From Acidimicrobiia bacterium (GTDB lineage: Bacteria; Actinomycetota; Acidimicrobiia; ATN3; PSLF01): 64,000 bases of DNA. Of this stretch, positions 1-64,000 are shown piece by piece. The position numbers were made by a program, and so were the translations under genes. Where the stretch lies: assembly GCA_040289475.1 (NCBI GenBank), contig PSLF01000008.1, positions 21,224 through 85,223 on the forward strand. Direction: 5' to 3'. How positions within the stretch are numbered: position 1 is the stretch's first letter; each line of letters begins with the position of its first letter. A model generated the notes under the pieces. It was not told where the DNA came from. It did not search any database and saw only the letters and a list, made by a program, of their open reading frames with translations.

Positions 1-301
1 CACCAAACCGTCTCGCCTCGCGTTGCTCTTATGTACCGAGGTTCAAAGGATCGGTCTTTTACTACCACTTCTGTCGTGTCAACGGGTCTGGCGCGGCTGC
101 AAGATGCCATTGCTGTTACTGCTATGGAGGCCGCTGCAGTCACCGCGAACATGCGTAGTAGGTAGGTAGGATGAGTACTTTCTCTCATCAGCTAGCCTTT
201 CGACTCGACTTCGGTTGTTGTATGGTTTCTCACTGCGATCCTCCGATTGTCTATGTGTTTGGAGGAGTTCGCGAGGGTCGGACTAGGCCAAGGGGGTTGC
301 A

Positions 302-694
302 ATGAGCGCAGAGTCGGCAGCTCTCGTTATAGCCACAGTTTTTCTGGGAATCATATCGGTGGCGTTGCTCTACTTTCTCCGCAGCGCAGTTCTGACTTTC
401 AAGCGACTGCGACAAAGCATACAGAACATAGAAGAGCGTTTGGTCCCTCTGATTGAGGACATGCACATTGTTACCATCGATGCCCACTACGAGCTAGAAA
501 AGATCGACGAGACGGTGTCGCGGTCGAAAAATCTTACCGAGAAGATGGAAGCTGCTGCTGGCGTAGCCAAGGTGGCGGCTGCCACCCCAGTTATCAAAGC
601 TGCAACGCTAGCTGCTGGGGTCCAGGGCACCCTAGAGGCATTAGAGTCGGGCGGCTCAGCCCCCAAAGACTCCCGAAGGCGCAAACGGCGTTGA
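302..694 (+). CDS. Small membrane/coiled-coil protein, DUF948-like architecture (N-terminal TM helix, Ala-rich C-terminus)
   Basis: ORF with N-terminal hydrophobic helix (LVIATVFLGIISVALLYFL) followed by a charged coiled-coil segment; this architecture is typical of the DUF948 proteins found upstream of alaS in Actinobacteria. Confidence 0.4.
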   Translation: MSAESAALVIATVFLGIISVALLYFLRSAVLTFKRLRQSIQNIEERLVPLIEDMHIVTIDAHYELEKIDETVSRSKNLTEKMEAAAGVAKVAAATPVIKAATLAAGVQGTLEALESGGSAPKDSRRRKRR

Positions 695-939
695 AGATCT
701 TGAAGAAACTCTTTGTCACGCTCGCGGTGTTCATTTTGGGGTGGATCTGGGGGTTTTTGTCGTTGAGAGCATTGCTGGACCGGGCTAGGAGTTCGGTGAG
801 GCCATCGTCTGTAGTCAAGAAGGCCGCCAATGGTTATGACTCGTTTTCTGAACGCGTCTCCAACGCGATATCGCATGGACGCCACAGGGCTAGGATGCGA
901 GAGGCCGAGCTTAGGCGGCGGTTCGGGTTGGAGTACTGA
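691..939 (+). CDS. Hypothetical small membrane protein
   Basis: 82-aa ORF overlapping the previous stop by 4 nt (operon-like); one predicted TM helix (LFVTLAVFILGWIWGFLSL); no recognisable family. Confidence 0.3.
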   Translation: MKILKKLFVTLAVFILGWIWGFLSLRALLDRARSSVRPSSVVKKAANGYDSFSERVSNAISHGRHRARMREAELRRRFGLEY

Positions 940-1421
940 GGAGCGTTTCTTTTGGTCGGAGCTTTTCTCGATGGCAGAGATCGTCTTATCGGGGCGGCCG
1001 ATACCAGAAGAAATTGCGGCCTAGCGCGCTGGTCGGGGATCAACTGTTGTGTGGTTGCGGGGCTGCGGCAGACCGAGGCGTTTGCCACTTCGAGCAGGGA
1101 GGGCTGCGGTCGTGTGATTGCTGCTCGGCCCCGAAAGGATCCAACCACCGAAATCCTTTCGAAGCATGGCTCAGGGTCGGCGGTGGTACCGGCTATGGCT
1201 ATGATCGCTTTCCCTGCCGCTGGCCTGCCGCCCTCTGCCCCGCAAATTTCCTTTCTTTTTCCTTTTAACCCGGGCCTTTGGGCCGCTGGGTGTCAGGATT
1301 GGAGGCGCCTGCGTGCCGGTCCGGACCGGCTGTCACGTGATCATTATCGGCGCGGCTCGGCTCGATCATAAGTGCGGAATATAAAGAGATGGTTTTCTAC
1401 GATATGGATGCATGACCCAAG

Positions 1422-4076
1422 ATGACGCCATCACCGCGGTTCGCAGATGAAATCAGGGAGGCGTGGCTTTCCTTTTTCGAGGAGAGGGGCCACAAGCGTG
1501 TTGCGTCTTCATCTCTGATTCCGCACGACAAATCCCTTCTTCTAACCACCGCTGGGATGGTTCAGTTCAAGCCCTTCATGCTGGGAGAGGAGAAAGCACC
1601 ATACAGAAGGGCCACCTCCGTTCAGAAGTGCTTCCGAACTACCGACATCGACCGCATCGGCATAACTGACCGCCATTTCACATTCTTCGAAATGCTCGGC
1701 AATTTCAGCTTCGGTGATTACTTCAAAAGAGAAGCACTCCAGTGGGCATGGGAGTTGGTTACTGAGGTGTGGCAACTTCACCCCGACAGACTTTGGGTAA
1801 CGATCTTCGAAGAAGACGACGAGGCCGAGCAGATCTGGCACGAACTGGTCGGACTCAAACAAGAACGGATCATACGTAGAGGAAAGGCAGATAACTTTTG
1901 GGACATGGGAGCTGCGGGCCCTTGCGGCCCATGCTCAGAGATCTACTACGACCGGGGCGATAAGTTCGGAAGTGGAGCTAGCCCTGCCGACGACGAAACT
2001 CGCTACGTGGAGATTTGGAATTTGGTCTTTATGGAATTCATTCGGGACGACGCCGCAAACGTGGTAGGTGAGCTCCCTCAAAAGAACATCGACACCGGCG
2101 CGGGTTTGGAGCGTGTGGCAATGGTGCTTCAGGGTGCAGACTCTGTTTTCGAGGTCGACACCACGCTTCCGATTCTCAAAGAAGCCCAACGCCTCACGGG
2201 AGTGCGCTACCGGTCTTCGGAATCGTCGGATGTTTCCTTGCGAGTGCTCACCGACCACGCACGTGCGTCGGCTTTTCTAATTGCTGATGGAGTTTTTCCC
2301 TCGAACGAAGAGCGAGGGTATGTTCTCCGACGCATCATACGGAGGGCTGTGCGTCATGCGCGCCTTTTGGGTGCAGAGGGTGATGTGCTCACGGCTTTGG
2401 CTTTGGCGACCGTGGAGGTCCTCGGAGGTGCCTATCCCGAGCTCAAAAAACAGGCCGCTTTGATCGAGCGCGTATGTCGAACCGAGGAGTCTCGCTTCAA
2501 AGACACGTTAGCAACTGGTCTCGAGCACCTAGAGCAAGCCCTGGAACGCCTATCCCCAGGGGATGTCCTCTCAGGAGAGGTTGTCTTCAGACTTCATGAC
2601 ACCTACGGCTTTCCTGTGGATCTTACGCGGGAGGTAGCACAGGAGCGGGGAGTCGCTATAGACGAAGAAGGATTCAATGCCCACATGGCTGAGCAACGCC
2701 GGAGAGCTCGCCAGGCCAAAAGGGCTCAAGGAAGCGGGGTATCCGAGGAGGCGCTCGGAGTTTTCAAGGAGCACCTGGACCGCTTTGGCCCTACCGCTTT
2801 TTCCGGATATGAGAGGTTGGAGGACAGAGCAAAGATTGTGGCCATTGTGCGGGATGGCGAGTCTCTCGAGATGGCGGGTGTTGGAGAAGTAGTCGAGGTT
2901 TTGACAGATAAAACTCCTTTTTATGGAGAGGCGGGTGGTCAAGTGGGAGATGTGGGCCGCATAGCTACCGAGACAGGAGAGGCGTCGGTTATCGACACTA
3001 CCCACCCTCTTTTCGAGCTGACCTCTCACAGAGTACGAGTCGAGAAAGGAGCCCTTTTCAGAGATCAGGGGGCGCACCTGGTTGTGGACGCAGTCAAGCG
3101 CCTTCGAACGACACGGCACCACACAGCAACCCACGTCCTACATTGGGCTTTGAGGGAAGTCCTTGGAACCCATGTAAAGCAGGCTGGTTCACTGGTTGCA
3201 CCTGACAGGCTCAGGTTCGACTTCAGCCACTTTGAGCAAGTGCGGCCAGAGGAACTTTTTCAGGTTGAACAGCTTGCAAACTCGAAAGTCATAGCTGATC
3301 AACCAGTGATTACCTTTGAAACCACTAAAGACGAGGCCGAGCGATTGGGAGCGCTCGCGTTTTTTGGAGATAAGTACGGAGAGATCGTAAGGGTTGTCCA
3401 GGCAGGCGATTTTAGCCGCGAGCTATGCGGCGGTACGCACGTCCACGCTTTGGGCGAGGTCGGGCCGGTTCTCGTCCTCTCGGAGGGTTCAATCGGATCC
3501 AATCTCCGTCGTATAGAGGCAGTGAGCGGAGAAGCGGCCGTAAAGAGGATGCTCTCCGATAGAAGGCTCCTTTCGGGGTCAGCAGCTACGCTCAAGGCCG
3601 CGCCGGAGAAGCTGATGGAGCGCGTGGACCAACTGCTTGCAGAGCTAAAAGCTGCGCAGACAGAGACTCGGCGTATGCGGGAGCGCCTGGCCTCCCAGCA
3701 AGCAGCGACGATTGCTTCCTCGACTCAAGTAAGCGATGTAAAAGGTGTTCGTTTTGTGGTTTACCACCTAGATGACACAGCCGAGGGGTTGCGTGACACC
3801 GCCTTGAGGCTCCGGGACAGCCACGGCATCGACATATCGGTTTTGGGCGGAGTGCATGGGGGGCGGGTTCACCTAGTCGCTGTCTCGTCGAAACGAGCGG
3901 TAGAAGCTGGATTACAGGCTGCGCAAATTCTTGCTGGGCCCGCGCGGCTGGTGGGCGGCGGAACGGGCAAAAACCCAGAACTCGCTGTCGGCGGGGGTCC
4001 TAACACATCTGCTCTCGGTTCTGCATTGGATGCCGCTCGCAAAGAAATTCTCGATTCTCTTAAGTCAGCTCGGTGA
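1422..4076 (+). CDS. alaS: Alanine--tRNA ligase
   Basis: 884 aa; conserved N-terminus FFEERGHKRVASSSLIP, catalytic core, C-terminal DHHA1-like domain. Confidence 0.97.
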   Translation: MTPSPRFADEIREAWLSFFEERGHKRVASSSLIPHDKSLLLTTAGMVQFKPFMLGEEKAPYRRATSVQKCFRTTDIDRIGITDRHFTFFEMLGNFSFGDYFKREALQWAWELVTEVWQLHPDRLWVTIFEEDDEAEQIWHELVGLKQERIIRRGKADNFWDMGAAGPCGPCSEIYYDRGDKFGSGASPADDETRYVEIWNLVFMEFIRDDAANVVGELPQKNIDTGAGLERVAMVLQGADSVFEVDTTLPILKEAQRLTGVRYRSSESSDVSLRVLTDHARASAFLIADGVFPSNEERGYVLRRIIRRAVRHARLLGAEGDVLTALALATVEVLGGAYPELKKQAALIERVCRTEESRFKDTLATGLEHLEQALERLSPGDVLSGEVVFRLHDTYGFPVDLTREVAQERGVAIDEEGFNAHMAEQRRRARQAKRAQGSGVSEEALGVFKEHLDRFGPTAFSGYERLEDRAKIVAIVRDGESLEMAGVGEVVEVLTDKTPFYGEAGGQVGDVGRIATETGEASVIDTTHPLFELTSHRVRVEKGALFRDQGAHLVVDAVKRLRTTRHHTATHVLHWALREVLGTHVKQAGSLVAPDRLRFDFSHFEQVRPEELFQVEQLANSKVIADQPVITFETTKDEAERLGALAFFGDKYGEIVRVVQAGDFSRELCGGTHVHALGEVGPVLVLSEGSIGSNLRRIEAVSGEAAVKRMLSDRRLLSGSAATLKAAPEKLMERVDQLLAELKAAQTETRRMRERLASQQAATIASSTQVSDVKGVRFVVYHLDDTAEGLRDTALRLRDSHGIDISVLGGVHGGRVHLVAVSSKRAVEAGLQAAQILAGPARLVGGGTGKNPELAVGGGPNTSALGSALDAARKEILDSLKSAR

Positions 4077-4504
4077 GGGTAATCGGTTTAGATCTAGGAA
4101 AGCGCCGATCTGGGATTGCTGTCTCCGATGAATTGGGGGTGTTGGCTCATCCGCATTCAACCGTAGACGACCCAGACCATTTACTTGAAGCCATACGGTC
4201 TCTAGCACAAGCGATGGGGGCAGAGTTGGTAGTAGTGGGGCTTCCCATCGGAGCTGGAGGTGGCGACACAGACCAGACCCAATGGGTACGCGAGCGCGCT
4301 GCAGAAATCGAGGCTCGACTGGGGCTACGGGTCGTTTTGTGGGACGAGAGGTTCACGACAAAAGAGGCCGAGCGAAGGCTCAGTGAGGTTGGCCGTGGAT
4401 TCCGAACCACGCGGTACTTGGCAGAGGTCGCTGCGGCAGCCATAATTCTGCAGTCGTATCTAGATGCAACTCGAGAGGGCGGAAGATCTGGAAGACCGAC
4501 CTAG
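4073..4504 (+). CDS. ruvX: Holliday-junction resolvase-like RNase YqgF/RuvX
   Basis: MRVIGLDLGKRRSGIAVSD N-terminal motif; 4-nt overlap with alaS stop, the classic alaS-ruvX-mltG order. Confidence 0.92.
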   Translation: MRVIGLDLGKRRSGIAVSDELGVLAHPHSTVDDPDHLLEAIRSLAQAMGAELVVVGLPIGAGGGDTDQTQWVRERAAEIEARLGLRVVLWDERFTTKEAERRLSEVGRGFRTTRYLAEVAAAAIILQSYLDATREGGRSGRPT

Positions 4505-6035
4505 AAAACCCAAAGAGCAAAGCAGAGCGCGCCGACCTTCGGAACGAGCGATTCGAGAACTGAATCGGCGAGCAGATCCGAGCTGCGCCAGTTTTTCCGG
4601 AGCCAAGTACAGCCCCCTACCTTACTCTGCCTCGGAGAGCCCAGTTACCGACGGCGGCCATCCGCTCGCCCGCCATGGTGCAGAAGTCCCAGCGGCCGTT
4701 CGACGGGTTTTTTCAGTCCCAAGTCGTGAGAGTGGGAGAGAGTTGCTCAACGGGGCTGAGGTAGGTATGCGCTCTTCGTCGAAACCTGCAATGCTGAATT
4801 ATGGTAGGAACAGTGGGGACATGTCGGTCGAGCCGTTTCCTGTCAGGACGGAAGTGGTAGCCAAAGAAGTAGCAGGGACTACTGCTTCGCCCGTTGCTAA
4901 CGGAAGCTTTACATCGAAGGAATATAAGAGAACTGCACAAACCACCGAGGCGATACCTTCCCGAGCGAGCCGCGACCATTTCCAAACTCCCCGTGTGTCC
5001 GTCGAGTTACCTAGGCATAGAAGCCTCAAAGCCCTGATAGCAATCCTGGCTGCTTTGTTCGTGATAGTTGGTAGTACGGCCTTGGCCGGGACCTATCTAG
5101 TCAAACTCGCAGCCGGAGGCTCGTCCCCTGGGCACGGAGAGGTCGTCTTCACAGTAGCCGATGGCCAAAGCCTCTCCGAGATTTCTGAGAGTCTGGAGAA
5201 AGAGGGCATTATCTCATCGTCGACTTCGTTTTTACTTTATTTGCGTCTGAGCCGAAAGTCTCCTGTGGTAAGAGCAGGTGAGTACCGGATGCGCTACGGC
5301 ATGGGAGCCGAGGCGGTATTGGCCGTCTTCGAAGCCGGCCCTCAGGTTCGGTACAAAGACCTCACATTTGTGCCTGGTCTAACGGTACGACAACAAGCTT
5401 CCAGGGTAGAGTCCGATCTCGGGCTTTCTGGAGAGAAGTTTGCTTACGCGTTGAACTCGAACGTTGATCTAGCCGGCTTTCCCGATGCTCCTAATGCCGA
5501 AGGGCTTTGCTTTCCCGACACCTATCGGGTGGATGCCAATACCAAAGAGCCAGACCTTGCCTCCAGGTGCCTTCGGCACTTCGACGACGTTTTCTCAGCA
5601 TTGGATAAGTCCAGACTTTCCTCACTGGGGGTGACGAAGTACCAAATCGTCATCGTGGCTTCGCTAATCGAGCGGGAGGCAAAATTAGATTCGGAGAGAC
5701 CACTAATCGCTAGTGTCATCTACAATCGGCTCCGCCGGGGGATGAAACTAGACATAGATGCAACTGTTCTTTACGCAATGGGTGAGCACAAAGAGCGTTT
5801 AACTTACAAGGATTTGGAGATCGATTCGCCCTACAACACCTACAAAAATCCGGGCCTTCCGCCTACGCCGATCGCTACCCCCTCCAGAGCGGCACTCGAG
5901 GGAGCGCTCAACCCTGCCAACACTGATTACCTGTACTACGTCTTGACCGATCCATCGGGGGTGCACGCTTTTACCTCGAGCGCATCCGAGTTCGAGCGCC
6001 TCAAGGCGGACGCCATATCTCGTGGCGTTTTCTGA
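4464..6035 (+). CDS. mltG: Endolytic murein transglycosylase MltG (YceG family) with long disordered N-terminal extension
   Basis: C-terminal YceG domain with conserved YNTYKNPGLPPTPIA motif; single TM helix (ALIAILAALFVIVGSTALAG); the ~190-aa N-terminal low-complexity region makes the start codon uncertain. Confidence 0.85.
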   Translation: MQLERAEDLEDRPRKPKEQSRARRPSERAIRELNRRADPSCASFSGAKYSPLPYSASESPVTDGGHPLARHGAEVPAAVRRVFSVPSRESGRELLNGAEVGMRSSSKPAMLNYGRNSGDMSVEPFPVRTEVVAKEVAGTTASPVANGSFTSKEYKRTAQTTEAIPSRASRDHFQTPRVSVELPRHRSLKALIAILAALFVIVGSTALAGTYLVKLAAGGSSPGHGEVVFTVADGQSLSEISESLEKEGIISSSTSFLLYLRLSRKSPVVRAGEYRMRYGMGAEAVLAVFEAGPQVRYKDLTFVPGLTVRQQASRVESDLGLSGEKFAYALNSNVDLAGFPDAPNAEGLCFPDTYRVDANTKEPDLASRCLRHFDDVFSALDKSRLSSLGVTKYQIVIVASLIEREAKLDSERPLIASVIYNRLRRGMKLDIDATVLYAMGEHKERLTYKDLEIDSPYNTYKNPGLPPTPIATPSRAALEGALNPANTDYLYYVLTDPSGVHAFTSSASEFERLKADAISRGVF

Positions 6036-6978
6036 CCGTCAAAACACATTCAAACGGTCGGCGCCTGAAAGGGTGCTCGGCATCATTGGTTACCCACTAG
6101 AACACACCTTGTCTCCTGCCATGCATAACGCTGCATTTGCGGTCTCGGGTCTTGACTGGGTTTACGCTGCTTTCAGGGTTCCTCCCGGCTCTGCTTCAGC
6201 GGCAGTGGAGGCAATGAGAGTTTTAGGACTCGGTGGGCTGTCCGTAACAATTCCTCACAAGGAAGAGGTGCTATCTGCATTGGACGTTCTCGAGCCCGAG
6301 GCGCAAGCGATCGGGGCAGTCAACACAGTTTTCTGGACACCGGATCGAGACCAGCTGGTGGGGGCCAACACCGATGTAGAAGGATTCGAGAAAGGTCTAA
6401 AGACTGCCCTGGGAATCAACCTTGAGGGACGGAGCGTGGTAATAATTGGAGCCGGAGGTTCCGCTCGGGCCGTACTTTGGGCGGCCGTTACCCGAGGTGC
6501 CCGACACATCACTGTTCTTGCTCGAACGCCTTCTCGGGCCTCGCGAATGGTGCGCAGAATTTGCGAGTCTGCGTTCGCGATGTTACCTTCCCGGACCCCG
6601 CCGCCAATCGAGATCTGTTCTATGGACGGCTCGTTGATTGAGGAAGCATTGAGCAATGCTGACTTGATGGTGAACGCAACGCCTCTCGGATCGGACGGCA
6701 CCTCCCTCCCGGTGCCAGAAAGCGCAATTCACGACCGACTTTACGTCTTTGACTTGGTATATTTCCCCTCTAAAACCCCACTCGTACAGGCTGGGATACG
6801 TCGAGGTGCCGGTGCGGCTGGCGGACTGGAGATGCTAATTCTCCAAGGCGCTCGGCAATTCGAGATTTGGACTGGGCGGCCTGCTCCCGTCAGCGCAATG
6901 AAAAGAGCAGCAGAGGAGTCGCTCCGAGCGAGCCTTCAGATTCGCACTTCGACTGCCGAGATAGATCGATTGGAGTAA
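6022..6978 (+). CDS. aroE: Shikimate dehydrogenase
   Basis: GIIGYPLEHTLSPAMHNAAF motif, Rossmann motif GAGGSARAV. Confidence 0.92.
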   Translation: MAFSDRQNTFKRSAPERVLGIIGYPLEHTLSPAMHNAAFAVSGLDWVYAAFRVPPGSASAAVEAMRVLGLGGLSVTIPHKEEVLSALDVLEPEAQAIGAVNTVFWTPDRDQLVGANTDVEGFEKGLKTALGINLEGRSVVIIGAGGSARAVLWAAVTRGARHITVLARTPSRASRMVRRICESAFAMLPSRTPPPIEICSMDGSLIEEALSNADLMVNATPLGSDGTSLPVPESAIHDRLYVFDLVYFPSKTPLVQAGIRRGAGAAGGLEMLILQGARQFEIWTGRPAPVSAMKRAAEESLRASLQIRTSTAEIDRLE

Positions 6979-7112
6979 GCTTTTTCTCGAGATAGCGATT
7001 GAGAGCTACCGATCGGACTTCGTCCAACCTGATGGTGGGTGGAGAATCCGGCGCCAGCACGCTCGCCAGCGGCGAATGAATCGCCGGATGATGTGTTAGT
7101 CGAGTCCAACTT

Positions 7113-7550
7113 TTGGGAGGGCATATGATAAGTAGGGCCGAGCAACTTGCCATGGCCCTTGACGAGTTCGTTCAGTCAAGCCCGGAAGTTGAGGCGGCTG
7201 CTATTGTGTCGATGGACGGACTTCCAATGGCTTCGGCATTGCCGCCAGAGATCGAAGAAGACCGTTTAGGCGCCATGGCCGCTGCCCTTCTGTCATTGGG
7301 CGAGAAGGCTGCCGAGGGCCTCGGCAGGGGAGACTTGGCACAGATTTTTGTAGAGGGTGAATACGGGTTCGTGTTTCTGATGGCTGCGGGTGAGACCTCT
7401 GTACTTACGGCCATCACGAGGCCTTCGGGAAAAATAGGCCTTATCCTATATGAGATGCGTCACACTGCAGCGAGGATCGCGAGCATACTTGAGCAGCCAT
7501 CTGTCGTTCAGATGCCAGGAATCAGAAGCACTGCCGAGCAACTTGGCTAA
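7113..7550 (+). CDS. Roadblock/LC7 domain protein (MglB/CvnB-like GTPase-regulator fold)
   Basis: ~140 aa with the typical roadblock pattern (AAAIVSMDGLPMAS ... GEYGFVFLMAAGETSVLTAIT); first gene of a three-gene module. Confidence 0.8.
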   Translation: MGGHMISRAEQLAMALDEFVQSSPEVEAAAIVSMDGLPMASALPPEIEEDRLGAMAAALLSLGEKAAEGLGRGDLAQIFVEGEYGFVFLMAAGETSVLTAITRPSGKIGLILYEMRHTAARIASILEQPSVVQMPGIRSTAEQLG

Positions 7551-7567
7551 AGAAAGGCGGGGAAGGA

Positions 7568-8881
7568 ATGGCACTTCAGGGAAGCCTGGATGATTTTGCC
7601 CTAGACGCCGTTTTTGATCTAGTAGCGAGAGCGCAGAACAGCGGGGCTCTTCACTTGAGAGGAGCCGGTAAAAAGGGTCGTGGGGCGGTCTACTTTCAAA
7701 AGGGAGAGATTTACTACGCCTACTCCAAGGGCAGTGACAATCTCGGTAATGCTTTGGTCAGGTCTGGTCTCGTTACGGCAAACGACTGGAAAGCTGCGAC
7801 AGCACAGGCGGGCGCCAAGCGTTCTATCGGTGAAATCCTGATTAGCAAGGGCGTAGATCGCACTAGGCTCGAGGACTTTCTTCGCGAGCGGATAGAAGAG
7901 GCAGTCTTCGATTTGTTCCGATGGGAGCAGGGTCGCTTCGATTTTCGCAAGGGGGAGACACACGCTATAGGTCCTGTAGTGACCCTCGAAGTAGATCCCC
8001 TTATTCAAGAAGCGCAACGCAAACTTGACGAGTGGGAAACTATCAAAGAAGCGATTCCTTCTGTCGAGGTCATCGTCCGTTTGGTGCGCGACCTCCCGGA
8101 GGAACAACTCGAGGTCAACCTCACGCGGGAGGACTGGCGCGTCATCGCTTGCATAGATGGACAACGGCGGGTGGTGGACGTCGCCGAAGCCTTGGGTGAG
8201 GGCGAGTTCAAGGTGTGTCAAGTGCTCCACAATTTGGTGACAGGTGGATTGGTCGAGGTTATTGAATCCGCTGCTAGCGAAGAAGAGTACGGAGAAGAGG
8301 AAGTAGAAGAACTCGAAGCAGAAGAGGCCGAGGAGTACGAGGAAGAAGAGGAGTACGAAGAAGAGGAGGAGGAGGAAGAAGAAGAGGAAGAGGGGATTGC
8401 GCTCGAAGGTATTTCGCTGAAGGAAGCGGCCGAGGCGCTCACGGTCGAAGAAAGCTCCGAGGAGAGCTTTGTTGGGGCTGGGTCGGCTTTCGAATCACTG
8501 AAGGCCGACACTGCAAACGACGATGGGAGCAGCCTCTTAGATGACCTTCTGGGCTTTGGTGACGAAGGGCGCCGAGGTGCATCCCCGCAGGCGTCTGCTT
8601 CTGGGAGTGGTCCGAGGAGGAGGCTCGATACCGGGGCCATCGCGGAGGAGTTCAGTCAACTTTGGTCTGGAGAGGATGCCCCCTCTGGTGGTGGTCCCCG
8701 AAACGAAGCACCCAAGTCCCCCAGACTGCGCTCGAGAGCTAGAGGCGGTGCCGAGCCTGCTATCGAGGTGCCCGAGGAGCTAGAGTCGGATCAGAGCGAG
8801 AATGCTCAGCCAGGCATCAAATCTGCTGGGGTAAACAAAGCTTTGATTATGCGCCTTATCCACGGGGTGCGGGAGTTGTAG
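7568..8881 (+). CDS. DUF4388 (PATAN-type) domain protein with long acidic Glu-rich linker and disordered C-terminus
   Basis: N-terminal GSLDDFALDAVFDLVARAQNSGALHLRG ... GAVYFQKGEIYYAYS is the DUF4388/PATAN signature; followed by EEEYEEEEEEEEE low-complexity tract. Confidence 0.75.
   Translation: MALQGSLDDFALDAVFDLVARAQNSGALHLRGAGKKGRGAVYFQKGEIYYAYSKGSDNLGNALVRSGLVTANDWKAATAQAGAKRSIGEILISKGVDRTRLEDFLRERIEEAVFDLFRWEQGRFDFRKGETHAIGPVVTLEVDPLIQEAQRKLDEWETIKEAIPSVEVIVRLVRDLPEEQLEVNLTREDWRVIACIDGQRRVVDVAEALGEGEFKVCQVLHNLVTGGLVEVIESAASEEEYGEEEVEELEAEEAEEYEEEEEYEEEEEEEEEEEEGIALEGISLKEAAEALTVEESSEESFVGAGSAFESLKADTANDDGSSLLDDLLGFGDEGRRGASPQASASGSGPRRRLDTGAIAEEFSQLWSGEDAPSGGGPRNEAPKSPRLRSRARGGAEPAIEVPEELESDQSENAQPGIKSAGVNKALIMRLIHGVREL
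8278..8392 (+). repeat. GAA/GAG-rich simple-sequence tract encoding a poly-Glu linker
   Basis: gaagaagaggag... run encoding EEYEEEEEYEEEEEEEEEEEE inside the PATAN gene. Confidence 0.8.
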
Positions 8882-8884
8882 GAA

Positions 8885-9472
8885 ATGTCACGGAGCACCG
8901 GTGGAGCCACCTCCGTCAAGGTGGTGGTCACCGGGCCCTTTGCGGCCGGCAAGACTACCTTTATCAGTACTCTCTCAGAGGTTCCTCTTTTCTCGACTGA
9001 GAAGCCTGTGACGGACGAGTCTCGGTCGGTGAAGTCAATGACCACTGTGTCGATGGACTTCGGCAAGATCACTTTCGACTTTGACGAGGGCGACATAGTC
9101 CTCTACCTCTTTGGGACTCCAGGGCAAGAACGTTTCGATTTCATGTGGGATGTTCTGGCCCGCGGAATGTTGGGCTTTGTGGTACTCGTCGATGTGACAC
9201 GCGAGAACACGTACCCGGAGGCGAAGAAGATTGTCAAGTACTTCACCGAGCTCTCCGACGTTCCCTATGTAATAGGTGCAAATCGAGCAACGGGAAATGC
9301 CAAGGCAGTATCGCGTTTGAAGAAGAAGCTGGGCGTAAGTGACGACATTCCAGTTGTACCCTGCGAGGTGGTTAGCCGCCAAAGCGCAAAAGAGGTTCTT
9401 CTTGCGCTCCTTTATAGGGTGAGCGAGTTGTTGGATCGACAGCGGGCGATAGGGGCGTCGTCACCTCGGTAG
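8885..9472 (+). CDS. Small Ras-like GTPase (MglA/CvnD-type ATP/GTP-binding protein)
   Basis: P-loop GPFAAGKTT, switch II FGTPGQERF, NKxD-like VIGANRA; begins 4 nt after the PATAN gene. Confidence 0.85.
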   Translation: MSRSTGGATSVKVVVTGPFAAGKTTFISTLSEVPLFSTEKPVTDESRSVKSMTTVSMDFGKITFDFDEGDIVLYLFGTPGQERFDFMWDVLARGMLGFVVLVDVTRENTYPEAKKIVKYFTELSDVPYVIGANRATGNAKAVSRLKKKLGVSDDIPVVPCEVVSRQSAKEVLLALLYRVSELLDRQRAIGASSPR

Positions 9473-9564
9473 AGTGGACAAACTCGGGCACCGAGCAGTT
9501 TAGTCACTGTAGCGCTGGCGTCCATGGCTCTCAAGCTCGGAGATACAGTCGCTTCCGTATCGAT

Positions 9565-10836
9565 GTGATAGGAACGAGGAGGGCGGCGGGCACGTTGGAA
9601 AGTAATACCTATGGTCAAACTCCTGACGAACACTCAGAAGGAGTGCCACAACGCCGGCACGTCCAGCCTGGCCGAGGACTCCAAAGGGGCGCTGGACGAA
9701 TCCGATCGAGTCTGAGAAAGCTGTTCGGTCGCCGCGAGCGTGCCCAACATGCTGTTGAGGACGAATGGTACATTCCCCCCGAGTACCAAACTAGTTGGCA
9801 AGGACCGTCCGCCGAGATTCTCTCCGAGCCAGATACCCATTTGCATTCTCCAAGTCAATGGATCCTTCCCTCTCCGACCGAGGAGTCTTTGAGGAGAGCA
9901 GAAGAGAGGGGATTTGTAACGGCTGCAGGACTCTCGAGTCGGAGCGGGATCTCTAGCGAAGAGCCGTATCGTCTATCGCAACCGGTCATTGATGAAACTG
10001 AGATTTCCCAGCCTCGCTTCGTCTCCAAAGAGCCCGAGTCGTCGGCCGGCCTTCCCGAGTGGGTGATATCTGAATACGTCGAGAGCGAGGCAGCAATACC
10101 GTCGGCTCCTAAGGTTCTACCTCCCCAAACCGAGCCAGATGATAAAGGGGTTTCCGGTGGCGTGCCCTCTCCAAAAGAGGGTGGGGACGCAAGCTTTACG
10201 ATCGTCGAGCACAGCACCGAGCCGATAGGAGGCTACCTAGCCGACCTGGGCTTAGAGCAGGGCCAACGACGGCCGGTGGCCGAACAGCCGCCTCCAGCCC
10301 CCGATGAGTATCGCTTTTCGAAACAACCCGACAGAGATACTTTGGAGGCGGTCTACCTACCCGCGGCTCCCCCCGAGCCGCTCCCGGGAACGGAGGATGC
10401 CTTCGGCTCCGTGGAACAGCCTGCTCCCCCGGAGCCTCCGCCCCCGCCTCCTATAGCCGTGGCGAAGTCCACAGGCTCATTCGAGGCAGTCGATGAAAAA
10501 AAACCCACCCAACCTTCAGCACTGAGCGCCTCGAGCGCAGGCAAAGACAGAGCTGCGTCGGGTGGAAGAATTGGTCAAAAGTTGCACGGACCTCCGGCGT
10601 TTGCAGCGGAACCAGATATACGCCATGTAGTCCTTGGATTCAAGGATGGGACGGCCGTTTTCTTGGAGCCTGAGCATCCCCTCTTTTCGTTGTTCTTCCA
10701 ATGGAGCGAGCTGGTAGCCGGCCCCGAGACGCCACCCAAGGCCTACGCAAGGAGGCAGGCTCAGCACAAGATTTATCTGGGCAAGCCGCCGAGGGGAAAG
10801 CCCAAAAAATCTATGAAGAAAAAGGCGGGTGGTTGA
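9565..10836 (+). CDS. Proline-rich hypothetical protein with Lys-rich C-terminal tail
   Basis: 423-aa ORF, very Pro/Glu/Ser-rich (PAPPEPPPPPPIAVAK); ends KPPRGKPKKSMKKKAGG; no recognisable domain; co-oriented between the GTPase and pilB. Confidence 0.5.
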   Translation: MIGTRRAAGTLESNTYGQTPDEHSEGVPQRRHVQPGRGLQRGAGRIRSSLRKLFGRRERAQHAVEDEWYIPPEYQTSWQGPSAEILSEPDTHLHSPSQWILPSPTEESLRRAEERGFVTAAGLSSRSGISSEEPYRLSQPVIDETEISQPRFVSKEPESSAGLPEWVISEYVESEAAIPSAPKVLPPQTEPDDKGVSGGVPSPKEGGDASFTIVEHSTEPIGGYLADLGLEQGQRRPVAEQPPPAPDEYRFSKQPDRDTLEAVYLPAAPPEPLPGTEDAFGSVEQPAPPEPPPPPPIAVAKSTGSFEAVDEKKPTQPSALSASSAGKDRAASGGRIGQKLHGPPAFAAEPDIRHVVLGFKDGTAVFLEPEHPLFSLFFQWSELVAGPETPPKAYARRQAQHKIYLGKPPRGKPKKSMKKKAGG

Positions 10837-11084
10837 AGGATTCTGCATCCGTGCTCGGGCGCTGTGGGGGGCTTCTTTGAAATCATGGACTCTATTCAAG
10901 GATCGGAATCCACACCTGAAGTTGATGGCTAGAACATCCGATACTTATTCGCGACCACGCTCGCTAACTCGACGGGTGCGACAGGACGAGTCGCCCTGTT
11001 TTCTGGGAGGCATGCAATTACGAGCTGGCTCATTTGGGGCGCGGTTAATCTGGGTGGGTAGAAAGGTGCCGGAGGAGTCGATTC

Positions 11085-12755
11085 GTGGCAGAAGAAGATG
11101 TCACTAGCTTCGGGATGCTTCTTGTCGAAGAGGGAATAATAGACGAGTCTCAGCTCGACGAAGTTTTGGCTGAGTACGAGGAGACAGGAAAACCTATCGG
11201 CCGCATCCTGATCGAAAAGGGGTTTCTTACCGAGGAAGACCTTCTGGCGGTTCTCGCCGATCAAGCAGGATTTGAGTTCGTAGACCTGAGTGAACACCCT
11301 GTAGATCCATCCGCAGCTGCCTTGATCCCTGACTCAATTTGCCGTCGTTATGGCCTTATCGCTATCGGATTCAACGGCGACAAGCTGGTTGTCGCCATGT
11401 CCGATCCTCAAAACGTCATTGCCCGCGATGACGTGAAGTCTATTTCCGGCAGAGACATCGAGATTGTTGTAGCCGCGCCCGGGGCAATTCTCGAGGCTTT
11501 GGACCGGATCTCGAGACTCGACACGGACATTGAGGCCTTCGCTGGCGAGCAAGAAGTTGAAGAAGATCTTTCGAAGCTGAAGGAGATAAGCGAGGACGCC
11601 CCCGCCGTCCGCTTCGTCAACATGGTGATTTCCCAGGCTGTCCAAGACAGGGCATCCGACATTCATGTCGAACCGCAAAACCGTGACGTGGTCATCCGGT
11701 ATCGCATAGATGGCGTCCTTAAAGAACACATGAGAAGCGGCAAGTCAATCCATCCAGCCATCATCAGCCGCTTGAAAATAATGGCGGACATGGATATCGC
11801 AGAGCACCGAATCCCCCAGGACGGACGCATTTCTATGAAGATTATGGGCCGAGAGATAGACATGCGCTGTTCGTGTGTGCCCACAGTGTGGGGGGAAAAG
11901 TTCGTGATGCGAATTCTTGACAAGCAAGCGGGCATTGTTTCTCTCGACAAGCTAGGTCTGCTTGAAGAAAATGCACGCAAGCTCCAGGCCGCTTATACAA
12001 AACCGTACGGGGCGATCTTTTGCTCGGGACCTACGGGCTCGGGAAAGACGACGACTTTGTACTCGATCCTCAAGGTGATCGCTTCTCCTGATAAAAACAC
12101 GGTCACTGTCGAGGACCCTGTCGAGTACAAGATTCCAGGCTTGAACCAGGTTCAAGTGAACGCGAAGGCCGGGCTTACGTTCGCCAATGCGCTGAGAGGA
12201 ATCGTACGAGGTGACCCCGACATCATCATGGTGGGCGAGATCCGAGACTTGGAGACCGCTCACATCGCCGTAGAGTCGGCTTTGACCGGCCACCTAGTGC
12301 TTTCGAGTATCCACACCAACGACGCGCCCTCTACCCCTGCTCGGCTCGTCGAGATGGGAGTGGAGCCCTACTTGGTAGGGTCGGCGCTGGACTGCGTGGT
12401 CTCCCAGCGCCTTGCCCGGCGCTTGTGCGAGCGCTGTAAGGAGCCGTACCAGCCGACCGAAGAGATGCTGGTTAACATAGGTTGGCCCCTCGAGGAGGAG
12501 CGGGAATTGCCCGTGCTCTATAAAGCGGTCGGATGCGGACACTGTTCGAAGACTGGATACAGAGGGCGAATTGCTCTCCATGAGATCATGTTAGTTACCG
12601 AAGAAATTGAGAGAATGGTTGTCGAGCGCAGGACTTCCGAGGAGATTAAGAAAGTCGCAGTGATGGAGGGGATGAAGCCCCTCCGACTCGACGGATTGGC
12701 CAAAGTACGGATGGGCATAACCACTCTTGACGAGGTCATGAGGGTAGTGGTCTAG
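11085..12755 (+). CDS. pilB: Type IV pilus assembly ATPase PilB (GspE family) with N-terminal T2SSE_N/MshEN-like domain
   Basis: Walker A GPTGSGKTT, Asp/His boxes, tetracysteine CERC...CGHC; N-terminal repeated LLVEEGIIDESQLDEVL / ILIEKGFLTEEDLLAVLADQ motifs. Confidence 0.93.
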   Translation: MAEEDVTSFGMLLVEEGIIDESQLDEVLAEYEETGKPIGRILIEKGFLTEEDLLAVLADQAGFEFVDLSEHPVDPSAAALIPDSICRRYGLIAIGFNGDKLVVAMSDPQNVIARDDVKSISGRDIEIVVAAPGAILEALDRISRLDTDIEAFAGEQEVEEDLSKLKEISEDAPAVRFVNMVISQAVQDRASDIHVEPQNRDVVIRYRIDGVLKEHMRSGKSIHPAIISRLKIMADMDIAEHRIPQDGRISMKIMGREIDMRCSCVPTVWGEKFVMRILDKQAGIVSLDKLGLLEENARKLQAAYTKPYGAIFCSGPTGSGKTTTLYSILKVIASPDKNTVTVEDPVEYKIPGLNQVQVNAKAGLTFANALRGIVRGDPDIIMVGEIRDLETAHIAVESALTGHLVLSSIHTNDAPSTPARLVEMGVEPYLVGSALDCVVSQRLARRLCERCKEPYQPTEEMLVNIGWPLEEERELPVLYKAVGCGHCSKTGYRGRIALHEIMLVTEEIERMVVERRTSEEIKKVAVMEGMKPLRLDGLAKVRMGITTLDEVMRVVV

Positions 12756-12775
12756 AGTCGATGCGGTGATGAGAG

Positions 12776-14434
12776 ATGGCAACTACAGCGGATAGACTCG
12801 GTCACTTCTTAGTGGAGAAGGGATTTATAAGCCCCGAGGAGCTTGCCGATGCTACGGCAAGAGCTCAGGCATCGAACACCCCCCTTCCTAGACTTCTTTT
12901 GCATGAAGGAAGACTCACCGAAAAGCAGCTTCTAATGGCAGTAGCTGCCCAAAACGGTATGCGTTTTTTCGACTTTGCTGCCGAGCCCATGCACCCCGAG
13001 GCAGTGGGAATGGTCCCGCCGGAGATATGCCACCGCTTCAACGTGATAGGTGTGGGCATAGAAGGCCAAAACCTTGTGCTGGCGATGGCGGATCCAAAGA
13101 ACTCCGATGCTATTCAGGCTGTCCAACAAGCGACGGGCTGGATGGTGACCCCATGTCTCGCTGACAAAAACGAGGTCAATGCCGCCATAAAGCAGGTTCA
13201 TGGAGGTATACCGCCTGGCGGTGTAGATGGACGGCCCGGTGCTGGGGGAACCTCCGGACGCCTCATGACCGGAGACGTCAAGCTCGGTGGAGCAGATGAT
13301 CGACTGATGGAAGCCGCCCGGGCGGTAAAAGAAGAAGCTCCACCCGTCCAGGTGCAGCGAAGCGCAGAGGACATTCACGTCAACGAGTTGTTGGAGATCG
13401 TTTTAGAGAGAGGCGCATCGGACTTGCACCTCACGGTTGGCGCTCATCCGACCGTGAGGATCCACGGCGACCTCCATCCGCTTACCGAGTTCCCGATTCT
13501 CAAGCCAGGCCCGCTGCGCAAGATGATCTACGCTATACTCACGCAAAAACAGCGCGAGAAGCTTGAGTCTGAGCTGGAACTGGACATGTCGCATCCCCTG
13601 CCGGGGAAAGCCCGTTTTCGTGTCAACGTCTTTTTCCAAAGGGACTCGATCGGCGCTGTGATGCGAGTCATACCGATGAACATTTTGCCCTTGGAGAAAC
13701 TCGGGCTTCCGCCAGTGTTGACGAGCTTCGCGTATCTACCGAGAGGACTCATACTCGTAACCGGACCCACCGGCTCCGGAAAGTCAACCACTCTCGCTTC
13801 AATCATCGACATCGTCAACCGAGAGCGTCCCGTCCACATCATGACTGTAGAAGATCCCATCGAGTTTCTTCACACCCACAAAAGGGCACTCGTAAACCAA
13901 AGAGAGGTCGGTGAGGACACACATAGCTTTGCTAGCGCTTTGAAGCGGGTACTACGCCAGGATCCAGACGTGATTCTGGTCGGCGAGATGCGCGATCTCG
14001 AAACGATTGCCACAGCCATAACTGCGGCCGAGACAGGCCACTTGGTCTTTGGAACTTTGCATACACAAGATGCTCCTCAATCGATTGACCGCATAATCGA
14101 CGTGTTCCCGCCCCATCAGCAGCAACAAGTCAGGGTTCAGCTAGCCTCCTCGCTTCAGGCGGTTTGTACCCAGCAGCTTCTTCAGACAGCCGATGGAAAG
14201 GGGAGAGTCGTAGCTTGCGAGGTCTTGATTTGTACGCCGGCGGTGCGAAACTTGATAAGAGAGGGCAAGACTCACCAGATCTACTCCGTCATGCAGGCCG
14301 GCGGGCGCTTTGGCATGCAGACTATGGACCAGTCGCTGGCGGATCTAGTAAAAGCTGGTCGTATAAGCCTAGACATGGCGCGAGAGCGGTGTGCAAACGA
14401 AGAAGATCTCATGAGGCTGTTGGGAAGGATCTAA
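12776..14434 (+). CDS. pilT: Twitching-motility retraction ATPase PilT with extra ~190-aa N-terminal T2SSE_N/MshEN-like domain
   Basis: PilT core (Walker A GPTGSGKST, AVRNLIREG, GMQTMDQSL) with no Cys4 zinc site; preceded by RLGHFLVEKGFISPEELADA GspE-N-type domain. Confidence 0.9.
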   Translation: MATTADRLGHFLVEKGFISPEELADATARAQASNTPLPRLLLHEGRLTEKQLLMAVAAQNGMRFFDFAAEPMHPEAVGMVPPEICHRFNVIGVGIEGQNLVLAMADPKNSDAIQAVQQATGWMVTPCLADKNEVNAAIKQVHGGIPPGGVDGRPGAGGTSGRLMTGDVKLGGADDRLMEAARAVKEEAPPVQVQRSAEDIHVNELLEIVLERGASDLHLTVGAHPTVRIHGDLHPLTEFPILKPGPLRKMIYAILTQKQREKLESELELDMSHPLPGKARFRVNVFFQRDSIGAVMRVIPMNILPLEKLGLPPVLTSFAYLPRGLILVTGPTGSGKSTTLASIIDIVNRERPVHIMTVEDPIEFLHTHKRALVNQREVGEDTHSFASALKRVLRQDPDVILVGEMRDLETIATAITAAETGHLVFGTLHTQDAPQSIDRIIDVFPPHQQQQVRVQLASSLQAVCTQQLLQTADGKGRVVACEVLICTPAVRNLIREGKTHQIYSVMQAGGRFGMQTMDQSLADLVKAGRISLDMARERCANEEDLMRLLGRI

Positions 14435-14500
14435 AGGATCTAATGGGTACCGGGCGGAGCTTATTATCTGTAGGTAGCTCAATTAGGAGAGGAGCTTACG

Positions 14501-15712
14501 GTGCCTGACACGTTTGTATATAAAGTGCGCGATTCTCAGGGCCAACTTATCGAGGGCGAACTGGCTGCAGACAATGCCACCGTTGTCACAGCCAAGCTAC
14601 GTGAGATGGGATACATACCCATCGAGATCTCCAAGAAACAAGAGGGCCTAAAGCGCGAGATCACGATCGGCGGCAACAAGGTCAAACTAAAGGACCTGGC
14701 GGTCTTTTCTCGCCAGTTTGCCACAATGATCAATTCGGGCCTGTCGCTTCTGCGATCGTTGAACATCCTGGCCGAGCAGACCGAGTCGAAGCCGCTGCGC
14801 GAAACCATAAGACAAGTGAGGGACGAGATAGAGGGAGGGGGGTCTCTGTCGTCAGCGCTTGCCAAGCATCCCAAGGTCTTCAACGACCTGTACGTCTCGA
14901 TGGTCCGCTCGGGAGAAACCGGCGGAAACCTCGATTTGGTTCTCTTGCGGCTAGCTGAGACGATCGAAAAGCAGGTGGCACTGAGAAGCGAGATCAAGTC
15001 AGCCATGACTTATCCGGTCGTGGTGTTCGTGATGGTCGTACTGATAGTCACGGCGATGCTGATCTTCATAGTGCCCATGTTCGAGAACCTCTACAAAGAG
15101 CTGGGAGGCACGCTGCCAGCTCCGACGAGGATTTTGATCGGTGTTTCCAACCTCATAAAGAGCTTATGGTGGCTGGTGATTCTCCTTGGCGTAGGGGCGT
15201 TCTTCGGACTGAGGGCGTGGAAGAAAACCGAGTCGGGTCGAATGATCTTCGACTCTTTCAAGATCAAGGTTCCAGTGTTCGGACCGCTCTTTCACAAGGT
15301 GGCCCTTTCCCGCTTTTCAAGAACCCTCTCGGATCTCATACGATCGGGTGTGCCTATCTTGGAAAGCTTGGACATTGTGTCGGGAACGGTGAACAACGCA
15401 GTGGTCTCCAAGGCAATCCTCGCTGTCCAAGAGAGCGTGAAGAGCGGCGAGAGTATTGCGAGGCCTCTCCTAGAGCACTCGGTCTTCCCACCGATGGTAG
15501 TGCAGATGATCGCCGTTGGAGAGGAGACAGGCGCCTTGGACACTATGCTCACCAAAATAGCTGACTTTTATGATCAAGAAATTGAGGCTACGGTACAGGC
15601 ACTCACTTCGCTCATCGAGCCAATCCTTATAGCAGTGATGGGCGCCGCTGTAGGGGGGATGGTTATTGCCTTGTACATGCCGATGTTCAACATCGTCAAC
15701 CTCATCAAGTAG
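14501..15712 (+). CDS. pilC: Type IV pilus platform protein PilC (GspF family)
   Basis: 403 aa, two GspF repeats, three TM segments. Confidence 0.92.
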   Translation: MPDTFVYKVRDSQGQLIEGELAADNATVVTAKLREMGYIPIEISKKQEGLKREITIGGNKVKLKDLAVFSRQFATMINSGLSLLRSLNILAEQTESKPLRETIRQVRDEIEGGGSLSSALAKHPKVFNDLYVSMVRSGETGGNLDLVLLRLAETIEKQVALRSEIKSAMTYPVVVFVMVVLIVTAMLIFIVPMFENLYKELGGTLPAPTRILIGVSNLIKSLWWLVILLGVGAFFGLRAWKKTESGRMIFDSFKIKVPVFGPLFHKVALSRFSRTLSDLIRSGVPILESLDIVSGTVNNAVVSKAILAVQESVKSGESIARPLLEHSVFPPMVVQMIAVGEETGALDTMLTKIADFYDQEIEATVQALTSLIEPILIAVMGAAVGGMVIALYMPMFNIVNLIK

Positions 15713-15837
15713 ATGGCAGAAACTATTATTGCAAGACCCCTAAAGGCCGGTTGCTTCGCGACCGATACCCTAAACAGCCTGAGGCGAGAGGTTGCATCTT
15801 GCCCAGGTGAGTCCAAAAAGAAAGGAGGTGATACAAG

Positions 15838-16383
15838 ATGATGTGGCTCAGAAAAGACCTAAAGGGTAAAGACGAGGGCTTTACCTTGATCGAGCTGATG
15901 GTGGTGGTGCTGATCATTGCAATACTTATCTCCATCGCCATCCCGACGTTTTTGGGAGCCCGGCGTCGTGCCCAGAACCGTGCGGCTCAGTCGAACCTGC
16001 GCAACGCACTAACGACGGAGAAGACCTACTACGTCGACACCCAGCGCTACACCGATGTCCCGGCGCAGCTCCAGCAAGTGGAGAACTCGCTGCTCTGGGT
16101 GAACAACGCTACGGTCAATTCCACTAACTGCGCAGCCGCTCAGCGTCGGGTATGTGTTGCAATCCAAAACATACTGACGACTGTAGCCGCAGCCTACAAC
16201 GGCGGAACAGCGGCTGCTTCCGGGAACAACTACAACCTCGGTGACGAGGCGATAAGTGGTGGATCGGGAGCAGGAACATGGTATGCCTGCAACGACGGCT
16301 CAGCTGACCTCAACATCGGTCCTTTACCTGGAGCAGTCGCCGGAGCAAGCCAAGACCAAAACCAAGGTTGGATGTGCTCTTAG
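15838..16383 (+). CDS. pilA: Type IVa major pilin (prepilin with class III signal peptide)
   Basis: Leader MMWLRKDLKGKDEG / FTLIELMVVVLIIAILISIAIP (Gly-1, Phe+1, Glu+5); C-terminal Cys pairs for a D-region disulfide. Confidence 0.9.
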   Translation: MMWLRKDLKGKDEGFTLIELMVVVLIIAILISIAIPTFLGARRRAQNRAAQSNLRNALTTEKTYYVDTQRYTDVPAQLQQVENSLLWVNNATVNSTNCAAAQRRVCVAIQNILTTVAAAYNGGTAAASGNNYNLGDEAISGGSGAGTWYACNDGSADLNIGPLPGAVAGASQDQNQGWMCS

Positions 16384-16420
16384 CGATTCCACTCCCAGGC
16401 GTTGGGGTCAGACTCTGTGA

Positions 16421-16460
16421 GCGAAAGGGGCGCCATATGGCGCCCCTTTTCGCTATTTGA
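16421..16460 (+). terminator. Rho-independent terminator downstream of pilA
   Basis: Near-perfect GC-rich palindrome aaaggggcgcca-ta-tggcgcccctttt followed by a T-rich tract, 38 nt after the pilA stop. Confidence 0.8.
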
Positions 16461-16528
16461 CGATCCAAACTTGTTGGCTCTCTTATTGTCCCGACGTATT
16501 CTGTGGCGACTAAAGGAGTCGGTCTGGG

Positions 16529-17362
16529 TTGAATTCTTTCCAGGACTGGACGATCGTCGTTTTTTGGACGCTTGTGGGATTGATTTTTGGTTCGTTCGTC
16601 AACGTGATCGTAACGAGGGTCCCAGAAGGGCGGTCGATCGTTCATCCACCGTCTCGGTGTCCCCACTGCCTGGCACCCATAGGTTTTTGGGAGAACATCC
16701 CAATTATCTCTTACTTTTTTTTAGGTGGTAGGTGTAGGCACTGCAAAGAGCCGATCGGATGGAGGTACCCCGCTACCGAAGCTGGGGTAGCCGTTGCCTT
16801 CGGCGTCGTGGTCTGGAGGCTGTGGGTGACAGCCAACAGGCCTGCGGCTGCGATTCTCGTTATGGCAGCTACAGTCGTCTTTGTCTCGGTAGCGATCATA
16901 GACGCCAAGACAAAGCGCATTCCTCGGAAGCTCGTGTACTGGGGACTGGTCATGGTGATCCCCTTGAGCGTAGTCGTAGCTCTCTATGAAGCACGCCCTG
17001 CGGCGTTGATTATTGCACTGGCTTCCTCGATGGGTTATGGGATCGCATTGTTTGCGATCCACAGCATCGATCCACGGTGGATGGGCTTTGGAGATGTACG
17101 CTATGCCTTTTTCCTAGGTTGGGTGTTGGGATACTTCGGGTGGTGGTATCCGCTCGCTGGCTTTATGCTGGCATTGGTAATTGGAAGTGTCGTGGGGCTT
17201 ACGCTTGTCGCAGTAGGCAAGAGCCGATTGGGAAAAACTATTCCCTTTGGCCCGTTTCTTTCTCTTGGGGCCTATGCGGTACTTCTGTGGGGTTGCGAGC
17301 TTGCCGGCTTGTATCTACACCTCATGGGTCTTCCCCTTGCAGGATGCCGAACGTTACCCTAA
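16529..17362 (+). CDS. pilD: Prepilin peptidase / N-methyltransferase (A24 family)
   Basis: N-terminal CPHC...CRHC zinc motif; multi-TM A24 peptidase core with catalytic Asp region (GFGDVRYAFFLG). Confidence 0.9.
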   Translation: MNSFQDWTIVVFWTLVGLIFGSFVNVIVTRVPEGRSIVHPPSRCPHCLAPIGFWENIPIISYFFLGGRCRHCKEPIGWRYPATEAGVAVAFGVVVWRLWVTANRPAAAILVMAATVVFVSVAIIDAKTKRIPRKLVYWGLVMVIPLSVVVALYEARPAALIIALASSMGYGIALFAIHSIDPRWMGFGDVRYAFFLGWVLGYFGWWYPLAGFMLALVIGSVVGLTLVAVGKSRLGKTIPFGPFLSLGAYAVLLWGCELAGLYLHLMGLPLAGCRTLP

Positions 17363-17404
17363 GCGCGGCGAGCTTGCCCGCTTGTATCTACACCTCATGG
17401 GTCT
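17295..17404 (+). repeat. 37-bp direct repeat (1 mismatch, 73-bp period) spanning the pilD stop codon
   Basis: gcgagcttgccggcttgtatctacacctcatgggtct at 17295-17331 is repeated at 17368-17404 with gccggc changed to gcccgc. Confidence 0.85.
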
Positions 17405-17703
17405 GGCTCTGCGATAGACATCCGAGCTTGCGCCAATAGTGCTTTACAAAGCAGGAATTTGCTTGTATTGTTATACCACAATTTTTGGGGCACACAAGAT
17501 GTGGCGGAGTTGGCGGCGCCGGCGGGTCCGGCCCGACCGATCTCCGCCGTTCTCTATCTAAGAGGACATGTAAGGGGCTCGCCTCGATGGGGGGCCTGGG
17601 GACAGTGTTAGATGTGTGACTGAAGATTGCTGGAGTTGTCTAGGTATCAAGATTTTGCAACCTTTGGACGATTTAGGAAAAGCGAGTCGTACAATGCAAG
17701 CAA

Positions 17704-17931
17704 TTGACTCGAAGCGAGTGGGTTTTGTCAAGAGCAGAAGTACCACCAAAGGTCGAGTTACTGACCGTGCGGGAGGTCGCAGGGCTCACCCGGGTCTCGA
17801 CCATGACGGTGTATCGGCTAATCAAACGGGGAGAGCTTCCGGCGGTGAGAGTAGGTCGCTCTTACAGAATTCGGAGGCAAGATTTGATCCGCTATTTGCT
17901 TAGCTCTTCTACCGCAGAGGAGAGGTCGTAG
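17704..17931 (+). CDS. Helix-turn-helix DNA-binding protein (excisionase/MerR-like HTH_17 family)
   Basis: LLTVREVAGLTRVSTMTVYRLIKRGELPAVRVGRSYRIRRQDL is a typical HTH_17 motif; stop overlaps the pilM start; true start probably internal (VELLTVREV). Confidence 0.7.
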   Translation: MTRSEWVLSRAEVPPKVELLTVREVAGLTRVSTMTVYRLIKRGELPAVRVGRSYRIRRQDLIRYLLSSSTAEERS

Positions 17932-18992
17932 TGCCAAAGACTGTTGTCGGCCTTGATATCGGCACCTCGTCGGTGAGGGGTGTCGAGATACGCATCGGAA
18001 AAGACCGCCCCGTGTTGGTACGCATAGCTCAGCAAGAGATGGCTCCCGGATCGACTCGTGAGGGTGAAATTGTCAATCCGCCTGCAGTCGGAGACGCAAT
18101 CTCGAGGTTGTGGAAGTCGGGAAAGTTCAAAGGCAAGGACGCTGTCGTAGTCGGGGTGGCCAACGCGAAAGTAGTGGTGCGTCAAGTCGAGTTGCAGTGG
18201 ATGCCAGAAGAGGAGTTGCGCAACGCCTTGGCGTTCCAAATCCAAGAGTTCATTCCCATTCCGTTAGAGGAAGCGATCATTGACTACATGCCGGTAGAAG
18301 AGGTGTATCCAGGCGAGGGGCAGCGCCTCTTACGGATTTTAGTAGTAGCTGCTCAAAAAGAGATGATCCAGTCATTGATAGAGACGTTGCAGTATGCAAA
18401 GCTTCAACCTGCCGTCATAGACCTAAACGCGCTGGCTCTAATGAGGTCTCTGGTGAGCATGTACGGACTTGAAGAGCCACCGCCCGCCGAGGCACTCGTC
18501 GACATTGGCGCAGGCATTACGAACGTTGTAGTACACGAGCAAACCAAACCCCGCTTCGTGAGAATCATCGCCGGCGGGGGCGACGACTTTACTGCAGCAA
18601 TCTCCGAGCAGCTGGGCGTAGATCCAATCAGTGCAGAGCAGATCAAAAGAGAGATAGGTGCTTCGGGGTCTGCTCCTCCTGGCTACGATCGCGCGATGGA
18701 CGTGATCGAAGAAAAAACGGCCTCTTTTGTTGACGAGATTCGCGGATCCCTCGACTTTTATATGGCCCAGCCCGATGCCCAGCCGATCTCTCGAGTTGTC
18801 CTCTCTGGAGGAGGCTCGCAGCTTAGGACGATTCCAGATCGGTTACGCTCCGCCTTAGGGATCCCTGTCGAACAGGGGCATCCTCTTCAGTACGTTGAGC
18901 TTGCCGATCTTGGCATGCACCCTGAGCAGTTGGCCTCGATAGAGCCTTATCTGGCAGTTCCTGTAGGTCTGGCCTTGAGCGAGGCGGTCTGA
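17931..18992 (+). CDS. pilM: Type IV pilus assembly protein PilM (actin-like ATPase fold)
   Basis: VVGLDIGTSSVRGVEI N-terminus, 353 aa. Confidence 0.88.
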   Translation: MPKTVVGLDIGTSSVRGVEIRIGKDRPVLVRIAQQEMAPGSTREGEIVNPPAVGDAISRLWKSGKFKGKDAVVVGVANAKVVVRQVELQWMPEEELRNALAFQIQEFIPIPLEEAIIDYMPVEEVYPGEGQRLLRILVVAAQKEMIQSLIETLQYAKLQPAVIDLNALALMRSLVSMYGLEEPPPAEALVDIGAGITNVVVHEQTKPRFVRIIAGGGDDFTAAISEQLGVDPISAEQIKREIGASGSAPPGYDRAMDVIEEKTASFVDEIRGSLDFYMAQPDAQPISRVVLSGGGSQLRTIPDRLRSALGIPVEQGHPLQYVELADLGMHPEQLASIEPYLAVPVGLALSEAV

Positions 18993-18993
18993 G

Positions 18994-19839
18994 ATGTACA
19001 GGTTCAGGGGTGGAATAAACCTAGTACCTCCCGAGATAGCCGAATCACGCCTCGTCAGGCGGAATTGGTACATAGCCCTAGCGATCATCGCTGGTGTAGT
19101 AGCAATCCTTGTGGTACTCACCATTTTGCAGGCTGCGCAGAGCAAGCGACTGGCTAATAAAGTGGAGGCACAGCAGGCAGAAAACAATCGTCTAAAGGCT
19201 CGCGCAGCTGAGCTGGAGTACCTCGAGGGGCTTCAGACCGAGTTCGAGACGCAGCGCTCCTTGGTTCAGGCAGCCTGGACGAACGAAGTTTCATGGGCGA
19301 AGGTCCTTCAAGAGATTGCATCGGCAATGCCCGACGGCGTGTATTTGAACAGCTTCACGGGAGAGGCAGGGACTCAGCAGAACGTTCCCGCCCAGGGCCA
19401 GAGCCAACAGCCCAGCCCAGGAGGTCAGCAGACCTCACCCGGGGCAGCCCCACCAGGTAATGTGCTGCCACCATCGAGTCCTTCACCGACCCGCAAGGTT
19501 ATTGGCAAGGTCACGATTCAGGCTGTAGCCAAAAACCACAGGGAGGTCGGTAATTGGCTATACAGGGTCAATCGAGGAATGCCCTCTCTAACTTATGCCT
19601 GGGTTCGGGACGCAACGCTGTCAGAGCAAAAACAGCAGCTTCCCGGCGGAGGAGAGGTCGCTACTACGAAAACTTCGTTCAGTTTCGAAGCATTCCTCAG
19701 CCCATACGCCATGGGATGGATGGGCCGCTGTGCAGAGCGCGGATTCGAAAACCTCGCTCAAGCACCATACGGAGTCTGCGGACACTCGTTCTACGGTGCG
19801 CAATCATCTGGTGCCCCGCCGCCGACACCGAGAAGATAG
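18994..19839 (+). CDS. pilN: PilN-like pilus assembly protein with Gln/Pro-rich linker
   Basis: INLVPPEI N-terminal motif (PilN INLLP signature), single TM helix, coiled coil, low-complexity QQPSPGGQQTSPGAAPP linker. Confidence 0.75.
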   Translation: MYRFRGGINLVPPEIAESRLVRRNWYIALAIIAGVVAILVVLTILQAAQSKRLANKVEAQQAENNRLKARAAELEYLEGLQTEFETQRSLVQAAWTNEVSWAKVLQEIASAMPDGVYLNSFTGEAGTQQNVPAQGQSQQPSPGGQQTSPGAAPPGNVLPPSSPSPTRKVIGKVTIQAVAKNHREVGNWLYRVNRGMPSLTYAWVRDATLSEQKQQLPGGGEVATTKTSFSFEAFLSPYAMGWMGRCAERGFENLAQAPYGVCGHSFYGAQSSGAPPPTPRR

Positions 19840-19852
19840 CAGGTAGGTCTCA

Positions 19853-20692
19853 ATGCGAAGGGTGATTCCATTCATCGTGGCTGCAGTGGTGTCGGTGACG
19901 CTCATTCTTGCTTGGTTCTTTCTGATAAGGAGCCCGTTGGGGGCAAACAGGGCCGAAAAGCAAAAGGAGCTCTCGAAGTTACAGCAAGAACAGCGTAATC
20001 TCGAGACTACGATTGCTAGACGGGTCGAGCTCCAGCGCAATGAGGCTCGTACGCGGGCTGGATTAGTTGAATTCCGTCAAAACGTGCCTGACACGCCTGA
20101 CCTGGCGGAGTTCATCTGGGCAAATTATGAGATCGCTCGCCAAGCGGGAATGAAGTGGATGTCAATCGCCCCCTCGATACCAGAGCAACCACAAAAGACG
20201 AGCACTCCGTCCCAAGCACCATCTACAGCGGCGCCGGCAGAGATGAACATCTCTCTAAATCTAGAGGGCGGTTACTTCCAGATGATCGACTACTTGATTC
20301 GACTGGAAAAGCTGCGCCGTACCTTTGTAGTCGACAATCTACAGATTCTCGCTCAACTTGAGACCGCGCAGTTGCAGGTGAGCATTCGGGGCCGAATGTT
20401 TACCACCCAGACTGGTCTTCCTTGGACTCCATCTGACGCCGACCTGAATCTGATTTACCCGCCGCAGGGTCCGAGCCAGCGAGGCCAGATTCCTGGAGCG
20501 CCGGAGGCTGGTTGTACACCGCCCCAGCCCGGATTTTCCGAGGGTAGGCAGCCGAACGAGCTCGGGAACTGCTCTGGTCAGCTTTTCGTTCCGAGAGCCG
20601 GCGAGCCTGTTCCGCCTCAGCCAACTGGAATAGGTCCCAGTCCATCGCCTACAGGTGGCGGGGCGGGCGGCGCAAAGTCTATGGGCCCGTAG
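19853..20692 (+). CDS. pilO: PilO-like pilus assembly protein with Pro-rich C-terminus
   Basis: N-terminal TM helix then coiled coil (KQKELSKLQQEQRNLETTIARRVELQ), position after pilN. Confidence 0.7.
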   Translation: MRRVIPFIVAAVVSVTLILAWFFLIRSPLGANRAEKQKELSKLQQEQRNLETTIARRVELQRNEARTRAGLVEFRQNVPDTPDLAEFIWANYEIARQAGMKWMSIAPSIPEQPQKTSTPSQAPSTAAPAEMNISLNLEGGYFQMIDYLIRLEKLRRTFVVDNLQILAQLETAQLQVSIRGRMFTTQTGLPWTPSDADLNLIYPPQGPSQRGQIPGAPEAGCTPPQPGFSEGRQPNELGNCSGQLFVPRAGEPVPPQPTGIGPSPSPTGGGAGGAKSMGP

Positions 20693-20731
20693 ATAAAGGC
20701 GGCCTTGAAGATGATTGGGATTAGGTAAGCG

Positions 20732-21589
20732 ATGAGTACAGATATCCCCACCGGACCGATACAGCCACCTACTGGACCTATAGGCCAGGTGCCAACAGGT
20801 GGTCCCGGGCAGTATGGCCCGCCTCCGCCACCACCGGGCGCACCTCTAGGTGAGGGTTTTGGTGTGGGAGGCGGACCTGGTAGCCTAGCCCCGGAGGGAG
20901 TGCCTCCGGAGCAACCAGGAGCCCCGGCGCCGGAGGGCGCGCCCCCGACCCGCACGACAAGTCGCAGGCCAATGATAATTGCCCTAATGGTATTGGGGGT
21001 TTTGTTGATCGCGGCGGCTGTGTACTTTGTGTTTCTGAGAGGTGGTGGGGAAAAGCGGACTGCTACTCCCACCACGCCTCCAGCAGCCCCGAGAACGCCA
21101 CAGCAACCCGGCGGACAGGGCGCGCCCGGAGGAGGGACAATTACCGGAACAGCTGGGCCGGCACCAAGTCCATATCCCTCACTAGATCCAGGGCTTCAAG
21201 CAGACATCGCCGAATCTTTTCAGCAGTACAGTTCAAGGAATCCGTTCCGCTGTACGTTCGCTTGTCCCGTGCCTGCGACTACTACTACGGGAGCAAGTGG
21301 TACTACGGGTACTACCGGGGGAACGTCCTCGACGCCGTCGCCCGCTCCACAGGGCGGAAGCACTTCTGGTACTCAGCAGCCTTCTGGCTCGGGATCGTCG
21401 GTGACTCTCAAGGAGATAGTGGGTGGAACTCAGGCAGTTGTTCAGGTCTCCGGGCAGACATTTACTGTGGGAGTTGGTGAGACATTTGCTGGTAACTATA
21501 AGCTCACGCGAATCGCTGGGAATTGTGCCTCGTTTCTGCAGGGTGACTCTCCATTCACCTTGTGTACCGGACAGTCGGTGCTCAAGTAA
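20732..21589 (+). CDS. PilP-like protein: Pro/Gly-rich N-terminus, TM helix, C-terminal beta-domain
   Basis: TM helix MIIALMVLGVLLIAAAVYFVFL; C-terminal VTLKEIVGGTQAVVQVSGQTFTVGVGETFAGNYKLTRI resembles the PilP secretin-binding beta-sandwich; last gene of the pil block. Confidence 0.55.
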   Translation: MSTDIPTGPIQPPTGPIGQVPTGGPGQYGPPPPPPGAPLGEGFGVGGGPGSLAPEGVPPEQPGAPAPEGAPPTRTTSRRPMIIALMVLGVLLIAAAVYFVFLRGGGEKRTATPTTPPAAPRTPQQPGGQGAPGGGTITGTAGPAPSPYPSLDPGLQADIAESFQQYSSRNPFRCTFACPVPATTTTGASGTTGTTGGTSSTPSPAPQGGSTSGTQQPSGSGSSVTLKEIVGGTQAVVQVSGQTFTVGVGETFAGNYKLTRIAGNCASFLQGDSPFTLCTGQSVLK

Positions 21590-21872
21590 GCAAGCACCCC
21601 TCTTATCCGGTCAGCTGGAATGCTTACGGCATCCTCGCTCTAAGGAGAGATCGCGGAGCCGCCAGCAGCTCCAGGAGGCGGGTACTACGTTAGTTTGACG
21701 GAGCGGGCGGGGGGCCGGGAAGTTCGTAGACGGCCGTCACTCGGGTCTCTTGGCGGACTTCCCGGCCCCGGGGTACAGGCTGAACGAAGCCCGAACGGTT
21801 GAGCCCGAGCCTGAAGGACGCCAATGTATCCTGCGACTCGTTGTTAGTCCTACGGGTACCATTTCACTTGAC

Positions 21873-23048
21873 ATGCTTAGGTTCTTGACTTCCGGAGAAT
21901 CCCATGGCTTCGGCCTTGTAGTGGTCCTCGAGGGCCTTCCTGCTGGCATTTCCTTTAGCACGAAGGATTTGGCTAATGAGTTAGCACGAAGGCGCCTGGG
22001 GTTCGGTAGAGGGCCTCGCATGGCGATTGAAGAGGACAGAGTCCGAATTGTAGGGGGCCTCAGGCACGGGAAGACTCTTGGATCGCCGTTCTCGGTGCTA
22101 ATCGAAAATTCAGAGTTTGCCGAGAAGTGGGCCGAAACGATGAGTCCCGATCCCGGTGAAGTTTCGGGGGCTTTGACCCGTCCGAGGCCTGGCCATGCCG
22201 ATCTGGGCGGAATGATCAAGTACGGATTCGAAGATGCCAGGAACGTGTTGGAACGATCGTCGGCAAGGGAGACTGCAGCTCGAGTCGCAGCGGGCGCCAT
22301 ATGCAAGGCTTTTCTAGAAGCAGTGGGCGTGCGAGTACTAAGCCACGTCTTAGAAGTGGGGGGCGTCAGGGCCGATGTAGACATTCCACATCCCGATGAT
22401 CTCGAAGCGATAGACAAAGATCCCTTGAGGTGCTTGGACTCCCGGGCTTCCCAGGACATGGCCGCTGCAATTGAGGCAGCCCGAGAAGAGGGAGACACGG
22501 TCGGAGGCGTTTTCGAGGTCGTCGCTTATGGGTTGCCCGTAGGGCTCGGATCGTACGTGCATTGGGACAGGCGTCTGGACTGTAGGCTCGCAGGAGCGTT
22601 GATGAGCATCAACGCCGTGAAAGCAGTCGAGATCGGGGAGGGAATTGCACAGGCGCGTTCGAGAGGATCGCAAGCTCACGACGAGATCGTGTGGGGAGAT
22701 TCCGAGGGGCTGTTTATCGAAAGAAAAACTAACAGAGCGGGCGGAATCGAGGGTGGAATGACGACGGGAGAGCCTCTTGTGGTGAGGGGTGCCATGAAAC
22801 CTCTGTCTAGCCTCGCCCGTCCGTTGGCGACTATCGATCTTGCGACTGGAAAGCCAGCCGAAGCCATAACTCAGAGGACGGACACTTGTGCGGTCCCGGC
22901 AGCAGCGGTCGTGGGCGAAGCCATGGTCTCTTTTGTATTGGCTGACGCGATATTAGAGAAGTTCGGGGGCGACACCCTAGGCGAGATTCAGGAGCGCATT
23001 CGGGCTTACGAAGCTAGGCTGAAGCGTCGCTTGGATAGCTTGCCTTGA
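21873..23048 (+). CDS. aroC: Chorismate synthase
   Basis: MLRFLTSGESHGFGLVVVLEGLPAG canonical N-terminus (start moved to the internal ATG at 21873; the ORF extends upstream to 21750). Confidence 0.93.
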   Translation: MLRFLTSGESHGFGLVVVLEGLPAGISFSTKDLANELARRRLGFGRGPRMAIEEDRVRIVGGLRHGKTLGSPFSVLIENSEFAEKWAETMSPDPGEVSGALTRPRPGHADLGGMIKYGFEDARNVLERSSARETAARVAAGAICKAFLEAVGVRVLSHVLEVGGVRADVDIPHPDDLEAIDKDPLRCLDSRASQDMAAAIEAAREEGDTVGGVFEVVAYGLPVGLGSYVHWDRRLDCRLAGALMSINAVKAVEIGEGIAQARSRGSQAHDEIVWGDSEGLFIERKTNRAGGIEGGMTTGEPLVVRGAMKPLSSLARPLATIDLATGKPAEAITQRTDTCAVPAAAVVGEAMVSFVLADAILEKFGGDTLGEIQERIRAYEARLKRRLDSLP

Positions 23049-23659
23049 GAAGGGGTAGTACGAGCCAGCAACGCCGATGGGACCGCCATCTGTTTCTCAT
23101 CGGCATGATGGGTGCCGGAAAGTCGACGGTAGGGCCGCTCCTCGCCAACCAGCTCGGTCTTCAATGGATAGATCTTGACCAGATCGTAGAGGAAAAGACG
23201 GGACAATCCATTGGCGAGCTGTGGAGATATAGCGGAGAGGTTCTGTTCAGGAGGCTGGAGGCCGAGGCACTGGAATCGCTGGGAGGAGAGGCCTGTGTTG
23301 TGGGATGCGGCGGGGGAGTGGTGACTTACGAGAGGAGCAAGGAAGTATTGGCGAACCGGGGGCACTGTGTGTATCTGCGAGCTTCTCCAGAAGAGCTCGC
23401 TGCCCGAATTTGGAGGGGAGGTGGGGCCGAGACAGAAAAGTCTTTCTCGCATAACTTTGAGACCAAGGCTGTGGAGAGCCGTCCTCTACTTTTGGGAGTC
23501 TCATCTGAAGAAGAGCTTAAAGCCCGCCTTTCGGAGCTGCTTTCGGCGAGAGAACATTTGTACGAAGATCTCGCGAACTTTGTAGTCGACACAGAGAATC
23601 GAAGTCCACAAGAGGTAGCGAAGTCGATAGCGGAGTGGTGGGAGCAAAAGTGTCGGTAG
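23045..23659 (+). CDS. aroK: Shikimate kinase
   Basis: Walker A LIGMMGAGKSTVG; start codon uncertain. Confidence 0.9.
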   Translation: MRRGSTSQQRRWDRHLFLIGMMGAGKSTVGPLLANQLGLQWIDLDQIVEEKTGQSIGELWRYSGEVLFRRLEAEALESLGGEACVVGCGGGVVTYERSKEVLANRGHCVYLRASPEELAARIWRGGGAETEKSFSHNFETKAVESRPLLLGVSSEEELKARLSELLSAREHLYEDLANFVVDTENRSPQEVAKSIAEWWEQKCR

Positions 23660-24768
23660 CTGAAGTTTTGATAGTAGCACCTAGTCGCAGCTACCCAGTA
23701 CTGATAGGAAGCGGAATCCTACGGGAGCGACTAGCTAAGGCTGCCTCTGAGCTTGTGGACGCAGAGCGGGCAGCAATCATCACCGACACGGGCGTTCCTC
23801 AAAGATGGGTCGAGGAGGCGTGCCGGGGCATCAAAGACGCTGGCATTGAAGTGTCCATTTTCGTCTTCGAACAGGGAGAGTCGTCAAAGACCATTGGTAC
23901 GTGCTCTGAGCTTTTGAGCGCTATGGCCGACTCGGGCCTTCACCGACGCGATGTTGTAGTGGGCGTGGGAGGAGGTGTCACGACCGACATAGCGGGATTT
24001 TTGGCCTCCATCTACATGCGCGGTGTTGAATTGTTCCAGGTTCCCACGACACTCTTGGGAATGGTCGACGCCGCTATAGGTGGCAAAACGGGCGTGAACT
24101 TGCAAGGGTGGAAAAACCTCGTGGGAAGTTTTTATCAGCCTGCCGTCGTCATCTGTGACCTATCTACCTTGGAAACCCTTCCAATCGAAGAGCTTAGGAC
24201 TGGAATGGCAGAGGTCATCAAGTACGGGTTCATTTCTAGGCCGGAGATACTGGAGCTTGCAGCGAGCCTGCGTTCACGCCTTGTTGACGACCATCGCGAG
24301 ATTTTTCGCTACGAGGAAGCCGTTGAGGTGGTTCGTTCTTGCGTAGAGGTAAAGGCATCCGTGGTCTCTTCTGACGAAAGAGAATCTGGAATACGCGAGA
24401 TTTTGAACTTCGGTCACACCTTGGGACACGCAATCGAGAGGGTTACGTTGCACAAAGTTAGCCACGGGGAGGCAATCTCGATCGGGATGGCTTTCGAGGC
24501 CGAGCTCTCGGCACTTTTATTGGGTATTGACCCTTCTGTTGTGACTGAGGTTCGTGGGCGGATCGCAGAGATGGGGCTTCCTGTTTCGGTCGGAGGAGTT
24601 GAGCACAGAGTGGCGAAAGAATCGGTGTTCGAAGCGATGGCTATGGACAAAAAGTATCTCGGGGGGATGCGCTTCGTGCTTCTTGAGTCGATTGGAAATC
24701 CAATTGTTCGGATGATCGATGATTCGACAAAGATCGATATTGCTTTGGCGCGGGTAGGAATACAGTGA
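23635..24768 (+). CDS. aroB: 3-dehydroquinate synthase
   Basis: 377 aa, GGGVTTDIAGFLAS and metal-binding His motifs. Confidence 0.92.
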   Translation: MVGAKVSVAEVLIVAPSRSYPVLIGSGILRERLAKAASELVDAERAAIITDTGVPQRWVEEACRGIKDAGIEVSIFVFEQGESSKTIGTCSELLSAMADSGLHRRDVVVGVGGGVTTDIAGFLASIYMRGVELFQVPTTLLGMVDAAIGGKTGVNLQGWKNLVGSFYQPAVVICDLSTLETLPIEELRTGMAEVIKYGFISRPEILELAASLRSRLVDDHREIFRYEEAVEVVRSCVEVKASVVSSDERESGIREILNFGHTLGHAIERVTLHKVSHGEAISIGMAFEAELSALLLGIDPSVVTEVRGRIAEMGLPVSVGGVEHRVAKESVFEAMAMDKKYLGGMRFVLLESIGNPIVRMIDDSTKIDIALARVGIQ

Positions 24769-25316
24769 ATGGCTCGCGACGCGTATATCTCATAAATGGC
24801 CCCAACCTTTCAAGGTTGGGCAAGAGAGAGCCAAAGGTGTACGGCTCGACGAGCCTACGAGAGATCGAGGAGTCGTTTTCACGGCTGGCTTCTTCTCTAG
24901 GCTACGAGGCTGTATGTATTCAATCCGACTCAGAGTCGGAGATCATTAAAACCATTCACGCCGCAATCGACGAGAGTGCAGGGATCGTCATAAATCCCGG
25001 AGCCCTCACCCACTACTCCTACGCCATTGCCGATGCCTTGGCCCAGGCCCCTGGCAGGGTCGTAGAGGTTCACATCACCAACCCATACTCCAGGGAGGCT
25101 TGGCGCCAAAAGTCGGTTGTGTCTGCTTATGTGACGGGAACCATATCTGGATTCGGCGTGACATCTTATTTGCTGGCTCTGCGGGCATTGGCGGCGATAG
25201 ATGGTGCAGAAACCCCTGGCGCTGACTCCTCCGAGCACTCGGACTGGAGCTCGAGGCCTTCAAACAAGCAGGCGGAGCGCCAAATGGAGCAAGATTCTGG
25301 AGGTGGACCGGCGTGA
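24765..25316 (+). CDS. aroQ: Type II 3-dehydroquinate dehydratase with short disordered C-terminal tail
   Basis: VYLINGPNLSRLGKREPKVYG ... HITNPYSRE motifs. Confidence 0.92.
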   Translation: MNGSRRVYLINGPNLSRLGKREPKVYGSTSLREIEESFSRLASSLGYEAVCIQSDSESEIIKTIHAAIDESAGIVINPGALTHYSYAIADALAQAPGRVVEVHITNPYSREAWRQKSVVSAYVTGTISGFGVTSYLLALRALAAIDGAETPGADSSEHSDWSSRPSNKQAERQMEQDSGGGPA

Positions 25317-25429
25317 GGGTGTCGGCCCGCTCCGATCCTAAAAAGCCCTCCAAAAGGCCCAAGCGACAACGTAACAAAAGCGCGACCTCGCCTCAGTACC
25401 AGTTCCGCTGGGCAAAGGTGCGAAGACAA

Positions 25430-26479
25430 ATGGCGGCCAATGCAATTCCCGCTCTGCTCGTTACCAAACTAGCCAACATCAGGTATCTAACAGGATTCAC
25501 AGGATCTTCAGCAATGCTGCTGGTTACCCACAAGGACGCAGTCTTTGTGACCGACGGACGCTACGACTCTCAGTCAGAAGAGGAGTTGTCGAGAGCTGGG
25601 TTCGACGGCCACATTCTCGTTTATGGAGCGGAGGGTCTGGCCAAAACGGTAAAAGAGGCAGCCTCAATAGCCGAAGAAAAAAGAGTTTTCTTGGAAGCAG
25701 AGGCAGCCAGCTGGGGATTTGTTATACAGCTTAGAAAATGGTTAAGGGGTTACAAGCTGGAGCCGTCTTCTCAGATAATCGAGCAAGTGAGGGCTTCAAA
25801 GGACCCGTGGGAGATATCGCGTCTCAAGCAAGCGGCGCGTTTGACAGACTCGGCTTTCTCCGAGCTTCTCGGGTGGATCACTCCGGGCGTCACCGAGAGA
25901 GAAGTTGCTCTGCGCCTTGTGGATTACTTCGAGTCTTTAGGGGCCGACGGCATTTCCTTTGAGCCCATCGTCGCCTCTGGTGTGCGATCCGCCCTTCCTC
26001 ATGCCCGTCCACAAGATAAGCAGATATGCAACAACGAGCTGGTAGTCCTCGATTTTGGGTGTCGTATCGACGGCTACTGCTCCGACATGACGCGAACGGT
26101 ATATCTCGGCAAGCCTGATTCCGAGATCCGCAAGCTTTACACTTTGGTGCGCCGTGCCAACGAGGTTGGAGTGGCGGCGGTTTCCGCAAACCGTCTTGCG
26201 AGAACCGTAGATGCGGCAGCCAGGGGAGTAATTGCTAAAGGGGGCATGGGCGATTTGTTCGTTCACTCCACCGGGCACGGCCTCGGGCTAGAAGTCCATG
26301 AGTGGCCCAGGATCGGTAAAGGTGCTACGGATCGCATCCCGCTAAACTGTGTCGTTACTGTCGAACCGGGTGTGTACCTGCCTGGCCTAGGCGGTTTCCG
26401 GATCGAAGACATGGTCCTGGCGGTCAGAGGTGGGCACTCGTTGCTAACACGTTCACCTAAAGGACTCATCTGGCTGTGA
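25430..26479 (+). CDS. pepP: Xaa-Pro aminopeptidase (M24B family)
   Basis: M24 metal ligands (DFGCRIDGYCSDMTRT, HSTGHGLGLEVHE); start set at the internal ATG after a Lys/Arg-rich upstream region. Confidence 0.85.
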   Translation: MAANAIPALLVTKLANIRYLTGFTGSSAMLLVTHKDAVFVTDGRYDSQSEEELSRAGFDGHILVYGAEGLAKTVKEAASIAEEKRVFLEAEAASWGFVIQLRKWLRGYKLEPSSQIIEQVRASKDPWEISRLKQAARLTDSAFSELLGWITPGVTEREVALRLVDYFESLGADGISFEPIVASGVRSALPHARPQDKQICNNELVVLDFGCRIDGYCSDMTRTVYLGKPDSEIRKLYTLVRRANEVGVAAVSANRLARTVDAAARGVIAKGGMGDLFVHSTGHGLGLEVHEWPRIGKGATDRIPLNCVVTVEPGVYLPGLGGFRIEDMVLAVRGGHSLLTRSPKGLIWL

Positions 26480-26566
26480 TGTCTATGGGCCGGTAGAGGG
26501 AGCCAAACAGCAACGGAGCACCTGCCGCTTGCTACCGGATCACGTGAGCGATACGAGGAGAATGAG

Positions 26567-27136
26567 TTGATATCGACCAACGACATCAGAACCGGAATGG
26601 CGCTGGATCTGCCGGAGGGGTTATTTGAGATCGTCGAATTCCAGCATGTAAAGCCCGGAAAGGGTCACGCGTTCGTCAGGATGAAACTAAAAAACCTTCT
26701 GACCGGGGCTGTTTTGGACAAGACCTTCCGAGCGGACGAAAAGGTCCCCTTGGCCGTCATCGACAAAAAGGAGATGCAGTTTTTGTACCGCGATGGGAAC
26801 GCCTTGGTATTCATGGACAACGACACATACGACCAGCACAATTTTTCTCTGGAAGTGCCTGAGGTTGAGAAGGCCTCGGAGTTCTTGTCAGAGGGAGAGT
26901 CGGTTCTAGTCCACTTTCATGGCGAGCGTCTCATCAAAATAGAGCTTCCGCCCAGCGTTGTCCTGGAAGTAGTAGAGACGGAGCCAGGAGTAAAAGGCGA
27001 CCGGGTCTCTGGAGGAACAAAACCTGCCAAGCTTCACACGGGTCTCGTCGTCCAAGTGCCGCTTTTCATAGAGGAGGGGGACCGCATAAAAGTCGACACA
27101 CGAACGGGAGAGTACCTGACTAGGGAACAGGGTTAG
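26567..27136 (+). CDS. efp: Elongation factor P
   Basis: ISTNDIRTGMALDLPEGLFEIVEFQHVKPGKGHAFVRMKLKNL canonical EF-P. Confidence 0.95.
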   Translation: MISTNDIRTGMALDLPEGLFEIVEFQHVKPGKGHAFVRMKLKNLLTGAVLDKTFRADEKVPLAVIDKKEMQFLYRDGNALVFMDNDTYDQHNFSLEVPEVEKASEFLSEGESVLVHFHGERLIKIELPPSVVLEVVETEPGVKGDRVSGGTKPAKLHTGLVVQVPLFIEEGDRIKVDTRTGEYLTREQG

Positions 27137-27143
27137 CGGCGCG

Positions 27144-28799
27144 GTGAGGCGCCACAAGGCCAGGCGGCAAGCTCTTCAACTTCTCTATCAGACCGAGATC
27201 ACGGGGCGTGATATCGAGGATGTGATTTCGGAGAGCCTCTCTTCAGGCGGGATGGAACCTTTTGCGCTTTTTTTAGCCAGGGGGGTTGCCCAGCGTCTAC
27301 AGCGGATAGACGAGATAATCTCGGAGTTCGCTTCCGGATGGCAGCCCGAGACCATGCCCACCGTTGATTTGATAATTCAGCGCATTGGCGTCTTCGAGCT
27401 CGTCTTTACAGATTCTCCTTCGCCTGTAGCCATAGACGAGGCGGTCGAACTTGCCAAGGAGTATTCCACGGAAGATGCAGCCCGTTTCGTAAACGGTGTT
27501 CTCGACTCGGTGGCTGCCGAGCGCCAGAGGCTTCTTCGAGGAGAACAGCGGCTGTCTGTGTCAGAAATGTTTGTACTGCCCCCCGCACTCGGCGACGGCT
27601 CTACCAAGGAGGCTTTCCCTGCGGATTTGTGTCCGCCTGCTTACGGGAGTCGCTCCTTGGCAGAGGTCGGAAGCTGGATCCTTGCCGCTATGGGCGTTGG
27701 AGATTGGGACGAAGATACATACGAGCTTCCCATCCCGCCGTCTCTGCGGCGCCTTGTCGTGTTCGTAATCGATGGGCTGGGGGCCATTCAGTTGAGAGAG
27801 CACCGTGATGTCCTATCGGACATATGGGAGCTGGCCGGAACTTTTGCAACCTCGACTTTCCCTTCTACAAGCGCCACGGGACTTACATCGATTTGCACCG
27901 CCTCAGTTCCCGCAATCCACGGCATCGTTGGCTACCGCCTACTCGAGAGGGGACGAAGTTTCAATGTGATTCGCTTTGCTTATGATCAGGACGCTGCCGA
28001 TGCGAAACTCGCTTTCTCGGGGATCGGTAGGCCTTTGAAGGCACCGGCTTTGCCATCTCCGAAGAAGTACCAGCCATGTAGGACGGTTTTCGAAATTATA
28101 GGGACAGCAAAGATAGGTGCTTACGTGATCACAAGGGACGAGTTCGAAGGCTCGGGGTTTTCCTCGCTATTGTTGCGCGGAGCAAGTTGGGCGTCCTATT
28201 CGCGGTCCTCGGAAATTCCCAATCGGGTTCGCAGCCTTCTGGAAGACCGGCGGCGCAAGCTTGTGTACGTGTACTGGGACGGGCTCGACAAAGAAGGACA
28301 CGCTGCGGGTCCTACGAGTCAGAGGTGGGCTGACGCTGCTGCCAAGGCCAACTCGCTGTGCGAAAAGATACTGGCGACCCTGAAGCCTGGTGATGGCATC
28401 CTGGTTACCTCGGATCACGGAATGATTTCAACCCCAGAGGAGTCCCGCATTGTAGCGGACAGAGATGTCAAGGATTTGTGCCGCGCGGTGGTCGGGGAGC
28501 CCAGAGTCCGGTATCTGCATGCTCGACCCGGATCAGAGGAGGCTCTATTCGAGGCAGCCTCGGAGCGTTTTGGCGACAGCGGTTTGGTGTTCAAACGGGA
28601 TAGAGCAATCTCTTTGGGCCTTTTCGGAGATGTGCCTTCTCCAGATGTCCAGAGTCGCATAGGAGATGTGATTGTCGCGATGCGGGGTGATTCGGTGTTG
28701 GTGGATCCCGATTGGCCGCAGGATCCTCCCCTTGGCAGTCACGGTTCTCTCACCGAAGGCGAGATGTTCGTTCCGTTCAGAGTTGCCGTTGGGGGATGA
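27144..28799 (+). CDS. nusB: Fusion protein: NusB antitermination factor (aa 1-135) + type I phosphodiesterase/nucleotide pyrophosphatase (alkaline-phosphatase superfamily) domain
   Basis: N-terminus RRQALQLLYQTEITG (NusB); C-terminal part has the NPP signature VFVIDGLG, TFPSTSATGLTSICTASVPAIHGIVGY and SDHGM; one uninterrupted 551-aa ORF. Confidence 0.8.
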   Translation: MRRHKARRQALQLLYQTEITGRDIEDVISESLSSGGMEPFALFLARGVAQRLQRIDEIISEFASGWQPETMPTVDLIIQRIGVFELVFTDSPSPVAIDEAVELAKEYSTEDAARFVNGVLDSVAAERQRLLRGEQRLSVSEMFVLPPALGDGSTKEAFPADLCPPAYGSRSLAEVGSWILAAMGVGDWDEDTYELPIPPSLRRLVVFVIDGLGAIQLREHRDVLSDIWELAGTFATSTFPSTSATGLTSICTASVPAIHGIVGYRLLERGRSFNVIRFAYDQDAADAKLAFSGIGRPLKAPALPSPKKYQPCRTVFEIIGTAKIGAYVITRDEFEGSGFSSLLLRGASWASYSRSSEIPNRVRSLLEDRRRKLVYVYWDGLDKEGHAAGPTSQRWADAAAKANSLCEKILATLKPGDGILVTSDHGMISTPEESRIVADRDVKDLCRAVVGEPRVRYLHARPGSEEALFEAASERFGDSGLVFKRDRAISLGLFGDVPSPDVQSRIGDVIVAMRGDSVLVDPDWPQDPPLGSHGSLTEGEMFVPFRVAVGG

Positions 28800-28860
28800 G
28801 CAAAGCCTGAGTATCTGCGAGTGGGTGCCGGTCTCGACTGCCCGCCAGCTGCAGCTAAAC

Positions 28861-29178
28861 CTAGATCTTTCTTAGCCAAATCACCGGCTGGGAAGCGCGC
28901 ACTTTCGAACCCGGCTCTACAAGTGTTCTCTCGACAATACCGGTAAAACGACTCACTACTGTTTGGCACCCACGCCGTTGGATTATTCGCCCTACCACCT
29001 CCCCGCGGTAGACGACGGCTCCGGGACGAATGAACGCCGGGTCGAGGTTCAGCTTCCCGGAGCACGGAGCTACAACAACCGCGTCGTCGCCCAATGCCTT
29101 TAGGTCGCCTTCGTAGGTATCTAGCATCGATTGGGACACCGCGCCCTCCCAACAATTCGAGCAAAAACATATGAACAA
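28861..29178 (-). CDS. Hypothetical small protein with biotinyl/lipoyl-like hybrid-barrel motifs (no Lys attachment site)
   Basis: Minus-strand 105-aa ORF between nusB-fusion and pyrR; VVVAPCSGKL ... GIVERTLVEPGSKVRASQPVIWL resembles the two halves of a barrel-sandwich hybrid; Cys-rich N-terminus. Confidence 0.35.
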   Translation of the reverse strand: MFICFCSNCWEGAVSQSMLDTYEGDLKALGDDAVVVAPCSGKLNLDPAFIRPGAVVYRGEVVGRIIQRRGCQTVVSRFTGIVERTLVEPGSKVRASQPVIWLRKI

Positions 29179-29465
29179 CTCATGCGGCCCTCAGTTGGAC
29201 GAATAGGAAACAAGGACGGTTTCGGGTTTTTATGTGATGTTTGTCACCGAAGCAGTGTTCCGCAATTTTCGGCACGCTCTCAGTTGCCGTGCTCGAAAAA
29301 GTGGGGCGTTTTAGTTGTCTCAGACCTGCGCTACCTGGGGATATCCGTATGATTCTCGATTGTGAGTTCGACTGGTGGTATCGTGGTCCTGGCTCCTCGG
29401 GCCTTCTTTACGAGTTTGGACTGCTCCTTTAATGGCTCGTCCGGTGAGGCGAGAAAGGACGTGAG

Positions 29466-30059
29466 TTGCGAGAATGCTCGCGCAAGAAAGTACTAGATGC
29501 CGCTTCTATGCGGCGGTCTATCGCTCGCATGGCCCATGAAATCGTGGAAGCCGGCAACTTCCCCGATTCTCTTGCTCTTGTAGGAGTATTTACCCGCGGG
29601 GTTCCGCTTGCTCGCCGTCTGGCCCGTCTGATAGAGGAATTCGAGGGGGCGCGTGTCGACTGTGGCGAGCTGGATGTCACGTTCTACCGAGACGACCTTC
29701 CTATGAGGCGTCCTCGTCCGTCGAGGCAGAGCGATCTTGGTTTCGACCTAACCGGTAGAAACGTGGTCCTAGTTGACGACGTGATCTTTACTGGTCGGAC
29801 AATTCGAGCGGCGCTAGATGCCCTAATGGACTTCGGGCGGCCTAGACGAGCCCAGCTTGCGGTTCTCATCGATCGGGGCCATCGGGAGCTCCCGATTAGA
29901 GCCGATTTCGTAGGTAAAAACCTACCTACCTCTCTGGGCGAGGTCGTCAAAGTTCACCTCGAAGAAGTAGACGGAGAGGATGCAGTCTACATCGAGGTGC
30001 AAGACCAACAAGTACGGACCACGGGTGCCTCTACCCAAATCCCAACAACGAGGCCATGA
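29466..30059 (+). CDS. pyrR: Pyrimidine operon regulator / uracil phosphoribosyltransferase PyrR
   Basis: PRTase motif [18 protein letters not shown], typical PyrR N-terminus. Confidence 0.93.
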
Positions 30060-31066
30060 GCGGAGGACATAGAGTCGTCGAGTCCGGTGACGAGGGGGGT
30101 GTGGTGACTGTTTCTCATAAATCTGTGGTACCTTCCGATCTGCTGTCCACAGAAGATATCGAAACCAGCTTCGTTGAGCGCATTCTTCGCGAGGCTGCCA
30201 GTTTCGAAGAAGTTTTAGCTCGACCGGTGCCTGTAGTGCCGGTTCTAAGAGGCGTAACTGTAGCCGTAGCGTTTTTCGAGCCTTCCACCCGAACGAGGAT
30301 CTCCTTCGAGCTGGCGGCAAGGAGACTCTCCGCCGACGTGATTTCCTTTGCGGCAGCTGGATCGGCTGTATCCAAGGGAGAGAGTTTGATCGACACAGCC
30401 CTTACACTGACGGCAATCGGAGCCGACTGCTTGGTGATTCGCCACCCGTGCTCGGGGGCGCCCGAGCGAATAGCCGAGGTTTTAGATGTTCCAGTCGTAA
30501 ATGCGGGAGACGGTTGTCATCAGCATCCGACCCAGGCTCTTACCGATTTATACACGATTCGGAAACGCTGGGGAGGGAACGAGCGCCTCAGGGTCACCAT
30601 AGTCGGCGATATACAGCATTCGAGAGTGGCTCGCTCGGCAGTCTGGCTGTTTTCCCGCTTTGGATTCGAAGTTACTTGTGTAGGGCCTCCTGCGCTGCTG
30701 CCTCGTTACGCCGAGGGATGGCCGTGTGCGTTCAGTCACTCCTTGGACGACGTAATTCCAAATACCGATGTCCTTATGCTGCTACGACTTCAGCTTGAGC
30801 GGGGAGCAGGTGGTGCCATCGGATCGGAGGAAGAGTACAGGCAGTTTTTCGGGGTGGATCTAGCCCGAGCCAAAGCACTTCCCGAAGGGGCTGTAATCAT
30901 GCACCCGGGCCCCGTGAATAGGGGGGTAGAGGTCGACCCAGATGTCCTGGCATTAGACAATTGCCTCGTCAACGAGCAGGTTGCGTCTGGGTTAGCCGTG
31001 AGGATGGCGGTTTTGTATTTGCTAACCGTGGGAAGCAGAGAGGAGCCGGCGGATGCTCGTATATGA
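30056..31066 (+). CDS. pyrB: Aspartate carbamoyltransferase catalytic subunit
   Basis: [13 protein letters not shown] and HPTQALTD motifs. Confidence 0.95.
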
Positions 31067-31127
31067 GAATCGGTCTGACTCAACTTTGCTGCTATCCGAT
31101 GCCGGCAGGATCGTGAGGTAGCCACCT

Positions 31128-32495
31128 ATGATCTTCGAGACCTTGTTGATTCGGGGATGCGAAGTTGTTGGACCGGACGGCGTGACCCAGGCGGACCTAC
31201 TCATAGAGGACGGGCGGATACTAAAGATGGGCAGGGGGATCAGGCATGCCCGAGCTCGAGTGATCGATGCGTCTGGAATGTTGGTGTTTCCTGGTCTCGT
31301 CGATATGCATACCCATCTGAGGGAACCTGGCCAAGAGCGATCCGAGACTATAGAGACAGCCTGTCGGGCCGCCGTAGCGGGCGGGTACACAGCAGTTGTC
31401 GCAATGCCCAATACCAATCCGCCAGTCGACTCGCCCGAAATAGTTGTCTCGGTAAGGTCGAAAGCGAACGCGGTGAGGTTGGTCGATGTCGAGGTGGCTG
31501 CTTGCGTAACCAAACATCGGAGCGGCTACCGACTTACGGAGATGGGGCGCCTCGCTGGATTGGGAGTGAGGCTTTTTACAGACGATGGAACCTGTGTGAG
31601 ATCTGCGGCTGCCCTCAAGCTCGCATTGACCAACAGTGCCCGAATGGGATTCATAGTCGCTGATCACCCAGAAGAACCCTCTCTCGTTGGAGAGGATTTG
31701 GTCTCGCAATCACTTGAAGAGGAATCTAGATTTGGCTACGGCGCGCGGGAACGACGTGGTGTCGGTTGCATCAACGAAGGTGAGATCTCCTCGAGACTCG
31801 GCCTACCGGTCAGACCGAGAGAGGCCGAGACCGTCATAGTCTCTAGAGACTTGGCCATTTTGGCGGCCGTGGGAGGCCGTCTTCACCTTCAGCATTTATC
31901 GACGTCGGACAGCTTTGATTTGTTGAAGCGTGCCAAGGAATCAGGACTTTCTGTTACAGCCGAGGTCGCCCCGCACCATCTCGTATTTACCGAGGAGGCT
32001 GCGAGCGGATGCGACCCCGTCTACAAAGTCAACCCCCCTTTGCGCACGCGGTTCGATCTTGAGGCTGCTCGAGAAGCTTTAGTGGAAGGGGTCGTAGATG
32101 TGGTAGCTACCGACCACGCTCCGCACGCTCCCGAGCTCAAGGAACTTGCCTTTGAGGAGGCGCCTGCCGGCATCGCCAGTATAGAGATCGCTTTCTCCCT
32201 TCTTTACACCGAGCTAGTTTGCAACGGGGTGCTTTCCATACAAGATCTCGTGAGGCTCATGAGCTCCAGACCAGCTGAGATTTTGGGGCTCGAGGACCAC
32301 GGCGGGCCCTTGCAAGAAGGATCAGCTGCAAACGTAGCTGTGTTCGATCCGTCTAGGACTTGGGAGTACGACCCATCTGTTTCCTATTCCAAGGCTAAGG
32401 CGAGCCCCTATGCGGGACGGAAATTCAACGGTAGGGTGGTTTTGACGATCTACCGAGGACAAGTGGTATTCGAAGAAGAAAGGAGCGGCGATTGA
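31128..32495 (+). CDS. pyrC: Dihydroorotase
   Basis: DMHTHLREPG metal-binding motif, 455 aa. Confidence 0.93.
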   Translation: MIFETLLIRGCEVVGPDGVTQADLLIEDGRILKMGRGIRHARARVIDASGMLVFPGLVDMHTHLREPGQERSETIETACRAAVAGGYTAVVAMPNTNPPVDSPEIVVSVRSKANAVRLVDVEVAACVTKHRSGYRLTEMGRLAGLGVRLFTDDGTCVRSAAALKLALTNSARMGFIVADHPEEPSLVGEDLVSQSLEEESRFGYGARERRGVGCINEGEISSRLGLPVRPREAETVIVSRDLAILAAVGGRLHLQHLSTSDSFDLLKRAKESGLSVTAEVAPHHLVFTEEAASGCDPVYKVNPPLRTRFDLEAAREALVEGVVDVVATDHAPHAPELKELAFEEAPAGIASIEIAFSLLYTELVCNGVLSIQDLVRLMSSRPAEILGLEDHGGPLQEGSAANVAVFDPSRTWEYDPSVSYSKAKASPYAGRKFNGRVVLTIYRGQVVFEEERSGD

Positions 32496-33679
32496 GGCGG
32501 CGGAAGGCACTTCTCGCTCTCGAAGACGGAGCGATCTTCGAAGGAGAGGCGGCTGGGGCCGATGCTGGGGCGCAAGGTGACTGCTTTGGGGAGGTCATTT
32601 TCAATACCTCGCTAACCGGCTACCAAGAGGTGATCACCGATCCTTCCTACTCCGGCCAAATCGTGGCTATGACTTATCCCCACATAGGCAACTACGGGGT
32701 TTGTGACAGCGACTCGCAAAGCAGGACGATTTTCGCCTCGGGCATGGTATTGCGCTCTCTCAGCGAGCATGCGAGCTCTTGGCGGAGCCACCGTTCGTTC
32801 GAAGAGTTTTTGATCGAGGCGGGTTGCCCGGCGATCACCGAGGTCGATACTCGCCGGCTGACCAGGCATATAAGAGACAAAGGAGCTATGACGGGGGTGA
32901 TAGTCCATGGAGATGTCGATCCCGGGGACGCAGTCGAGATGGCGCGAAAAGCGCCAAGGCTCGAGGGTCGGGATTTGGTCAGGCGAGTGATAGGCAAGGA
33001 GCCGCAGAGTTTCGAGCCAGACGGGCTCTCGGCCCGCTGTCACATCGTGGCTTATGACTTCGGTATCAAACGGCGAATTATCGAGTACTTTGTCAAGCAA
33101 GGGGCCAAGGTCACCGTGGTGCCTGGTGTCACGCCGGCCAAGGAGGTACTTTCGCTTTCTCCTCATGGCGTGTTTCTCTCGAATGGCCCTGGAGATCCGG
33201 CGGTCGTCTCGTATGGGATCGAGGCTATAAAGGGTCTTTTGGGCAGAGTGCCTATTTTTGGGATCTGCTTGGGTCACCAGCTTCTGGGCCTGGCTTTGGG
33301 AGCAAAGACCTTCAAGCTTCCCTTCGGACACCACGGGGGAAACCATCCGGTGCGAGTACTTGCCACCGGACGTGTGGAGATCACCTCTCAAAATCATGGT
33401 TTCGCCGTATCTTCCGAGTCGCTCGGGGGCAGTCTACCGAAAGGGCTTCCCTGGAAAGAGGGCTCGCTGGAGGGACCGTTGCGTCTCAGAAGCCAAGCAT
33501 TTGGCGAGATTGAGGTGACTCACCTCAATCTGAACGATGGCACGATCGAGGGAATCGAATGCCTGGAACTTCCGGCGTTTTCGGTTCAGTATCACCCAGA
33601 AGCTGCGCCGGGGCCCCACGATGCAGTCGGTCTGTTCGAGCGCTTTGTGGCTCTAGCGGCGGCTGGTGCTGGAGATTAG
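32492..33679 (+). CDS. carA: Carbamoyl-phosphate synthase small (glutaminase) subunit
   Basis: GATase motif GICLGHQLL. Confidence 0.95.
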   Translation: MRRRKALLALEDGAIFEGEAAGADAGAQGDCFGEVIFNTSLTGYQEVITDPSYSGQIVAMTYPHIGNYGVCDSDSQSRTIFASGMVLRSLSEHASSWRSHRSFEEFLIEAGCPAITEVDTRRLTRHIRDKGAMTGVIVHGDVDPGDAVEMARKAPRLEGRDLVRRVIGKEPQSFEPDGLSARCHIVAYDFGIKRRIIEYFVKQGAKVTVVPGVTPAKEVLSLSPHGVFLSNGPGDPAVVSYGIEAIKGLLGRVPIFGICLGHQLLGLALGAKTFKLPFGHHGGNHPVRVLATGRVEITSQNHGFAVSSESLGGSLPKGLPWKEGSLEGPLRLRSQAFGEIEVTHLNLNDGTIEGIECLELPAFSVQYHPEAAPGPHDAVGLFERFVALAAAGAGD

Positions 33680-33755
33680 GCGGAACGCTACCGAGGCTTT
33701 TGTCGACGAAGGTCTGCAACGCCCGTGGTAGCGCGGAAAACCAGGAGAGCATTGC

Positions 33756-36700
33756 ATGCCGGCTAGACGTGATATCCACTCGATTCTGATCATTGGATCG
33801 GGGCCGATAGTGATAGGGCAGGCTTGCGAGTTCGATTACTCGGGTACCCAAGCCTGTAAGGTGCTAAGGCGTCTCGGGTACCGGGTCGTTTTGGTCAACT
33901 CCAATCCGGCCACAATCATGACAGATCCAGGGTTTGCGGACAGAACCTATCTAGAGCCGCTTGATCTCGAGACTGTCACTGAGGTGATTCGTCGCGAGAG
34001 ACCGGATGCACTTCTTCCTACGCTGGGTGGCCAAACTGCTCTGAACCTCGCTGTAGAGCTTGATTCCGAGGGAGTTCTCGACCGCTATGGTGTCGAACTC
34101 ATCGGAGCAAAAGTCTCCGCGATAAAGACCGCCGAAGCGCGCGACGCCTTCAAAGCGGCGATGCTAGAGATAGGCCTGGAGGTACCTCGTTCAGAAGTGG
34201 TCACTACAGCCGAGGATGCCGTATCGGTCGCCGAGTCTTTGGGTTACCCGGTTGTTCTTCGCCCCTCTTTCATCTTGGGCGGGGGAGGATCGGCGATCGT
34301 GCGCTCCCCAGAAGAACTGGAAGGAGCAGCAAGGGCTGCAATCCATCAAAGCCCAGCAGGCCAGGTATTGATCGAGGAGTCGGTACTCGGATGGAAAGAG
34401 TTCGAGCTCGAGGTGATGAGAGACCTCGCTGACAACGTGGTAATAGTGTGTTCAATCGAGAACTTCGACCCGATGGGAATCCACACAGGCGACTCCATCA
34501 CGGTCGCTCCGGCTCAGACGCTCTCCGATGTCGAGTACCAGAGAATGCGCGATGCTGCAATGGCAGTGATTCGCCGTATCGGGGTAGAGACGGGCGGCTC
34601 GAACATTCAGTTCGCAGTAGACCCTAAAAGCGGACGGATGGTTGTCATCGAAATGAACCCCCGCGTGTCGCGTTCTTCCGCGCTGGCTTCCAAGGCGACT
34701 GGGTTTCCGATCGCGAAGATGGCAGCTCAGCTAGCAGTTGGGTGTACCCTGGACGAAATAGCCAACGACATCACCCAAAAGACCCCGGCCTCTTTTGAGC
34801 CTACGATTGACTACGTTGTGGTCAAAATCCCCAGGTGGGCCTTTGAAAAATTTCCAGGGGTGGACGACACCTTGGGTACTCAGATGATGTCGGTGGGGGA
34901 GGTGATGGCAATTGGTAGAACTTTTCCGCAAGCGCTACAGAAGGCTCTGCGCTCGCTCGAGATCGGTGCGGCGGGACTAGGTCTTGACACGATAGAAGAC
35001 TCGCTCCGTTCCATCGATAGCCAGGCGCTTCTCGACTCGGTCGTGCGACCTACTCCAGATAGGGTATTCCGAATCGGGGAGCTTCTCTACAGGGGAGTCG
35101 AGGTTGGCGAAGTAAGCGCCCATACCGGCATAGATCCCTGGTTTTTGTACGAGATGAAAAACGTCATAGAGCTTCGGCGCGAAGCAGAAATGTGCGCCAA
35201 TGAGGCAAGCCCCGGCGCGGATCCGCCTCTTTCTCTTTTGAGAAGACTAAAAAGGAGCGGTTTCTCAGACATCCAAATAGGACGCATATTTGGCCGAAGC
35301 GAGAGCTATGTGCGAGATTTGCGAGCTAAGAGCGGAATCTCAGCGACCTATAAAACCGTCGACACCTGTGCTGCTGAGTTCGAGGCTTCGACTCCCTATC
35401 ACTACAGCACTTACGAGGATGAGACCGAGGTCTGCAAGAGCGACAAAAAGACCGTAGTGATTCTAGGAGCCGGTCCCAATCGGATAGGGCAGGGAATTGA
35501 GTTCGACTACTGCTGCGTCCATGCGGTCTTCGCCTTACAGAAAGCCGGGTATGAGACGGTGATGATCAACTGCAATCCCGAGACGGTCTCGACCGACTAC
35601 GACACCGCCGACAAGCTGTACTTCGAACCGCTTACTTTGGAGGATGTTCTCTCCGTCATAGAGGCAGAGGATCCTTTGGGGGTAATACTTCAGCTGGGAG
35701 GACAGACTCCGCTCAAACTAGCTCAAGCACTCCAAGATGCGGGAGTCTCGGTCTTGGGCACTCCCCCAGATGCAATAGACGTTGCCGAGGATCGCCGGCT
35801 TTTTGGAGAGCTATGTTCAAAGCTGGGAATTCTGCAACCACCTAACGCTGCGGTCACGACCGTAGAAGAAGCAGTGGAGGCAGCGCGTAGCATCGGATAT
35901 CCGGTCCTAGTAAGGCCCAGCTACGTACTGGGTGGGCGTGCAATGGAAATCGTCTACCGCGAAGACGACCTGGTTGCTTACGTTCGGGAGGCTGTCAAGG
36001 CTTCCCGGCGAATCGAGAACTCCGATGCAACGGAAGAGCGTCCGGTTTTAATCGACCGATTTCTTGAGGACGCAACAGAGGTTGACGTCGATGCGCTCTG
36101 TGACGGAGAAGAGGTCTTAGTGGCGGGGGTCATGGAGCACATTGAGGAAGCAGGTGTCCATTCGGGAGACTCGGCCTGTGTCCTTCCGCCTAAGACACTC
36201 TCACCCCTCATTTTGGACGTTATAGAAGAGCATGTCACAGAGCTGGCGCTCGCGCTGGGCGTGAAAGGCTTGATAAATGTGCAATTCGCAGTCAAAGACG
36301 GCGAAGTGTTTGTCTTGGAGGCCAATCCCCGGGCCAGTCGAACGGTACCTTTTGTATCGAAAGCCACCGGGGTTCCCCTTGCGGGTCTGGCCGCTTTGGT
36401 GATGGTAGGCAAGGGACTCGCTTCGTTGCGGAAGGAAGGACTTCTTAGCGATTCGGTCATTGGGCACGTCTCGGTCAAGGAGGCGGTTCTTCCATTCGGC
36501 CGCTTCTCCAGCTCCGATGCGCTTCTGGGTCCAGAGATGAAGTCAACCGGCGAGACAATGGGGATAGCACGCACTTTTGGGATGGCCTTCGCTAAAGCCG
36601 AAGCCGGGGCATTCAGCAAGCTTCCAACCCAGGGAGGCATCTTTATATCCGTCGCTGACCGTGACAAGGCGGCCATCGTTCCAGTAGCTCGCCGATTCGC

Positions 36701-37034
36701 GAAGTTGGGTTTCGAGATCTTCGCAACGGCTGGTACTGCCGGTACCCTAAAGAATTCGGGGATTCCTGCTGTAGAGGTATCGAAGCTGGGCGAAGGCGGG
36801 GTGACGGGACTACAGCTGATCGAAGAAGGAAAAGTCGGTTTAGTTATCAACACTCCCCAAGGAAGAGGGCCGCGGGCAGATGGGTACTACCTGCGTCGTG
36901 CCGCTCTGGAGCAACGTATTCCTTGTATCACGACGATTGCAGGGGCCGAGGCAGCTGTATCGGGGATTGCAGCAATGCGGAGATCAAGGGCCGAAGTTCG
37001 CTCACTCCAGGAGTACCACGCCTCCCGGACATAG
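33756..37034 (+). CDS. carB: Carbamoyl-phosphate synthase large subunit
   Basis: 1092 aa, duplicated ATP-grasp halves, MGS-like C-terminus. Confidence 0.97.
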
Positions 37035-37040
37035 TTCGGG

Positions 37041-38045
37041 ATGCTTCAGGCGCGCATGTTCAGCCGGATAAGCCGCAAGAGAGCCCGGATTGCAAATCCC
37101 AAAGAAAAATGCGTAGATCTTTCTGTTGACCTAGGTCCCCTTAGGCTTCGCTCTCCCGTCATCACAGCCGCGGGCACTTTTGGGCTGGCCGACGAGTACT
37201 TGAGGGGAGTCGACGTCTCGCGAATTGGTGCATACACGACCAAGTCTTTGTCGCTCGATGCCTGGCCCGGAAATCCTCCTCCCCGCATACGGCGGGCTCC
37301 AGCAGGCATGATCAACTCGATTGGCCTCGAAAACCCAGGAGTCAACGAGTGGGTAGAAAAGCACCTAGCTCTTGTGGAGCGTTGGGACATCCCCATAATC
37401 GGCAGTGTGTGGGGGAGGAGTGTCTCCGAGTTCGCCGAAGCTGCTTCGCGGCTAGCTTGTCGGAATTCGGTTATCGCTATTGAGGTGAATCTGTCTTGCC
37501 CGAACTTGGAAAAACCTACCGAGATCTTTGCCCACGACTACAAGCTGTCAGCATCTGTCATCCAGGCGGTTTCGAAGTCCGTCCGATCGGCGGGAAAACC
37601 CGTGTTCGCAAAACTCAGCCCAAACCTGCCTAGTCTTGTCGAGATGGCCAAAGAACTCCTAGAGGCTGGTGCTACGGGGCTCACCCTAACCAATACGGTT
37701 TTGGCCACTGCTTTAGAGATTCATCACGCGGCTCTGGCGTTGGGCAACCCTAGAGGGGGCCTGTCTGGGCCCGCTATAAAGCCGATCGTACTTAGGCATG
37801 TGCTGGAGGTGGCGAGCGAGGTTCGGGGTGTTCCAATTATCGGTACTGGCGGGGTCTTCAATGGCTGTGATGCCGTCGAGATGCTAATGGCGGGTGCTAG
37901 TGCTGTGGGTGTGGGCACGGCGAGTTTTTACGACCCGAGAGCTCCTGCCAAAATTGCGGGAGAGATTGAGGCCTGGTGTCTTCGTAGCCGGATTTTTTCG
38001 GTAAGAGAACTTCAAGGGGTTGCAATACCTGGCGGTCTGCCCTAA
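37041..38045 (+). CDS. pyrD: Dihydroorotate dehydrogenase (class 1)
   Basis: LRLRSPVITAAGTFG, NLSCPN, IIGTGGV motifs; occupies the position where many actinobacteria carry pyrF. Confidence 0.88.
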   Translation: MLQARMFSRISRKRARIANPKEKCVDLSVDLGPLRLRSPVITAAGTFGLADEYLRGVDVSRIGAYTTKSLSLDAWPGNPPPRIRRAPAGMINSIGLENPGVNEWVEKHLALVERWDIPIIGSVWGRSVSEFAEAASRLACRNSVIAIEVNLSCPNLEKPTEIFAHDYKLSASVIQAVSKSVRSAGKPVFAKLSPNLPSLVEMAKELLEAGATGLTLTNTVLATALEIHHAALALGNPRGGLSGPAIKPIVLRHVLEVASEVRGVPIIGTGGVFNGCDAVEMLMAGASAVGVGTASFYDPRAPAKIAGEIEAWCLRSRIFSVRELQGVAIPGGLP

Positions 38046-38119
38046 TCTGCGTCATCACGAACGGTTATAATGCCGCGCGCACATCGCACCCTTCCGATCA
38101 AAGCCAAAAGGAGGCACAC

Positions 38120-38443
38120 ATGCCGGAACAACAACAGCCGCCAGCCTTGACTGCTGAACAGCGCCAGGAAGCCTTGAAGAAGGCTGCCAAGGTGCGAAAA
38201 GAAAGGGCAGAGATAAAGGAAAAGTTGAAGAACGGTTCTACCACTCTCAAGGAGGTGCTCGACAAGGGCGAGAAGTCCGAAGTAATCGGAAAAATGAAGG
38301 TGCTATCTCTTCTTGAGTCTCTCCCCGGGGTAGGTAAAGTTCGAGCGCGCAAGATCATGCAAGAGCTCGAAATTAGCGAGACCCGTAGGGTCAAGGGGTT
38401 GGGAGCCCGCCAGCGGCAGGGCCTTCTCGAGCGGTTTAGCTGA
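38120..38443 (+). CDS. mihF: Actinobacterial integration host factor mIHF
   Basis: KKAAKVRKERAEIKEKLKNGSTTLKEVL ... KVLSLLESLPGVGKVRARKIMQELEI characteristic of mIHF; marker of Actinobacteria. Confidence 0.9.
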   Translation: MPEQQQPPALTAEQRQEALKKAAKVRKERAEIKEKLKNGSTTLKEVLDKGEKSEVIGKMKVLSLLESLPGVGKVRARKIMQELEISETRRVKGLGARQRQGLLERFS

Positions 38444-38509
38444 GCGAGTGCGATTCGCCGGAACCAAGATATTTACAAAAGCGTTTGGTCCCTTGCAGGC
38501 AGCTTGTAG

Positions 38510-39076
38510 TTGGGCAGACTGTTCGTCATAGCAGGACCTTCGGGTGCAGGAAAAGGCAGCATCGTCCAGGCGCTGGCGGAGGAGGACCCACGCTTGTGGG
38601 TTGCCACCAGCGTGACCACTAGACCTCCTAGGCCAGGCGACGCTGATGGTGTGACCTACTTTTTCGTAGATGATGCTACCTTTGACGCCATGGCCCAAAA
38701 GGGCGCTCTTTTGGAGTGGGCGACCGTATATGGCTACAAGTACGGAACGCCGCGAGAGAAGGTGGAAGCCAAGCTAGCTGAAAGTCGTGACGTCATACTC
38801 GAGATTGATGTACAAGGTGCAATGCAAGTAAAGAAACGGATGCCCCAGGCAGTAACCATCTTTATAGAGCCCCCTAGCATAGACGAACTACGACGCAGGC
38901 TCGGGCGGCGCGGCACCGATGACGACGTAACGATCGAGAAGCGACTCGGTATTGCTAAAGAAGAGATTTCCAAAAAGGATCGCTTCGATTTTGTTGTAAT
39001 GAACGACAATCTAGAAGCCGCTATTGCCGAAGTCAGGGCTATCATCGACCAGGCCAGGAGGAATCAGAGCGTATGA
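38510..39076 (+). CDS. gmk: Guanylate kinase
   Basis: P-loop [10 protein letters not shown]. Confidence 0.95.
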
Positions 39077-39348
39077 CTAGGCCCCCTATCGAAGAACTGC
39101 TCGCCAAGACTGGGTCGAAGTTCATTCTCGTAATGCTGGCGGCGCAGCGAGCCCGCCAAATAAACGACTACTACCTCCAATTGGGAGAGGGAATCGGAAG
39201 ATATGCTCCCCCACAGGTGCATACGACCTCCAGAAAACCTCTCACGATAGCGCTTGAGGAGATTGCCGCCGGCAAGATCACTTATGACGAGGAGTACTAC
39301 AAGAAGGCCATCGACTCTCTCAAGCAGGGCGCAAGTCGCGTAAAGTAA
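39073..39348 (+). CDS. rpoZ: RNA polymerase omega subunit
   Basis: 91 aa, [27 protein letters not shown]. Confidence 0.93.
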
Positions 39349-39402
39349 CTTCAGAAGGCCCTCTCTTGAAGAGGGCGAGCTTTAGAGAGGTGGCCTATCC
39401 AT

Positions 39403-40668
39403 TTGATGAGTACGAATTCCAGCGTTCTATCGTCGAAGCATTTGGTCTTAGGCGTAACTGGGAGCATCTCGGCTTACAAATCTGTCTATCTCCTCCGAGA
39501 GTTGCTTCGACGCCGAGCAGAAGTGACTCCGGTCCTCACGGAGGACGCCAAGCGATTTGTGGGAATGCTTACCTTCGAGGCGCTCTCGGGTAAGCGGCTT
39601 GCGAAAGATTTGTGGAGCGGCGAGGAGCCTTTAGCGCACACGGTGTTGAGTAAATCGGCAGACGCTTTGCTTATCGCGCCTGCCACCGCGACGATACTTG
39701 CCAAAGCAGCTGCAGGCATAGCCGACGATCTGCTATCGGCAGTGATTCTTTCTACGTCGGCACCGGTCGTGATGATTCCAGCTATGCATACTGAGATGTG
39801 GGAAAACCATGCCACGCGCCACAACGTCGAGGTGCTGCGCTCGCGGGGCGTCACGGTGATGGAGCCCTCATGGGGCGAGTTAGCGGGATTCGATGAAGGA
39901 CCTGGAAGGCTCCCAGAGATTGAAGACATTGTTTACTTGACCGAGCTCGTGGTCGAGCGTGCGAACAATGCAGCTTTTCCGTTTTCGACGACGCCTGACA
40001 AGGAGCTAGATGGAATCTTTGCCGTTGTCACGGCCGGCGGGACTAGGGAGCCCATCGATGCGGTTCGATACGTGGGCAATCGATCTTCCGGGAAAATGGG
40101 ACATGCGCTTGCCCGAGAGGCCTGGTTGAGAGGCGCCAACGTAACGCTCGTCACCACCGTGCCTTTAGAAGCGGAGCGGCGGCGGTTGGACCAAGTGAAA
40201 GTGGAGACCGCTCACGAAATGCGCGATGCGGTCTTGGCCGCTGCGCCATCGGCGGATGTCGTAGTGATGGCCGCAGCTGTCGCTGATTTCAGGCCAAAAG
40301 AGCCGGTTGCTAATAAAATCAAAAAGGAAGTAGGACTCGACGCCGTAGCTTTTGAACCCAATCCAGACATCCTAGAAGAGCTAGCGCAGCTTCGAAAAAA
40401 GGGAGAGCTCGGAACGCGCCTGTTAGTGGGATTTGCGGCCGAAACGGGCGAATTAGACGAGAATGCCCGCATGAAGCTGGAGAGAAAGGACTTGGATGTT
40501 ATAGTCGCCAACGATGTGTCTAGGAAGGGGTCCGGCTTCGGCTCTGAAACTAACGAGGCGACTATCATCACTAGAGACGGGCTTACGGAGAATCTTCCTT
40601 TGATGCCCAAAGCCGCTCTTGCCCGTATCATCTGGGACCGTCTCGCAGTCCGACTCCGCGATCTGTAA
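39403..40668 (+). CDS. coaBC: Bifunctional phosphopantothenoylcysteine decarboxylase/synthetase
   Basis: Flavoprotein N-domain + DFP C-domain, 421 aa. Confidence 0.93.
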
Positions 40669-40690
40669 TCTCTATGGGTGCAAAAGTGAG

Positions 40691-41884
40691 GTGAGTGTGG
40701 ATAGGAATTTTCTGTTTACTTCAGAATCGGTTACCGAGGGCCACCCTGACAAAGTCGCCGACCAAGTCTCCGATGCCGTGTTGGATGCGGTCTTGGAGCA
40801 GGACGAGACCGGTAGGGTCGCCTGCGAGACGTTGATCACGACCGGCATGGTAATCGTGGCCGGCGAAATTTCTACTACTGCCCAGTTTGATCTTCAAAAG
40901 CTCGTGCGCCAGACAATCCGGGAGATTGGGTACACCAAAGCCGAGTATGGCTTCGATGCAGACGCTTGCGGTGTCATGGTGTGCTTGGACGAACAAAGTC
41001 CCGACATTGCAATAGGGGTAGACAAGGCTCTGGAGGTGCGATCCGAGGGCTCGTCTGACGCTCGAGACGAGCAAGGGGCGGGCGATCAGGGAATGATGTT
41101 CGGGTTTGCATGTGACGAAACCCCGGATCTCATGCCTATGCCTATCTGGCTAGCCCATCGGCTCGCCAAGCAGCTGGCGAAGGTGAGAAAGAGCGGACAA
41201 TTGAAGTTCTTGAGACCGGATGGGAAGACCCAAGTCACCATCGAGTACGAAAATGGTCGACCGAAGCGACTGCACACGCTGCTGATCTCTGCCCAGCATG
41301 ATCCAGACGTCACAACAGACGAACTAAAGGACGCGCTGTTCGAGTCTGTCGTGAGGCCAGTGGTAGCCGATCACATCGACTCTTCGGAAATGAAAGTGTT
41401 GGTAAACCCCACTGGGCGCTTTGAGATTGGAGGTCCCCACGCCGACACCGGACTAACGGGACGAAAGGTCATAGTAGACACCTATGGTGGGTATGCTAGA
41501 CACGGCGGTGGTGCTTTCTCTGGAAAGGATCCCTCCAAGGTGGACCGGTCTGGAGCATATGCTGCGCGTTGGATAGCGAAAAACATCGTAGCTGCAGGAC
41601 TGGCGCGAAGATGTGAGGTACAGATTGCCTATGCCATCGGGAAGTCGAGGCCGGTTTCTGTGATGCTAGAAACTTTTGGTACTTCAAAAATCGACGAGGA
41701 GAAGTTGCAATGGGCTATCTCGGATGTGTTTGACCTCAGGCCGCTCGCGATCATTGAGAGACTTCAGCTAAGAAGGCCTATCTATAGAAAAACCGCGGCA
41801 TACGGACACTTTGGTCGCTCCGACTCAGAGTTCACATGGGAAGCAAGCGACGCGGCCCAAGAGCTAAAAGACCGCTTTCTTTAA
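40691..41884 (+). CDS. metK: S-adenosylmethionine synthetase
   Basis: [16 protein letters not shown]-terminal motif; start set at GTG 40691 preceded by a gtgagg SD-like sequence (the ORF is open from 40619, overlapping coaBC). Confidence 0.93.
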
Positions 41885-41963
41885 ACTGAGCTCGTGATGC
41901 CGCTTCGAATCTGAGGACGGGGTCCGGCAGCCCTCCAGTGCGGACCAGACCTTCTTCACTTCG

Positions 41964-44009
41964 GTGAGCGAGCAGTATTGGGAGATCCCTCGCGGGCCTC
42001 TCGCAACAGTGCTCCAAACCGCTGTGAGAGAGGGCTATCGCCGGTTTCTAGCGGATCCCCGCCCAGGGCCCGTTGCCAAGGTCGTGTTGGACCATCCCAC
42101 AAGAGATGTTCACTACGACTACCTTGTCCCACCGAACCTTTCGCCTTCTGTTAGGGTCGGTTCTTTGGTGTGGGTTCCATCTCGCAATCGGCGCTCGAGG
42201 GGTTGGGTGGTCGGGTTTAGCGAAGAAATTGTCGCCGGATTAAAACAGATTCTGTCGTTGGGGGCTCCCTTCCCTTTGCTTTCGTTGTCCCAGGTGAGAC
42301 TAGCGGCAGCAGCGGCCGAGTATTACTTGACCGATATTCGGAGGTTTCTGCGCCGAATGACACCGCCAACTTCGCTGCGCTCGGCGACTTCCAACACGGC
42401 ACTGAACGGGAGGCCATTCCTTGAGGTGGCTGGAGGTGATCGTTCGGCCTACGAGCTGGATCGGGAGACGTCGGAGAAAAACGAGGCGGCCTCGTGGCTG
42501 AGAGATGCTCTCGTTACCCAGGGATACGAGATAGTCGATACGAATCCTGTACACGAAGAAGGGATGGATTGTGATGACTTGGAAGTGATTTTGGTGCGTC
42601 ACCCTCCCGGGCATCCGCCTGTTTCCGTTTTCTCGGAGTTTTTCCAGAGACTAAGAGCGGGCGGCCAGTCGAGTTTGGTGGCGCTGGGTAGCGCCGTGAC
42701 CGCTGATGCCAAGCAAATGCTGGCGGCATTAGGCAGCGACTACGTGTTCATAGATACCAAAGCTCCTACTAAGGTTCGGGCGGCCAACTGGTCCACAGCA
42801 TCGAGCCCTGGCTGTGTCATAGCTGGAGACAGGGCTGTCGTTCTGCAGCGCGCGGCGCCTCTGGGGGCTGTTTGTGTCCTAAACGAAGCTTCCCCAAGCC
42901 ACATTGAGGACCGCATCCCTTATTACAATGCGCGAACGGTGGCTCTCTTGCGAGCTCGGATCGAACGGTGTTCGACGATACTGGCCGCGCCATGGCCTTC
43001 TTACGATGCCCGGGCTTCTCGTACTCGGTACATACAGCCCGGGCGCGATGTCCGCAAAGCTTTGTTCCCCAAGGTTGTCGTGGTCGATCGCTCTAAAGAG
43101 GTGCCAGAGCCGGGCCACATAGCGCCCTTTTCTGCTCGACTCGTGCGAAATGTCGTAGGAAAAGGGGGCCGTGCAGTTTTGTTCGTGACGAAAAAGGGCG
43201 AGTATCGCTCCCAGCGATGCACGGACTGCTGGTTCACGATGGAGCGGGACTCATATACACGCTGTCCCCGGTGCGGCTCCGAGCGCCTACGGCTCGCAGG
43301 ACCGGGAGTTGCAGCTATCGAGGACGAGGCGAGAAGACTTTTTCCGGGTTTTTCGGTAGGTCACGTTGTAAAGGACGGCTCGGGAACACCGGGTTCTGCC
43401 GCGGGTGCGTCCGCATCTATTGTTGTTGCCACAGAGGCGGCACTTTGGCGTTTAGACAGAGTCCAGCTAGTAGTAGTCGTGAGCTTCGAGTCGCTAGTAG
43501 GTTTAGTGAGCTTTGATGCGTGGCATAGGACCGCTCGGATCTTGTACGACTTGTGCGCACTACTAGTGCGGGGTCAGCGAAAAGACTATCGTAAGTACGA
43601 CGATGAGGTACCGGGAGCAATAGCTATTCAGACTTATCACTCTGACCATCCGGTTCTTCAGGCGTTTGCCCAAGACGAAGAAAATCTTTTGCTAGACCGG
43701 GACCTGGTAGCGCGGAAAGCAGAGTGGTTACCGCCCTATTCGCGGGCAGTCCTTGTAGAAAGCCCGGATGAAACGGGAAAAGCTCTCATAGATGAGTTCG
43801 CTGAAAGACTCGCCTCTGTAGACCGCGCGAACTCACGTCTTGAAATAGCAGGTCCGCACGACGACGGTAAGCATCGTAGGGCACTCGTTCTTCACGACGG
43901 AAGTGTCTCTTTGTGGGAGCCCGTATCAGCCCTCAGAAAGGCAGCGGAGACCAAAGGGGCCAGAGTGCGAGTCGAGGTCGATCCCGACGCTTCATACCGC
44001 CAGCTTTGA
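41964..44009 (+). CDS. priA: Primosomal protein N' (PriA), degenerate ATPase motifs
   Basis: 681 aa, N-terminal 3' DNA-binding-domain-like region, C-terminal Cys4 zinc finger CTDCWF...CPRCGS; no canonical Walker A found. Confidence 0.8.
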   Translation: MSEQYWEIPRGPLATVLQTAVREGYRRFLADPRPGPVAKVVLDHPTRDVHYDYLVPPNLSPSVRVGSLVWVPSRNRRSRGWVVGFSEEIVAGLKQILSLGAPFPLLSLSQVRLAAAAAEYYLTDIRRFLRRMTPPTSLRSATSNTALNGRPFLEVAGGDRSAYELDRETSEKNEAASWLRDALVTQGYEIVDTNPVHEEGMDCDDLEVILVRHPPGHPPVSVFSEFFQRLRAGGQSSLVALGSAVTADAKQMLAALGSDYVFIDTKAPTKVRAANWSTASSPGCVIAGDRAVVLQRAAPLGAVCVLNEASPSHIEDRIPYYNARTVALLRARIERCSTILAAPWPSYDARASRTRYIQPGRDVRKALFPKVVVVDRSKEVPEPGHIAPFSARLVRNVVGKGGRAVLFVTKKGEYRSQRCTDCWFTMERDSYTRCPRCGSERLRLAGPGVAAIEDEARRLFPGFSVGHVVKDGSGTPGSAAGASASIVVATEAALWRLDRVQLVVVVSFESLVGLVSFDAWHRTARILYDLCALLVRGQRKDYRKYDDEVPGAIAIQTYHSDHPVLQAFAQDEENLLLDRDLVARKAEWLPPYSRAVLVESPDETGKALIDEFAERLASVDRANSRLEIAGPHDDGKHRRALVLHDGSVSLWEPVSALRKAAETKGARVRVEVDPDASYRQL

Positions 44010-44019
44010 GGAGCTATCC

Positions 44020-44511
44020 ATGGCAATTCTTCCAATAAGAAAGTATGGAGATCCAGTGCTGCGGCGAGTTGCATCTCGGGTTTCGCCAGGCGAGATAGGC
44101 CCCGAGCTTCGCAAGCTCGCAGACGACATGCTCGAGACAATGTACGACGCCCCTGGGGTAGGTCTGGCGGGCCCACAAGTCGGCGTGGAGAAACAGATAT
44201 TTGTTTTTGACATCGGATCTGGTCCCGGCGCTCTAATAAATCCCCGGATACTCAAGACGGAGGGAACCTGGGTCTATAACGAAGGATGCCTTTCGGTGCC
44301 GGGCCTGTGGTTCGAGATCGAGCGCCCTGGCTTTGTTGTCGCTACAGGTCTTGATTTGGACGGTAAGGAAATAACTGTTGAGGGCGACGAACTTCTCGGC
44401 CGGCTACTTCTTCACGAAACCGACCATTTAGAGGGCGTACTTCTCATCGACCGGCTTGACCGGGAGCGCCGAAAGGAGGCCCTAGCTGAGATCAGGCGAA
44501 GGCTTATGTAA
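44020..44511 (+). CDS. def: Peptide deformylase
   Basis: MAILPIRKYGDPVL start, GVGLAGPQVG, EGCLS, HETDHLEG motifs. Confidence 0.95.
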   Translation: MAILPIRKYGDPVLRRVASRVSPGEIGPELRKLADDMLETMYDAPGVGLAGPQVGVEKQIFVFDIGSGPGALINPRILKTEGTWVYNEGCLSVPGLWFEIERPGFVVATGLDLDGKEITVEGDELLGRLLLHETDHLEGVLLIDRLDRERRKEALAEIRRRLM

Positions 44512-45476
44512 TGTCTGGTAGGGCGCGCGTTGTGTTCTTCGGTTCTCCAACCTGTGCTGTGCCGTCATTGAGAGCTCTCTGCGAGTGGGGCGCGGACATC
44601 GTCTATGTCGTTACCCAACCAGCTCGCGGAAGAAAGAGAGGTCGCAGAGACATTCCCACCCCTGTAGCTTGCGAGGCTGCATCTCGAGGGATTCGGGTAC
44701 TTTCTCCGTCCAAAGTGAACCAAATTCTCCCCCAGATTCAGGAGTCTCGGTCAGATGCCGGCGTAATCGTCGCTTATGGCCAAATCATTCCCAAGGAAAT
44801 GATCGAGATATTTCGCAACGGGATACTCAATTTGCATTTTTCTCTGCTACCCAGGTGGAGAGGGGCGGCACCGGTCCAGCGGGCGATACTAGCCGGAGAT
44901 ACGACAACAGGCGTCTGCACAATGTTGATTGACGAAGGCCTTGATACGGGGCCCGTGCTCGAGTGTGAGGCCACGCAGATAGAGCCACGAGAGCGTGCGG
45001 GTGAGTTGGAAGCAAGGCTTGCCGAAATTGGAGCACGCCTTGTCATTCGTTCACTCGAGGCAATCTTGGAAGGGACGGCTCGACCTAAGCCACAGCCAGC
45101 GGATGGCGTGACTTACGCGCCTCCCCTAAAACGGGAGGAGTGTCAGATTGACTGGAGCAAAAGTGCCTTCGATATCGAAAGGCTAGTTCGGGCCGCACAC
45201 CCGAGCCCTTGCGCATTCACATACTTGAGGGGAAAGCTCATAAAAATCCACAGAGCTTTTGCGATTTCGGAAGCGTCACTGCCAGAGTGGGGGCGGCAAC
45301 CTGGCAAATCTCCCGGAGACGTGGTGGTCGATGAAAACGGCCAGCTGAGGGTGGTTTGCGGGGACGGCATCCTCGTTCTAGAGGAGGTTCAGCCCGAGGG
45401 AAAAAGGGTAATGTTGGCGAGAGAGTTCCTTCGGGGCGTGCGCATGAGTAACACTATTCGACTGGGCACATCATGA
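44511..45476 (+). CDS. fmt: Methionyl-tRNA formyltransferase
   Basis: 321 aa, formyltransferase N- and C-domains, ILNLHFSLLPRWRGAAPVQRAIL. Confidence 0.95.
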   Translation: MSGRARVVFFGSPTCAVPSLRALCEWGADIVYVVTQPARGRKRGRRDIPTPVACEAASRGIRVLSPSKVNQILPQIQESRSDAGVIVAYGQIIPKEMIEIFRNGILNLHFSLLPRWRGAAPVQRAILAGDTTTGVCTMLIDEGLDTGPVLECEATQIEPRERAGELEARLAEIGARLVIRSLEAILEGTARPKPQPADGVTYAPPLKREECQIDWSKSAFDIERLVRAAHPSPCAFTYLRGKLIKIHRAFAISEASLPEWGRQPGKSPGDVVVDENGQLRVVCGDGILVLEEVQPEGKRVMLAREFLRGVRMSNTIRLGTS

Positions 45477-45486
45477 TCTGTCTGCG

Positions 45487-46224
45487 ATGAAACCCAAGCT
45501 TGCCCCCTCGATACTTTCGGCTGATTTTTGGGCACTCGGGGATGCAATTGAGGCTGTCTCCGAACATGCCGACATGATTCATGTTGATGTCATGGACGGT
45601 TGTTTCGTACCTAACATCACCATGGGAAATGTCGTAATCGAGGCCATAAAGGCTCACAGCAATCTGTTCGTCGACTGTCATTTAATGGCGGTTAGGCCTG
45701 CCTCCCACTTCGATTCGCTTGCAGCCTCCGGAGCCGACTCGATCAGTTTTCACTATGAGGCGAGCGACGATCCGCGTAAAGACCTGAGCTCGCTGCGGAA
45801 GCTAGGTATTGGGGCATCCATTGCGATCAATCCATCCACATCTGAAGAGGTACTCATTACGTTGCTCGACTCGACCGACATGGTGGTAGTGATGTCTGTA
45901 AATCCGGGTTTCTCTGGTCAGAGGTTCATAGAGTCTGCCATCGATAAGATTAGGTGCATAAGACAGTGGCGGGAAGAAATGGGACTTGGTTTTGAGATCG
46001 AGGTGGACGGGGGGATAACAGCCGAGAACATTGAAAGAGCGGCAGAAGCGGGAGCCACGGTTTTTGTCTCCGCCAGCTCGATATTTGGGAGCAAGGATCC
46101 GGCGGGAGCTGCAGCAGAGCTGAAGCGGCTGGCATCTGTGGGGATGGCTCGGTGCCCCTTCGGAGCATCGTCGCCGCAAAAGGCGGTGGGTGCAGATAAT
46201 CTATTGTGGGGAAAAGAGCAATGA
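45487..46224 (+). CDS. rpe: Ribulose-phosphate 3-epimerase
   Basis: KLAPSILSADF, HVDVMDG motifs. Confidence 0.93.
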   Translation: MKPKLAPSILSADFWALGDAIEAVSEHADMIHVDVMDGCFVPNITMGNVVIEAIKAHSNLFVDCHLMAVRPASHFDSLAASGADSISFHYEASDDPRKDLSSLRKLGIGASIAINPSTSEEVLITLLDSTDMVVVMSVNPGFSGQRFIESAIDKIRCIRQWREEMGLGFEIEVDGGITAENIERAAEAGATVFVSASSIFGSKDPAGAAAELKRLASVGMARCPFGASSPQKAVGADNLLWGKEQ

Positions 46225-46616
46225 CACAGACGAGCGAGTCCACATCCAAGAAAACCATCGTCGTCGTGGACGATGACAGGGATATCCGGATGATACTGAG
46301 GGCCAACCTCGAGGACGAGGGTTACGAGGTTATAGAGGCCAGTGGAGGGCGACAAGCACTCGAACTGATTCGGGAGAGCGAACCTGATTTGGTCGTACTC
46401 GACATCATGATGCCGGAGGTCGACGGATACGATGTACTCCAGGAGTTGAGAAGCACGCCCGAGTATGCGGAACTCCCTGTAGTCCTTCTGACCGCTCGGC
46501 GTCAAGAGGCTGATGTGTGGGAGGGGTGGTCCGCTGGTGCCGACTACTACATAACAAAGCCCTTCAAAATGAACGAACTAGTGCAATTCATTCGTTACAT
46601 CTTCGGCGAGGATTAG
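46206..46616 (+). CDS. Stand-alone response-regulator receiver (CheY-like) protein
   Basis: KKTIVVVDDDRDIRMIL ... DLVVLDIMMPEVDGYDVL ... YYITKPF; phospho-acceptor Asp and Lys present; overlaps rpe stop by 19 nt. Confidence 0.85.
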   Translation: MGKRAMTQTSESTSKKTIVVVDDDRDIRMILRANLEDEGYEVIEASGGRQALELIRESEPDLVVLDIMMPEVDGYDVLQELRSTPEYAELPVVLLTARRQEADVWEGWSAGADYYITKPFKMNELVQFIRYIFGED

Positions 46617-46703
46617 CTTGGACTAAAAAACCTCGGCTCGCGGTTCTCTTGTCCGACGATGATTCCATACCAGACTCTTCGCTGAGTTTCCTTGGTGTTT
46701 TAG

Positions 46704-47912
46704 ATGGATCCCGAGCACGCCACCGTCGAGGCGTTCATGAAAGAAGCAGTCCGGCTGGCCACGCGCGGCCGGTGGACCGCGCATCCCAACCCCGCTGTGG
46801 GGGCGGTGGTTGTCAAGGACGGGCAGATAGTAGGCAGGGGATACCACAGGGGCCCCGGGACACCCCATGCGGAAGCGGAAGCATTGAAAGAGGCCGGGAC
46901 CGAAGCGTACGGGGCCGACCTTTACGTAACTTTGGAGCCGTGTGTGCACACCGGCAGAACTCCACCTTGTACTGAAGCCATCCTCGCGTCGCGGGTGCAC
47001 AGGGTATTTATCGGAATGATAGATCCCGACAAAAGAGTCTCCGGTAGGGGAGTGGAGCTTCTGAGGCAGAAAGGACTTAAAGTTGAAGTGGGGTTCGCTC
47101 AAAAAGAAGTAGAGGCAATCGACCCGGAGTACTTCCACCATAAGAAAACGGGCCGCCCCTTCGTCCGTTACAAAACAGCTGCGACTCTCGACGGCTTCGT
47201 CGCCGCAGCCGATGGCAGCTCTAAGTGGATCACCTCTGGCAAAGCGCGCGAGGACGCACACTTCTACCGGGCTCGAGCCGATGCTATAGCCGTTGGGTCA
47301 GGCACTGTGGTTGCCGATGATCCCGAGCTTACCTGCAGGCTCGATGGATTCGAGGGGCCGCAGCCAGTACGCGTAATCTTTGACACGTCGGGAAGACTAT
47401 CGGGAAACGAGAAGCTGTTTTCAACTGCCGCTAGCTTTGAGGGGGGTGCGATCGCAATCTTCAGCGGCCCCGCTGGTGCGAAGAGCTTAAGCGCCAAGCT
47501 TCGCTCTGCCGGACACGAAGTCGAGGTGGTATCCGCAGGCGATCTAGGCTGTTGGCATATTTCAAATCTACCGCGCGTCGGAGTTGTAACGACAAAGCTG
47601 TCGGGCGGTGTGGTAGATGTAGGTTCGACCTTGCGTTTTTTGGGATCTGTACAGATCGTAGAGCTGCTCTTGGAAGGGGGACCTCGATTAGCGGCATCCT
47701 TTGTGGCAGGAGGATACATAGACGAAATGGTCTTGTACATAGGGGCCAAGTTGTTGGGTGGCGGTGGCATTCCGATCCTTGAAGGTGAGGTGGGGCAGTC
47801 GATAGACAGTGCCGAAATGTGGCAAGTTTGTGAAGTTTCCAGAATCGAAAGCGACGCAAAGATTGTGGCGAGGCCCATAGGCGATGATAGTGGACAGCAC
47901 GACAGGGCGTAG
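46704..47912 (+). CDS. ribD: Bifunctional riboflavin biosynthesis deaminase/reductase
   Basis: CMP/dCMP deaminase zinc motif HAEAEAL ... EPCVHTGRTPPC plus reductase domain. Confidence 0.93.
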   Translation: MDPEHATVEAFMKEAVRLATRGRWTAHPNPAVGAVVVKDGQIVGRGYHRGPGTPHAEAEALKEAGTEAYGADLYVTLEPCVHTGRTPPCTEAILASRVHRVFIGMIDPDKRVSGRGVELLRQKGLKVEVGFAQKEVEAIDPEYFHHKKTGRPFVRYKTAATLDGFVAAADGSSKWITSGKAREDAHFYRARADAIAVGSGTVVADDPELTCRLDGFEGPQPVRVIFDTSGRLSGNEKLFSTAASFEGGAIAIFSGPAGAKSLSAKLRSAGHEVEVVSAGDLGCWHISNLPRVGVVTTKLSGGVVDVGSTLRFLGSVQIVELLLEGGPRLAASFVAGGYIDEMVLYIGAKLLGGGGIPILEGEVGQSIDSAEMWQVCEVSRIESDAKIVARPIGDDSGQHDRA

Positions 47913-47959
47913 TCTCTGTCAGGGAGTTCGTTTTAGAAGGTAGGGAATTTGGATACTAC

Positions 47960-48568
47960 ATGTTCACTGGGATAGTGGAGGCGGTTGGCACCGTCAAAGC
48001 TGTGCTTCGTTCCGACTGGGGATCCAAATTTCTAGTAGATATTTCTAACCTCAGTAGGCAGGTCCGCATAGGGGATTCCGTAGCCATAAACGGATGTTGT
48101 TTGACGGCTACAGGGGTGTCGGGTTCGAAAGCACACTTTGACGCTGTTAGGGAAACTTTGGAGAGGACAAACCTAGCACTTCTGACCGAGGGCGATCGCG
48201 TAAACCTGGAGGCTGCTATAGGAGCAGGAGAGCCTATGGGTGGTCACTTTGTCCAGGGCCACATTGACTGCACTGGGGTTGTAGAGTCGCTCGTAGATGA
48301 GGGGGAAGCTAGGCGAGTTCGCCTTAGCTATCCGGTCGAATTTGCGCCTTATGTCGCCCAAAAGGGATCTGTAGCCGCCGATGGGGTGAGCCTAACGGTC
48401 GCCGCCTGTGGCGATAACTTCCTCGAGGTGGTACTAGTTCCTCATACGATAAAAGTGACGACGCTTGGCGCGTGGGAGGTGGGATACCGGCCCAACATTG
48501 AGTTCGATGTTCTAGCCAAGTACGTCGAGAGAATGCTCGGCCTTTACACGGATAAGAAGCAGCCTTAG
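47960..48568 (+). CDS. ribE: Riboflavin synthase alpha subunit
   Basis: [12 protein letters not shown] canonical start, two lumazine-binding repeats. Confidence 0.93.
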
Positions 48569-48570
48569 CG

Positions 48571-49914
48571 ATGAAAGAGTTTTTCCCGGTCGAAGGGGCG
48601 ATCGAGGCCATCCGGTACGGCCGGATGGTCATAGTTGTCGACGACGCAGACCGCGAAAACGAAGGCGATCTCGTTTGCGCAGCAGAGAAGGTCACGCCAG
48701 AGATCGTCAATTTCATGGTGACTCATGGACGGGGTTTGGTGTGTGTCCCAATGTTGGGCTCCCGCCTCGACGAGCTGGAAATACCACTTATGGTCACCGA
48801 AAACACAGATGCCAAAGAGACAGCGTTCTGCGTATCGGTAGATTACAAGCACAAGACGACTACCGGGATATCCGCTTACGATAGAGCAGTGACGATTAGG
48901 GCCCTTATCGATCCCGCATCCAAGCCCGAGGATTTCACTCGACCCGGCCATGTCTTTCCTCTGAGATACCAAGAGGGTGGAGTGCTCAAGAGGGCTGGAC
49001 ACACCGAGGCGGCTGTCGACCTGGCACGCCTGGCCGGATTGGCACCCGCCGGAGTCATATGCGAGGTTATGCGGGAAGACGGCGAGATGGCGAGAGTTCC
49101 GTTCCTTCTGGAAATGTCTTCCCGTTTTGACATTCCGATCATCACTATAGCGGACCTGATTCACTACCGGAGGCAGTCAGAGCGACTTATAAGGAGGGTG
49201 GCTGAGGCTCGCCTCCCCACTTGTTACGGGGAATTCCGGGCTATTGGGTACGAGTCATTGGTCGACGGCGGACAGCATTTGGCCTTGGTAAAGGGAGACG
49301 TTGCTGGGCGAGATGGAGTCTTGGTGAGGGTTCATTCTGAGTGCCTGACTGGCGATGTGTTCGGGTCGTTGAGGTGCGACTGTGGCCGCCAGCTGCAACT
49401 TGCGCTCAAGAAGATTTCCGAAGAGGGTGCGGGTGTGGTGCTTTATTTCAGGGGTCACGAGGGAAGGGGTATCGGTCTCCTGCACAAACTGCAGGCATAC
49501 GAGCTCCAAGAGCGAGGGCACGACACCGTAGACGCCAACCTTCGTCTTGGCTTTCCAGCGGACGCACGCGACTACGGAATCGGCGCTCAGATCCTTGCGG
49601 ACCTAGGCATAACGACAATGCGGCTGATGACAAACAATCCGACCAAGCGAGCAGGACTCGAGGGGTACGGTCTCAAGATCGTTGGGCGGGTTCCGCTTGA
49701 GACAGATCCGACGCGCGAGAACATAGCTTATCTCAGGGCCAAAAAAGAAAAGCTAGGCCACCTTTTGGACGGGCTTGAGGCATCAATGGAGCCCAACGGC
49801 CACAAATACAGCGGTTCGACTTCTTCGACAGGGCTGGCACCTTCGTCATCGAAGAAGGAATTAGAGGAAGCCGAGGCTGTAGAAAACCCTCCACGAGGAG
49901 AGTCCGGCCAATAA
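48571..49914 (+). CDS. ribBA: Bifunctional 3,4-dihydroxy-2-butanone-4-phosphate synthase / GTP cyclohydrolase II
   Basis: DHBP synthase N-half (RENEGDLV) and GCH-II C-half (CDCGRQLQ). Confidence 0.95.
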
Positions 49915-49919
49915 ACCAC

Positions 49920-50501
49920 ATGCCGCCAGACAAATATGCTTCCAAGGGCCTCAAGAGAGCGGCTTATTTGTCGGAAACTGCGCGCAGGATGACCGCTGCT
50001 GACTGCGCGGGTATCCGTGTAGGAATAGTGGCGGCCAGATGGAACTTCCGAGTCACCGAGAAGCTGTTATATGGGGCTAGAGCCGCTCTAGCGAGCGTAG
50101 GTATTGACCTGAATGACCGGTCTAGATGCATCTTGGTATGGGTGCCTGGGGCATTCGAGATTCCGATAGCGGTTGCTAAGGTGATAGAGCTTGAGCGGGT
50201 TCATGCTGTCGTAGCTCTCGGATGCGTCGTAAGGGGAGATACTGACCACTACCACTACGTTGCCTCGGCTGCTTCCTATGGATTACAAGAGGTGTCTTTG
50301 AGAACAGGGGTGCCAGTGGCCTTCGGCGTTTTGACCACTTACGACATGGACCAGGCCTTGGCAAGAGCTGCTGACAGTGTCGAGTCCAATAAAGGCTTCG
50401 AGGCAGCTACGGCAGCGTTGGAGATGATCCTTACGTTGAGGGAACTCGGAGGGAGCGACTCTAAATCCATTTGGCGTCACCTAAGGTGCCACAGGACCTA
50501 A
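49920..50501 (+). CDS. ribH: 6,7-dimethyl-8-ribityllumazine synthase
   Basis: GIRVGIVAARWN ... VVALGCVVRGDTDHYHYV; an alternative start at ATG 49989 would give a more typical 171 aa. Confidence 0.9.
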   Translation: MPPDKYASKGLKRAAYLSETARRMTAADCAGIRVGIVAARWNFRVTEKLLYGARAALASVGIDLNDRSRCILVWVPGAFEIPIAVAKVIELERVHAVVALGCVVRGDTDHYHYVASAASYGLQEVSLRTGVPVAFGVLTTYDMDQALARAADSVESNKGFEAATAALEMILTLRELGGSDSKSIWRHLRCHRT

Positions 50502-51946
50502 GCGCCTCCGCCACGTCGATGAGGAGGAGGCGGAACTGGAGACTCCGCGGATGCTTGTACAACCTCGTGAGACCCTTCGCCTTCTGCGCTTTGCAAGCCG
50601 TCACTTCGTCGATCGGATCGGCTTCGGCCGTCCTTTCTCGCTCTCCGAGGCCGCGACGCGGTACCGCTTTCAGGCCGCGAGCGGGAAGACTCATCGGTAT
50701 CTAGCGAGTTCAACTGCTCTAGGAGATGGGGGGATGCGGCTGATATTTCGAGAGAAGGCATCCCTACTCCCGGCACATAGCTCTCGGCAACCGGGGCGTG
50801 CTCCACATCCGAAACTAATACGGGGCGGCCGACTCTCCCTCTTCCTGCTTCTTTCGCCTCGTAAAGACTAGTGTCCGCTGCCGCCATGACTGCGCTAGCT
50901 GTGGCGGCTCCTTTGCCCGGATAGCACCCGATTCCGATCGTGCAAGAGATGGGTATGTCCCCCCAACTTGTACGTACCGGTGTTTGCTTGAAGCACTCTA
51001 GGATTCGTGCTGCGACACGTTCAGCTACATCTGTTGTGGCAGCCTTGACTGCGGCGGCGAACTCGTCTCCGCCCATTCGTCCGACCAAATCACCTGTCCG
51101 AAGACAAGAGGCTATTCTCTCGGACGCGGCTCTCAGGACAGCATCTCCAGCCTGGTGTCCGTATGTGTCATTGATGTCCTTGAAATAGTCTAAGTCGATC
51201 TCTAGATAGCCGAGCCCCTGCCCCGCAGATCGGGCTTCCAAGAGCGCGTTTTCCAAAGCATCCTCGAAGTTGCGGCGGTTCATTACACGTGTAAGGTGGT
51301 CGAAGCTGGAAAGAAAGTTCATTTTGCGCATAGCGTCTTCCATGCGCTGGCGGGCTTCGCCTTCTGCAACGAGGAGTTTGAAGTTCATGTCGGCTACAGC
51401 CTGAACGAGGAAGCAAGTCCCTAAAAGTACAAGCATTTCAGCAATGAACTCTCGCCATTCTTTGGCGTTAGCAATCCCAAATCCCCGAGCCATCGCGCCT
51501 GCAACAACAAGCCCCAGTGTCACGGTAACCTGTGGTCCCGAAAGCGGGCGGAGAAGGATTCCTACAATAATTGTGTGAAACGCGGTAAACAGAACTGTCT
51601 GTTTGCCAAAGACCACGATCAACGCAAAGAAAAACGCCAAGGTAAAGTAGTGGATGTATGTGAGCGCGTAAAGGCGCGGAAGAGATATCACGCTGGATCT
51701 GGACGCTAGAAAAATAATGATCAAGCTTCCAACTAGCATGGAGCGGAGGACCCAAACCTTACTGGGATCCTGAATTGGCTGGAAGAGGTCGAGCAAGAAA
51801 GACGCAATGACCATCACTATCGAAATGCCGAGAGCCAGCTGGCTTCGGTAGCGCATGAGCTTTATGTGATCGGGGAATGCCTCTTCAGTGGGGAAGAGAC
51901 GTTCTCCGAGAGTCAGCTCTTCAGCAGTTTCCCAGGGTCTTGTCAT
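50498..51946 (-). CDS. Membrane-anchored diguanylate cyclase (GGDEF) with disordered C-terminal tail
   Basis: Only minus-strand gene; ~6 N-terminal TM helices, then GGDEF domain with intact RMGGDEF active site and RxxD-type region; convergent with ribH (4-nt overlap). Confidence 0.88.
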   Translation of the reverse strand: MTRPWETAEELTLGERLFPTEEAFPDHIKLMRYRSQLALGISIVMVIASFLLDLFQPIQDPSKVWVLRSMLVGSLIIIFLASRSSVISLPRLYALTYIHYFTLAFFFALIVVFGKQTVLFTAFHTIIVGILLRPLSGPQVTVTLGLVVAGAMARGFGIANAKEWREFIAEMLVLLGTCFLVQAVADMNFKLLVAEGEARQRMEDAMRKMNFLSSFDHLTRVMNRRNFEDALENALLEARSAGQGLGYLEIDLDYFKDINDTYGHQAGDAVLRAASERIASCLRTGDLVGRMGGDEFAAAVKAATTDVAERVAARILECFKQTPVRTSWGDIPISCTIGIGCYPGKGAATASAVMAAADTSLYEAKEAGRGRVGRPVLVSDVEHAPVAESYVPGVGMPSLEISAASPHLLEQLNSLDTDESSRSRPESGTASRPRRARKDGRSRSDRRSDGLQSAEGEGSHEVVQASAESPVPPPPHRRGGGA

Positions 51947-52173
51947 TGGCGGCTCGTGTCATGTGCATCGGTAGCGGCGCGCTAGCACTCATTCAAAAAT
52001 GTTCTCTATCGAGGTATCGACGCGGTTCGTTTGGGGATCAAGCGCGAAATGGGACGCCGTTTACTTGATGGTTCGTTACCCAGTGGGCAGGCGTACTTAT
52101 TCTATCGTCACTTTCGAGTGTATGTGCGGCAAACGCTACATGTACTCTTGGCAAGGCAGATGAGGAGGAGGAA

Positions 52174-53049
52174 TTGCTGAAACTAGTATTGCCTAAGGGT
52201 TCTTTAGAAGATGCCACCATAAAGCTGTTTGACGAAGCCGACCTATCGATTCAGCGCCGCTCGGCCAGGGATTACAAGGCAGATATCGACGACGCTCGCA
52301 TTGAGTCGGTTCGTTTTTTGCGCCCACAGGAAATTCCGCACTACGTAGCGGACGGGCTATTCGATGCCGGAATTACTGGCAGAGACTGGATCGAAGAGAC
52401 CGGGGCCGACGTCGTTAGTGTCACCGAGCTGAGGTACTCGAAGTCCACATCGAGACCGGTCCTGCTCGTACTAGCGGTTGCCGAATCGTCGCCTTATAAG
52501 AAGCCCTCGGATCTTGCTCCTGGTATCAGGGTGTCGACTGAGTACCCGCGAATTACATCGCGATACTTCGAAAAGTTGGGAATCGAGGTGAAAATCCAGC
52601 TTTCTTACGGCGCTACGGAGGCCAAAGTACCTGACATCGTAGATGCGATCGTAGACAACACCGAGACCGGGGCGTCATTGCGCGCCGCCGGAGTGCGCAT
52701 TATCGATACCCTGCTTGAGAGCTACCCCGAGCTGATCGTTAATGCTAGTGCCTGGCAAGATCTATCGAAGAGGAAAGCCTTGGAGGAAATTGCCGTACTG
52801 TTGAGGGGGGCGCTCGACGCCAGAGGGAGAGTGCTGATAAAGCTAAACGTCTCGTCTGAGAAGCTCAAAGACGTTGTCGAGGTGCTTCCGTCGATGAAGT
52901 CGCCCACTGTCTCGACTTTGCACGGTGGCACATACTTCGCTGTCGAGACCGTGGTGCCCAAGTCGGGGGTGAACGAGCTGATACCGTTACTAAAGGACCG
53001 AGGGGCAGAAGACATAGTCGAGATGCCTATATCAAAGATCGTATTGTGA
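52174..53049 (+). CDS. hisG: ATP phosphoribosyltransferase, long form
   Basis: MLKLVLPKGSLEDATIKLF, 291 aa with C-terminal regulatory domain. Confidence 0.93.
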   Translation: MLKLVLPKGSLEDATIKLFDEADLSIQRRSARDYKADIDDARIESVRFLRPQEIPHYVADGLFDAGITGRDWIEETGADVVSVTELRYSKSTSRPVLLVLAVAESSPYKKPSDLAPGIRVSTEYPRITSRYFEKLGIEVKIQLSYGATEAKVPDIVDAIVDNTETGASLRAAGVRIIDTLLESYPELIVNASAWQDLSKRKALEEIAVLLRGALDARGRVLIKLNVSSEKLKDVVEVLPSMKSPTVSTLHGGTYFAVETVVPKSGVNELIPLLKDRGAEDIVEMPISKIVL

Positions 53050-53098
53050 CCCCCAAGGTGTGCACTCAGAGGTTTTCACTGGAGGCAGCGCAACGCAG

Positions 53099-53347
53099 GT
53101 GTCGAGTGAAGTTCGTGGAACAGTTAAGTGGTACATAGAGGCCAAGGGATTCGGCTTCATCGTCGCTGATAATGGAGCAGAGTTTTTCGTGAGGCAGGAA
53201 AACATCGAAGTGGATGGATACAAAGGGCTCCGTAAGCGGGCTCGCGTAATTTTTGAAGTCGGCAAGGATGAGGATGGCAAGCTTGAGGCCACAAGAGTCC
53301 GGCCGGAACCGGGTTCATCCGAGTCCATGGATGATACAGCGAGATAG
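53099..53347 (+). CDS. Cold-shock domain protein with C-terminal extension
   Basis: GTVKWYIEAKGFGFIV RNP-1 motif; GTG start inferred. Confidence 0.85.
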   Translation: MSSEVRGTVKWYIEAKGFGFIVADNGAEFFVRQENIEVDGYKGLRKRARVIFEVGKDEDGKLEATRVRPEPGSSESMDDTAR

Positions 53348-53539
53348 AAGCTCGAAGTGAGCGAATCCTGAGCGGTTTCTCTGCTGAGCAGTCAACCTAC
53401 CCTTCTGTTACGGCGATGACTTGTTTATACTCGGTAAACCCGTTGTGGGCCTCTGGCCCTGGATACCCTGGCTCGTTGTGGTACGAGGGGTCTAGAGCGG
53501 CCGGGTAGCGTTTCGATCGCGTCGAAAGGAGTCAAGGAG

Positions 53540-54106
53540 ATACGGGCTAAGCCAAGGGGGAAAGAGGGAGTCGGCCAGACTCGGAAGCATCGCGTCAACG
53601 ACGAGATCACCGCACCTAAGGTGCGCCTCATTTCGGAGACCGGGGAGCAACTCGGTATAAAGACAATTCAGGAAGCGTTGGCAACCGCGGCGTCGCAAGA
53701 GCTTGATCTTGTAGAAGTAGCTCCTCAGGCCGATCCACCGGTGTGCCGGCTAATGGACTATGGCAAATGGCTGTACGAAGAGTCCCAGCGCATTAGGGAG
53801 GCACGCAAACACCAAACCCATATCGTCATAAAAGAAATGAAATTTCGCCCAAAGATTGATCAGCACGATTACGAGACCAAACTCAAACATATCGAACGGT
53901 TTTTGTCAGAAGGTGCAAAGGTGAAAGTGACAGTGATGTTTCGGGGACGGGAGCTTGCCCATCCAGACATTGGTCACAACTTGCTGGAAAAGATTGCCAC
54001 CGACCTAAGCGACGCAGCATCGGTGGAGCATCAGCCTGAACTCGATGGCAGGAACATGGTTATGGTGCTGGCCCCTACCAAGAAGGAGCGAAAGACCAAT
54101 GCCTAA
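53540..54106 (+). CDS. infC: Translation initiation factor IF-3, probable non-AUG (AUA/AUU-type) start
   Basis: IF-3 homology extends upstream of the first GTG ([25 protein letters not shown]); SD-like aaaggag at 53525-53531 is followed by ATA at 53540; start coordinate approximate. Confidence 0.8.
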
Positions 54107-54305
54107 AATGAAGACATCGCGTTCTGCAGCCAAACGTTTCCGCTTGACCGGAACGGGCAAGATCATGCGTCGTCGGGCATACCGCAGTCATCTTCTGAGG
54201 AAAATGTCTAGTCGGAGGAAGCGGAGGCTCCAGGGAGACCAAGAACTAGCTTCCCCCGACCGCAGGGCGGCTCGCAGGCTGTTGGGGGGCCGGACCTCCG
54301 GCTAG
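54099..54305 (+). CDS. rpmI: 50S ribosomal protein L35
   Basis: [27 protein letters not shown]; start overlaps the infC stop by 8 nt. Confidence 0.9.
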
Positions 54306-54378
54306 CGAGACTGTTCGCTAAATGTCTATTTTCTGCAATGTCTTTCATCTCTCTGGGTAAAGGTGAATAAGGAGAGCC

Positions 54379-54744
54379 ATGAGAGTAAAGCGCGGAGTTC
54401 ACGCTAGGAAAAAACACCGGCAAATTCTAGAGCGAGCTAAGGGATATCGAGGCGCGGCGTCGAGACGGTTTCGAGTCGCCAACGAAGCGGTTATGCACGC
54501 GGGTCAGTACGCCTATAGAGACCGGCGGGCCCGCAAGGGCGACATGAGAAGGCTTTGGATAGTGAGAATCAACGCGGCTGCAAGAAGCTCCGGTCTCAGT
54601 TACTCGAAGTTTATCCGAGGCCTCAAAAGCGCGGGATTAGACGTTGACCGCAAGATGCTGGCAGATATCGCCGTCGAGGATCCGGGCACCTTCGTTCGCC
54701 TGGTACAAGAGGCACGGCGCTCGCTGTCAAAAGAAGCGCCCTAA
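54379..54744 (+). CDS. rplT: 50S ribosomal protein L20
   Basis: [25 protein letters not shown] canonical. Confidence 0.95.
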
Positions 54745-54764
54745 TTCCCGCGGGGATAGCGGGG

Positions 54765-55562
54765 ATGGCCGTGTCAACACCGCACGGAGACACTGCTTCA
54801 TCTGGTGACAATTCATCTGCGAATAACACCAATGCAGAGCGGATTCCCTCTGTGGCACAGTTCGTTTCTCAGGCGAGCCACGATCTGAAGACCCCTCTAG
54901 CCGCGATTAGTGGATATGCCGTGACTCTGGAGCGCCGGGGTGATTCTCTCGAGCAGTCTTTGAGGTACGAGATGCTCTACCACATTAGGGGGGCGGCGGC
55001 CAGGATGCAATCAGCAGTGGACCAACTCGTAGACTACGCCCGTTTGGAGCTGGGAGCCATTGAATGGGAGCCTGTACTTGTAGACGTGTCCGAGGTAGTG
55101 AGAGAAATTGTCCGCAGGGTCAGAGAAGGCTTCAAAGATTCCGATATTGAGATTGAGGTCGAAAAGACCGGGCTATCGGTGGCCAAGGCTGACCCAGGGA
55201 GGCTATCGAAGGCATTGGAGGCGCTCGTCGAAAACGCCCTCCGGCACGGGAGCGGTAAGGCCCGTGTGTCTCTTCGAGTCACTGCTCAGTTCGTGAGTGT
55301 GCGGGTTGAAGACGGCGGTGAGGGGATCCCAGATGGTCTCAAGAGCCTCATTTTCTCAGCGGACTTGGAGGGTCGCCCCCGATCTGGTCAGCCTCGGGGG
55401 CTCGGAATCGCACTGCACAATGCACGAAGAATTATGCGGCTTCAAGGCGGAGACATTCGTCTTGTTACCCCTCGGTCGACTGGAGATTATCCAGGGGCAG
55501 TGTTCGAACTTCTAGTCCCTCGGGCAACACAGCTCGTTCGTGAGGATATTGAAGATGCCTGA
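54765..55562 (+). CDS. Cytoplasmic sensor-less histidine kinase (HisKA + HATPase_c only)
   Basis: H-box SHDLKTPL, N/G boxes ENALRHG, DGGEGIP, GLGIAL; no TM or sensor domain; lies between rplT and pheS. Confidence 0.85.
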   Translation: MAVSTPHGDTASSGDNSSANNTNAERIPSVAQFVSQASHDLKTPLAAISGYAVTLERRGDSLEQSLRYEMLYHIRGAAARMQSAVDQLVDYARLELGAIEWEPVLVDVSEVVREIVRRVREGFKDSDIEIEVEKTGLSVAKADPGRLSKALEALVENALRHGSGKARVSLRVTAQFVSVRVEDGGEGIPDGLKSLIFSADLEGRPRSGQPRGLGIALHNARRIMRLQGGDIRLVTPRSTGDYPGAVFELLVPRATQLVREDIEDA

Positions 55563-56616
55563 ATCAACAGTAGATCCAAAGCTGGACTTGCACCGCCTCG
55601 AGGAAATCGTTGCAGATGCGATCTCTGCGGTGGAGGCAGCGCCAGACCTGGAAACTCTCGAGCGGCTCGACTCGATGTTCTTGGGAAAAAGCTCTGCTTT
55701 GGCTGACGCCAACAGGAAGCTTCGGTATGTGGCTCCGGAAAAGCGGCCCGAGGCTGGAAGGCGCATCGCGGAGCTTCGTCGCACCTTAGAAGAGGCGGTT
55801 TTGAAAAAGCGTCGGGATCTCGAGAGCGAGCGGATCCTAGCGAGACTCGCCGGGGAACGTATTGATGTCACGCTGCCGTCTCCGGCTCCGAGGCCAGGAC
55901 GCCTCCACGTTCTAGACAAGGTCACCGAGGAGATCGTCGACATCTTCGTAGGCATGGGCTACTCCGTTGCCGAAGGACGCGAGGTAGAAACGGACTACTA
56001 CAATTTCGAGGCTTTGAACACTCCTAAGTGGCATCCGGCGCGTTCCATGCACGACACCTTGTATCTCGATACAGGGAGGGGAGAGGAAGTGCTGCTTCGG
56101 ACGCACACTTCTCCGGTCCAGGTTCATGTTATGGAGGCTAGGCGGCCGCCGCTCTTCATGATTTCGCCGGGGCGAGTGTTTCGACGGGACACACTAGACC
56201 CGACTCATTCCCCAGTATTCCATCAAGTGGAAGGCCTTGCCGTAGATCGCGAAATCACACTCGGGGATTTAGCTGGTACTTTGGAGCACTTCGTAAAAGA
56301 GTTCTTCGGGGAGGGCGAGCGCATACGCATGCTTCCATCGTACTTTCCTTTCACTGAACCATCGGTAGAGGTTGCAATGTCGTGCTTTGCCTGCTCCGGC
56401 TCGGGTTGCTCGATTTGTGGGCGCAGCGGATGGATAGAGGTGCTAGGGGCCGGAATGGTCGACCCCAAAGTATTCGAGGCTGTCGGATACGATGCTGAAG
56501 AGTGGCAGGGTTTCGCTTTTGGCATGGGTGTAGAGCGTTTGGCAATGCTGCGCTACGGCATTCCCGACATCAGACTTTTCTACGAGAACGACTTGCGGTT
56601 CCTTTCCCAGTTTTGA
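55540..56616 (+). CDS. pheS: Phenylalanine--tRNA ligase alpha subunit
   Basis: 358 aa, class II motifs (FRRDTLDPTHSPVFHQVEG). Confidence 0.95.
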   Translation: MRILKMPESTVDPKLDLHRLEEIVADAISAVEAAPDLETLERLDSMFLGKSSALADANRKLRYVAPEKRPEAGRRIAELRRTLEEAVLKKRRDLESERILARLAGERIDVTLPSPAPRPGRLHVLDKVTEEIVDIFVGMGYSVAEGREVETDYYNFEALNTPKWHPARSMHDTLYLDTGRGEEVLLRTHTSPVQVHVMEARRPPLFMISPGRVFRRDTLDPTHSPVFHQVEGLAVDREITLGDLAGTLEHFVKEFFGEGERIRMLPSYFPFTEPSVEVAMSCFACSGSGCSICGRSGWIEVLGAGMVDPKVFEAVGYDAEEWQGFAFGMGVERLAMLRYGIPDIRLFYENDLRFLSQF

Positions 56617-56634
56617 GCAATCGGAGGTTGGAGC

Positions 56635-59064
56635 GTGCGCCTACCGTTGCGGTGGCTTCGGGACTATCTACCAATCGATGAGTCTCCTTCCGAGATTGCC
56701 TCTCGATTGGACTCGGCCGGTTTCGAGGTCGAGTCCGTGAGTACCTTCGGAGAAGGATGCAGAGGCCTGGTCGTAGCACGTGTCGAAGGATGGGAGCCGC
56801 ATCCAAATGCCGACAGGCTGAGGCTGTGCAAGATCCTGTACGGTACCGGGGATGCAGTCGATGTCGTGTGCGGGGCGTCCAACTTCGATGTTGGGGACTA
56901 CGTAGCTTTTGCCCCTCCCGGCTCCGAGATAGCCAGGGGTGTTCGAGTCGAGGCAAGGACGGTACGAGGCATCCAGTCTTACGGGATGATTTGCTCGGAA
57001 AGCGAGCTCGGAGTCGGGAGCGACTCGGAAGGAATATTGGTCATTGCTGACAGGTCTTCAGGACCGGACCTTGGGCTAGAGGTGGGAACTCCGCTAGAGG
57101 AAGTCTTGGGGCTTGGTGACAGCGTAATAGAGGTCGACATCACTCCGAATCGCCCGGACGCCATGTCGGTGCTGGGGCTCGCCCGCGAGCTGAGTGCCTC
57201 CTCTGGCATGGAGTTCGTTTTGCCCGACATCAAGCTCAACGAAAGTGATCGCCCAGCTCGAGACAAGGTCTCTGTGGTAATCGAGGAGGAGTCCCGATGC
57301 CCTCGCTACATCGCCCGATACATCTTTGATGTTCGGGTTGGTCCATCACCTCTGTGGATGGCTCTTAGGCTGCGGGAAGCAGGTGCTAGGCCGATTAACA
57401 ACGTCGTCGACGTCACTAACTTTGTCTTGTTCGAGGTCGGCCATCCCCTCCACGCGTTTGACTACTCCACAGTATCTCAAGGGCGCATCGTGGTCAGGCT
57501 TGCCAGAGCAGGCGAGCGGATAGCAACTCTTGACGGCGACGAACACTCTTTAGACTCGGACGATCTCGTGATTGCTGATAGTGAGCGGCCGTTGGCGATC
57601 GCCGGCGTAGTAGGCGGGGAGGGAAGCGGGATCTCGGCTTCGACTACGGAAGTCTTGCTGGAGTCTGCGTACTTTGAGCCTGCTGGCATTCTTCGAACCG
57701 CGAAGCGCCATGGGATCAGGACCGAGTCGAGCGCAAGATTCGAGAGAGGCTGCGATCCCGAGGGCGCCGAGTGGGCTTCTAAGAGAGCGGCATGTTTGAT
57801 TCAGCAAGTCTGCGAAGCAACGGTGGCTAGGGGCGCCGTGGATGTATATCCTCGTCCGATAAATCCAGCACGTGTGCAACTACGAGCGCAGAAAACAAAC
57901 CGGTTACTCGGAACAGAGATCCCAATCGAGCGTCAGGCGGAACTTTTGTCTTCCATAGGCTTACGCATAATCGGGCGTTCCGAGACTGCCCTCGATGTCG
58001 AGGTTCCCACGTTCAGAAGGGATATTTTTCGAGAAGTCGATCTTATTGAGGAAGTTGGACGACTGTATGGATACGACAACGTAAAAAAGACACTTCCCGC
58101 TTCCGGAGCAAGGATAGGAAGGCTCGATCGGACTCAGCGCATAAGGCGCCGAATCTCACAGCTAGTGATCGGATGCGGTTTTACGGCGGTCAAAAACTTC
58201 TCGATGCTTTCTTTGGATAAGCTTCCGGTCGCGATGCGCTCGGCTACGACGAGTCTGGCAAATCCACTTCGAGTCGAGGAGAGCACTCTAAGACCGACAT
58301 TGATTCCTGGGCTCATGGAGTCAGCAGCACGGAACCTCGCACGCCGCCGCCAAGACCTACGTCTTTTCGAAATTGGTACGGTCTTTGGTCCACCTGACGA
58401 CGACGGCCTCCCGTCGGAACACCTCTCCTTGGGGGGAATCGTCGTGCTGCCCGATACCCGCCTCACCGGCGCTAGAAACGGTATTACCGATACGGTAGAG
58501 GCCCCTGAGTTTTTTGGTGCAAAGGCAGTACTTGATGCGGTGTTCGAGGCGGGGCGAGTAGACGGTGTGGAGTTCGTTCCCGATACCTTAGATGGTTTTC
58601 ATCCAGGGCGCTGCGCGGGCGTCCTCACCGATGGGGAGCGTATAGGTTTTGTGGCCGAAGTACTCCCGGAGTTTGCAACGGCATATCGGATAGAGGCTTC
58701 GACTGCGGTCTTCGAGGTCGATCTGGATAGGATCTGTGATCTTTTCTCGGAGACCGTTCCCTACAAGCAGTTTTCTCGTTTCCCTCCTGTCTACTTCGAT
58801 CTCGCTTTTGTAGTCGCAAACGACACTCCGGCAGCTGTCGTTGCGGAAGCTGTAATCGAGGGCGGGGGGCAGCTTGTAGAGCGTGCTGAAATACTCGATT
58901 TGTACCGTAGTCCGAAGCTTGGAGAAGGTAAAAAAAGCGTCACGGTTACGGTTACCCTCTCGGCTCTGGATCGAACACTAACCGACGAAGAAGCGGGCGA
59001 AGTAAGAGAAGCGATCATACAGCACGTAGGCGAGCGACTTGGTGCTGAGCTTAGGAGCTCCTAA
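56635..59064 (+). CDS. pheT: Phenylalanine--tRNA ligase beta subunit
   Basis: 809 aa, tRNA-binding N-domain, B3/4, B5, FDX-ACB domains. Confidence 0.95.
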   Translation: MRLPLRWLRDYLPIDESPSEIASRLDSAGFEVESVSTFGEGCRGLVVARVEGWEPHPNADRLRLCKILYGTGDAVDVVCGASNFDVGDYVAFAPPGSEIARGVRVEARTVRGIQSYGMICSESELGVGSDSEGILVIADRSSGPDLGLEVGTPLEEVLGLGDSVIEVDITPNRPDAMSVLGLARELSASSGMEFVLPDIKLNESDRPARDKVSVVIEEESRCPRYIARYIFDVRVGPSPLWMALRLREAGARPINNVVDVTNFVLFEVGHPLHAFDYSTVSQGRIVVRLARAGERIATLDGDEHSLDSDDLVIADSERPLAIAGVVGGEGSGISASTTEVLLESAYFEPAGILRTAKRHGIRTESSARFERGCDPEGAEWASKRAACLIQQVCEATVARGAVDVYPRPINPARVQLRAQKTNRLLGTEIPIERQAELLSSIGLRIIGRSETALDVEVPTFRRDIFREVDLIEEVGRLYGYDNVKKTLPASGARIGRLDRTQRIRRRISQLVIGCGFTAVKNFSMLSLDKLPVAMRSATTSLANPLRVEESTLRPTLIPGLMESAARNLARRRQDLRLFEIGTVFGPPDDDGLPSEHLSLGGIVVLPDTRLTGARNGITDTVEAPEFFGAKAVLDAVFEAGRVDGVEFVPDTLDGFHPGRCAGVLTDGERIGFVAEVLPEFATAYRIEASTAVFEVDLDRICDLFSETVPYKQFSRFPPVYFDLAFVVANDTPAAVVAEAVIEGGGQLVERAEILDLYRSPKLGEGKKSVTVTVTLSALDRTLTDEEAGEVREAIIQHVGERLGAELRSS

Positions 59065-59149
59065 TTTCCATCTCCTTCGTTCCTTAGGCGGAAGCGCCAT
59101 TTTTGGAATGGTCTTTAAAGCACTAGCGGGTCTTTGAAATTTGGCCGTC

Positions 59150-59205
59150 TCGTATGTTTGCACGCAGTAACGTATAGTGTATAATCTATATGCGCTATAC
59201 GTAAG
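59150..59205 (+). promoter_or_regulatory. Candidate arg-operon promoter with overlapping dyad operator
   Basis: TTGCAC (59158-59163), 16-nt spacer, TATAAT (59180-59185); nested inverted repeats tatag/ctata (59173-77/59186-90) and cgtatag/ctatacg (59171-77/59195-201) bracket the -10; lies in the AT-rich 225-bp gap upstream of argC. Confidence 0.5.
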
Positions 59206-59291
59206 TACTGCGAGCCCGATTGGATCGCTTGCATCGCTTACATCCAGTCGGGGCGCTTAGATCTAGATCGAAAAAAGGCAGGAAAGCAAAG

Positions 59292-60353
59292 GTGGCTTAT
59301 AAGGCGGGTATCGCAGGAGTATCGGGATACGCGGGGGGCGAAATTTTGAGGCTGTTAGCTTGCCACCCGTATCTAGAAATTGCATGGGTTGGGGGTGAGG
59401 CCTCGACTGGAACCACCTTGGCAGAACTTCATCCTTGGTTGCATGAAAGTCTTGATGATCGAGGGCTTCCTAGGATGAAAGTCCAGGGAGTGAGCGAATC
59501 CTTGGACTTGTCCGGCCTTGACCTGCTCTTTACTTGCCTCCCTGCGGGAGAGTCGTCCCGGTACTTGGCCAAATTGGGTGCGAAAACACCCGATCGAATA
59601 GTCGATGTGGGTCCGGACTTCAGGCTGCCCGAGGAAACACACCTTGTGTGGTATGGCTTTTCGCGTCCCGAAGAAGCAGGTACTGGCGAGTGGGTTTACG
59701 GATTTACGGAGGCTTACCGCTCTGTAATTTCGGCTGCAAAGCGAGTTGCTAATCCGGGGTGCTATGCGTACGCCGCGCTGCTGGCTTTGTATCCCTTGGC
59801 AAAAGAAAAAGTCATTAGGGGAGAGATCTTCATTGATGGGAAATCTGGGTTATCTGGGGCAGGACGAGGAGCCGAAAAACGACTATTGCTTTCGGAGGCA
59901 ACGGAAAACACGGTCGCCTACGCGGTGGAAGGTCACAGGCACCAGCCCGAGATCGAGATGGTTTTGGAGGATTTGTGTGGCGCGACGATGGTGGTATTCG
60001 TCCCACACTTGGTCCCGATGGCACGAGGACTGATGGTGACAGCGTACGTTCCGCTTTCTCCCGATATTGGAGCCGAGACGGTATCAGCGATTTACTCGGA
60101 AATCTACGCCGGTGAGCCATTTGTAGCTATGACTTCAGCTCCTCCCAACACCAAGGCAGTGCGGGGATCAAACATGGCTGCAATTCACGTTGCAGTGCGG
60201 CAGAGGGGAAATGAAGGTTTCAAGGTTGCGGTAGCAACGGTGGCCATCGACAACTTGGGCAAGGGTGCAGCCGGATCGGCAATTCACAACGCCAACGTCA
60301 TGCTCGGACTCGATGAAACAGCAGGCCTTTCTTCTTGGGGCTTGTGGCCGTAA
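59292..60353 (+). CDS. argC: N-acetyl-gamma-glutamyl-phosphate reductase
   Basis: VAYKAGIAGVSGYAGGEILRLL canonical N-terminus (GTG start at 59292 inferred; ORF is open from 59220). Confidence 0.92.
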   Translation: MAYKAGIAGVSGYAGGEILRLLACHPYLEIAWVGGEASTGTTLAELHPWLHESLDDRGLPRMKVQGVSESLDLSGLDLLFTCLPAGESSRYLAKLGAKTPDRIVDVGPDFRLPEETHLVWYGFSRPEEAGTGEWVYGFTEAYRSVISAAKRVANPGCYAYAALLALYPLAKEKVIRGEIFIDGKSGLSGAGRGAEKRLLLSEATENTVAYAVEGHRHQPEIEMVLEDLCGATMVVFVPHLVPMARGLMVTAYVPLSPDIGAETVSAIYSEIYAGEPFVAMTSAPPNTKAVRGSNMAAIHVAVRQRGNEGFKVAVATVAIDNLGKGAAGSAIHNANVMLGLDETAGLSSWGLWP

Positions 60354-60386
60354 AAGGTCAGTGCGGAGGTGAGGTGAGGCTGAGGA

Positions 60387-61667
60387 GTGAGCGTGGTTCC
60401 TGAGGAAGTCTTCGAATTGGGATTCGAACTGGAATCTTTTGGAGGGAGGCTCCTAGACGGGGGGACTATCACTTCTGTTACAGGAATAGAAGCAGGAGTC
60501 GGAGCGGCGGGAATGCGTCGTAGTAAAGCGCCCGATGTGGCGCTTATTGCAGTAGAAGGTACGGGGAAAAGAGCTTGTGGAACAGGTGTCTTCACCGCGA
60601 ACAAAGCAAAAGCAGCTCCTGTGTTGGTGTCTATGGGGGTGGTCGAGAGTGGGTCTTCAATTGAAGGGATTGTTGCTAACGCAGGGTGTGCCAACGCTTT
60701 GACGGGGGAAAAAGGTCTCGAGGATGCCAAGGCAATGCAGCGAGCTGCAGCCCACGTCATTGGTGCCAATGAAGACTGCGTTCTTGTTGCTTCTACGGGA
60801 ATAATCGGGACTTTCCTCCCTATAGAAGCTGTGACTTCGGCGATAAATGCGATTGCTATGTCTTCATCTGAAGACGCCGGGCACCAGGCTGCCCGAGCAA
60901 TCATGACGACCGATAGATTTCCAAAGGAATGCGCAGTCGGGGTGGAGTCAATAGACGGCACCGTGACTGTCGGGGCGATCGCAAAAGGCGCTGCCATGCT
61001 CGAGCCCGCAATGGCTACCATGCTGGCCTTTGTTGCTACCGACGCTTTTGTCGATCCCAACACGCTTCGACGTCTTTTGAGAAACTCGGTTTCGAAGACC
61101 TTCAACAAGATGAGCGTTGATGCCTGCATGTCCACGAACGACTGCGTTCTTGCGGTGGCTACCGGAGAAGGTCCTAGTGTCAAATTCGGCGATGCTGTGA
61201 CATCTGCCGTTGGGAATGTCTTACAGAAGGGTCTTGACTTTGTGTGCGCCTATCTCGCGCTCGAAATGGCTCGGGACGGAGAGGGTTCCAACAGACTAGC
61301 AGTGCTGCGGATAAGAGGTGCTGCATCTCAAAGCGACGCCGAGCGAGTGGCGCGTGCGATCGCCTCTTCGACTCTGGTGCGTTGTTCGTTGTATGGAGGA
61401 GATCCTTACTGGGGCAGGATCGTTGCTGAGGCCGGAAGCGTCGCTCGGTATTTCGATTCTCGGGCTGTCTCGGTTTGGTACGGCCCCTTCGAGGTGTGTC
61501 GGAATGGCGTGGCCACTTCGGAATGGCATTCGAACGATCTCTCTTCTTACATGTCCTCTTCGGAAGTGGAAATCGTTTGCGACTTGGGCATGGGACCTTT
61601 TGGAACCGTAAGAGTTATTGCCGCCCTGGGTCCAGGCTACGTTGAAGAAAACATGGCTACTTCTTGA
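60387..61667 (+). CDS. argJ: Bifunctional glutamate N-acetyltransferase / amino-acid acetyltransferase
   Basis: ArgJ family, autoproteolytic ATML-type site (PAMATMLAFVATDA). Confidence 0.93.
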   Translation: MSVVPEEVFELGFELESFGGRLLDGGTITSVTGIEAGVGAAGMRRSKAPDVALIAVEGTGKRACGTGVFTANKAKAAPVLVSMGVVESGSSIEGIVANAGCANALTGEKGLEDAKAMQRAAAHVIGANEDCVLVASTGIIGTFLPIEAVTSAINAIAMSSSEDAGHQAARAIMTTDRFPKECAVGVESIDGTVTVGAIAKGAAMLEPAMATMLAFVATDAFVDPNTLRRLLRNSVSKTFNKMSVDACMSTNDCVLAVATGEGPSVKFGDAVTSAVGNVLQKGLDFVCAYLALEMARDGEGSNRLAVLRIRGAASQSDAERVARAIASSTLVRCSLYGGDPYWGRIVAEAGSVARYFDSRAVSVWYGPFEVCRNGVATSEWHSNDLSSYMSSSEVEIVCDLGMGPFGTVRVIAALGPGYVEENMATS

Positions 61668-61670
61668 GCA

Positions 61671-62597
61671 ATGAATCCAGGGAGAGATGTCGCATCCACC
61701 CAGTACAAGGCCTCGGTGCTCATCGAGGCCCTCGCATATATCAAGGCTTATTCGAACAAGACAGTCGTGATCAAGTTGGGCGGAGCGGCGATGACGACGC
61801 CGAGTCTAGCGGAGGCATTCGCTGAGGACATGGCGCTCATGCGTCTGGTCGGTATTCGTCCCGTGGTAGTACATGGAGGCGGCCGCCAGATCTCGGAAAT
61901 GATGACCAAGCTAGGGATGCAGCCCCGTTTTGTCGGAGGATTGCGGGTCAGCGACGAACAGACGGTAGAGGTGGCCCGAATGGTTCTACTCGGCCACATA
62001 AACAGGCGCATCGTCGGACTTATCAATCGCCACGGCGACTTGGCAATGGGCCTTTCGGGAGAAGATGGAAACCTGTTTGTCACTCGTAGACGACTCGGTC
62101 CGGGTGGCGAGGATTTAGGGTTGGTGGGAGAGGTCGAAGAAGTACGCCCCGGTGTCGTCTTGAAACTTTTAGACGATGGCCTCATCCCTGTGATCGCTCC
62201 GTTGGGAGTCTCGCCTGATGGAGAGGTCCACAACATCAACGCCGATACGGCTGCTGGAGCCATCGCCATTGCTCTGGGCGCGGAAAAGCTGGTCTATCTA
62301 ACCGATGTCCGCGGATTGTACGAAGATTTAGGGGACGAAGAATCTTTGCTTTCTGAGGTCAGCTTGGAAGAGCTCGAAAGAATGCTGCAAAAGGGAAAGC
62401 TTTCCGAGGGGATGCTTCCCAAGATTTCGTCGTGCTTGACGGCACTAAAGGGTGGGGTGCCTCGGGCTCACATCCTAGATGGCAGGGTAGAGCACGCTGT
62501 CCTGCTGGAGGTCTTCACACCGGAGGGAATCGGGACAATGGCCCGTGCTCCGGGATCTCCGACCGAGAAGGAATTTCGATCCCGTGGAAGATTATAG
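61671..62597 (+). CDS. argB: Acetylglutamate kinase
   Basis: VVIKLGGAAM ... VVVHGGGRQI motifs. Confidence 0.95.
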   Translation: MNPGRDVASTQYKASVLIEALAYIKAYSNKTVVIKLGGAAMTTPSLAEAFAEDMALMRLVGIRPVVVHGGGRQISEMMTKLGMQPRFVGGLRVSDEQTVEVARMVLLGHINRRIVGLINRHGDLAMGLSGEDGNLFVTRRRLGPGGEDLGLVGEVEEVRPGVVLKLLDDGLIPVIAPLGVSPDGEVHNINADTAAGAIAIALGAEKLVYLTDVRGLYEDLGDEESLLSEVSLEELERMLQKGKLSEGMLPKISSCLTALKGGVPRAHILDGRVEHAVLLEVFTPEGIGTMARAPGSPTEKEFRSRGRL

Positions 62598-62649
62598 TTC
62601 CGGGCTTTCTAAAGCTATAGGCGAGCCAGCAGCTTCAGGGGCTCGCGCG

Positions 62650-63861
62650 ATGGATGTTGCCGAAGCCGCAGCGATCGAGGGTCGCTGCATCATGCCTACT
62701 TATTCACGCTTCCCCGTGGTTTTTGTCCGAGGGACGGGATGCAGACTGATCGATTCGGAGGAGCGATCCTACCTTGATTTCGTAGCAGGAATTGCGACAA
62801 CTAGCCTAGGGCATGCTCATCCGGAGCTTGCAGAGGCGGTCGCTGAGCAAGCTGCTCTGCTGGTTCACACTTCTAACCTTTATTACACGGTTCCCCAACT
62901 TCGTCTCGCCGAAGAACTGAGGCGTCTAAACGGGTGGGGAAGGGTGTTCTATGCATCATCGGGAGCAGAAGCGATCGAGTGCGCTATCAAGCTCGTCCGA
63001 AAGTACTGGCATTTGCGCGATCCAGCGCGTCGAAAAATTGTTGCTTTCGAAAACTCTTTTCATGGGCGGACGATGGGAGCTTTGTCCATAACGGGCCAGC
63101 CCTCCAAGAGGATCCCCTTTGAGCCTTTGGTGGGATCGATTGAGTACGTAGATCCGCGCTCGCCCGAGCACATTTGCGAGGTGATTAAAGATGCGGGCGC
63201 TCTTTTTCTAGAGGTAATACAGGGAGAAGGCGGGATTCACCCACTCGGCGTCGACGCGGTTAGAGCGATAAACGAGGCGAGGGAAGTTTCAGGCGCATTG
63301 GTGGTTGTCGACGAGGTTCAGACAGGACTTTGCCGGACAGGGAAGTGGTTGGCTTTTCATCACGAGAGGTGGCAAGTGCTTAGACCTGATATCTTCACGC
63401 TCGGCAAGGCGCTCGGCAATGGCTTTCCCATCTCCGCATGTGTGGCCCGTGAAGAGGTCGCGTCGGCCTTCGCTCCTGGTGAGCACGGCACGACGCTGGG
63501 CGGCGGTCCCGTAGTCTCGGCAGTAGCGTGCAAGGTACTCGAGATCATGCGGCGTTTGTCTCTCGATGATCGGGCGGCGCGATATGGAAAACTTCTCGCG
63601 GCTGCAGTAGCGTCGCTGCCGGGTATACGAGAAGTGAGGGGAGAAGGTCTTCTGCTAGGGGCGGACACAGAGGTGCCCGCAAAGTCCGTCGCTGAGGCAG
63701 CTTTGCAACGGGGCCTGTTGATCAACGCTGTGGGCGAGTACACCATCAGGCTCTGTCCACCGCTAGTAATCACAGAGGATGATATCGAGGAGGGAGTCGA
63801 GAAACTAAAAGATGCCCTCGAGACATCGCTTCAGCCTTGTGACCGGAAGAAACTGTTGTGA
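62650..63861 (+). CDS. argD: Acetylornithine aminotransferase
   Basis: Class III PLP aminotransferase, PLP-Lys region (DIFTLGKALGNGFPI); start set at internal ATG 62650. Confidence 0.92.
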   Translation: MDVAEAAAIEGRCIMPTYSRFPVVFVRGTGCRLIDSEERSYLDFVAGIATTSLGHAHPELAEAVAEQAALLVHTSNLYYTVPQLRLAEELRRLNGWGRVFYASSGAEAIECAIKLVRKYWHLRDPARRKIVAFENSFHGRTMGALSITGQPSKRIPFEPLVGSIEYVDPRSPEHICEVIKDAGALFLEVIQGEGGIHPLGVDAVRAINEAREVSGALVVVDEVQTGLCRTGKWLAFHHERWQVLRPDIFTLGKALGNGFPISACVAREEVASAFAPGEHGTTLGGGPVVSAVACKVLEIMRRLSLDDRAARYGKLLAAAVASLPGIREVRGEGLLLGADTEVPAKSVAEAALQRGLLINAVGEYTIRLCPPLVITEDDIEEGVEKLKDALETSLQPCDRKKLL

Positions 63862-64000
63862 TATCTCCTATTCCCTCCCTAAGAGGCCGAGACATTCTTG
63901 ATGTAGACGACCTTGGGCGAGAAGAGCTATTAGCCGTGGTCGACTTGGCACTCCAAGCAAAGTCCGATCCTTCTCGTCTGCAGGGAGGGCTTGAGGGACG
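63858..64000 (+). CDS. argF: Ornithine carbamoyltransferase (5' fragment, runs off the window)
   Basis: GTG at 63858 overlapping the argD stop; LRGRDILDVDDLGREELLAVVDLA typical OTC N-terminus. Confidence 0.8.
   Translation, partial: MISPIPSLRGRDILDVDDLGREELLAVVDLALQAKSDPSRLQGGLEG

Follow-up and report, generated by a model that had tools for sequence, protein, structure and literature searches.

Results

We analyzed a 64-kb stretch of DNA (the window) from the MAG of an uncultured Acidimicrobiia bacterium. Positions 11085 to 21589 of the window hold ten genes, all on the + strand, in the order pilB, pilT, pilC, pilA, pilD, an HTH gene, pilM, pilN, pilO, and a pilP-like gene. All ten named by the original prediction were present, none of their open reading frames (ORFs) is broken, and their lengths agree with those in relatives. 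The flanks were likewise as claimed, with alaS (1422 to 4076), ruvX (4073 to 4504), mltG (4464 to 6035), and the shikimate dehydrogenase gene aroE (6022 to 6978, + strand; Shikimate_dh_N, 2.5e-28, and SDH_C) upstream, and the chorismate synthase gene aroC (21750 to 23048, + strand; Chorismate_synt, 2.4e-117), followed by aroK, aroB, and aroQ, downstream. The housekeeping gene aroE also neighbors the locus in L003, L005, L007, L036, L090, and others. In line with the prediction, Pfam annotation of ORFs of at least 150 amino acids outside the cluster revealed no secretin in the window, the rest being housekeeping genes only; a secretin would be unneeded here because an outer membrane is absent. 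With PilMNO and PilT, the cluster is of the type IVa pilus (T4aP) kind. The predicted extent of the block held for the ten genes but not for its upstream edge, where aroE does not abut pilB and four probable system genes had been missed.

The extension ATPase gene pilB (11085 to 12755; T2SSE, 4.9e-133) encodes an N-terminal MshEN domain (3.2e-20; NF053729, 61.8 bits; cut-off, 38), and its top NCBIfam match, TIGR02538, reached 605 bits, under the cut-off of 675.65. Scored against the relaxed motif of Wang et al. (PMC5013675), the c-di-GMP motifs of PilB are near canonical, with 10 of 11 positions in motif I, 11 of 11 in motif II, and a five-residue spacer. The next gene, pilT (12776 to 14434), encodes a 552-residue protein in which a PilB-like MshEN/N1 domain (residues 1 to 145) and a disordered linker precede a full PilT core (residues ~195 to 552). 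Residues 202 to 543 match TIGR01420 with 493 bits (cut-off, 319), and Walker A, Asp-box, Walker B, His-box, and AVRNLIRE motifs are readable in the translation. The core shares 54% identity with Geobacter PilT4 (TM, 0.85 to 0.90 for the AF2 model), and its identity to solved PilT proteins is 50 to 54%, compared with 25 to 29% to PilB structures. The N-terminal domain (MshEN, 3.9e-13; NF053729, 42.7 bits against the cut-off of 38) is 35% identical to that of the same organism's PilB and was modeled by AF2 with a pLDDT of 84 to 93 as four helices and an alpha/beta subdomain, followed by the disordered linker. Its c-di-GMP motifs are partly degenerate, unlike the near-canonical PilB motifs: across the family, Gly3 of motif II is missing in 112 of 112 members and Gly10 of motif I in 107 of 112, and ligand binding is doubtful because these conserved glycines are missing. 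Elsewhere in the window, a GGDEF gene at 50498 to 51946 indicates that the organism is able to make c-di-GMP. The MshEN-PilT architecture occurs in at least 120 database clusters, each named one belonging to Acidimicrobiia, and also in Acidimicrobiia loci of the genome scan described below; PilT of the class Actinomycetes, in contrast, lacks MshEN and carries Pro/Gln-rich N-terminal extensions in its place. PilT, which the original prediction counted in a full retraction-competent set, is noncanonical in carrying this extra MshEN domain.

The platform protein gene pilC (14501 to 15712) contains two T2SSF domains (7.7e-71; NF052607, 459 bits). The major pilin gene pilA (15838 to 16383; N_methyl, 2.7e-08; TIGR02532) encodes a leader with the junction KDEG/FTLIELMVV (cleavage motif, G/FTLIE), a Glu at +5, and two Cys pairs. 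The A24 prepilin peptidase gene pilD (16529 to 17362; A24_N_bact, 2.5e-32; Peptidase_A24, 1.8e-09) encodes an N-terminal Cys4 zinc-ribbon domain; its catalytic residues, D125 and GFGD189, do not vary in alignment A2. A six-frame motif scan found no minor pilin or other prepilin signal besides pilA in the 64 kb, whereas the clusters of relatives contain two to six pilin-like genes plus large N_methyl proteins. The original description of the cluster as complete is consequently unproven, and the machine may need genes elsewhere or be functionally reduced.

A 340-bp intergenic region (17363 to 17703) separates pilD from a gene for a small HTH_17 (excisionase/MerR-like) DNA-binding protein (17704 to 17931; PF12728, 1.7e-17), the stop codon of which overlaps the pilM start codon. 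The longest ORF in this gap, 17616 to 17903, has no family match and was rejected as the HTH gene. An HTH_17 gene also precedes pilM in L005, L090, and L092, and BLAST identified homologs in seven further loci (L024, L026, L036, L051, L064, L065, and L070). The intergenic region contains a promoter-like TTTACA-17-TATTGT at 17443 to 17471, within a block conserved in the alignment with L090 (CTTTACAAAGCA.G.ATTTGCTTGTATTGTTAT), although the count of promoter-like matches in the region is no higher than in shuffles; no Rfam family was found there. The actin-like assembly protein PilM (17931 to 18992) was identified by PilM_2 (8.2e-43) and TIGR01175 (203 bits; cut-off, 133). The three bitopic proteins that follow were assigned from low-scoring HMM or fold matches combined with synteny. 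PilN (18994 to 19839; PF05137, 1.1e-3) has an N-terminal INLVP PilM-binding-type motif and is BLAST homologous to the Pfam-annotated PilN of L009, and the GspM/PilO-like PilO (19853 to 20692; T2SSM, 1.5e-3; PilO, 0.016; NF040576, 3.4e-5) has positional homologs annotated as PilO/T2SSM in L005 and L009. The 285-residue PilP-like membrane protein (20732 to 21589) has no Pfam family. It consists of a Pro/Gly-rich N terminus, one transmembrane helix, a Thr/Gly-rich linker with RNPF, and a C-terminal beta domain of ~63 residues (AF2 pLDDT, >90). The best Foldseek match of this domain was the GspC HR domain (3oss_C; TM, 0.73; root mean square deviation, 2.0), and further top matches were LspC, GspB, PilP (2lc4/2ivw), and PulC HR, all with E values of 0.1 to 0.8; in a profile search of the PDB, PilP 2ivw and 4av2 came first (E, 0.18 to 0.39). 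The predicted GspC-HR/PilP-like fold thus bears out the "pilP-like" label, and homologs occupy the same position in seven other loci (L005, L009, L024, L046, L047, L056, and L064).

The four genes between aroE and pilB (7113 to 10836) are co-directional with the cluster. The first (7113 to 7550, + strand) encodes a Roadblock/LC7 protein of the conservon CvnB type and MglB-like fold class (Robl_LC7, 9.9e-20); among solved structures it is closest to 7f8m, Rv3364c, and CvnB5 (3leq), and its position is likewise filled in L090. The second (7568 to 8881, + strand) encodes a PATAN (DUF4388/PatA_N) protein (PF14332, 1.3e-25; 90 bits with the cut-off at 25) with weak HTH_47/TrmB matches in a winged-helix region (residues ~190 to 230), an acidic Glu-rich tract, and a disordered tail. 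A PATAN gene adjoins pilB in at least six other loci: it lies immediately 5' of pilB in L003, L005, L022, L036, and L090 and adjoins both aroE and pilB in L024. In L076 the PATAN gene is flanked by aroE and a lone pilD, and in a 1,024-residue database protein, P0251, PATAN is fused to two PilT-like ATPase domains. The third gene (8885 to 9472, + strand) encodes a small Ras-like GTPase of the CvnD/ATP_bind_1 type (ATP_bind_1, 9.8e-17; Ras, 7.7e-11) with a P-loop GPFAAGKT and switch II GTPGQ; its PDB matches were generic Rab/Sec4 proteins. It is conserved in L090 and L091 and BLAST related to CvnD of a canonical conservon in L023. The fourth (9565 to 10836, + strand) encodes a proline-rich, mostly disordered 423-residue protein with a conserved C-terminal stretch of ~170 residues and no family in Pfam, NCBIfam, or PADLOC. 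Among the matches listed, its homologs were confined to L090, L091, and L001 (58 to 59% identity), and the Roadblock-GTPase pair was limited to the window, L090, and L091.

The composition of the block matches that of its flanks, as expected for native DNA. GC and GC3 are uniform, RSCU values of the block correlate with those of the flanks at 0.86 (0.81 between the two flank halves), and the tetranucleotide correlation of the block is 0.951 compared with 0.933 to 0.967 for control windows. No tRNA genes or att-like flanking direct repeats were found, and no integrase, transposase, or IS families among the annotated ORFs.

Synteny was compared in a genome scan anchored on PilD (at least 600 pattern matches); since the scan was anchored in this way and listed in part, its frequencies, given here among the matches listed, describe a biased sample. 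In 33 of 56 loci that had 6 kb or more of downstream sequence, aroC, aroK, or aroB directly follows pilD. Further pil genes accompany pilD at 29 loci in both Acidimicrobiia and Actinomycetes-class genomes, and pilD alone is kept at 7, 4 of them as aroE-(PATAN)-pilD-aroC; such relics include L031, L041, L060, and L076. Within this sample, the original statement that many actinobacterial genomes retain an A24 peptidase gene here holds. In L051, pilT and pilC are frameshifted. Acidimicrobiia share the order aroE-(PATAN)-pilB-pilT-pilC-pilA-pilD-HTH-pilM-N-O-x-aroC, while aroE-pilB-pilT-pilC-...-pilD-pilM-N-O-aroC occurs in Kineosporia, Cellulomonas, Angustibacter, Demequina, and Actinotalea, as well as in Pseudonocardiales and Frankiales MAGs. 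In a midpoint-rooted neighbor-joining tree of PilC without bootstrap support, the Acidimicrobiia and Actinomycetes-class proteins form sister clades apart from other T4P-like systems, which fits vertical descent. The two Streptomyces loci among the matches listed (L068 and L075) and L006 belong to a different T4P-like system located elsewhere.

Discussion

The matching composition, cross-class synteny, and relics support a locus of old standing that has been passed on by vertical descent and reduced in some lineages, which falls short of the reduction in most lineages originally suggested. We conclude, with a probability of about 0.85, that this monoderm Acidimicrobiia bacterium has a native T4aP locus, inherited vertically, at the old actinobacterial aroE-aroC position. 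This agrees with the ancestry originally proposed and is at odds with calling the cluster "inserted." That the block is a horizontally acquired island, taken up once here or repeatedly across lineages, seems very improbable. It does break a string of genes that are otherwise housekeeping ones, horizontal movement of type IV filament systems is known (Denise et al. 2019, PMC6668835), some actinobacteria have the orthologous cluster at another site, such as beside rpsL-rpsG-fusA-tuf in Leifsonia, and aro linkage is absent in 23 of the 56 informative loci among the matches listed; however, the block cannot be distinguished from its flanks in GC, GC3, codon usage, or tetranucleotides, it shows no tRNA genes or flanking direct repeats and the annotated ORFs include no integrase or IS family, position and gene order recur in two classes with a PilC phylogeny that tracks the class split, and decay products of the pilus locus lie at the same site. 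It is unlikely that the cluster is a remnant or specialized machine (for instance, a pseudopilus for DNA uptake or secretion) instead of a surface-exposed, twitching-competent pilus. The single pilin gene and the stepwise decay of the locus in other genomes would fit this reading, in which the lack of minor pilins reflects reduction. Against it, all 12 of 12 recognizable genes are unbroken, with order and length kept in relatives whose PilT is 78 to 91% identical, and PilT together with PilMNO is a hallmark of retractile T4aP (PMC6916266). Only 64 kb is visible here. Minor pilins can be encoded outside the cluster, elsewhere in the genome.

The N1/MshEN domain defines assembly ATPases of the PilB/GspE/MshE type, and its presence above thresholds in the 552-residue PilT raises the question of whether this protein is instead a second extension-type or regulatory ATPase. 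Its domain order also resembles that of GspE in the GspL complex (4pht), although the whole-chain alignment (513 columns; root mean square deviation, ~25 Å) reflects domain order only, and Vibrio cholerae PilT has been reported to promote extension of the MSHA pilus as well as its retraction (PMC9815625). We nevertheless regard this as quite unlikely, since the core is covered by TIGR01420 over its full length (493 bits versus 221 for the PilB model), is closer to solved PilT than to PilB, and keeps AVRNLIRE, a PilT-type AIRNLIRE-like motif, while a separate full PilB is encoded directly upstream. The four upstream genes could possibly be an unrelated conservon-like signaling module that neighbors the pilus genes by chance. 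The Roadblock protein is closest to CvnB proteins, three of the four genes are confined to the window's lineage among the matches listed, and L023 has a canonical cvnABCD conservon near a pilD relic, possibly by coincidence. In contrast, many Acidimicrobiia conserve the PATAN gene by itself between aroE and pilB, the P0251 fusion exists, and Synechocystis PATAN interacts with PilB1 and PilC in yeast two-hybrid assays (bioRxiv 10.1101/2021.06.11.447907). In the B-C-D order, the window PATAN fills the CvnC slot, and this placement links the GTPase pair to it. The four genes are therefore probably a regulatory module of the pilus system, with PATAN as a candidate regulator of the motor; for the Roadblock protein and GTPase, the suggested tie to pili comes only from adjacency.

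Judging from family membership, PilD would cut the PilA leader between G and F, and PilB would dock on PilC and the PilM-PilN-PilO complex to polymerize PilA into a filament that PilT would depolymerize for retraction. The PilP-like protein probably becomes part of the PilNO layer on the outside of the membrane. The MshEN/N1 domain of PilT most likely tethers it to the PilM/PilC docking surface used by PilB and may also sense a nucleotide. The HTH_17 gene is translationally coupled to pilM, and its product is probably a transcriptional regulator acting at the conserved promoter-like region that precedes the gene. PATAN, Roadblock, and GTPase would probably act as a GTPase switch on the motor, by analogy with the binding of PilB and PilC by PATAN regulators in cyanobacteria. 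The aroE-aroC pilus cluster is thus an already known sort of system with variant parts, the chief unusual one being a retraction motor, PilT, with an extra sensor-like domain.

Gene content and composition of the aroE-aroC interval

The window is a long run of actinobacterial core genes, nearly all on the plus strand. Upstream, the housekeeping genes alaS (1422-4076), ruvX (4073-4504), and mltG (4464-6035) lead to aroE (6022-6978); downstream, aroC (21750-23048) is followed by aroK, aroB, aroQ, pepP, efp, nusB, pyrR, pyrB, pyrC, carA, carB, and pyrD, and further core genes (gmk, coaBC, metK, priA, def, fmt, rpe, rib genes, hisG, infC, pheST, and argCJ) are present in the window. Between aroE and aroC lie 14 genes, all co-directional. 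The original prediction had listed ten of them (11085-21589) as a complete, secretin-free type IVa pilus (T4aP) cluster. Family searches and translations confirmed that these ten genes are real and unbroken, and neither the window's annotated ORFs nor the gene-called related loci include a secretin; however, the list had missed four co-directional genes upstream of pilB.

The components that define a T4aP were recovered by family searches. PilB (556 aa) has MshEN and T2SSE domains (T2SSE, 4.9e-133), PilC has two T2SSF domains (7.7e-71), and PilD combines A24_N_bact (2.5e-32) with Peptidase_A24 (1.8e-09) and has catalytic Asp residues that are invariant in the PilD alignment A2. PilA has the class III signal peptide of a major pilin (G/F...E5, the slash marking cleavage at G/FTLIE in the leader ...KDEG/FTLIELMVV; N_methyl, 2.7e-08; TIGR02532). 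A retraction ATPase, PilT, is present, as is the T4aP-specific PilM-PilN-PilO subcomplex (PMC6916266), for which the PilM match is strong (TIGR01175, 203 against a cut-off of 133) and the HMM matches of PilN and of PilO (PilO/GspM) are weak. PilN has an N-terminal INLVP motif, and both proteins are linked by BLAST to annotated PilN and PilO in two reference loci, L009 and L005; their assignment leans on synteny. The HTH_17 gene (17704-17931) has a stop codon that overlaps the pilM start. An ORF in another frame (17616-17903; 95 aa) was rejected as the HTH gene, having no family match and a non-protein-like sequence. The ten genes do not show the cluster to be complete: a scan of the 64-kb window in all frames found no second prepilin motif, and relatives carry minor pilins within the cluster.

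Several features of the block vary between relatives or lie between its genes. In many Acidimicrobiia, pilM (15475-17133 in L005, with equivalents in L024, L026, L036, L056, and L064) encodes a PilM of 550 to 700 aa and no separate PilN was found, which suggests that the long PilM is a PilM-PilN fusion; the window has separate genes. The stop codon of pilD lies between the two copies of a 37-nt direct repeat (17295-17331 and 17368-17404), which are spaced 73 nt apart with 97% identity. The second copy would encode the peptide ELA(R/G)LYLHLMGL again in another frame, and the repeat, at the non-conserved C terminus of PilD, may be the scar of a small duplication or indel. The block CTTTACAAAGCAGGAATTTGCTTGTATTGTTAT at 17441-17475, conserved with the nearest-lineage locus L090, holds a TTTACA-17-TATTGT promoter-like site as well as an imperfect palindrome, and it may serve as promoter/operator of the HTH_17-pilM operon. 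The promoter/terminator scan, with counts no higher than those of shuffles, served only as a pointer.

The composition of the block is that of its surroundings. GC content is flat across the window (0.52 to 0.60), GC3 of the pil genes lies inside the range of the flanking genes, and codon usage (RSCU) correlates at 0.86 between block and flanks, compared with 0.81 between the two flank halves. In tetranucleotide composition, 6979-21749 correlates at 0.951 with the remainder of the window, and same-size control windows gave 0.933 to 0.967. No tRNA gene was found in the window, no Rfam element reached the gathering thresholds (including in a riboswitch/ncRNA search of the 340-bp pilD-HTH gap), no bounding direct repeats were found at the block, and no integrase or transposase family was found among the window's annotated ORFs. 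With the composition, tRNA, and repeat checks all negative, a recent-island origin was rejected; the signs that would have spoken against the original prediction, namely a foreign composition accompanied by remnants of att sites or IS elements, or frameshifted key genes, were looked for and did not appear.

Some gene calls near the block deserve comment. An Arg-rich 92-aa ORF at 10829-11107 has no matches and is probably spurious; a promoter region more likely fills the 248-bp gap upstream of pilB. The mltG ORF is 523 aa long, with its YceG domain confined to residues 229 to 514, and relatives' calls are 333 to 358 aa; either its true start lies further downstream or it has a long disordered N-terminal extension. 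At 27144-28799, a single 551-aa ORF joins NusB (residues 4 to 124) to a type I phosphodiesterase/nucleotide pyrophosphatase domain (residues 204 to 535), while NusB is 131 to 160 aa in all related loci; this is either a genuine fusion or two in-frame genes with no stop between them. The arms of a 16-nt inverted repeat (21711-21726 and 21754-21769), which are 27 nt apart and 94% complementary, enclose the annotated start codon of aroC.

Conservation and decay of the aroE-aroC site

Window proteins are nearly identical to proteins of Acidimicrobiia metagenome-assembled genomes (MAGs). A partial protein from NCBI, named "Acidimicrobiia bacterium", matches the window PilT at 100% identity, and a "prepilin peptidase [Acidimicrobiia bacterium]" matches the window PilD at 100% as well; a single 5.6-kb ENA metagenome contig was the only place where the exact PilT sequence turned up. 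Relatives whose PilT is 91% and 78% identical keep the same order from alaS to pilM and from pilB to aroQ. The more distant Acidimicrobiia locus L005 reads alaS-ruvX-mltG-aroE-PATAN-pilB-pilT-pilC-pilA-pilA-pilD-HTH_17-pilM..., of which another locus, L003, has only the first part, and one genome has pilT-pilC elsewhere, adjoining CRISPR-cas. The arrangement extends to a second class: Kineosporia sp. NBRC 101677 has ruvX-mltG-aroE-...-pilT-pilC-pilA-(minor pilins)-pilD-pilM-N-O-aroC-aroK-aroB-efp-nusB, and a Pseudonocardiales MAG has ...pilT-pilC-pilA-pilA-(minor pilins)-pilD-pilM-pilN-pilO-x-aroC-aroK-aroB-aroQ-pepP-efp-nusB. In Leifsonia flava the orthologous cluster adjoins rpsL-rpsG-fusA-tuf, and one Streptomyces has a different T4P-like cluster elsewhere in its genome.

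A genome scan anchored on the PilD alignment, with ORF calling and BLASTP against the window proteins, yielded at least 80 loci; because it is a PilD-anchored sample, its frequencies are those of these loci and not phylum-wide. Among the matches listed in this sample, aroC, aroK, or aroB lies directly downstream of PilD in 33 of the 56 loci with at least 6 kb of downstream sequence, and 29 aro-linked loci carry further pil genes (Cellulomonas, Angustibacter, Demequina, Actinotalea, MAGs of Frankiales, Mycobacteriales, and Micrococcales, and many Acidimicrobiia). PilD alone was found at seven of the loci among the matches listed; L031, L041, and L060 read aroE-PilD-aroC, and L076 reads aroE-PATAN-PilD-aroC. 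At a further locus, L051, the coding sequences of pilT and of pilC (6000-8500) are broken up among three to four reading frames, and pilB, pilD, pilM, aroC, aroB, and pepP each occupy one frame. The locus resembles a copy in decay at the same site, with pilT and pilC as apparent pseudogenes.

A PilC tree placed the Acidimicrobiia, including the window, in a clade sister to an Actinomycetes-class clade, with the T4P-like systems of Streptomyces, Nocardioides, Amycolatopsis, Dehalococcoidia, Gammaproteobacteria, and Paceibacterota outside both; the tree is a crude one (neighbor joining, midpoint root, no bootstrap). Synteny and tree together lead us to read the site as an old pilus locus. They support the proposal that an ancestral locus was whittled down to an A24 peptidase gene in some lineages, and they make "inserted" the wrong word for its position between aroE and aroC. 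A search of the literature open without subscription found no prior description of the aroE-aroC linkage.

An MshEN domain on the retraction ATPase

Judged by its core, the window PilT is a member of the PilT/PilU family, and by its architecture it is a variant. Residues 202 to 543 of the 552-aa protein align with positions 2 to 342 of the 343 in the PilT/PilU model TIGR01420, at 493.4 bits (cut-off, 319) versus 221 bits for the PilB model. The core carries the motifs GPTGSGKST (Walker A), EDPIE (Asp-box), DVILVGEMRD (Walker B), HLVFGTLHT (His-box), and AVRNLIRE (AIRNLIRE type). The core of the AF2 model superposes on Geobacter PilT4 (54% identity; TM, 0.85 to 0.90) and also on Thermus PilT2 and Pseudomonas PilT (50% identity), versus only 25 to 29% identity to PilB structures. 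The protein departs from the canonical two-domain PilT layout of about 345 aa. Residues 1 to 145 form an MshEN domain (PF05157, 3.9e-13, 49.6 bits against a cut-off of 23.1; NF053729, 42.7 bits against 38), which is modeled by AF2 as a four-helix and an alpha/beta subdomain (pLDDT, 84 to 93) and is joined to the core by a disordered linker of about 50 residues (146 to 194). The corresponding domain of PilB scores 72.4 bits with PF05157 (cut-off, 23.1) and 61.8 bits with NF053729 (cut-off, 38), and the two N-terminal domains are 35% identical.

Acidimicrobiia PilT proteins have this architecture as a rule. The MshEN plus T2SSE layout occurs in all of the best 120 database clusters (514 to 588 aa), every named one of which is from Acidimicrobiia or Acidimicrobiales, and among the genome-scan loci an N-domain signal on PilT was confined to the Acidimicrobiia clade. 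A search of 1.84 billion representatives returned more colinear MshEN-PilT proteins at 39 to 54% identity; the sole organism name among these divergent representatives belongs to one unrelated Eremiobacterota protein. In Actinomycetes-class PilT proteins, Pro/Gln-rich or other low-complexity N-terminal extensions replace MshEN, and because these proteins are also extended, an N-terminal appendage on PilT seems to be general in actinobacterial T4aP. The PilT proteins of the orthologous clusters L007 (positions 2958-4373 of that locus) and L008 (2979-5039) have N-terminal extensions of 120 to 340 residues.

The two MshEN domains differ in their fit to the relaxed c-di-GMP motif of Wang et al. 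(PMC5013675), which consists of two tandem 24-residue motifs with a 5-residue spacer and four conserved Gly residues. PilB matches 10 of 11 and 11 of 11 constrained positions, with the right spacer, and is predicted to be a c-di-GMP receptor. PilT matches 9 of 11 in each motif, and across its family (n = 112) Gly3 of motif II is present in none and Gly10 of motif I is missing in 107. With these Gly positions missing, c-di-GMP binding by the PilT N-domain is doubtful, and the domain is predicted to be mainly a docking module. A model for such docking is GspE, whose N1 domain binds the PilM-like protein GspL; superposition of the GspE-GspL structure (4pht) on the PilT model over 513 columns, at an rmsd of about 25 Å, indicates a similar domain order only. 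Among the large ORFs of the window, one gene alone is clearly on the minus strand, a GGDEF diguanylate cyclase gene at 50498-51946, and this predicted enzyme indicates that the organism can make c-di-GMP. Kineosporia (L007) likewise has a GGDEF gene, together with a BldD-like gene, after nusB. In the literature retrieved, MshEN domains are found on extension and secretion ATPases and on glycosyltransferases, whereas the window has one on PilT; PilT is not mentioned in the main text of PMC5013675, and a prior description of an MshEN-PilT fusion was not found in the papers open without subscription.

A PATAN/Roadblock/GTPase module upstream of pilB

The genes between aroE and pilB encode a Roadblock/LC7 protein (7113-7550; Robl_LC7, 70.5 bits) whose closest solved relatives are the conservon-type CvnB proteins Rv3364c and CvnB5, a PATAN/DUF4388 protein (7568-8881; PF14332, residues 4 to 157, 90.2 bits with a cut-off of 25), a small GTPase of the ATP_bind_1/Ras type (8885-9472; 62 bits, cut-off 27) whose switch II reads GTPGQ, and a 423-aa Pro-rich protein (9565-10836) that belongs to no family and has homologues only in the closest relatives. 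The PATAN protein also has a weak winged-helix region and a long acidic/disordered tail; GAA/GAG-rich imperfect repeats at 8278-8389 encode a poly-Glu/Tyr acidic tract of about 45 residues. Its L090 orthologue scores 92.7 bits with PF14332. A PATAN gene alone lies between or adjoins aroE and pilB in L003, L005, L022, L024, L036, and L090, and one persists beside the lone PilD of L076. A Synechocystis PATAN domain binds PilB1 and the N terminus of PilC and suffices to reverse phototaxis (10.1101/2021.06.11.447907), and a Myxococcus T4aP study named two PATAN-domain proteins, without characterization, among its surveyed candidate regulators. Among the proteins of the representative library, P0251 (1,024 aa) combines a PATAN domain with two PilT-like ATPase domains, and P0253, P0254, and P0256 (about 720 to 740 aa) join two PilT units in tandem.

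Roadblock-PATAN-GTPase parallels the CvnB-CvnC-CvnD gene order of the conservons, with PATAN in the CvnC place. Both the CvnB-type Roadblock protein and the CvnD-type GTPase are present; because neither a CvnA sensor kinase nor CvnC (DUF742) was found at 7113-10836, the module is conservon-like, not a conservon. No homology of the PATAN protein to CvnC/DUF742 was detected by Pfam or by BLAST against the DUF742 protein of L023, a locus in which a canonical conservon (11534-16089, minus strand; CvnA with HATPase_c/HAMP, Roadblock CvnB, DUF742 CvnC, and GTPase CvnD) lies beside a lone PilD between aroB and aroQ. An identity of the GTPase and Roadblock proteins as MglA and MglB was set aside; the solved-structure matches listed are generic Rab and CvnB-type proteins, and a search for family models specific to MglA/MglB gave no match. 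PADLOC returned nothing meaningful for a defense role of the four genes. The PATAN protein has no Response_reg match, in departure from the PatA-type layout of PATAN plus receiver, and since it has no receiver (REC) domain it is not a response regulator. On our reading, by adjacency and analogy, it would be a class-wide motor regulator that is coupled to a GTPase switch in the window lineage.

The protein encoded after pilO

The last gene of the block encodes a 285-aa protein with a Pro/Gly-rich N terminus, one transmembrane helix, a Thr/Gly-rich linker containing RNPF, and a conserved C-terminal region of about 63 residues. No Pfam family matched it even at E ≤ 10, PilP and GspC models included, and the big database holds only nine homologous clusters; BLAST found positional homologues after pilO in Acidimicrobiia and Actinomycetes-class loci (e.g., L009 and L046). 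A family profile searched against PDB sequences placed PilP (2ivw and 4av2) on top, with Neisseria PilP first, at nonsignificant E values of 0.18 to 0.39. The C-terminal domain is confidently modeled by AF2 (pLDDT, >90), and its top Foldseek match is the GspC HR domain 3oss_C (TM, 0.73; rmsd, 2.0 Å), followed by LspC, GspB, PulC HR, and PilP (2lc4, 2ivw, and 4av2); the E values, 0.1 to 0.8, are not significant, in line with the small size of the domain. The "pilP-like" label is thus supported, short of proof, at the level of the fold and finds no sequence-family match. The transmembrane anchor is closer to GspC than to the lipoprotein PilP. No secretin N0-domain partner was found in the window or in gene-called related loci. 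Outer-membrane-associated components, PilP and PilQ included, are described as missing in monoderms (PMC6916266), and Denise et al. infer loss of the secretin at the origin of monoderm T4aP (PMC6668835); a PilP/GspC-like protein without a secretin is unusual.

Interpretation and comparison with known systems

Collectively, the analyses bear out the finding and the core of the earlier interpretation. The pilus system itself is of a known kind, as actinobacterial T4aP are already known from genome surveys; its variant features are the MshEN-PilT, the secretin-less PilP/GspC-like protein, the PATAN/Roadblock/GTPase module, and the aroE-aroC address with its stages of decay. We give a probability of roughly one in four to the reading that Acidimicrobiia T4aP follow a variant control logic, built on an MshEN-bearing retraction motor, a choice of motor made by the PATAN protein, and a secretin-less PilP-like protein. 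Under this logic, the retraction motor would have captured the N1/MshEN docking-and-sensing domain of the extension motor, and PilB and PilT would either compete for one PilM/PilC docking site or answer a nucleotide signal in opposite ways. The PATAN protein would select which motor engages, with a Roadblock/small-GTPase switch wired in in the window lineage, and the secretin-less GspC-HR/PilP-like protein might hint at a wall-spanning partner in a monoderm.

Reviews describe the pili studied in Actinobacteria as Tfpc, with T4aP there known mainly from genome surveys (PMC6916266, PMC6668835), and experiments on actinobacterial type IV filaments have so far concentrated on Tad/Flp pili. The T4aP now appears as an old, syntenic, apparently vertical trait of at least two actinobacterial classes, and the aroE-aroC position provides a fixed address at which its presence, decay, and loss can be scored. 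As a predicted motor with an N1/MshEN domain, the Acidimicrobiia PilT is a natural experiment in how motors dock and are regulated; the link between PATAN proteins and pilus motors is predicted to extend beyond cyanobacteria, and a predicted PilP/GspC-type domain without a secretin bears on how diderm-type machines adapt to single-membrane envelopes. The value lies in the hypotheses opened, the functional claims being predictions for uncultured organisms.

Individual components resemble known systems and depart from them in specific ways. As in the MshEN (GSPII) receptors MshE, PilB, GspE, and PilF, both window N-domains score above Pfam and NCBIfam thresholds and PilB fits the published relaxed motif with its 5-residue spacer (PMC5013675), whereas the Gly positions that define binders are missing on PilT. 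The PATAN/DUF4388 domain is linked, here through gene neighborhood, to a T4aP motor, as in the cyanobacterial regulators PixE, PixG, and TaxP1; unlike these, the window protein stands alone, with a weak winged helix and an acidic/disordered tail in place of REC after PATAN, and its neighbors are a Roadblock protein and a small GTPase rather than a chemosensory system. Conservons and the MglA/MglB polarity switch of Myxococcus also pair a Roadblock/LC7 protein with an adjoining small Ras-like GTPase, and the likeness to conservons is seen in a Roadblock protein nearest to Rv3364c/CvnB5 and a GTPase that, as CvnD does, matches ATP_bind_1. Like GspC HR and PilP, the protein encoded directly after the PilO/GspM-like gene has a predicted small beta domain behind a membrane anchor and a flexible linker; unlike them, it has no Pfam PilP/GspC match, PDZ domain, or, in this monoderm, secretin N0 partner.

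At the level of the whole machine, the window shares with the monoderm Firmicutes T4aP of Streptococcus sanguinis, Clostridium perfringens, and C. difficile a single clustered locus without a secretin, the proteins PilB, PilT, PilC, PilD, PilM, PilN, and PilO, pilins, and MshEN on PilB (PMC6916266, PMC9765702). It differs from them in phylum, in its MshEN domain on PilT, its GspC-HR/PilP-like protein, and the attached PATAN, Roadblock, and GTPase genes, and in having no in-cluster minor pilins. Compared with the diderm T4aP of Pseudomonas, Neisseria, Myxococcus, and Thermus, the window is without the PilQ secretin, TsaP, and PilF/PilW, its PilP-like protein is anchored by a transmembrane helix, as in GspC, rather than by lipid, and its PilT carries MshEN where the canonical diderm-type protein has no N1 domain. 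It has in common with them the same core proteins, a predicted PilP-like beta domain after PilO, and a pilin with G/F cleavage, Glu5, and C-terminal cysteines.

Follow-up and report, generated by a model that had tools for sequence, protein, structure and literature searches.

An N-terminal MshEN/GSPII domain fused to a PilT-type ATPase in a lineage of Actinomycetota, mainly Acidimicrobiia

Based on profile searches, structure predictions and homologue comparisons, it was concluded that the PilT encoded in the window (the whole stretch of 64,000 nucleotides that was analysed) carries a complete MshEN/GSPII domain at its N-terminus, and that this fusion is real and has been conserved within a single lineage of Actinomycetota, chiefly Acidimicrobiia. 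The protein is a true retraction ATPase of the PilT type to which a PilB-type N1 domain has been added, its retraction function itself being predicted. A description of an MshEN-PilT fusion was not found in the freely readable full-text literature (MshEN, PilF-GSPII, PilB-review, monoderm type IV pilus and ComFB papers). In the papers covered, descriptions of MshEN are confined to PilB/GspE and to non-ATPase partners, the known c-di-GMP inputs act on PilB-type motors or accessory proteins, and the type IVa pili so far studied in Actinobacteria are of the Tad/Flp type.

The ATG of the fusion gene is located 20 nt past the pilB stop codon and is preceded by a GGTGA/GAGAG Shine-Dalgarno-like stretch. 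An earlier reading of the same DNA, made from the sequence only, had described a PilT of 552 aa with an extra N-terminal domain, and this was borne out by the open reading frame. The strings quoted there were also recovered, RLGHFLVEKGFISPEELADATARAQ at residues 7-31 and AVRNLIREGK and FGMQTMDQSL in the core; the range under discussion, 12776-13350, corresponds to residues 1-192, that is, the MshEN domain and most of the linker. The protein consists of three parts, an MshEN/GSPII domain (residues 1-145), a disordered linker (146-199) and a PilT core (200-552):

12776..14434, + strand: MshEN-PilT fusion gene, 552 aa (open reading frame with ATG start; Pfam MshEN and T2SSE; TIGR01420 493 bits; NF053729 42.7 bits)
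12785..12952, + strand: MshEN_N four-helix bundle, residues 4-59, putative c-di-GMP site (AlphaFold helices; NF053729 at 7-59)
12956..13210, + strand: MshEN_C / T2SSE_N1 alpha-beta subdomain, residues 61-145 (PF05157 at 61-141; pLDDT 95-97)
13211..13372, + strand: disordered linker, Gly/Pro/Ala-rich, residues 146-199 (pLDDT <50 at 149-194)
13373..14431, + strand: PilT core, N2 and C-terminal ATPase domain, with Walker A GPTGSGKS and AVRNLIREGK (TIGR01420 at 202-543; Foldseek)

The identity of the N-terminal domain was established by several searches. The Pfam model PF05157 (MshEN) matched residues 61-141 with E=3.9e-13 and 49.6 bits against a gathering score of 23.1. This model spans only MshEN_C and the last helix, and the supplement of Wang 2016 notes that the older Pfam model leaves out the c-di-GMP site. 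The preceding residues 7-59 were matched by the NCBIfam model NF053729 'c-di-GMP_motif' over all its positions (1-53 of 53) with 42.7 bits against a cutoff of 38. A PDB sequence search with residues 1-200 retrieved T. thermophilus PilF (E=1.1e-30) and V. cholerae MshE 5HTL (E=1.7e-8). In the AlphaFold model the domain is folded, as in MshE 1-145, into a four-helix bundle followed by an alpha/beta part (pLDDT 88-97), the helices of the bundle comprising residues 4-14, 20-33, 37-43 and 49-59 (pLDDT 93-95). When the domain model alone was submitted to Foldseek, the top 20 matches were all MshEN/GSPII domains, the best being 5HTL, MshE with c-di-GMP (E=1e-10). The comparison with the MshEN HMM and the MshE structure, which had been suggested earlier as a check, was therefore significant for the PilT N-terminus on both counts.

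The boundary of the gene was examined from the opposite side as well, since the true start of PilT could have been sought near residues 178-200, the upstream part then being a separate gene or an erroneously fused pilB fragment. An in-frame ATG is present at residue 178 (nt 13307) with a GGTGGAG stretch ~12 nt upstream, and in a related locus (L056) the reading frame of the domain differs from that of the core. Against such an annotation or assembly artefact, the same continuous open reading frame was found in the best 120 homologues from many independent assemblies, the domain was in frame in 33 independent genomes, the N-terminus MATTADRLG was common to close relatives, the predicted fold of the N-domain was confident, and the frame break of L056 resembled an indel inside the linker. 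An artefact of this kind was hence considered extremely improbable, and a mis-called start or a fusion of neighbouring genes, which had been raised for residue ~190, was ruled out by homologue architecture, aligned N-termini and model confidence. The Shine-Dalgarno-like sequence of Met178 is weak, its spacing is long and it lies within the unconserved linker. An additional short isoform from this internal start may occur and would leave the long form in place.

The core was assigned to the PilT/PilU family by its score, motifs and fold. It matched TIGR01420 (PilT/PilU) with 493.4 bits against a cutoff of 319.1 over residues 202-543 (profile positions 2-342 of 343), contained AVRNLIREGK and GPTGSGKS, and was aligned by Foldseek to Geobacter PilT4 (6ojx) with 54% identity, a TM of 0.92 (target-normalised) and an rmsd of 2.3 A. 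Compared with canonical PilTs (P. aeruginosa 3JVV, Geobacter metallireducens PilT4 6OJX and T. thermophilus PilT2 5FL3), residues 200-552 were 50-55% identical with the same fold (TM 0.9), and the Walker A and AIRNLIREGK motifs were held in common; the gene here lies between pilB and pilC. The organisation of the protein was different. PilT is described as lacking N1, and the solved PilTs are two-domain proteins of ~350 aa that begin at N2 (in PilT4, N2D is 1-100 and CTD 101-353), whereas here 199 extra residues, MshEN and linker, precede the core; an N-terminal MshEN on PilT is therefore unusual, as the sequence-only reading had held. This extra domain is the point of novelty and not a ground to exclude the protein from the PilT/PilU family.

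N1 domains are otherwise characteristic of PilB/GspE, and V. cholerae PilT can promote MSHA pilus extension, according to the title of PMC9815625; the protein might thus be imagined as a second, functionally PilB-like extension motor rather than a retraction motor. This was judged very unlikely, however, as the core scored 493 bits on the PilT/PilU model and 221 bits on the PilB model, superposed on PilT4 (TM 0.92) and possessed the PilT-specific AVRNLIREGK, while the PilB-type CxxC pair (tetracysteine motif), which was looked for in the core, was absent. Moreover, the gene directly upstream encodes a separate, probable PilB. Only this PilB and a single PilT were detected, and no second, canonical PilT was found by tblastn within the window.

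The spread of the fusion was surveyed among PilT homologues. The best 120 database homologues all contained PF05157 and PF00437 and measured 514-588 aa, apart from one partial sequence, and their N-termini aligned from the first residues. The domain was in frame in 33 of the 80 closest PilT cores from species-representative genomes and, within the PilT-core clade of the window, at 27 of 29 loci, mostly Acidimicrobiia MAGs. One of the two exceptions had a frameshift in the linker and the other was truly unfused. Sister Actinomycetota clades possessed an unfused PilT in the same pilB-pilT-pilC context. The survey proposed in the sequence-only reading, of whether homologues share the extension, was answered positively. 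Mean identities among homologues were 0.41 and 0.39 for the N subdomains, 0.21 for the linker, the length of which varied between 16 and 62 residues, and 0.76 for the core. In a neighbour-joining tree calculated without support values, two small fused groups fell outside the main fused clade, and strict monophyly of the fusion was therefore not carried by this tree. Additionally, P0194 and P0239 were found to be MshEN-PilTs of other, rarer metagenomic lineages with near-canonical motifs, and a homology search with P0194 retrieved only a handful of metagenomic relatives. P0161 was not used as an example of an intact-motif MshEN-PilT, since it scored higher with the PilB than with the PilT model and looked like a hybrid.

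The fusion gene is part of a conserved pil cluster that comprises the genes for a PATAN protein and a small GTPase, pilB, pilT, pilC, and the genes for a pilin, a prepilin peptidase and PilM:

7568..8881, + strand: DUF4388/PATAN-domain protein, conserved upstream cluster member (Pfam DUF4388 E=1.3e-25)
8885..9472, + strand: small Ras/MglA-like GTPase adjoining the PATAN gene (Pfam ATP_bind_1 E=9.8e-17, Ras E=7.7e-11)
11085..12755, + strand: probable PilB extension ATPase (556 aa), likewise carrying an MshEN; motif region at residues 8-60, nt 11106-11264 (Pfam T2SSE E=4.9e-133, MshEN E=3.2e-20)
14501..15712, + strand: PilC platform protein (Pfam T2SSF E=7.7e-71, two repeats)
15838..16383, + strand: type IV pilin (Pfam N_methyl E=2.7e-8)
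16529..17362, + strand: prepilin peptidase (Pfam A24_N_bact E=2.5e-32, Peptidase_A24)
17931..18992, + strand: PilM, actin-like assembly protein, candidate N1 docking partner (Pfam PilM_2 E=8.2e-43)

In many of the 80 related loci a DUF4388 gene lay upstream of pilB, and in related loci it co-occurred with the GTPase gene; the PATAN protein itself gave a weak NF053729 match (18.3 bits, residues 59-107). The best match of PilB was TIGR02538 with 605.1 bits, which is under the equivalog cutoff of 675.65, and two CxxC pairs were present. The two MshEN-like motifs claimed earlier for PilB were located at residues 9-28 and 38-60, in agreement with the MshEN match and an NF053729 score of 61.8 bits. 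Motif II of PilB matched the relaxed pattern given below and motif I was imperfect (S8, F9, Y31). PilBs canonically carry an MshEN, and what the earlier finding said of PilB is thus ordinary.

The N-domain of PilT scored 82 bits against the N-domain of its own PilB and at most 58 bits against any single solved domain. Because the PilT N-domain resembles the neighbouring PilB domain more than any solved MshEN, its source was probably the 5' end of an actinobacterial pilB. It was proposed, by analogy with other N1 domains, that it may serve mainly as a PilB-type N1 docking/regulatory module with weak c-di-GMP binding at best, the reading that we favour and to which we would give about an even chance. 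A disordered linker, which varies in length, connects the N-domain to the PilT motor. Through this domain, PilT would be directed to the pilus base just as PilB is by its N1 domain. The candidate docking partners are the inner-membrane PilM and PilC and/or the conserved PATAN-GTPase pair, and the extension and retraction motors could be recruited or exchanged via one shared interface.

N1 is thought to engage inner-membrane components, and the fold matches of the PilT N-domain include X. citri PilB-N with PilZ (7LKM/7LKO) and GspE N1 with GspL (4PHT, 2BH1). In these proteins (PilB-PilZ-FimX and GspE-GspL) the MshEN/N1 fold is used as a protein docking surface and not as a direct nucleotide sensor. 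They belong, however, to extension/secretion ATPases, and here PilM was the GspL-like candidate, no PilZ, FimX or GspL partner having been identified. A further parallel is provided by cyanobacterial PATAN (DUF4388) regulators, a PATAN gene being present in the cluster here as well. In Synechocystis these regulators interact with the N-terminal part of PilB1 and PilC and do not bind PilT1/PilT2, which lack N1 (bioRxiv 10.1101/2021.06.11.447907); by this analogy, a PilT equipped with N1 could become their target. In three PilT-like representatives, DUF4388 was itself fused directly to the PilT core.

The c-di-GMP motifs were further compared residue by residue with the reference motif of Wang 2016, RLGxxhhxxGhhxxxxLxxxLxxQ, repeated twice, and with the relaxed search pattern of the same authors, [RKPN]hGxxhhxx[GAS]hhxxxxhxxxhxx[QNKRYWST]. 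Two 24-residue motifs (7-30 and 36-59) separated by a 5-residue spacer (31-35) form a 53-residue unit in PilT:

12794..12865, + strand: motif I, residues 7-30 (RLG present; Leu of position 21 replaced by T27 and Gln of position 24 by A30)
12881..12952, + strand: motif II, residues 36-59 (P-L-P for R-L-G; R46 at a hydrophobic position; L52, V56 and Q59 kept)

The Gln of motif I occurs one residue late relative to position 24. In motif II, P38 occupies position 3, where the backbone amide of Gly contacts guanine in the Wang 2016 motif, and R46 is position 11. A regular-expression scan of PilT with the relaxed pattern matched neither motif I (T27, A30) nor motif II (P38, R46). The earlier statement that the extension fits the MshEN pattern consequently failed at the level of residues. 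The deviations at two of these positions were shared by the family: among the best 120 homologues Gly was never found at motif II position 3 (64 Pro, 45 Ser, 8 Ala) and Gln never at motif I position 24 (74 Glu, 25 Ala, 13 Ser, 7 Cys). Other ligand-contact residues were conserved in the same set, namely Arg at position 1 and Gly at position 3 of motif I (115/120 each) and Gln at position 24 of motif II (95/120). The family consensus of the motif I start was 'RRLGE', as in a functional site, the start of motif II was consistently P-L-(P/S), and approximately the NF053729 cutoff was reached by only 31 of 59 family members.

As judged by these residues, the c-di-GMP pocket is half preserved, the RLG of motif I, the leucine clusters and the Gln of motif II being kept and the Gly of motif II and the Gln of motif I being altered. 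Because of these two changes and the further private deviations T27, A30, R46 and D6, c-di-GMP binding by the PilT domain is expected to be weak (micromolar or worse) or absent. Nevertheless, the conserved contact residues have no obvious structural role, and this speaks for continued binding of a ligand, which may be c-di-GMP. The published effects of comparable changes are considerable. Gly-to-Ala at motif II position 3 cost ~10-fold in affinity in a reconstructed PilF GSPII-A subdomain (PMC12002112), Gln-to-Glu in PilF GSPII-B cost ~100-fold, although Glu when protonated can stand in for Gln (PMC12207366), and in XpsE binding was lost with a set of changes including G40L (PMC5013675). Even a perfect MshEN consensus can fail to bind c-di-GMP, and sequence alone is no predictor of binding.

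The c-di-GMP-binding MshEN-ATPases (V. cholerae MshE 5HTL, M. xanthus PilB and C. perfringens PilB2) have the same N-domain fold, the same 24+5+24 register and the same architecture of N1 domain, linker and hexameric secretion ATPase; the protein described here differs from them in its PilT-type ATPase and at motif II position 3 (Gly), motif I position 24 (Gln) and motif I position 21 (Leu). Closer in their motifs are the GSPII-A and GSPII-C domains of T. thermophilus PilF (9G1W, 6EJF), natural MshEN folds which, as here, have imperfect motifs. GSPII-C was the best sequence match of the PilT domain (58 bits); in both, a motif begins with Pro, and the last motif of GSPII-C likewise lacks Gly at position 3 and is basic at position 11. 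The PilF domains sit on an extension ATPase, and GSPII-C, with its Pro at motif II position 1, nevertheless binds c-di-GMP at ~460 nM, whereas GSPII-A does not bind it; the PilT domain, as judged by sequence, may resemble either of the two functionally.

The sequence-only reading had suggested that both motors may be under direct c-di-GMP control. The components that it relied on were found, i.e. the MshEN domains of PilT and PilB and, in the window, a membrane GGDEF cyclase with an intact GGDEF motif:

50498..51946, - strand: membrane GGDEF diguanylate cyclase (Pfam GGDEF E=1.8e-42; GGDEF at 292, RTGD (RxxD) at 283, six TM-like segments)

Its residues suggest that this protein is probably an active diguanylate cyclase; the gene lies 36 kb from the pil cluster and is unlinked to it. 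The key binding residues of PilT, however, are altered family-wide. Given the altered residues and the published affinity losses, direct c-di-GMP control of PilT is a possibility and not a well-founded inference.

In its full form, such control would imply that the PilT MshEN binds c-di-GMP at physiological concentrations, that the messenger gates retraction and that, together with the MshEN of PilB, it sets the balance between extension and retraction. This was regarded as possible but rather doubtful. The NF053729 score above the cutoff, the correct register of two 24-residue units and a 5-residue spacer, the conserved R, L and G of motif I, the Leu clusters and Q59, the best fold match to MshE with c-di-GMP, the affinity of PilF GSPII-C and the probable cyclase in the genome are in its favour, and so are the near-canonical motifs of P0194 and P0239, the former adjoining a GAF-GGDEF gene. 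Against it are the absence of a relaxed-pattern match in either half-motif, the family-wide lack of motif II Gly, Pro here offering no backbone amide for the guanine contact, and of motif I Gln, the ~10-fold cost of Gly-to-Ala together with the observation that context outside the motif can abolish binding, and T27 in the leucine cluster, where single substitutions cost >10-fold. The fold search does not distinguish binders from non-binders and was uninformative as a binder test, the binders 5HTL and 8PDK scoring like the non-binders 9G1W GSPII-A, 2D27 XpsE and X. citri PilB-N. In a broader and equally tentative version, the MshEN-PilTs would be an unrecognised class of retraction motors with direct second-messenger input, in which c-di-GMP acting on both PilB and PilT sets the extension/retraction balance in Acidimicrobiia and in the rarer uncultured near-canonical lineages (one beside a GAF-GGDEF cyclase), the Acidimicrobiia form having a remodelled second half-site.

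The unequal conservation of the half-sites, with the RLG and leucine cluster of motif I kept and P-L-(P/S) at the start of motif II as a conserved alternative rather than random decay, might also indicate that a different guanine-containing or cyclic nucleotide (e.g. pGpG, cGAMP or (p)ppGpp) is sensed via an intact motif-I half-site and a remodelled second one. We considered this improbable. MshEN is reported to be c-di-GMP-specific via O6 and N7 contacts, and a surface for protein binding could account for the conserved alternative sequence equally well.

The fusion bears on the choice that a type IV pilus machine makes between the motor for extension and the one for retraction, and it occurs in a class of Actinomycetota represented here almost entirely by MAGs. 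A lineage-wide PilT with the N1/MshEN of PilB is a natural experiment on platform docking, messenger sensing or both. With binding retained, it would be the first case of a retraction motor gated directly by c-di-GMP; without it, the MshEN fold would have been reused as a motor-addressing module. N-terminal extensions were also observed in half of the best 150 representatives, an architectural diversity among PilTs that is concealed by the single Pfam label 'T2SSE'.

A type IVa pilus cluster was found in the window, with every gene on the + strand. A single PilB and a single PilT were encoded (tblastn with the PilT core and the N-domain as queries), and the genes were arranged as follows.

7568-8881, +, DUF4388/PATAN protein
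8885-9472, +, small Ras-like (Ras/MglA-like) GTPase
9565-10836, +, proline-rich ORF of 423 aa between the genes for the GTPase and PilB, no family match in Pfam or NCBIfam
11085-12755, +, pilB, GTG start
12776-14434, +, MshEN-PilT fusion gene, 552 aa, ATG start
14501-15712, +, pilC
15838-16383, +, pilin
16529-17362, +, prepilin peptidase
17931-18992, +, pilM

The ATG of the fusion gene was located 20 nt 3' of the pilB stop codon. Over the whole window (1-64000), the + strand held nearly all long ORFs and the GC skew was positive in all 2-kb bins, with the cumulative skew climbing steadily to 3.0, which fits a co-oriented segment on the leading strand of the chromosome.

The PilT identity of the core was established by several comparisons. 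Residues 202-543 scored 493 bits against TIGR01420 (PilT/PilU, cutoff 319) compared with 221 bits against the PilB model, and T2SSE was assigned by Pfam to residues 202-478. The predicted model superposed on Geobacter PilT4 with a TM of 0.92 at 54% identity. The PilT hallmark AVRNLIREGK was present, and two CxxC pairs were found in the upstream PilB, not in the fusion PilT. In the PilT4 reference, the N2 domain comprises residues 1-100 and the CTD residues 101-353, and the N1D (MshEN/GSPII) domain is described as belonging to PilB (PMC6858323). All solved PilT and PilU chains among the fold matches were 317-361 residues long.

The sequence-only reading had proposed an extra N-terminal MshEN-like domain on this PilT. 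The sequence strings that it quoted were all present in the window, and the domain was confirmed by Pfam, NF053729, and PDB sequence and fold matches in agreement. Pfam placed MshEN at residues 61-141 (E=3.9e-13, 49.6 bits, gathering score 23.1). This match was uninformative on c-di-GMP, because it left out the first helices; according to the supplement of the MshEN paper, the first three, in which the ligand site lies, are missing from the older Pfam model. NF053729 ('c-di-GMP_motif', NCBIfam, 53 positions) aligned end-to-end with residues 7-59, and its score of 42.7 bits narrowly exceeded the cutoff of 38. In the PDB sequence search, residues 1-200 matched T. thermophilus PilF across three GSPII domains (E=1.1e-30), with 58 bits for GSPII-C by itself. 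Further matches were V. cholerae MshE (5HTL, E=1.7e-8) and the N-domains of several PilBs. The full-length AlphaFold model gave the N-domain a pLDDT of 93-97, with helices at 4-14, 20-33, 37-43 and 49-59 followed by an alpha/beta subdomain up to residue 142. A flexible tether (residues 149-194, pLDDT below 50) preceded the confident core. The best 20 PDB fold matches of a domain-only model (pLDDT 88) were MshEN/GSPII domains only, headed by MshE with c-di-GMP (E=1e-10). It was concluded that the N-terminal domain is a full MshEN/GSPII module.

An annotation artefact, the alternative raised by the same reading, was contradicted by the homologues. All of the best 120 matches in a 5.8-billion-protein collection carried PF05157 and PF00437, and their N-termini aligned with the fusion PilT from residue 1. 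Their lengths were 514-588 aa, except for one partial sequence, 100% identical to the window PilT and also from an Acidimicrobiia/Acidimicrobiales MAG. The named matches were all Acidimicrobiia or Acidimicrobiales MAGs.

The sharing of the extension among PilT homologues was surveyed with the PilT core alone as the query, each GTDB species being represented by a single genome, and the 80 closest loci (core identity 64-77%) were kept. An in-frame MshEN domain was present in 33 of them. In an NJ tree (midpoint rooting, no support values), 27 of the 29 loci of the window's clade were fused, and the conservation was established as lineage-wide. Fused forms also occurred in two smaller groups, one of which held a Nitriliruptoraceae MAG. 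Two large groups had unfused PilTs within the same pilB-pilT-pilC arrangement: one was of class Actinomycetes, including cultured Kineococcus and Quadrisphaera granulorum, and the other had short PilTs immediately 3' of pilB. Four seeming exceptions within the fused groups were checked. In L056 (~5450-6100), the reading frame changed within the linker, so that the PilT core was out of frame with the MshEN domain, reflecting either a real gene split or an indel in the assembly; L052 was cut by the contig end; L068 (~330-1150) had the four-helix MshEN_N part alone, with a long Pro/Ala-rich linker between it and PilT; and L024 was truly unfused. Two fused loci (L023 and L029) bore non-Actinomycetota MAG labels (Burkholderiales, Acidobacteria) while their cores grouped with Actinomycetota loci, and these labels were probably due to mis-binning or mislabelling.

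Homologue identity to the window PilT was 0.76 for the core, compared with 0.41 and 0.39 for the two N-subdomains and 0.21 for the linker, which measured 16-62 residues among the homologues. This pattern is that of an accessory domain which is folded and constrained but evolves faster and is flexibly tethered. The N-domain matched that of its own PilB at 82 bits (37% identity over 114 residues) and any solved MshEN at 58 bits at most, which is consistent with, but no proof of, derivation from the 5' module of pilB. An in-frame ATG with GGTGGAG ~12 nt 5' (13288-13309) was observed at residue 178 in the unconserved linker, and an extra short PilT isoform might conceivably start there.

The MshEN motif is RLGxxhhxxGhhxxxxLxxxLxxQ, present in two copies that are 5 residues apart. 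Guanine is contacted by the position-1 Arg, through stacking, and by the backbone amides of the position-3 Gly and the residue after it, through bonds to O6 and N7; leucines at positions 2, 17 and 21 form hydrophobic clusters, and Gln at position 24 bonds ribose and phosphate (PMC5013675). The fit of the PilT to this motif held in part: the 24+5+24 register was intact (residues 7-30, spacer 31-35, residues 36-59), but neither half matched the relaxed search pattern of the motif authors. Motif I deviated by Thr at position 21 (T27) and Ala at position 24 (A30), and motif II by Pro at position 3 and Arg at position 11 (R46).

Residues at the motif positions in 120 homologues
Motif I Arg1: R 115/120
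Motif I Leu2: L or F 118/120
Motif I Gly3: G 115/120
Motif I Leu17: L 115/120
Motif I Leu21: L or I 112/120
Motif I Gln24: E 74, A 25, S 13, C 7; Q 0/120
Motif II position 1: P 108/120
Motif II Leu2: L 118/120
Motif II Gly3: P 64, S 45, A 8; G 0/120
Motif II Leu17: L 116/120
Motif II Leu21: V or L 113/120
Motif II Gln24: Q 95/120

The NF053729 cutoff was roughly reached by only 31 of 59 family members. Published variants allowed these changes to be calibrated. PilF GSPII-C tolerates Pro at motif II position 1 and binds at ~460 nM (PMC11731258), and a Gln-to-Glu change at the last motif position of GSPII-B shifts binding from 6 nM to ~450-800 nM, binding still being possible (PMC12207366). Gly-to-Ala at motif II position 3 causes a ~10-fold loss in a reconstructed GSPII-A subdomain; full GSPII-A does not bind despite a perfect consensus, owing to its N-cap and inter-subdomain contacts (PMC12002112). 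In XpsE, binding is lost with a set of changes including G40L (PMC5013675). Going by the deviations, the family frequencies and this calibration, the ligand site is altered, being half canonical and half remodelled. That the surface-exposed Arg1 and motif II Gln24 are conserved argues that some ligand or partner contact is retained; the invariant loss of the motif II glycine argues against MshE-like affinity. The window PilT also had private deviations, namely T27, A30, R46 and D6 (Arg in the family), and physiologically relevant c-di-GMP binding by it appears rather unlikely.

The MshEN domain of the window PilB, also pointed out by the sequence-only reading, was present (Pfam E=3.2e-20; NF053729 61.8 bits) and is ordinary, PilB being its textbook location. 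Motif II PIGRILIEKGFLTEEDLLAVLADQ matched the relaxed pattern, and motif I carried S8, F9 and Y31. TIGR02538 was the best model for this PilB at 605 bits, below the equivalog cutoff of 675.65. Among related loci, Gly at position 3 of both motifs was much commoner in PilB than in PilT (motif I 26/30 and motif II 19/30 in the fused clade; 30/36 and 33/36 outside it). Gln was kept at motif II position 24, and position 1 was Gln, Pro or Ser, not Arg.

By analogy, we proposed that the PilT MshEN domain most likely acts chiefly as a PilB-type N1 handle. The same domain on both motors would let PilB and PilT use, or compete for, one docking or regulatory interface, and nucleotide input to the PilT domain would be at most weak. 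Its fold matches included GspE N1 docked to the PilM-like GspL as well as X. citri PilB docked to PilZ; inner-membrane components are thought to be partners of N1. Synechocystis PATAN regulators bind PilC and the N-terminal part of PilB1, not the N1-less PilT1 or PilT2.

The neighbourhood of the PATAN and GTPase genes was established as conserved: the pair also occurred 5' of pilB in many Actinomycetota loci of the survey, with PilT fused or unfused, which suggests a conserved polarity or motor-regulation module of actinobacterial type IVa pili. Residues 59-107 of the PATAN protein (7742-7888) formed a tandem helical insert, NLGNALVRSGLV... / SIGEILISKGV..., resembling the MshEN_N motif, with a sub-threshold NF053729 score (18.3 bits, E=0.0015). 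Such an insert is named the PATAN 'alpha-clip' in the literature and resembles the beginning of N1 domains. The PATAN domain was followed by a long, acidic stretch of low complexity, EEEYGEEEVEELEAEEAEEYEEEEEYEEEEEEEEEEEEG (8300-8420).

No mention of a PilT-type MshEN fusion was found in full-text literature searches or in key MshEN/GSPII papers, including the supplementary architecture table of the MshEN paper, and 2025 literature still places MshEN 'at the N termini of PilB/GspE ATPases'. As far as found, the architecture is undiscussed in the literature and recorded in databases, since these annotate fusion homologues as 'PilT/PilU family' with PF05157 and PF00437. It would be of greater interest if c-di-GMP binding were demonstrated.

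The wider diversity was scanned by exhaustive HMMER over 1.84 billion cluster representatives, and the best 150 PilT-core matches (P0121-P0270) were considered. More than 90 residues preceded the core in 75 of these; N-terminally extended PilTs are thus common, and the architecture of PilT is less uniform than the usual view of a 350-aa protein. MshEN was found in 18-19 of the 75, and DUF4388/PATAN and HEAT repeats in three each; the remaining extensions were mostly without a Pfam domain, and many were proline-rich. TIGR01420 was the clear best model for 9 of 10 divergent MshEN-PilT representatives, five of these nine also passing NF053729. In two representatives, P0194 and P0239, the motifs were near-canonical and position 3 of motif II was Gly. 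Given such divergent representatives, MshEN-PilT is a recurrent architecture, some versions of which look like competent c-di-GMP receptors. The P0194 lineage was tiny by homology search, and its gene (4023-7596 of locus L081) adjoined an SMC gene and a GAF-GGDEF gene in divergent orientation, outside any pilB-pilT-pilC operon. In several representatives of 708-741 aa, the PilT core was matched in two stretches, and these proteins look like tandem PilT-PilT fusions.

Follow-up and report, generated by a model that had tools for sequence, protein, structure and literature searches.

The locus raises the question of whether a NusB protein and a nucleotide phosphodiesterase are really encoded as one polypeptide in this Acidimicrobiia bacterium and, if they are, what the enzyme acts on and whether its attachment to NusB matters. 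In the window (the whole stretch of DNA that was analysed, 64,000 nucleotides long), the open reading frame listing gives one frame of 551 amino acids with a GTG start, a TGA stop and no internal stops, divided into three parts: NusB at aa 1-125, a linker at aa 126-162 and a phosphodiesterase domain at aa 163-551. The gene order is efp, the fusion, a small convergent ORF and pyrR (pyrR-pyrB-pyrC-carAB). The features are as follows.

26567..27136, + strand: efp, directly 5' of the fusion with a 7-nt gap, a position kept in all fused loci.
27144..28799, + strand: the whole fused ORF, from the ORF listing and from fused orthologues.
27144..27518, + strand: the NusB domain, complete, aa 1-125, with an Arg-rich N-terminus (RRHKARRQAL), identified with PF01029 and TIGR01951.
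27519..27629, + strand: the linker, aa 126-162, of variable sequence and length and partly disordered, from the alignment and the AlphaFold2 (AF2) model.
27630..28796, + strand: the NPP-fold phosphodiesterase domain, aa 163-551, identified with PF01663, Foldseek and the alignment with stand-alone homologues.
28861..29178, - strand: a small convergent ORF of 105 aa between the fusion and pyrR, which accompanies the nusB-phosphodiesterase pair in all related loci.

The small convergent ORF is 45-57% identical to its counterparts in loci L001, L003, L092 and L094 and 38% identical in L089, and its only profile matches are weak ones to Biotin_lipoyl/HlyD_3. A promoter and terminator scan around the fusion gene and an Rfam scan of the 64-kb window returned nothing informative.

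The same fusion was found in related genomes. Eight fused versions are present in independent assemblies, the seven further ones being 50-68% identical or near-identical, and the sequences come from JGI, Logan and NCBI/ENA WGS, which are different projects with different assemblers. A near-identical fused protein (P0001, at least one residue different) lies on a separate JGI contig, five diverged fused orthologues that are 50-65% identical were recovered by homologue search, and two more fused loci came from a metagenome scan. All five of the loci examined have the fused gene at the same place behind efp, and all three that extend downstream run on into pyrR. The genomes carrying the fusion range from 55.7 to 65.5% GC, and their EF-P proteins are 80-81% identical. 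An artefact, in the form of a wrong assembly join, a frameshift in sequencing or a mistaken gene call merging nusB with the gene downstream, has next to no probability: a single-base error would indeed mimic a fusion in the related locus L089, where the two genes are separate and lie in different frames with a 4-nt overlap, and a few other database 'NusB fusions' (P0051 and P0053) resemble frameshift products with partial domains, but the eight sequences, 50-100% identical, hold one frame through linkers that differ by whole codons, the linker of about 35 residues is too long for a short read-through, and no in-frame stop interrupts the ORF. The diverged orthologues, the near-identical copy and the whole-codon linker indels thus exclude in practice, as far as sequence comparison can, an assembly join or frameshift in the window as the cause of the fused ORF. 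The fusion gene is real and is conserved in an uncultured actinobacterial lineage, and both halves are shown to be complete and under purifying selection, with a mean pairwise identity among the fusions of 55% in NusB and 61% in the phosphodiesterase, as opposed to 21% in the linker.

NusB binds S10/NusE and BoxA RNA in rRNA antitermination, and the canonical protein is 130-160 amino acids long. The N-terminal half of the fusion matches PF01029 at aa 4-124 (Pfam, E 3e-29) and exceeds the cut-off of the NCBIfam nusB model TIGR01951 (117.6 bits vs 88.35), with aa 3-125 covering model positions 2-129 of 131. In the PDB it comes closest to NusB of M. tuberculosis (1EYV, E 6e-24), and residues 6-131 of E. 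coli NusB, as solved in antitermination complexes (5MS0, 6GOV and 6TQN), align with it such that Tyr15 and Asp121 of the fusion correspond to Tyr18 and Asp118 of E. coli NusB. The AF2 model shows an all-helical half with seven helices in aa 2-125 at a pLDDT of about 80-96. The usual place of nusB after efp is kept in all fused loci and also in the two loci with separate genes described below, L089 and L009, and a tblastn search of the 64-kb window found no second NusB-like sequence. In its full-length fold, Arg-rich N-terminus, position after efp and score above the equivalog cut-off the half is like NusB of E. coli and M. tuberculosis, from which the protein differs by a 426-residue C-terminal extension.

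That extension is essentially a whole stand-alone protein at full length, including the N-terminal segment CPPAYGxRSLAEVGxWILAA. It matches PF01663 (Phosphodiest) at aa 204-535 (Pfam, E 1e-23), a family of the alkaline-phosphatase superfamily. The top Foldseek matches of the domain are Xac NPP (E 8e-19), ENPP6, ENPP5 and PhnA, with 7N1S and 2GSN at E 8e-19 to 8e-18 and a target TM of 0.65-0.67; phmmer finds 2GSN at E 1.6e-6 with the D...H and DHG motifs aligned. The AF2 model of the fusion, built from a 33-sequence alignment, has a pLDDT of 91.8 with disorder confined to aa 144-155; it was used in place of a model from the six fusions only, which was set aside for its pLDDT of 67.7 and active-site loops below 50. 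The predicted active-site features of the domain are as follows.

27771..27773, + strand: D210, a metal ligand (VIDGLG), invariant in 33/33 sequences.
27870..27872, + strand: S243, the predicted nucleophile (FPSTSAT), in register with the Pfam/NPP motif P-x-x-T...TG..P..HG without gaps.
27990..28058, + strand: a clade-specific insertion at about aa 283-305, absent from the stand-alone homologues in the alignment.
28287..28301, + strand: D382...H386, metal ligands (WDGLDKEGH), invariant in 33/33 and aligned by phmmer to D210/H214 of Xac NPP.
28413..28418, + strand: D424-H425, metal ligands (SDHGM), invariant in 33/33, with D424 corresponding to AtaC D269.
28740..28742, + strand: H533, a metal ligand (GSHGS), invariant in 33/33.

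All six predicted metal ligands (D210, D382, H386, D424, H425 and H533) are thus present and invariant across the 33 aligned sequences. The position of the nucleophile is Ser in all six fusions, and it is Thr in the 27 aligned stand-alone relatives and in all 167 that could be scored. The model gives the insertion of about 20 residues a pLDDT of about 80 and a short helix (284-292). The earlier note, made from the letters of this DNA, had read the ORF as an in-frame fusion of NusB to a type I phosphodiesterase/NPP domain, and this stands: one 551-aa frame matches both TIGR01951 and PF01663, the C-terminus belongs to the alkaline-phosphatase superfamily by its PF01663 match and has the NPP fold by Foldseek, and the catalytic motifs quoted there are all present and hold the invariant D210, D382/H386, D424/H425 and H533 together with S243. 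The note had also placed the domain in the cytoplasm because it sits behind NusB. This location is kept as the predicted one, but it is nothing special to the fusion, because the whole stand-alone family is without a signal peptide. A reading of the domain as a PglZ/BREX protein was rejected, since the PglZ match (23.1 bits) falls below the Pfam cut-off of 25 and covers only the DHG region that the superfamily shares.

Xac NPP and ENPP1-7 share with the fusion the alpha/beta core (Foldseek E about 1e-18, target TM about 0.65), the six metal ligands and the motifs D-G-x-G, Y.x.D..GH..G and DHG. They differ in that they are secreted, periplasmic or ecto-enzymes whereas the fusion is predicted to be cytoplasmic, in a sequence identity of 14-20% to the fusion, and in having a Thr nucleophile and a phosphoryl-contacting Asn where the fusion has Ser243 and Tyr264. 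The Tyr at the position of NPP Asn111 is common to 20 of the 27 stand-alone actinobacterial homologues and is not found in the ecto-NPPs. From H386 to D424 the fusion counts 38 residues vs 43 in Xac NPP, a spacing which we take from the phmmer alignment and the known NPP numbering.

The origin of the fusion is seen in a related organism. The closest stand-alone homologue of the C-terminal domain (P0088, 38.6% identity) is encoded in locus L089 directly after a separate nusB, with the stop and start codons overlapping in GTGA, and the context aroC...efp-nusB-phosphodiesterase-pyrR is that of the fusion. In a neighbour-joining tree the fusions are monophyletic in 100 of 100 replicates and are sister to P0088 in 86 of 100. 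The separate, overlapping genes in L089 indicate that the fusion arose from two adjacent, translationally coupled genes, and with the GTGA overlap the gain or loss of a single base would be enough to join them. The fusion is therefore a merger of adjacent nusB and phosphodiesterase genes, a new combination of known parts and not a new kind of system. The earlier note had held that a relative with nusB split from a separate downstream gene would speak against the fusion; such a relative does exist, and what it reveals is the origin of the fusion and not a false one. A scan of GTDB species genomes with full-length alignment gave, among the matches listed, mostly ordinary NusB proteins, with L009 as the sole useful locus (gene order nusB, Rrf2 on the opposite strand, phosphodiesterase, bpa, dnaE). 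L009 was considered as a pre-fusion intermediate and rejected, since its phosphodiesterase groups with the Acidimicrobiia-type Rrf2-PDE-BPA-dnaE genes and joins the fusion clade in 0 of 100 bootstraps.

The sequence between the halves bears on whether the link itself has a function. The linkers of the fused orthologues differ by whole-codon indels and contain no stops, and the pLDDT drops below 50 at aa 144-155. An internal start for a separate phosphodiesterase was also considered and rejected, since the orthologues do not conserve M142, the sole Met of the linker. NusB occurs in databases with other C-terminal partners as well: CarA, a SAM methyltransferase and a HAD hydrolase. The unconserved linker and these fusions of NusB to unrelated downstream genes favour an opportunistic fusion of adjacent genes. 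The NusB-CarA, NusB-methyltransferase and NusB-HAD proteins are like the present one in placing an N-terminal NusB before the product of a downstream gene and in being rare and lineage-restricted; their partners differ, and the NusB-phosphodiesterase fusion is the one backed here by a demonstrable split, ancestor-like state. No description of those three fusions was found in the literature searched, and searches on NusB with phosphodiesterase, AtaC or c-di-AMP likewise found no described NusB-NPP fusion, in agreement with what the earlier note had supposed.

The tether could nevertheless be the function: with NusB as its carrier, the phosphodiesterase would reach BoxA RNA and the complex of rRNA antitermination. 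At that site it would work on pApA or further nanoRNAs, the 5' ends of RNA or a second messenger close to RNA polymerase; or else it would be a structural accessory, in the manner of SuhB. The association of nusB with the phosphodiesterase predates the fusion, as the adjacent, overlapping genes of L089 show, and the fused state has persisted in a clade whose proteins are only about 50% identical; adjacency and then fusion retained over considerable divergence could mean that the physical link is selected for function, which counts against independent halves. The change from Thr to Ser and the insertion coincide exactly with the nusB-linked and fused clade, a hint of a changed role. There are also two precedents. 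The N-terminal NusB-like domain of RsmB targets that enzyme to rRNA. The 16S rRNA methyltransferase RsmB/Sun is like the fusion in having a NusB-fold RNA-binding module at its N-terminus and then a catalytic domain, and differs in that the fusion starts, at the nusB locus, with a true NusB equivalog, continues with a phosphodiesterase in place of a methyltransferase, and is of recent origin and restricted to a single clade; RsmB models reach 16-40 bits on it, over the NusB part only, vs cut-offs of 269-540. The second precedent is SuhB, an inositol monophosphatase that is an integral subunit of rrnTAC in E. coli (PMC6614797, PMC4807359), so that a phosphatase-type fold is physically associated with NusB/NusE complexes there as well (PMC6614797, PMC4807359, PMC6614801). 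SuhB differs in having an unrelated fold, in being a separate polypeptide and in its structural role; for the phosphodiesterase domain of the fusion, contact with the complex would be conjectural.

Several observations make this reading of the tether an unlikely one. The linker lacks conservation and is flexible by prediction, no conserved interface emerged, and the partners of NusB elsewhere are metabolically unrelated, so that NusB seems to be joined to any gene that happens to follow it. To account for the co-occurrence, adjacency in the operon is enough, and the retained catalytic residues argue against a purely structural, SuhB-like role. The linker identity of 21% and the fusions of NusB to unrelated genes likewise tell against the suggestion in the earlier note that the enzyme is tethered to the antitermination complex and acts on nascent RNA or messengers. 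That the link is functional at all, either because NusB brings the phosphodiesterase to BoxA RNA and the antitermination complex, to clear c-di-AMP, pApA or other nanoRNAs or to act on RNA 5' ends beside RNA polymerase, or because a nucleotide-bound enzyme half gates the entry of NusB, seems to us improbable.

What the enzyme half acts on depends on its family. The stand-alone relatives form a large actinobacterial family of about 370 aa, without a signal peptide and starting about 30 aa before the core; a profile search gave 2786 clusters at E<1e-30, nearly all of 350-400 aa, in which the nusB-linked clade is a separate deep branch, 28-39% identical to the other members. AtaC was described by Latoscha et al. 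(2020) as a soluble, monomeric, single-domain PF01663 protein conserved across Actinobacteria, with a predicted active site of three Asp, three His and one Thr (D68, T108, D227, H231, D269, H270 and H384) (PMC7132281). It is reported to convert c-di-AMP to pApA and then to AMP in a Mn2+-dependent manner, to be specific for c-di-AMP and pApA, and to have a sub-micromolar Kd (PMC7132281). The 38 residues from H386 to D424 equal the distance from H231 to D269 in AtaC (PMC7132281), and the D-to-H spacing of +4 is also identical. A Microbacterium stand-alone homologue adjoins a DUF3071/sepH gene, and in S. venezuelae ataC is vnz_27310 (PMC7132281) and sepH is vnz_27360. Homologue searches seeded with the Microbacterium protein or with an Actinomycetes-type profile returned only Microbacterium and Blastococcus-like proteins, and a fingerprint by the published AtaC residue numbers found no exact match. 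From architecture, active-site spacing and synteny we infer that the C-terminal domain belongs to an AtaC-like family, a likeness drawn from these and from the published description and not from a direct sequence alignment.

On that description, AtaC and the domain have in common a PF01663 NPP-type domain of ~390 aa, cytoplasmic, without a signal peptide and widespread in Actinobacteria; a predicted two-metal site in which the order of the three Asp and three His is identical and the H...D spacing is 38 residues; PhnA and NPP as the nearest structures; and, through the Microbacterium relative, a place in the sepH region as for Streptomyces ataC. They differ in that AtaC is single-domain and monomeric while the domain of the fusion sits behind NusB, and in the Thr nucleophile of AtaC vs Ser243 and the extra insertion of ~20 residues in the fusion. 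The fusion is about 30-39% identical to the alignable stand-alone members of the family, AtaC itself being compared by its description.

The Ser nucleophile and the insertion suggest that the substrate may differ from that of the family. The domain could thus be something other than a c-di-AMP enzyme: a general cytoplasmic NPP acting on NTPs, dinucleoside polyphosphates, NAD or UDP-sugars, or a nanoRNA-degrading enzyme, which might be tied to nucleotide economy given that the pyr operon follows closely. Among solved structures the nearest ones are NPPs of broad specificity, the clade shares only some 30-39% identity with the remaining stand-alone members, the gene lies between nusB and pyrR-pyrB-pyrC-carAB, and no diadenylate cyclase motif, and so no gene for c-di-AMP synthesis, was seen in the 64-kb window, which is a small part of the genome. 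We consider this reading possible but doubtful, as Tyr264 at the Asn111 position is a feature of the actinobacterial family and not of the ecto-NPPs, the 38-residue spacing is that of AtaC and not that of Xac NPP, the published family is reported to be specific for c-di-AMP and pApA (PMC7132281), and the operon link by start/stop overlap is to nusB, with pyrR set apart by the convergent gene.

Altogether the protein is probably a bifunctional one that came from merged genes of the efp-nusB operon, with a normal NusB half, an active AtaC-like half and the two largely independent of each other. The N-terminal half would do the ordinary job of NusB, binding S10/NusE and BoxA RNA in rRNA antitermination. 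The C-terminal half would be an active two-metal phosphodiesterase with Ser243 as its nucleophile, and its most likely substrates would be c-di-AMP and the product 5'-pApA, as for AtaC. With the two halves acting largely on their own, the main effect of the fusion would be an obligatory 1:1 co-expression of the enzyme with the growth-linked efp-nusB operon, and if the enzyme accumulates where rRNA is transcribed, this would be a side effect.

If the halves simply work alongside each other, the locus is a tidy, datable fusion of adjacent genes, with the split (GTGA) and fused states in sister lineages, and it indicates that NusB can bear a 45-kDa passenger at its C-terminus. Independently of this, the putative AtaC-like family gains a deep branch of uncultured Actinobacteria, and with it a natural variant with a predicted Ser nucleophile. 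If instead the link is functional, rRNA synthesis would have a direct connection to a nucleotide second messenger or to the turnover of nanoRNAs, and the change from Thr to Ser and the clade-specific insertion would mark an altered substrate or role. Should the tether matter in this way, a direct physical connection of the rRNA antitermination machinery with the turnover of cyclic dinucleotides or nanoRNAs would be seen here for the first time, and the fusion would be a natural analogue of the presence of SuhB in that complex.

The fusion of NusB to a phosphodiesterase (PDE) is encoded by one ORF that starts 7 nt after the efp stop codon. Two features are referred to throughout:

27144-28799, + strand: NusB-PDE fusion, one ORF of 551 aa with a GTG start
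27870-27872, within that ORF: codon of Ser243, the predicted nucleophile position

Pfam placed NusB (PF01029) at aa 4-124 (E 3e-29) and type I phosphodiesterase/nucleotide pyrophosphatase (PF01663) at aa 204-535 (E 1e-23), with a sub-threshold PglZ match confined to the shared DHG region. The NCBIfam nusB equivalog TIGR01951 scored 117.6 bits (cut-off 88.35), the NCBIfam RsmB models scored far under their own cut-offs, and the best match of the NusB half among solved structures was M. tuberculosis NusB 1EYV (E 6e-24). One database source labels the protein only "transcription antitermination factor NusB". The surrounding genes are housekeeping genes in an arrangement typical of Actinomycetota: upstream lie alaS, mltG, aroE, a type IV pilus cluster, aroC-aroK-aroB-aroQ, pepQ and efp, and downstream pyrR-pyrB-pyrC-carA-carB-pyrD, gmk, coaBC, metK, priA and def, followed by fmt, rpe, rib genes, pheST and arg genes. 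Between the fusion and pyrR is a small convergent ORF (28861-29178, - strand, 105 aa) that consistently accompanies the nusB-PDE pair. It is kept in all fused loci at 45-57% identity and at 38% in L089, a locus with split genes, where gene calling instead put a 157-aa ORF on the other strand. It gave only weak Biotin_lipoyl/HlyD_3 (barrel-sandwich) matches and lacks an evident Lys motif of the lipoyl or biotinyl type.

The earlier note had read this ORF as an in-frame NusB-phosphodiesterase fusion; every motif it cited is present, and independent assemblies carrying the same architecture show that the fusion is genuine. A near-identical protein, differing by at least one residue, lies on a separate JGI contig (P0001), and both domains are present in each of five more distant orthologues (P0002-P0006; 543-551 aa, 50-65% identical). 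The apparent N-terminal truncation of P0006 comes from its annotated start codon; beginning at an in-frame GTG further upstream gives back the Arg-rich N-terminus. Scanning metagenomes with an alignment of the PDE alone brought in a further two fused loci: L092 (549 aa) and L094 (550 aa). The gene directly upstream was efp at every locus examined, and pyrR lay downstream at all three that reached that far. The genomes carrying the fusion range from 55.7 to 65.5% GC with EF-P about 80% identical, which indicates that it was kept through substantial divergence. Averaged over six aligned fusions, identity is 55% for NusB, 61% for the phosphodiesterase and 21% for the linker (aa 126-162), whose length differs by whole-codon indels. 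An artefact is essentially excluded by the near-identical copy, the diverged orthologues, the extra metagenome loci, the constant efp context and these whole-codon indels.

The protein consists of two complete, conserved domains on a flexible, unconserved linker, with the metal site intact. In the AlphaFold model, built with 33 sequences (pLDDT 91.8, pTM 0.74), NusB forms seven helices (aa 2-125), one short helix leads into a disordered stretch (aa 144-155, pLDDT <50), and the alpha/beta domain starts near aa 163. With Foldseek, the closest PDB structures to the C-domain were those of Xanthomonas NPP (7N1S and 2GSN; E-values 8e-19 to 8e-18); ENPP6, ENPP5, PhnA and ENPP1/3 came next, and the phmmer result was consistent with this. 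Six metal ligands (D210, D382, H386, D424, H425, H533) are invariant in 33 of 33 aligned family members. The nucleophile position, set gap-free by bringing the family motif P-x-x-T...TG..P..HG into register, holds Ser243 in each of the six fusions and Thr in all stand-alone relatives (27/27 aligned, 167/167 scorable). Among these sequences the Thr-to-Ser change is exclusive to the fused clade, and since P0088, the stand-alone PDE of L089, retains Thr, it coincides with fusion and not with relocation beside nusB. The fusion clade also has about 20 inserted residues (aa 283-305), and Tyr264, in place of the phosphoryl-contacting Asn of NPP, is shared with 20 of the 27 stand-alone relatives.

A profile search of the C-domain against 1.84 billion representative proteins returned 2786 clusters at E<1e-30, nearly all of 350-400 aa, whose named members are Actinomycetota (Microbacterium, Blastococcus, Actinocatenispora, Acidimicrobiales). 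The stand-alone members begin about 30 residues ahead of the catalytic core and have no signal peptide. AtaC, the c-di-AMP phosphodiesterase of S. venezuelae, was itself discovered via a PF01663 search; it is soluble, single-domain and Mn2+-dependent, converts c-di-AMP to 5'-pApA and then AMP, is reported as highly conserved in Actinobacteria, and was modelled on PhnA with active-site residues D68, T108, D227, H231, D269, H270 and H384 (PMC7132281, PMC10117811). The stand-alone relatives fit this description, and the fusion spaces its D...H...DH ligands exactly as AtaC does (+4 and +38). The Microbacterium homologue (parC-PDE-sepH) adjoins a gene for DUF3071, the SepH domain; the S. venezuelae locus tags of sepH and ataC are vnz_27360 and vnz_27310, which agrees with the assignment. 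From published description, spacing and synteny, we infer that the C-domain is AtaC-like. Acidimicrobiia-type contigs carry the arrangement lspA-rluD-(Rrf2, divergent)-PDE-BPA-dnaE. The divergent Rrf2-family regulator precedes the AtaC-like gene in L004 (5405-7044), L009 (8415-10035) and L091 (1800-3546), and the BPA (PF10759) gene and dnaE follow it in L004-L007 and L009, which suggests Rrf2 control of the enzyme in these lineages.

Two adjacent genes gave rise to the fusion. Of the representative stand-alone proteins, the one nearest to the C-domain is P0088 (386 aa aligned at 38.6% identity, with a much lower score for the runner-up), encoded directly 3' of a separate 145-aa nusB in a matching context, pilO...aroC-aroK-aroB-aroQ-pepQ-efp-nusB-PDE-...-pyrR-pyrB-pyrC-carAB, in a moderately close organism (EF-P 69%, PyrB 56% identical). 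There the nusB stop (TGA) overlaps the PDE start (GTG) as GTGA, so that a one-base indel is enough to join the frames. Neighbour joining of 44 domain sequences recovered the fusions as monophyletic in 100 of 100 replicates and placed them with P0088 in 86, which together with the L089 arrangement indicates that the PDE was already behind nusB, and translationally coupled, before fusing. L009, where nusB lies beside the Rrf2-PDE-BPA-dnaE block, was considered as a pre-fusion intermediate and rejected; its PDE falls in the Acidimicrobiia-type group, so the juxtaposition there is independent.

The N-terminal half is probably an ordinary NusB, given the full equivalog match, the normal locus, and an Arg-rich N-terminus, Tyr15 and Asp121 that align with E. 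coli residues known from nusB mutants to matter. Other rare architectures support NusB's tolerance of C-terminal passengers: NusB is joined to CarA (CPSase small chain with GATase) in about 17 clusters, of which some lie on contigs >1 Mb, and elsewhere to a SAM methyltransferase or a HAD hydrolase (among P0034-P0050, including P0041 and P0048). The partner may be whichever gene sits downstream. P0051 and P0053, with their incomplete domains, resemble frameshift artefacts. In Actinobacteria rsmB/fmu, which bears the other NusB-like domain, usually lies between fmt and rpe; here fmt (44511-45476) is directly followed by rpe (45487-46224), rsmB/fmu is missing from this position, and no second NusB-like sequence was found in the 64-kb window.

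Elsewhere in the window, a DUF4388 protein (437 aa) and, after it, a small Ras/MglA-like GTPase (195 aa) at 7568-9472 lie just upstream of type IV pilus genes (PilB-type ATPase, 11085-12755; PilM, 17931-18992), an arrangement that is reminiscent of motility polarity modules. Rfam at gathering thresholds gave no match over 1-64000: it showed neither tRNAs nor a PyrR-binding attenuator ahead of pyrR (29179-29465), and no FMN riboswitch before ribD (46704). A GGDEF diguanylate cyclase (50498-51946, - strand, 482 aa) between the riboflavin genes and hisG indicates c-di-GMP signalling in this organism; a c-di-AMP component was not seen anywhere in the window.

The C-terminal half would be an active two-metal phosphodiesterase, most likely on c-di-AMP and pApA, and the main effect of the fusion would be enforced co-expression. 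It is attractive to suppose that the tether is functional and carries the enzyme to BoxA and the rRNA antitermination complex: the nusB-PDE association is older than the fusion, the clade has its unique Ser nucleophile and insertion, and the phosphatase-fold subunit SuhB is a precedent in that complex (PMC6614797, PMC4807359). However, no interface or linker conservation supports such a tether. Alternatively, the C-domain may act on another substrate: it is only 30-39% identical to other family members, and the window gives no sign of c-di-AMP synthesis. The earlier note knew of no described NusB-NPP fusion, and the literature searched contained no paper connecting NusB to AtaC, to c-di-AMP or to an enzyme of the NPP type. 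Both components are known; what is new is the architecture, which is limited to a small uncultured clade. By default it is read as an opportunistic operon fusion, which is still a testable Rosetta-stone hint.
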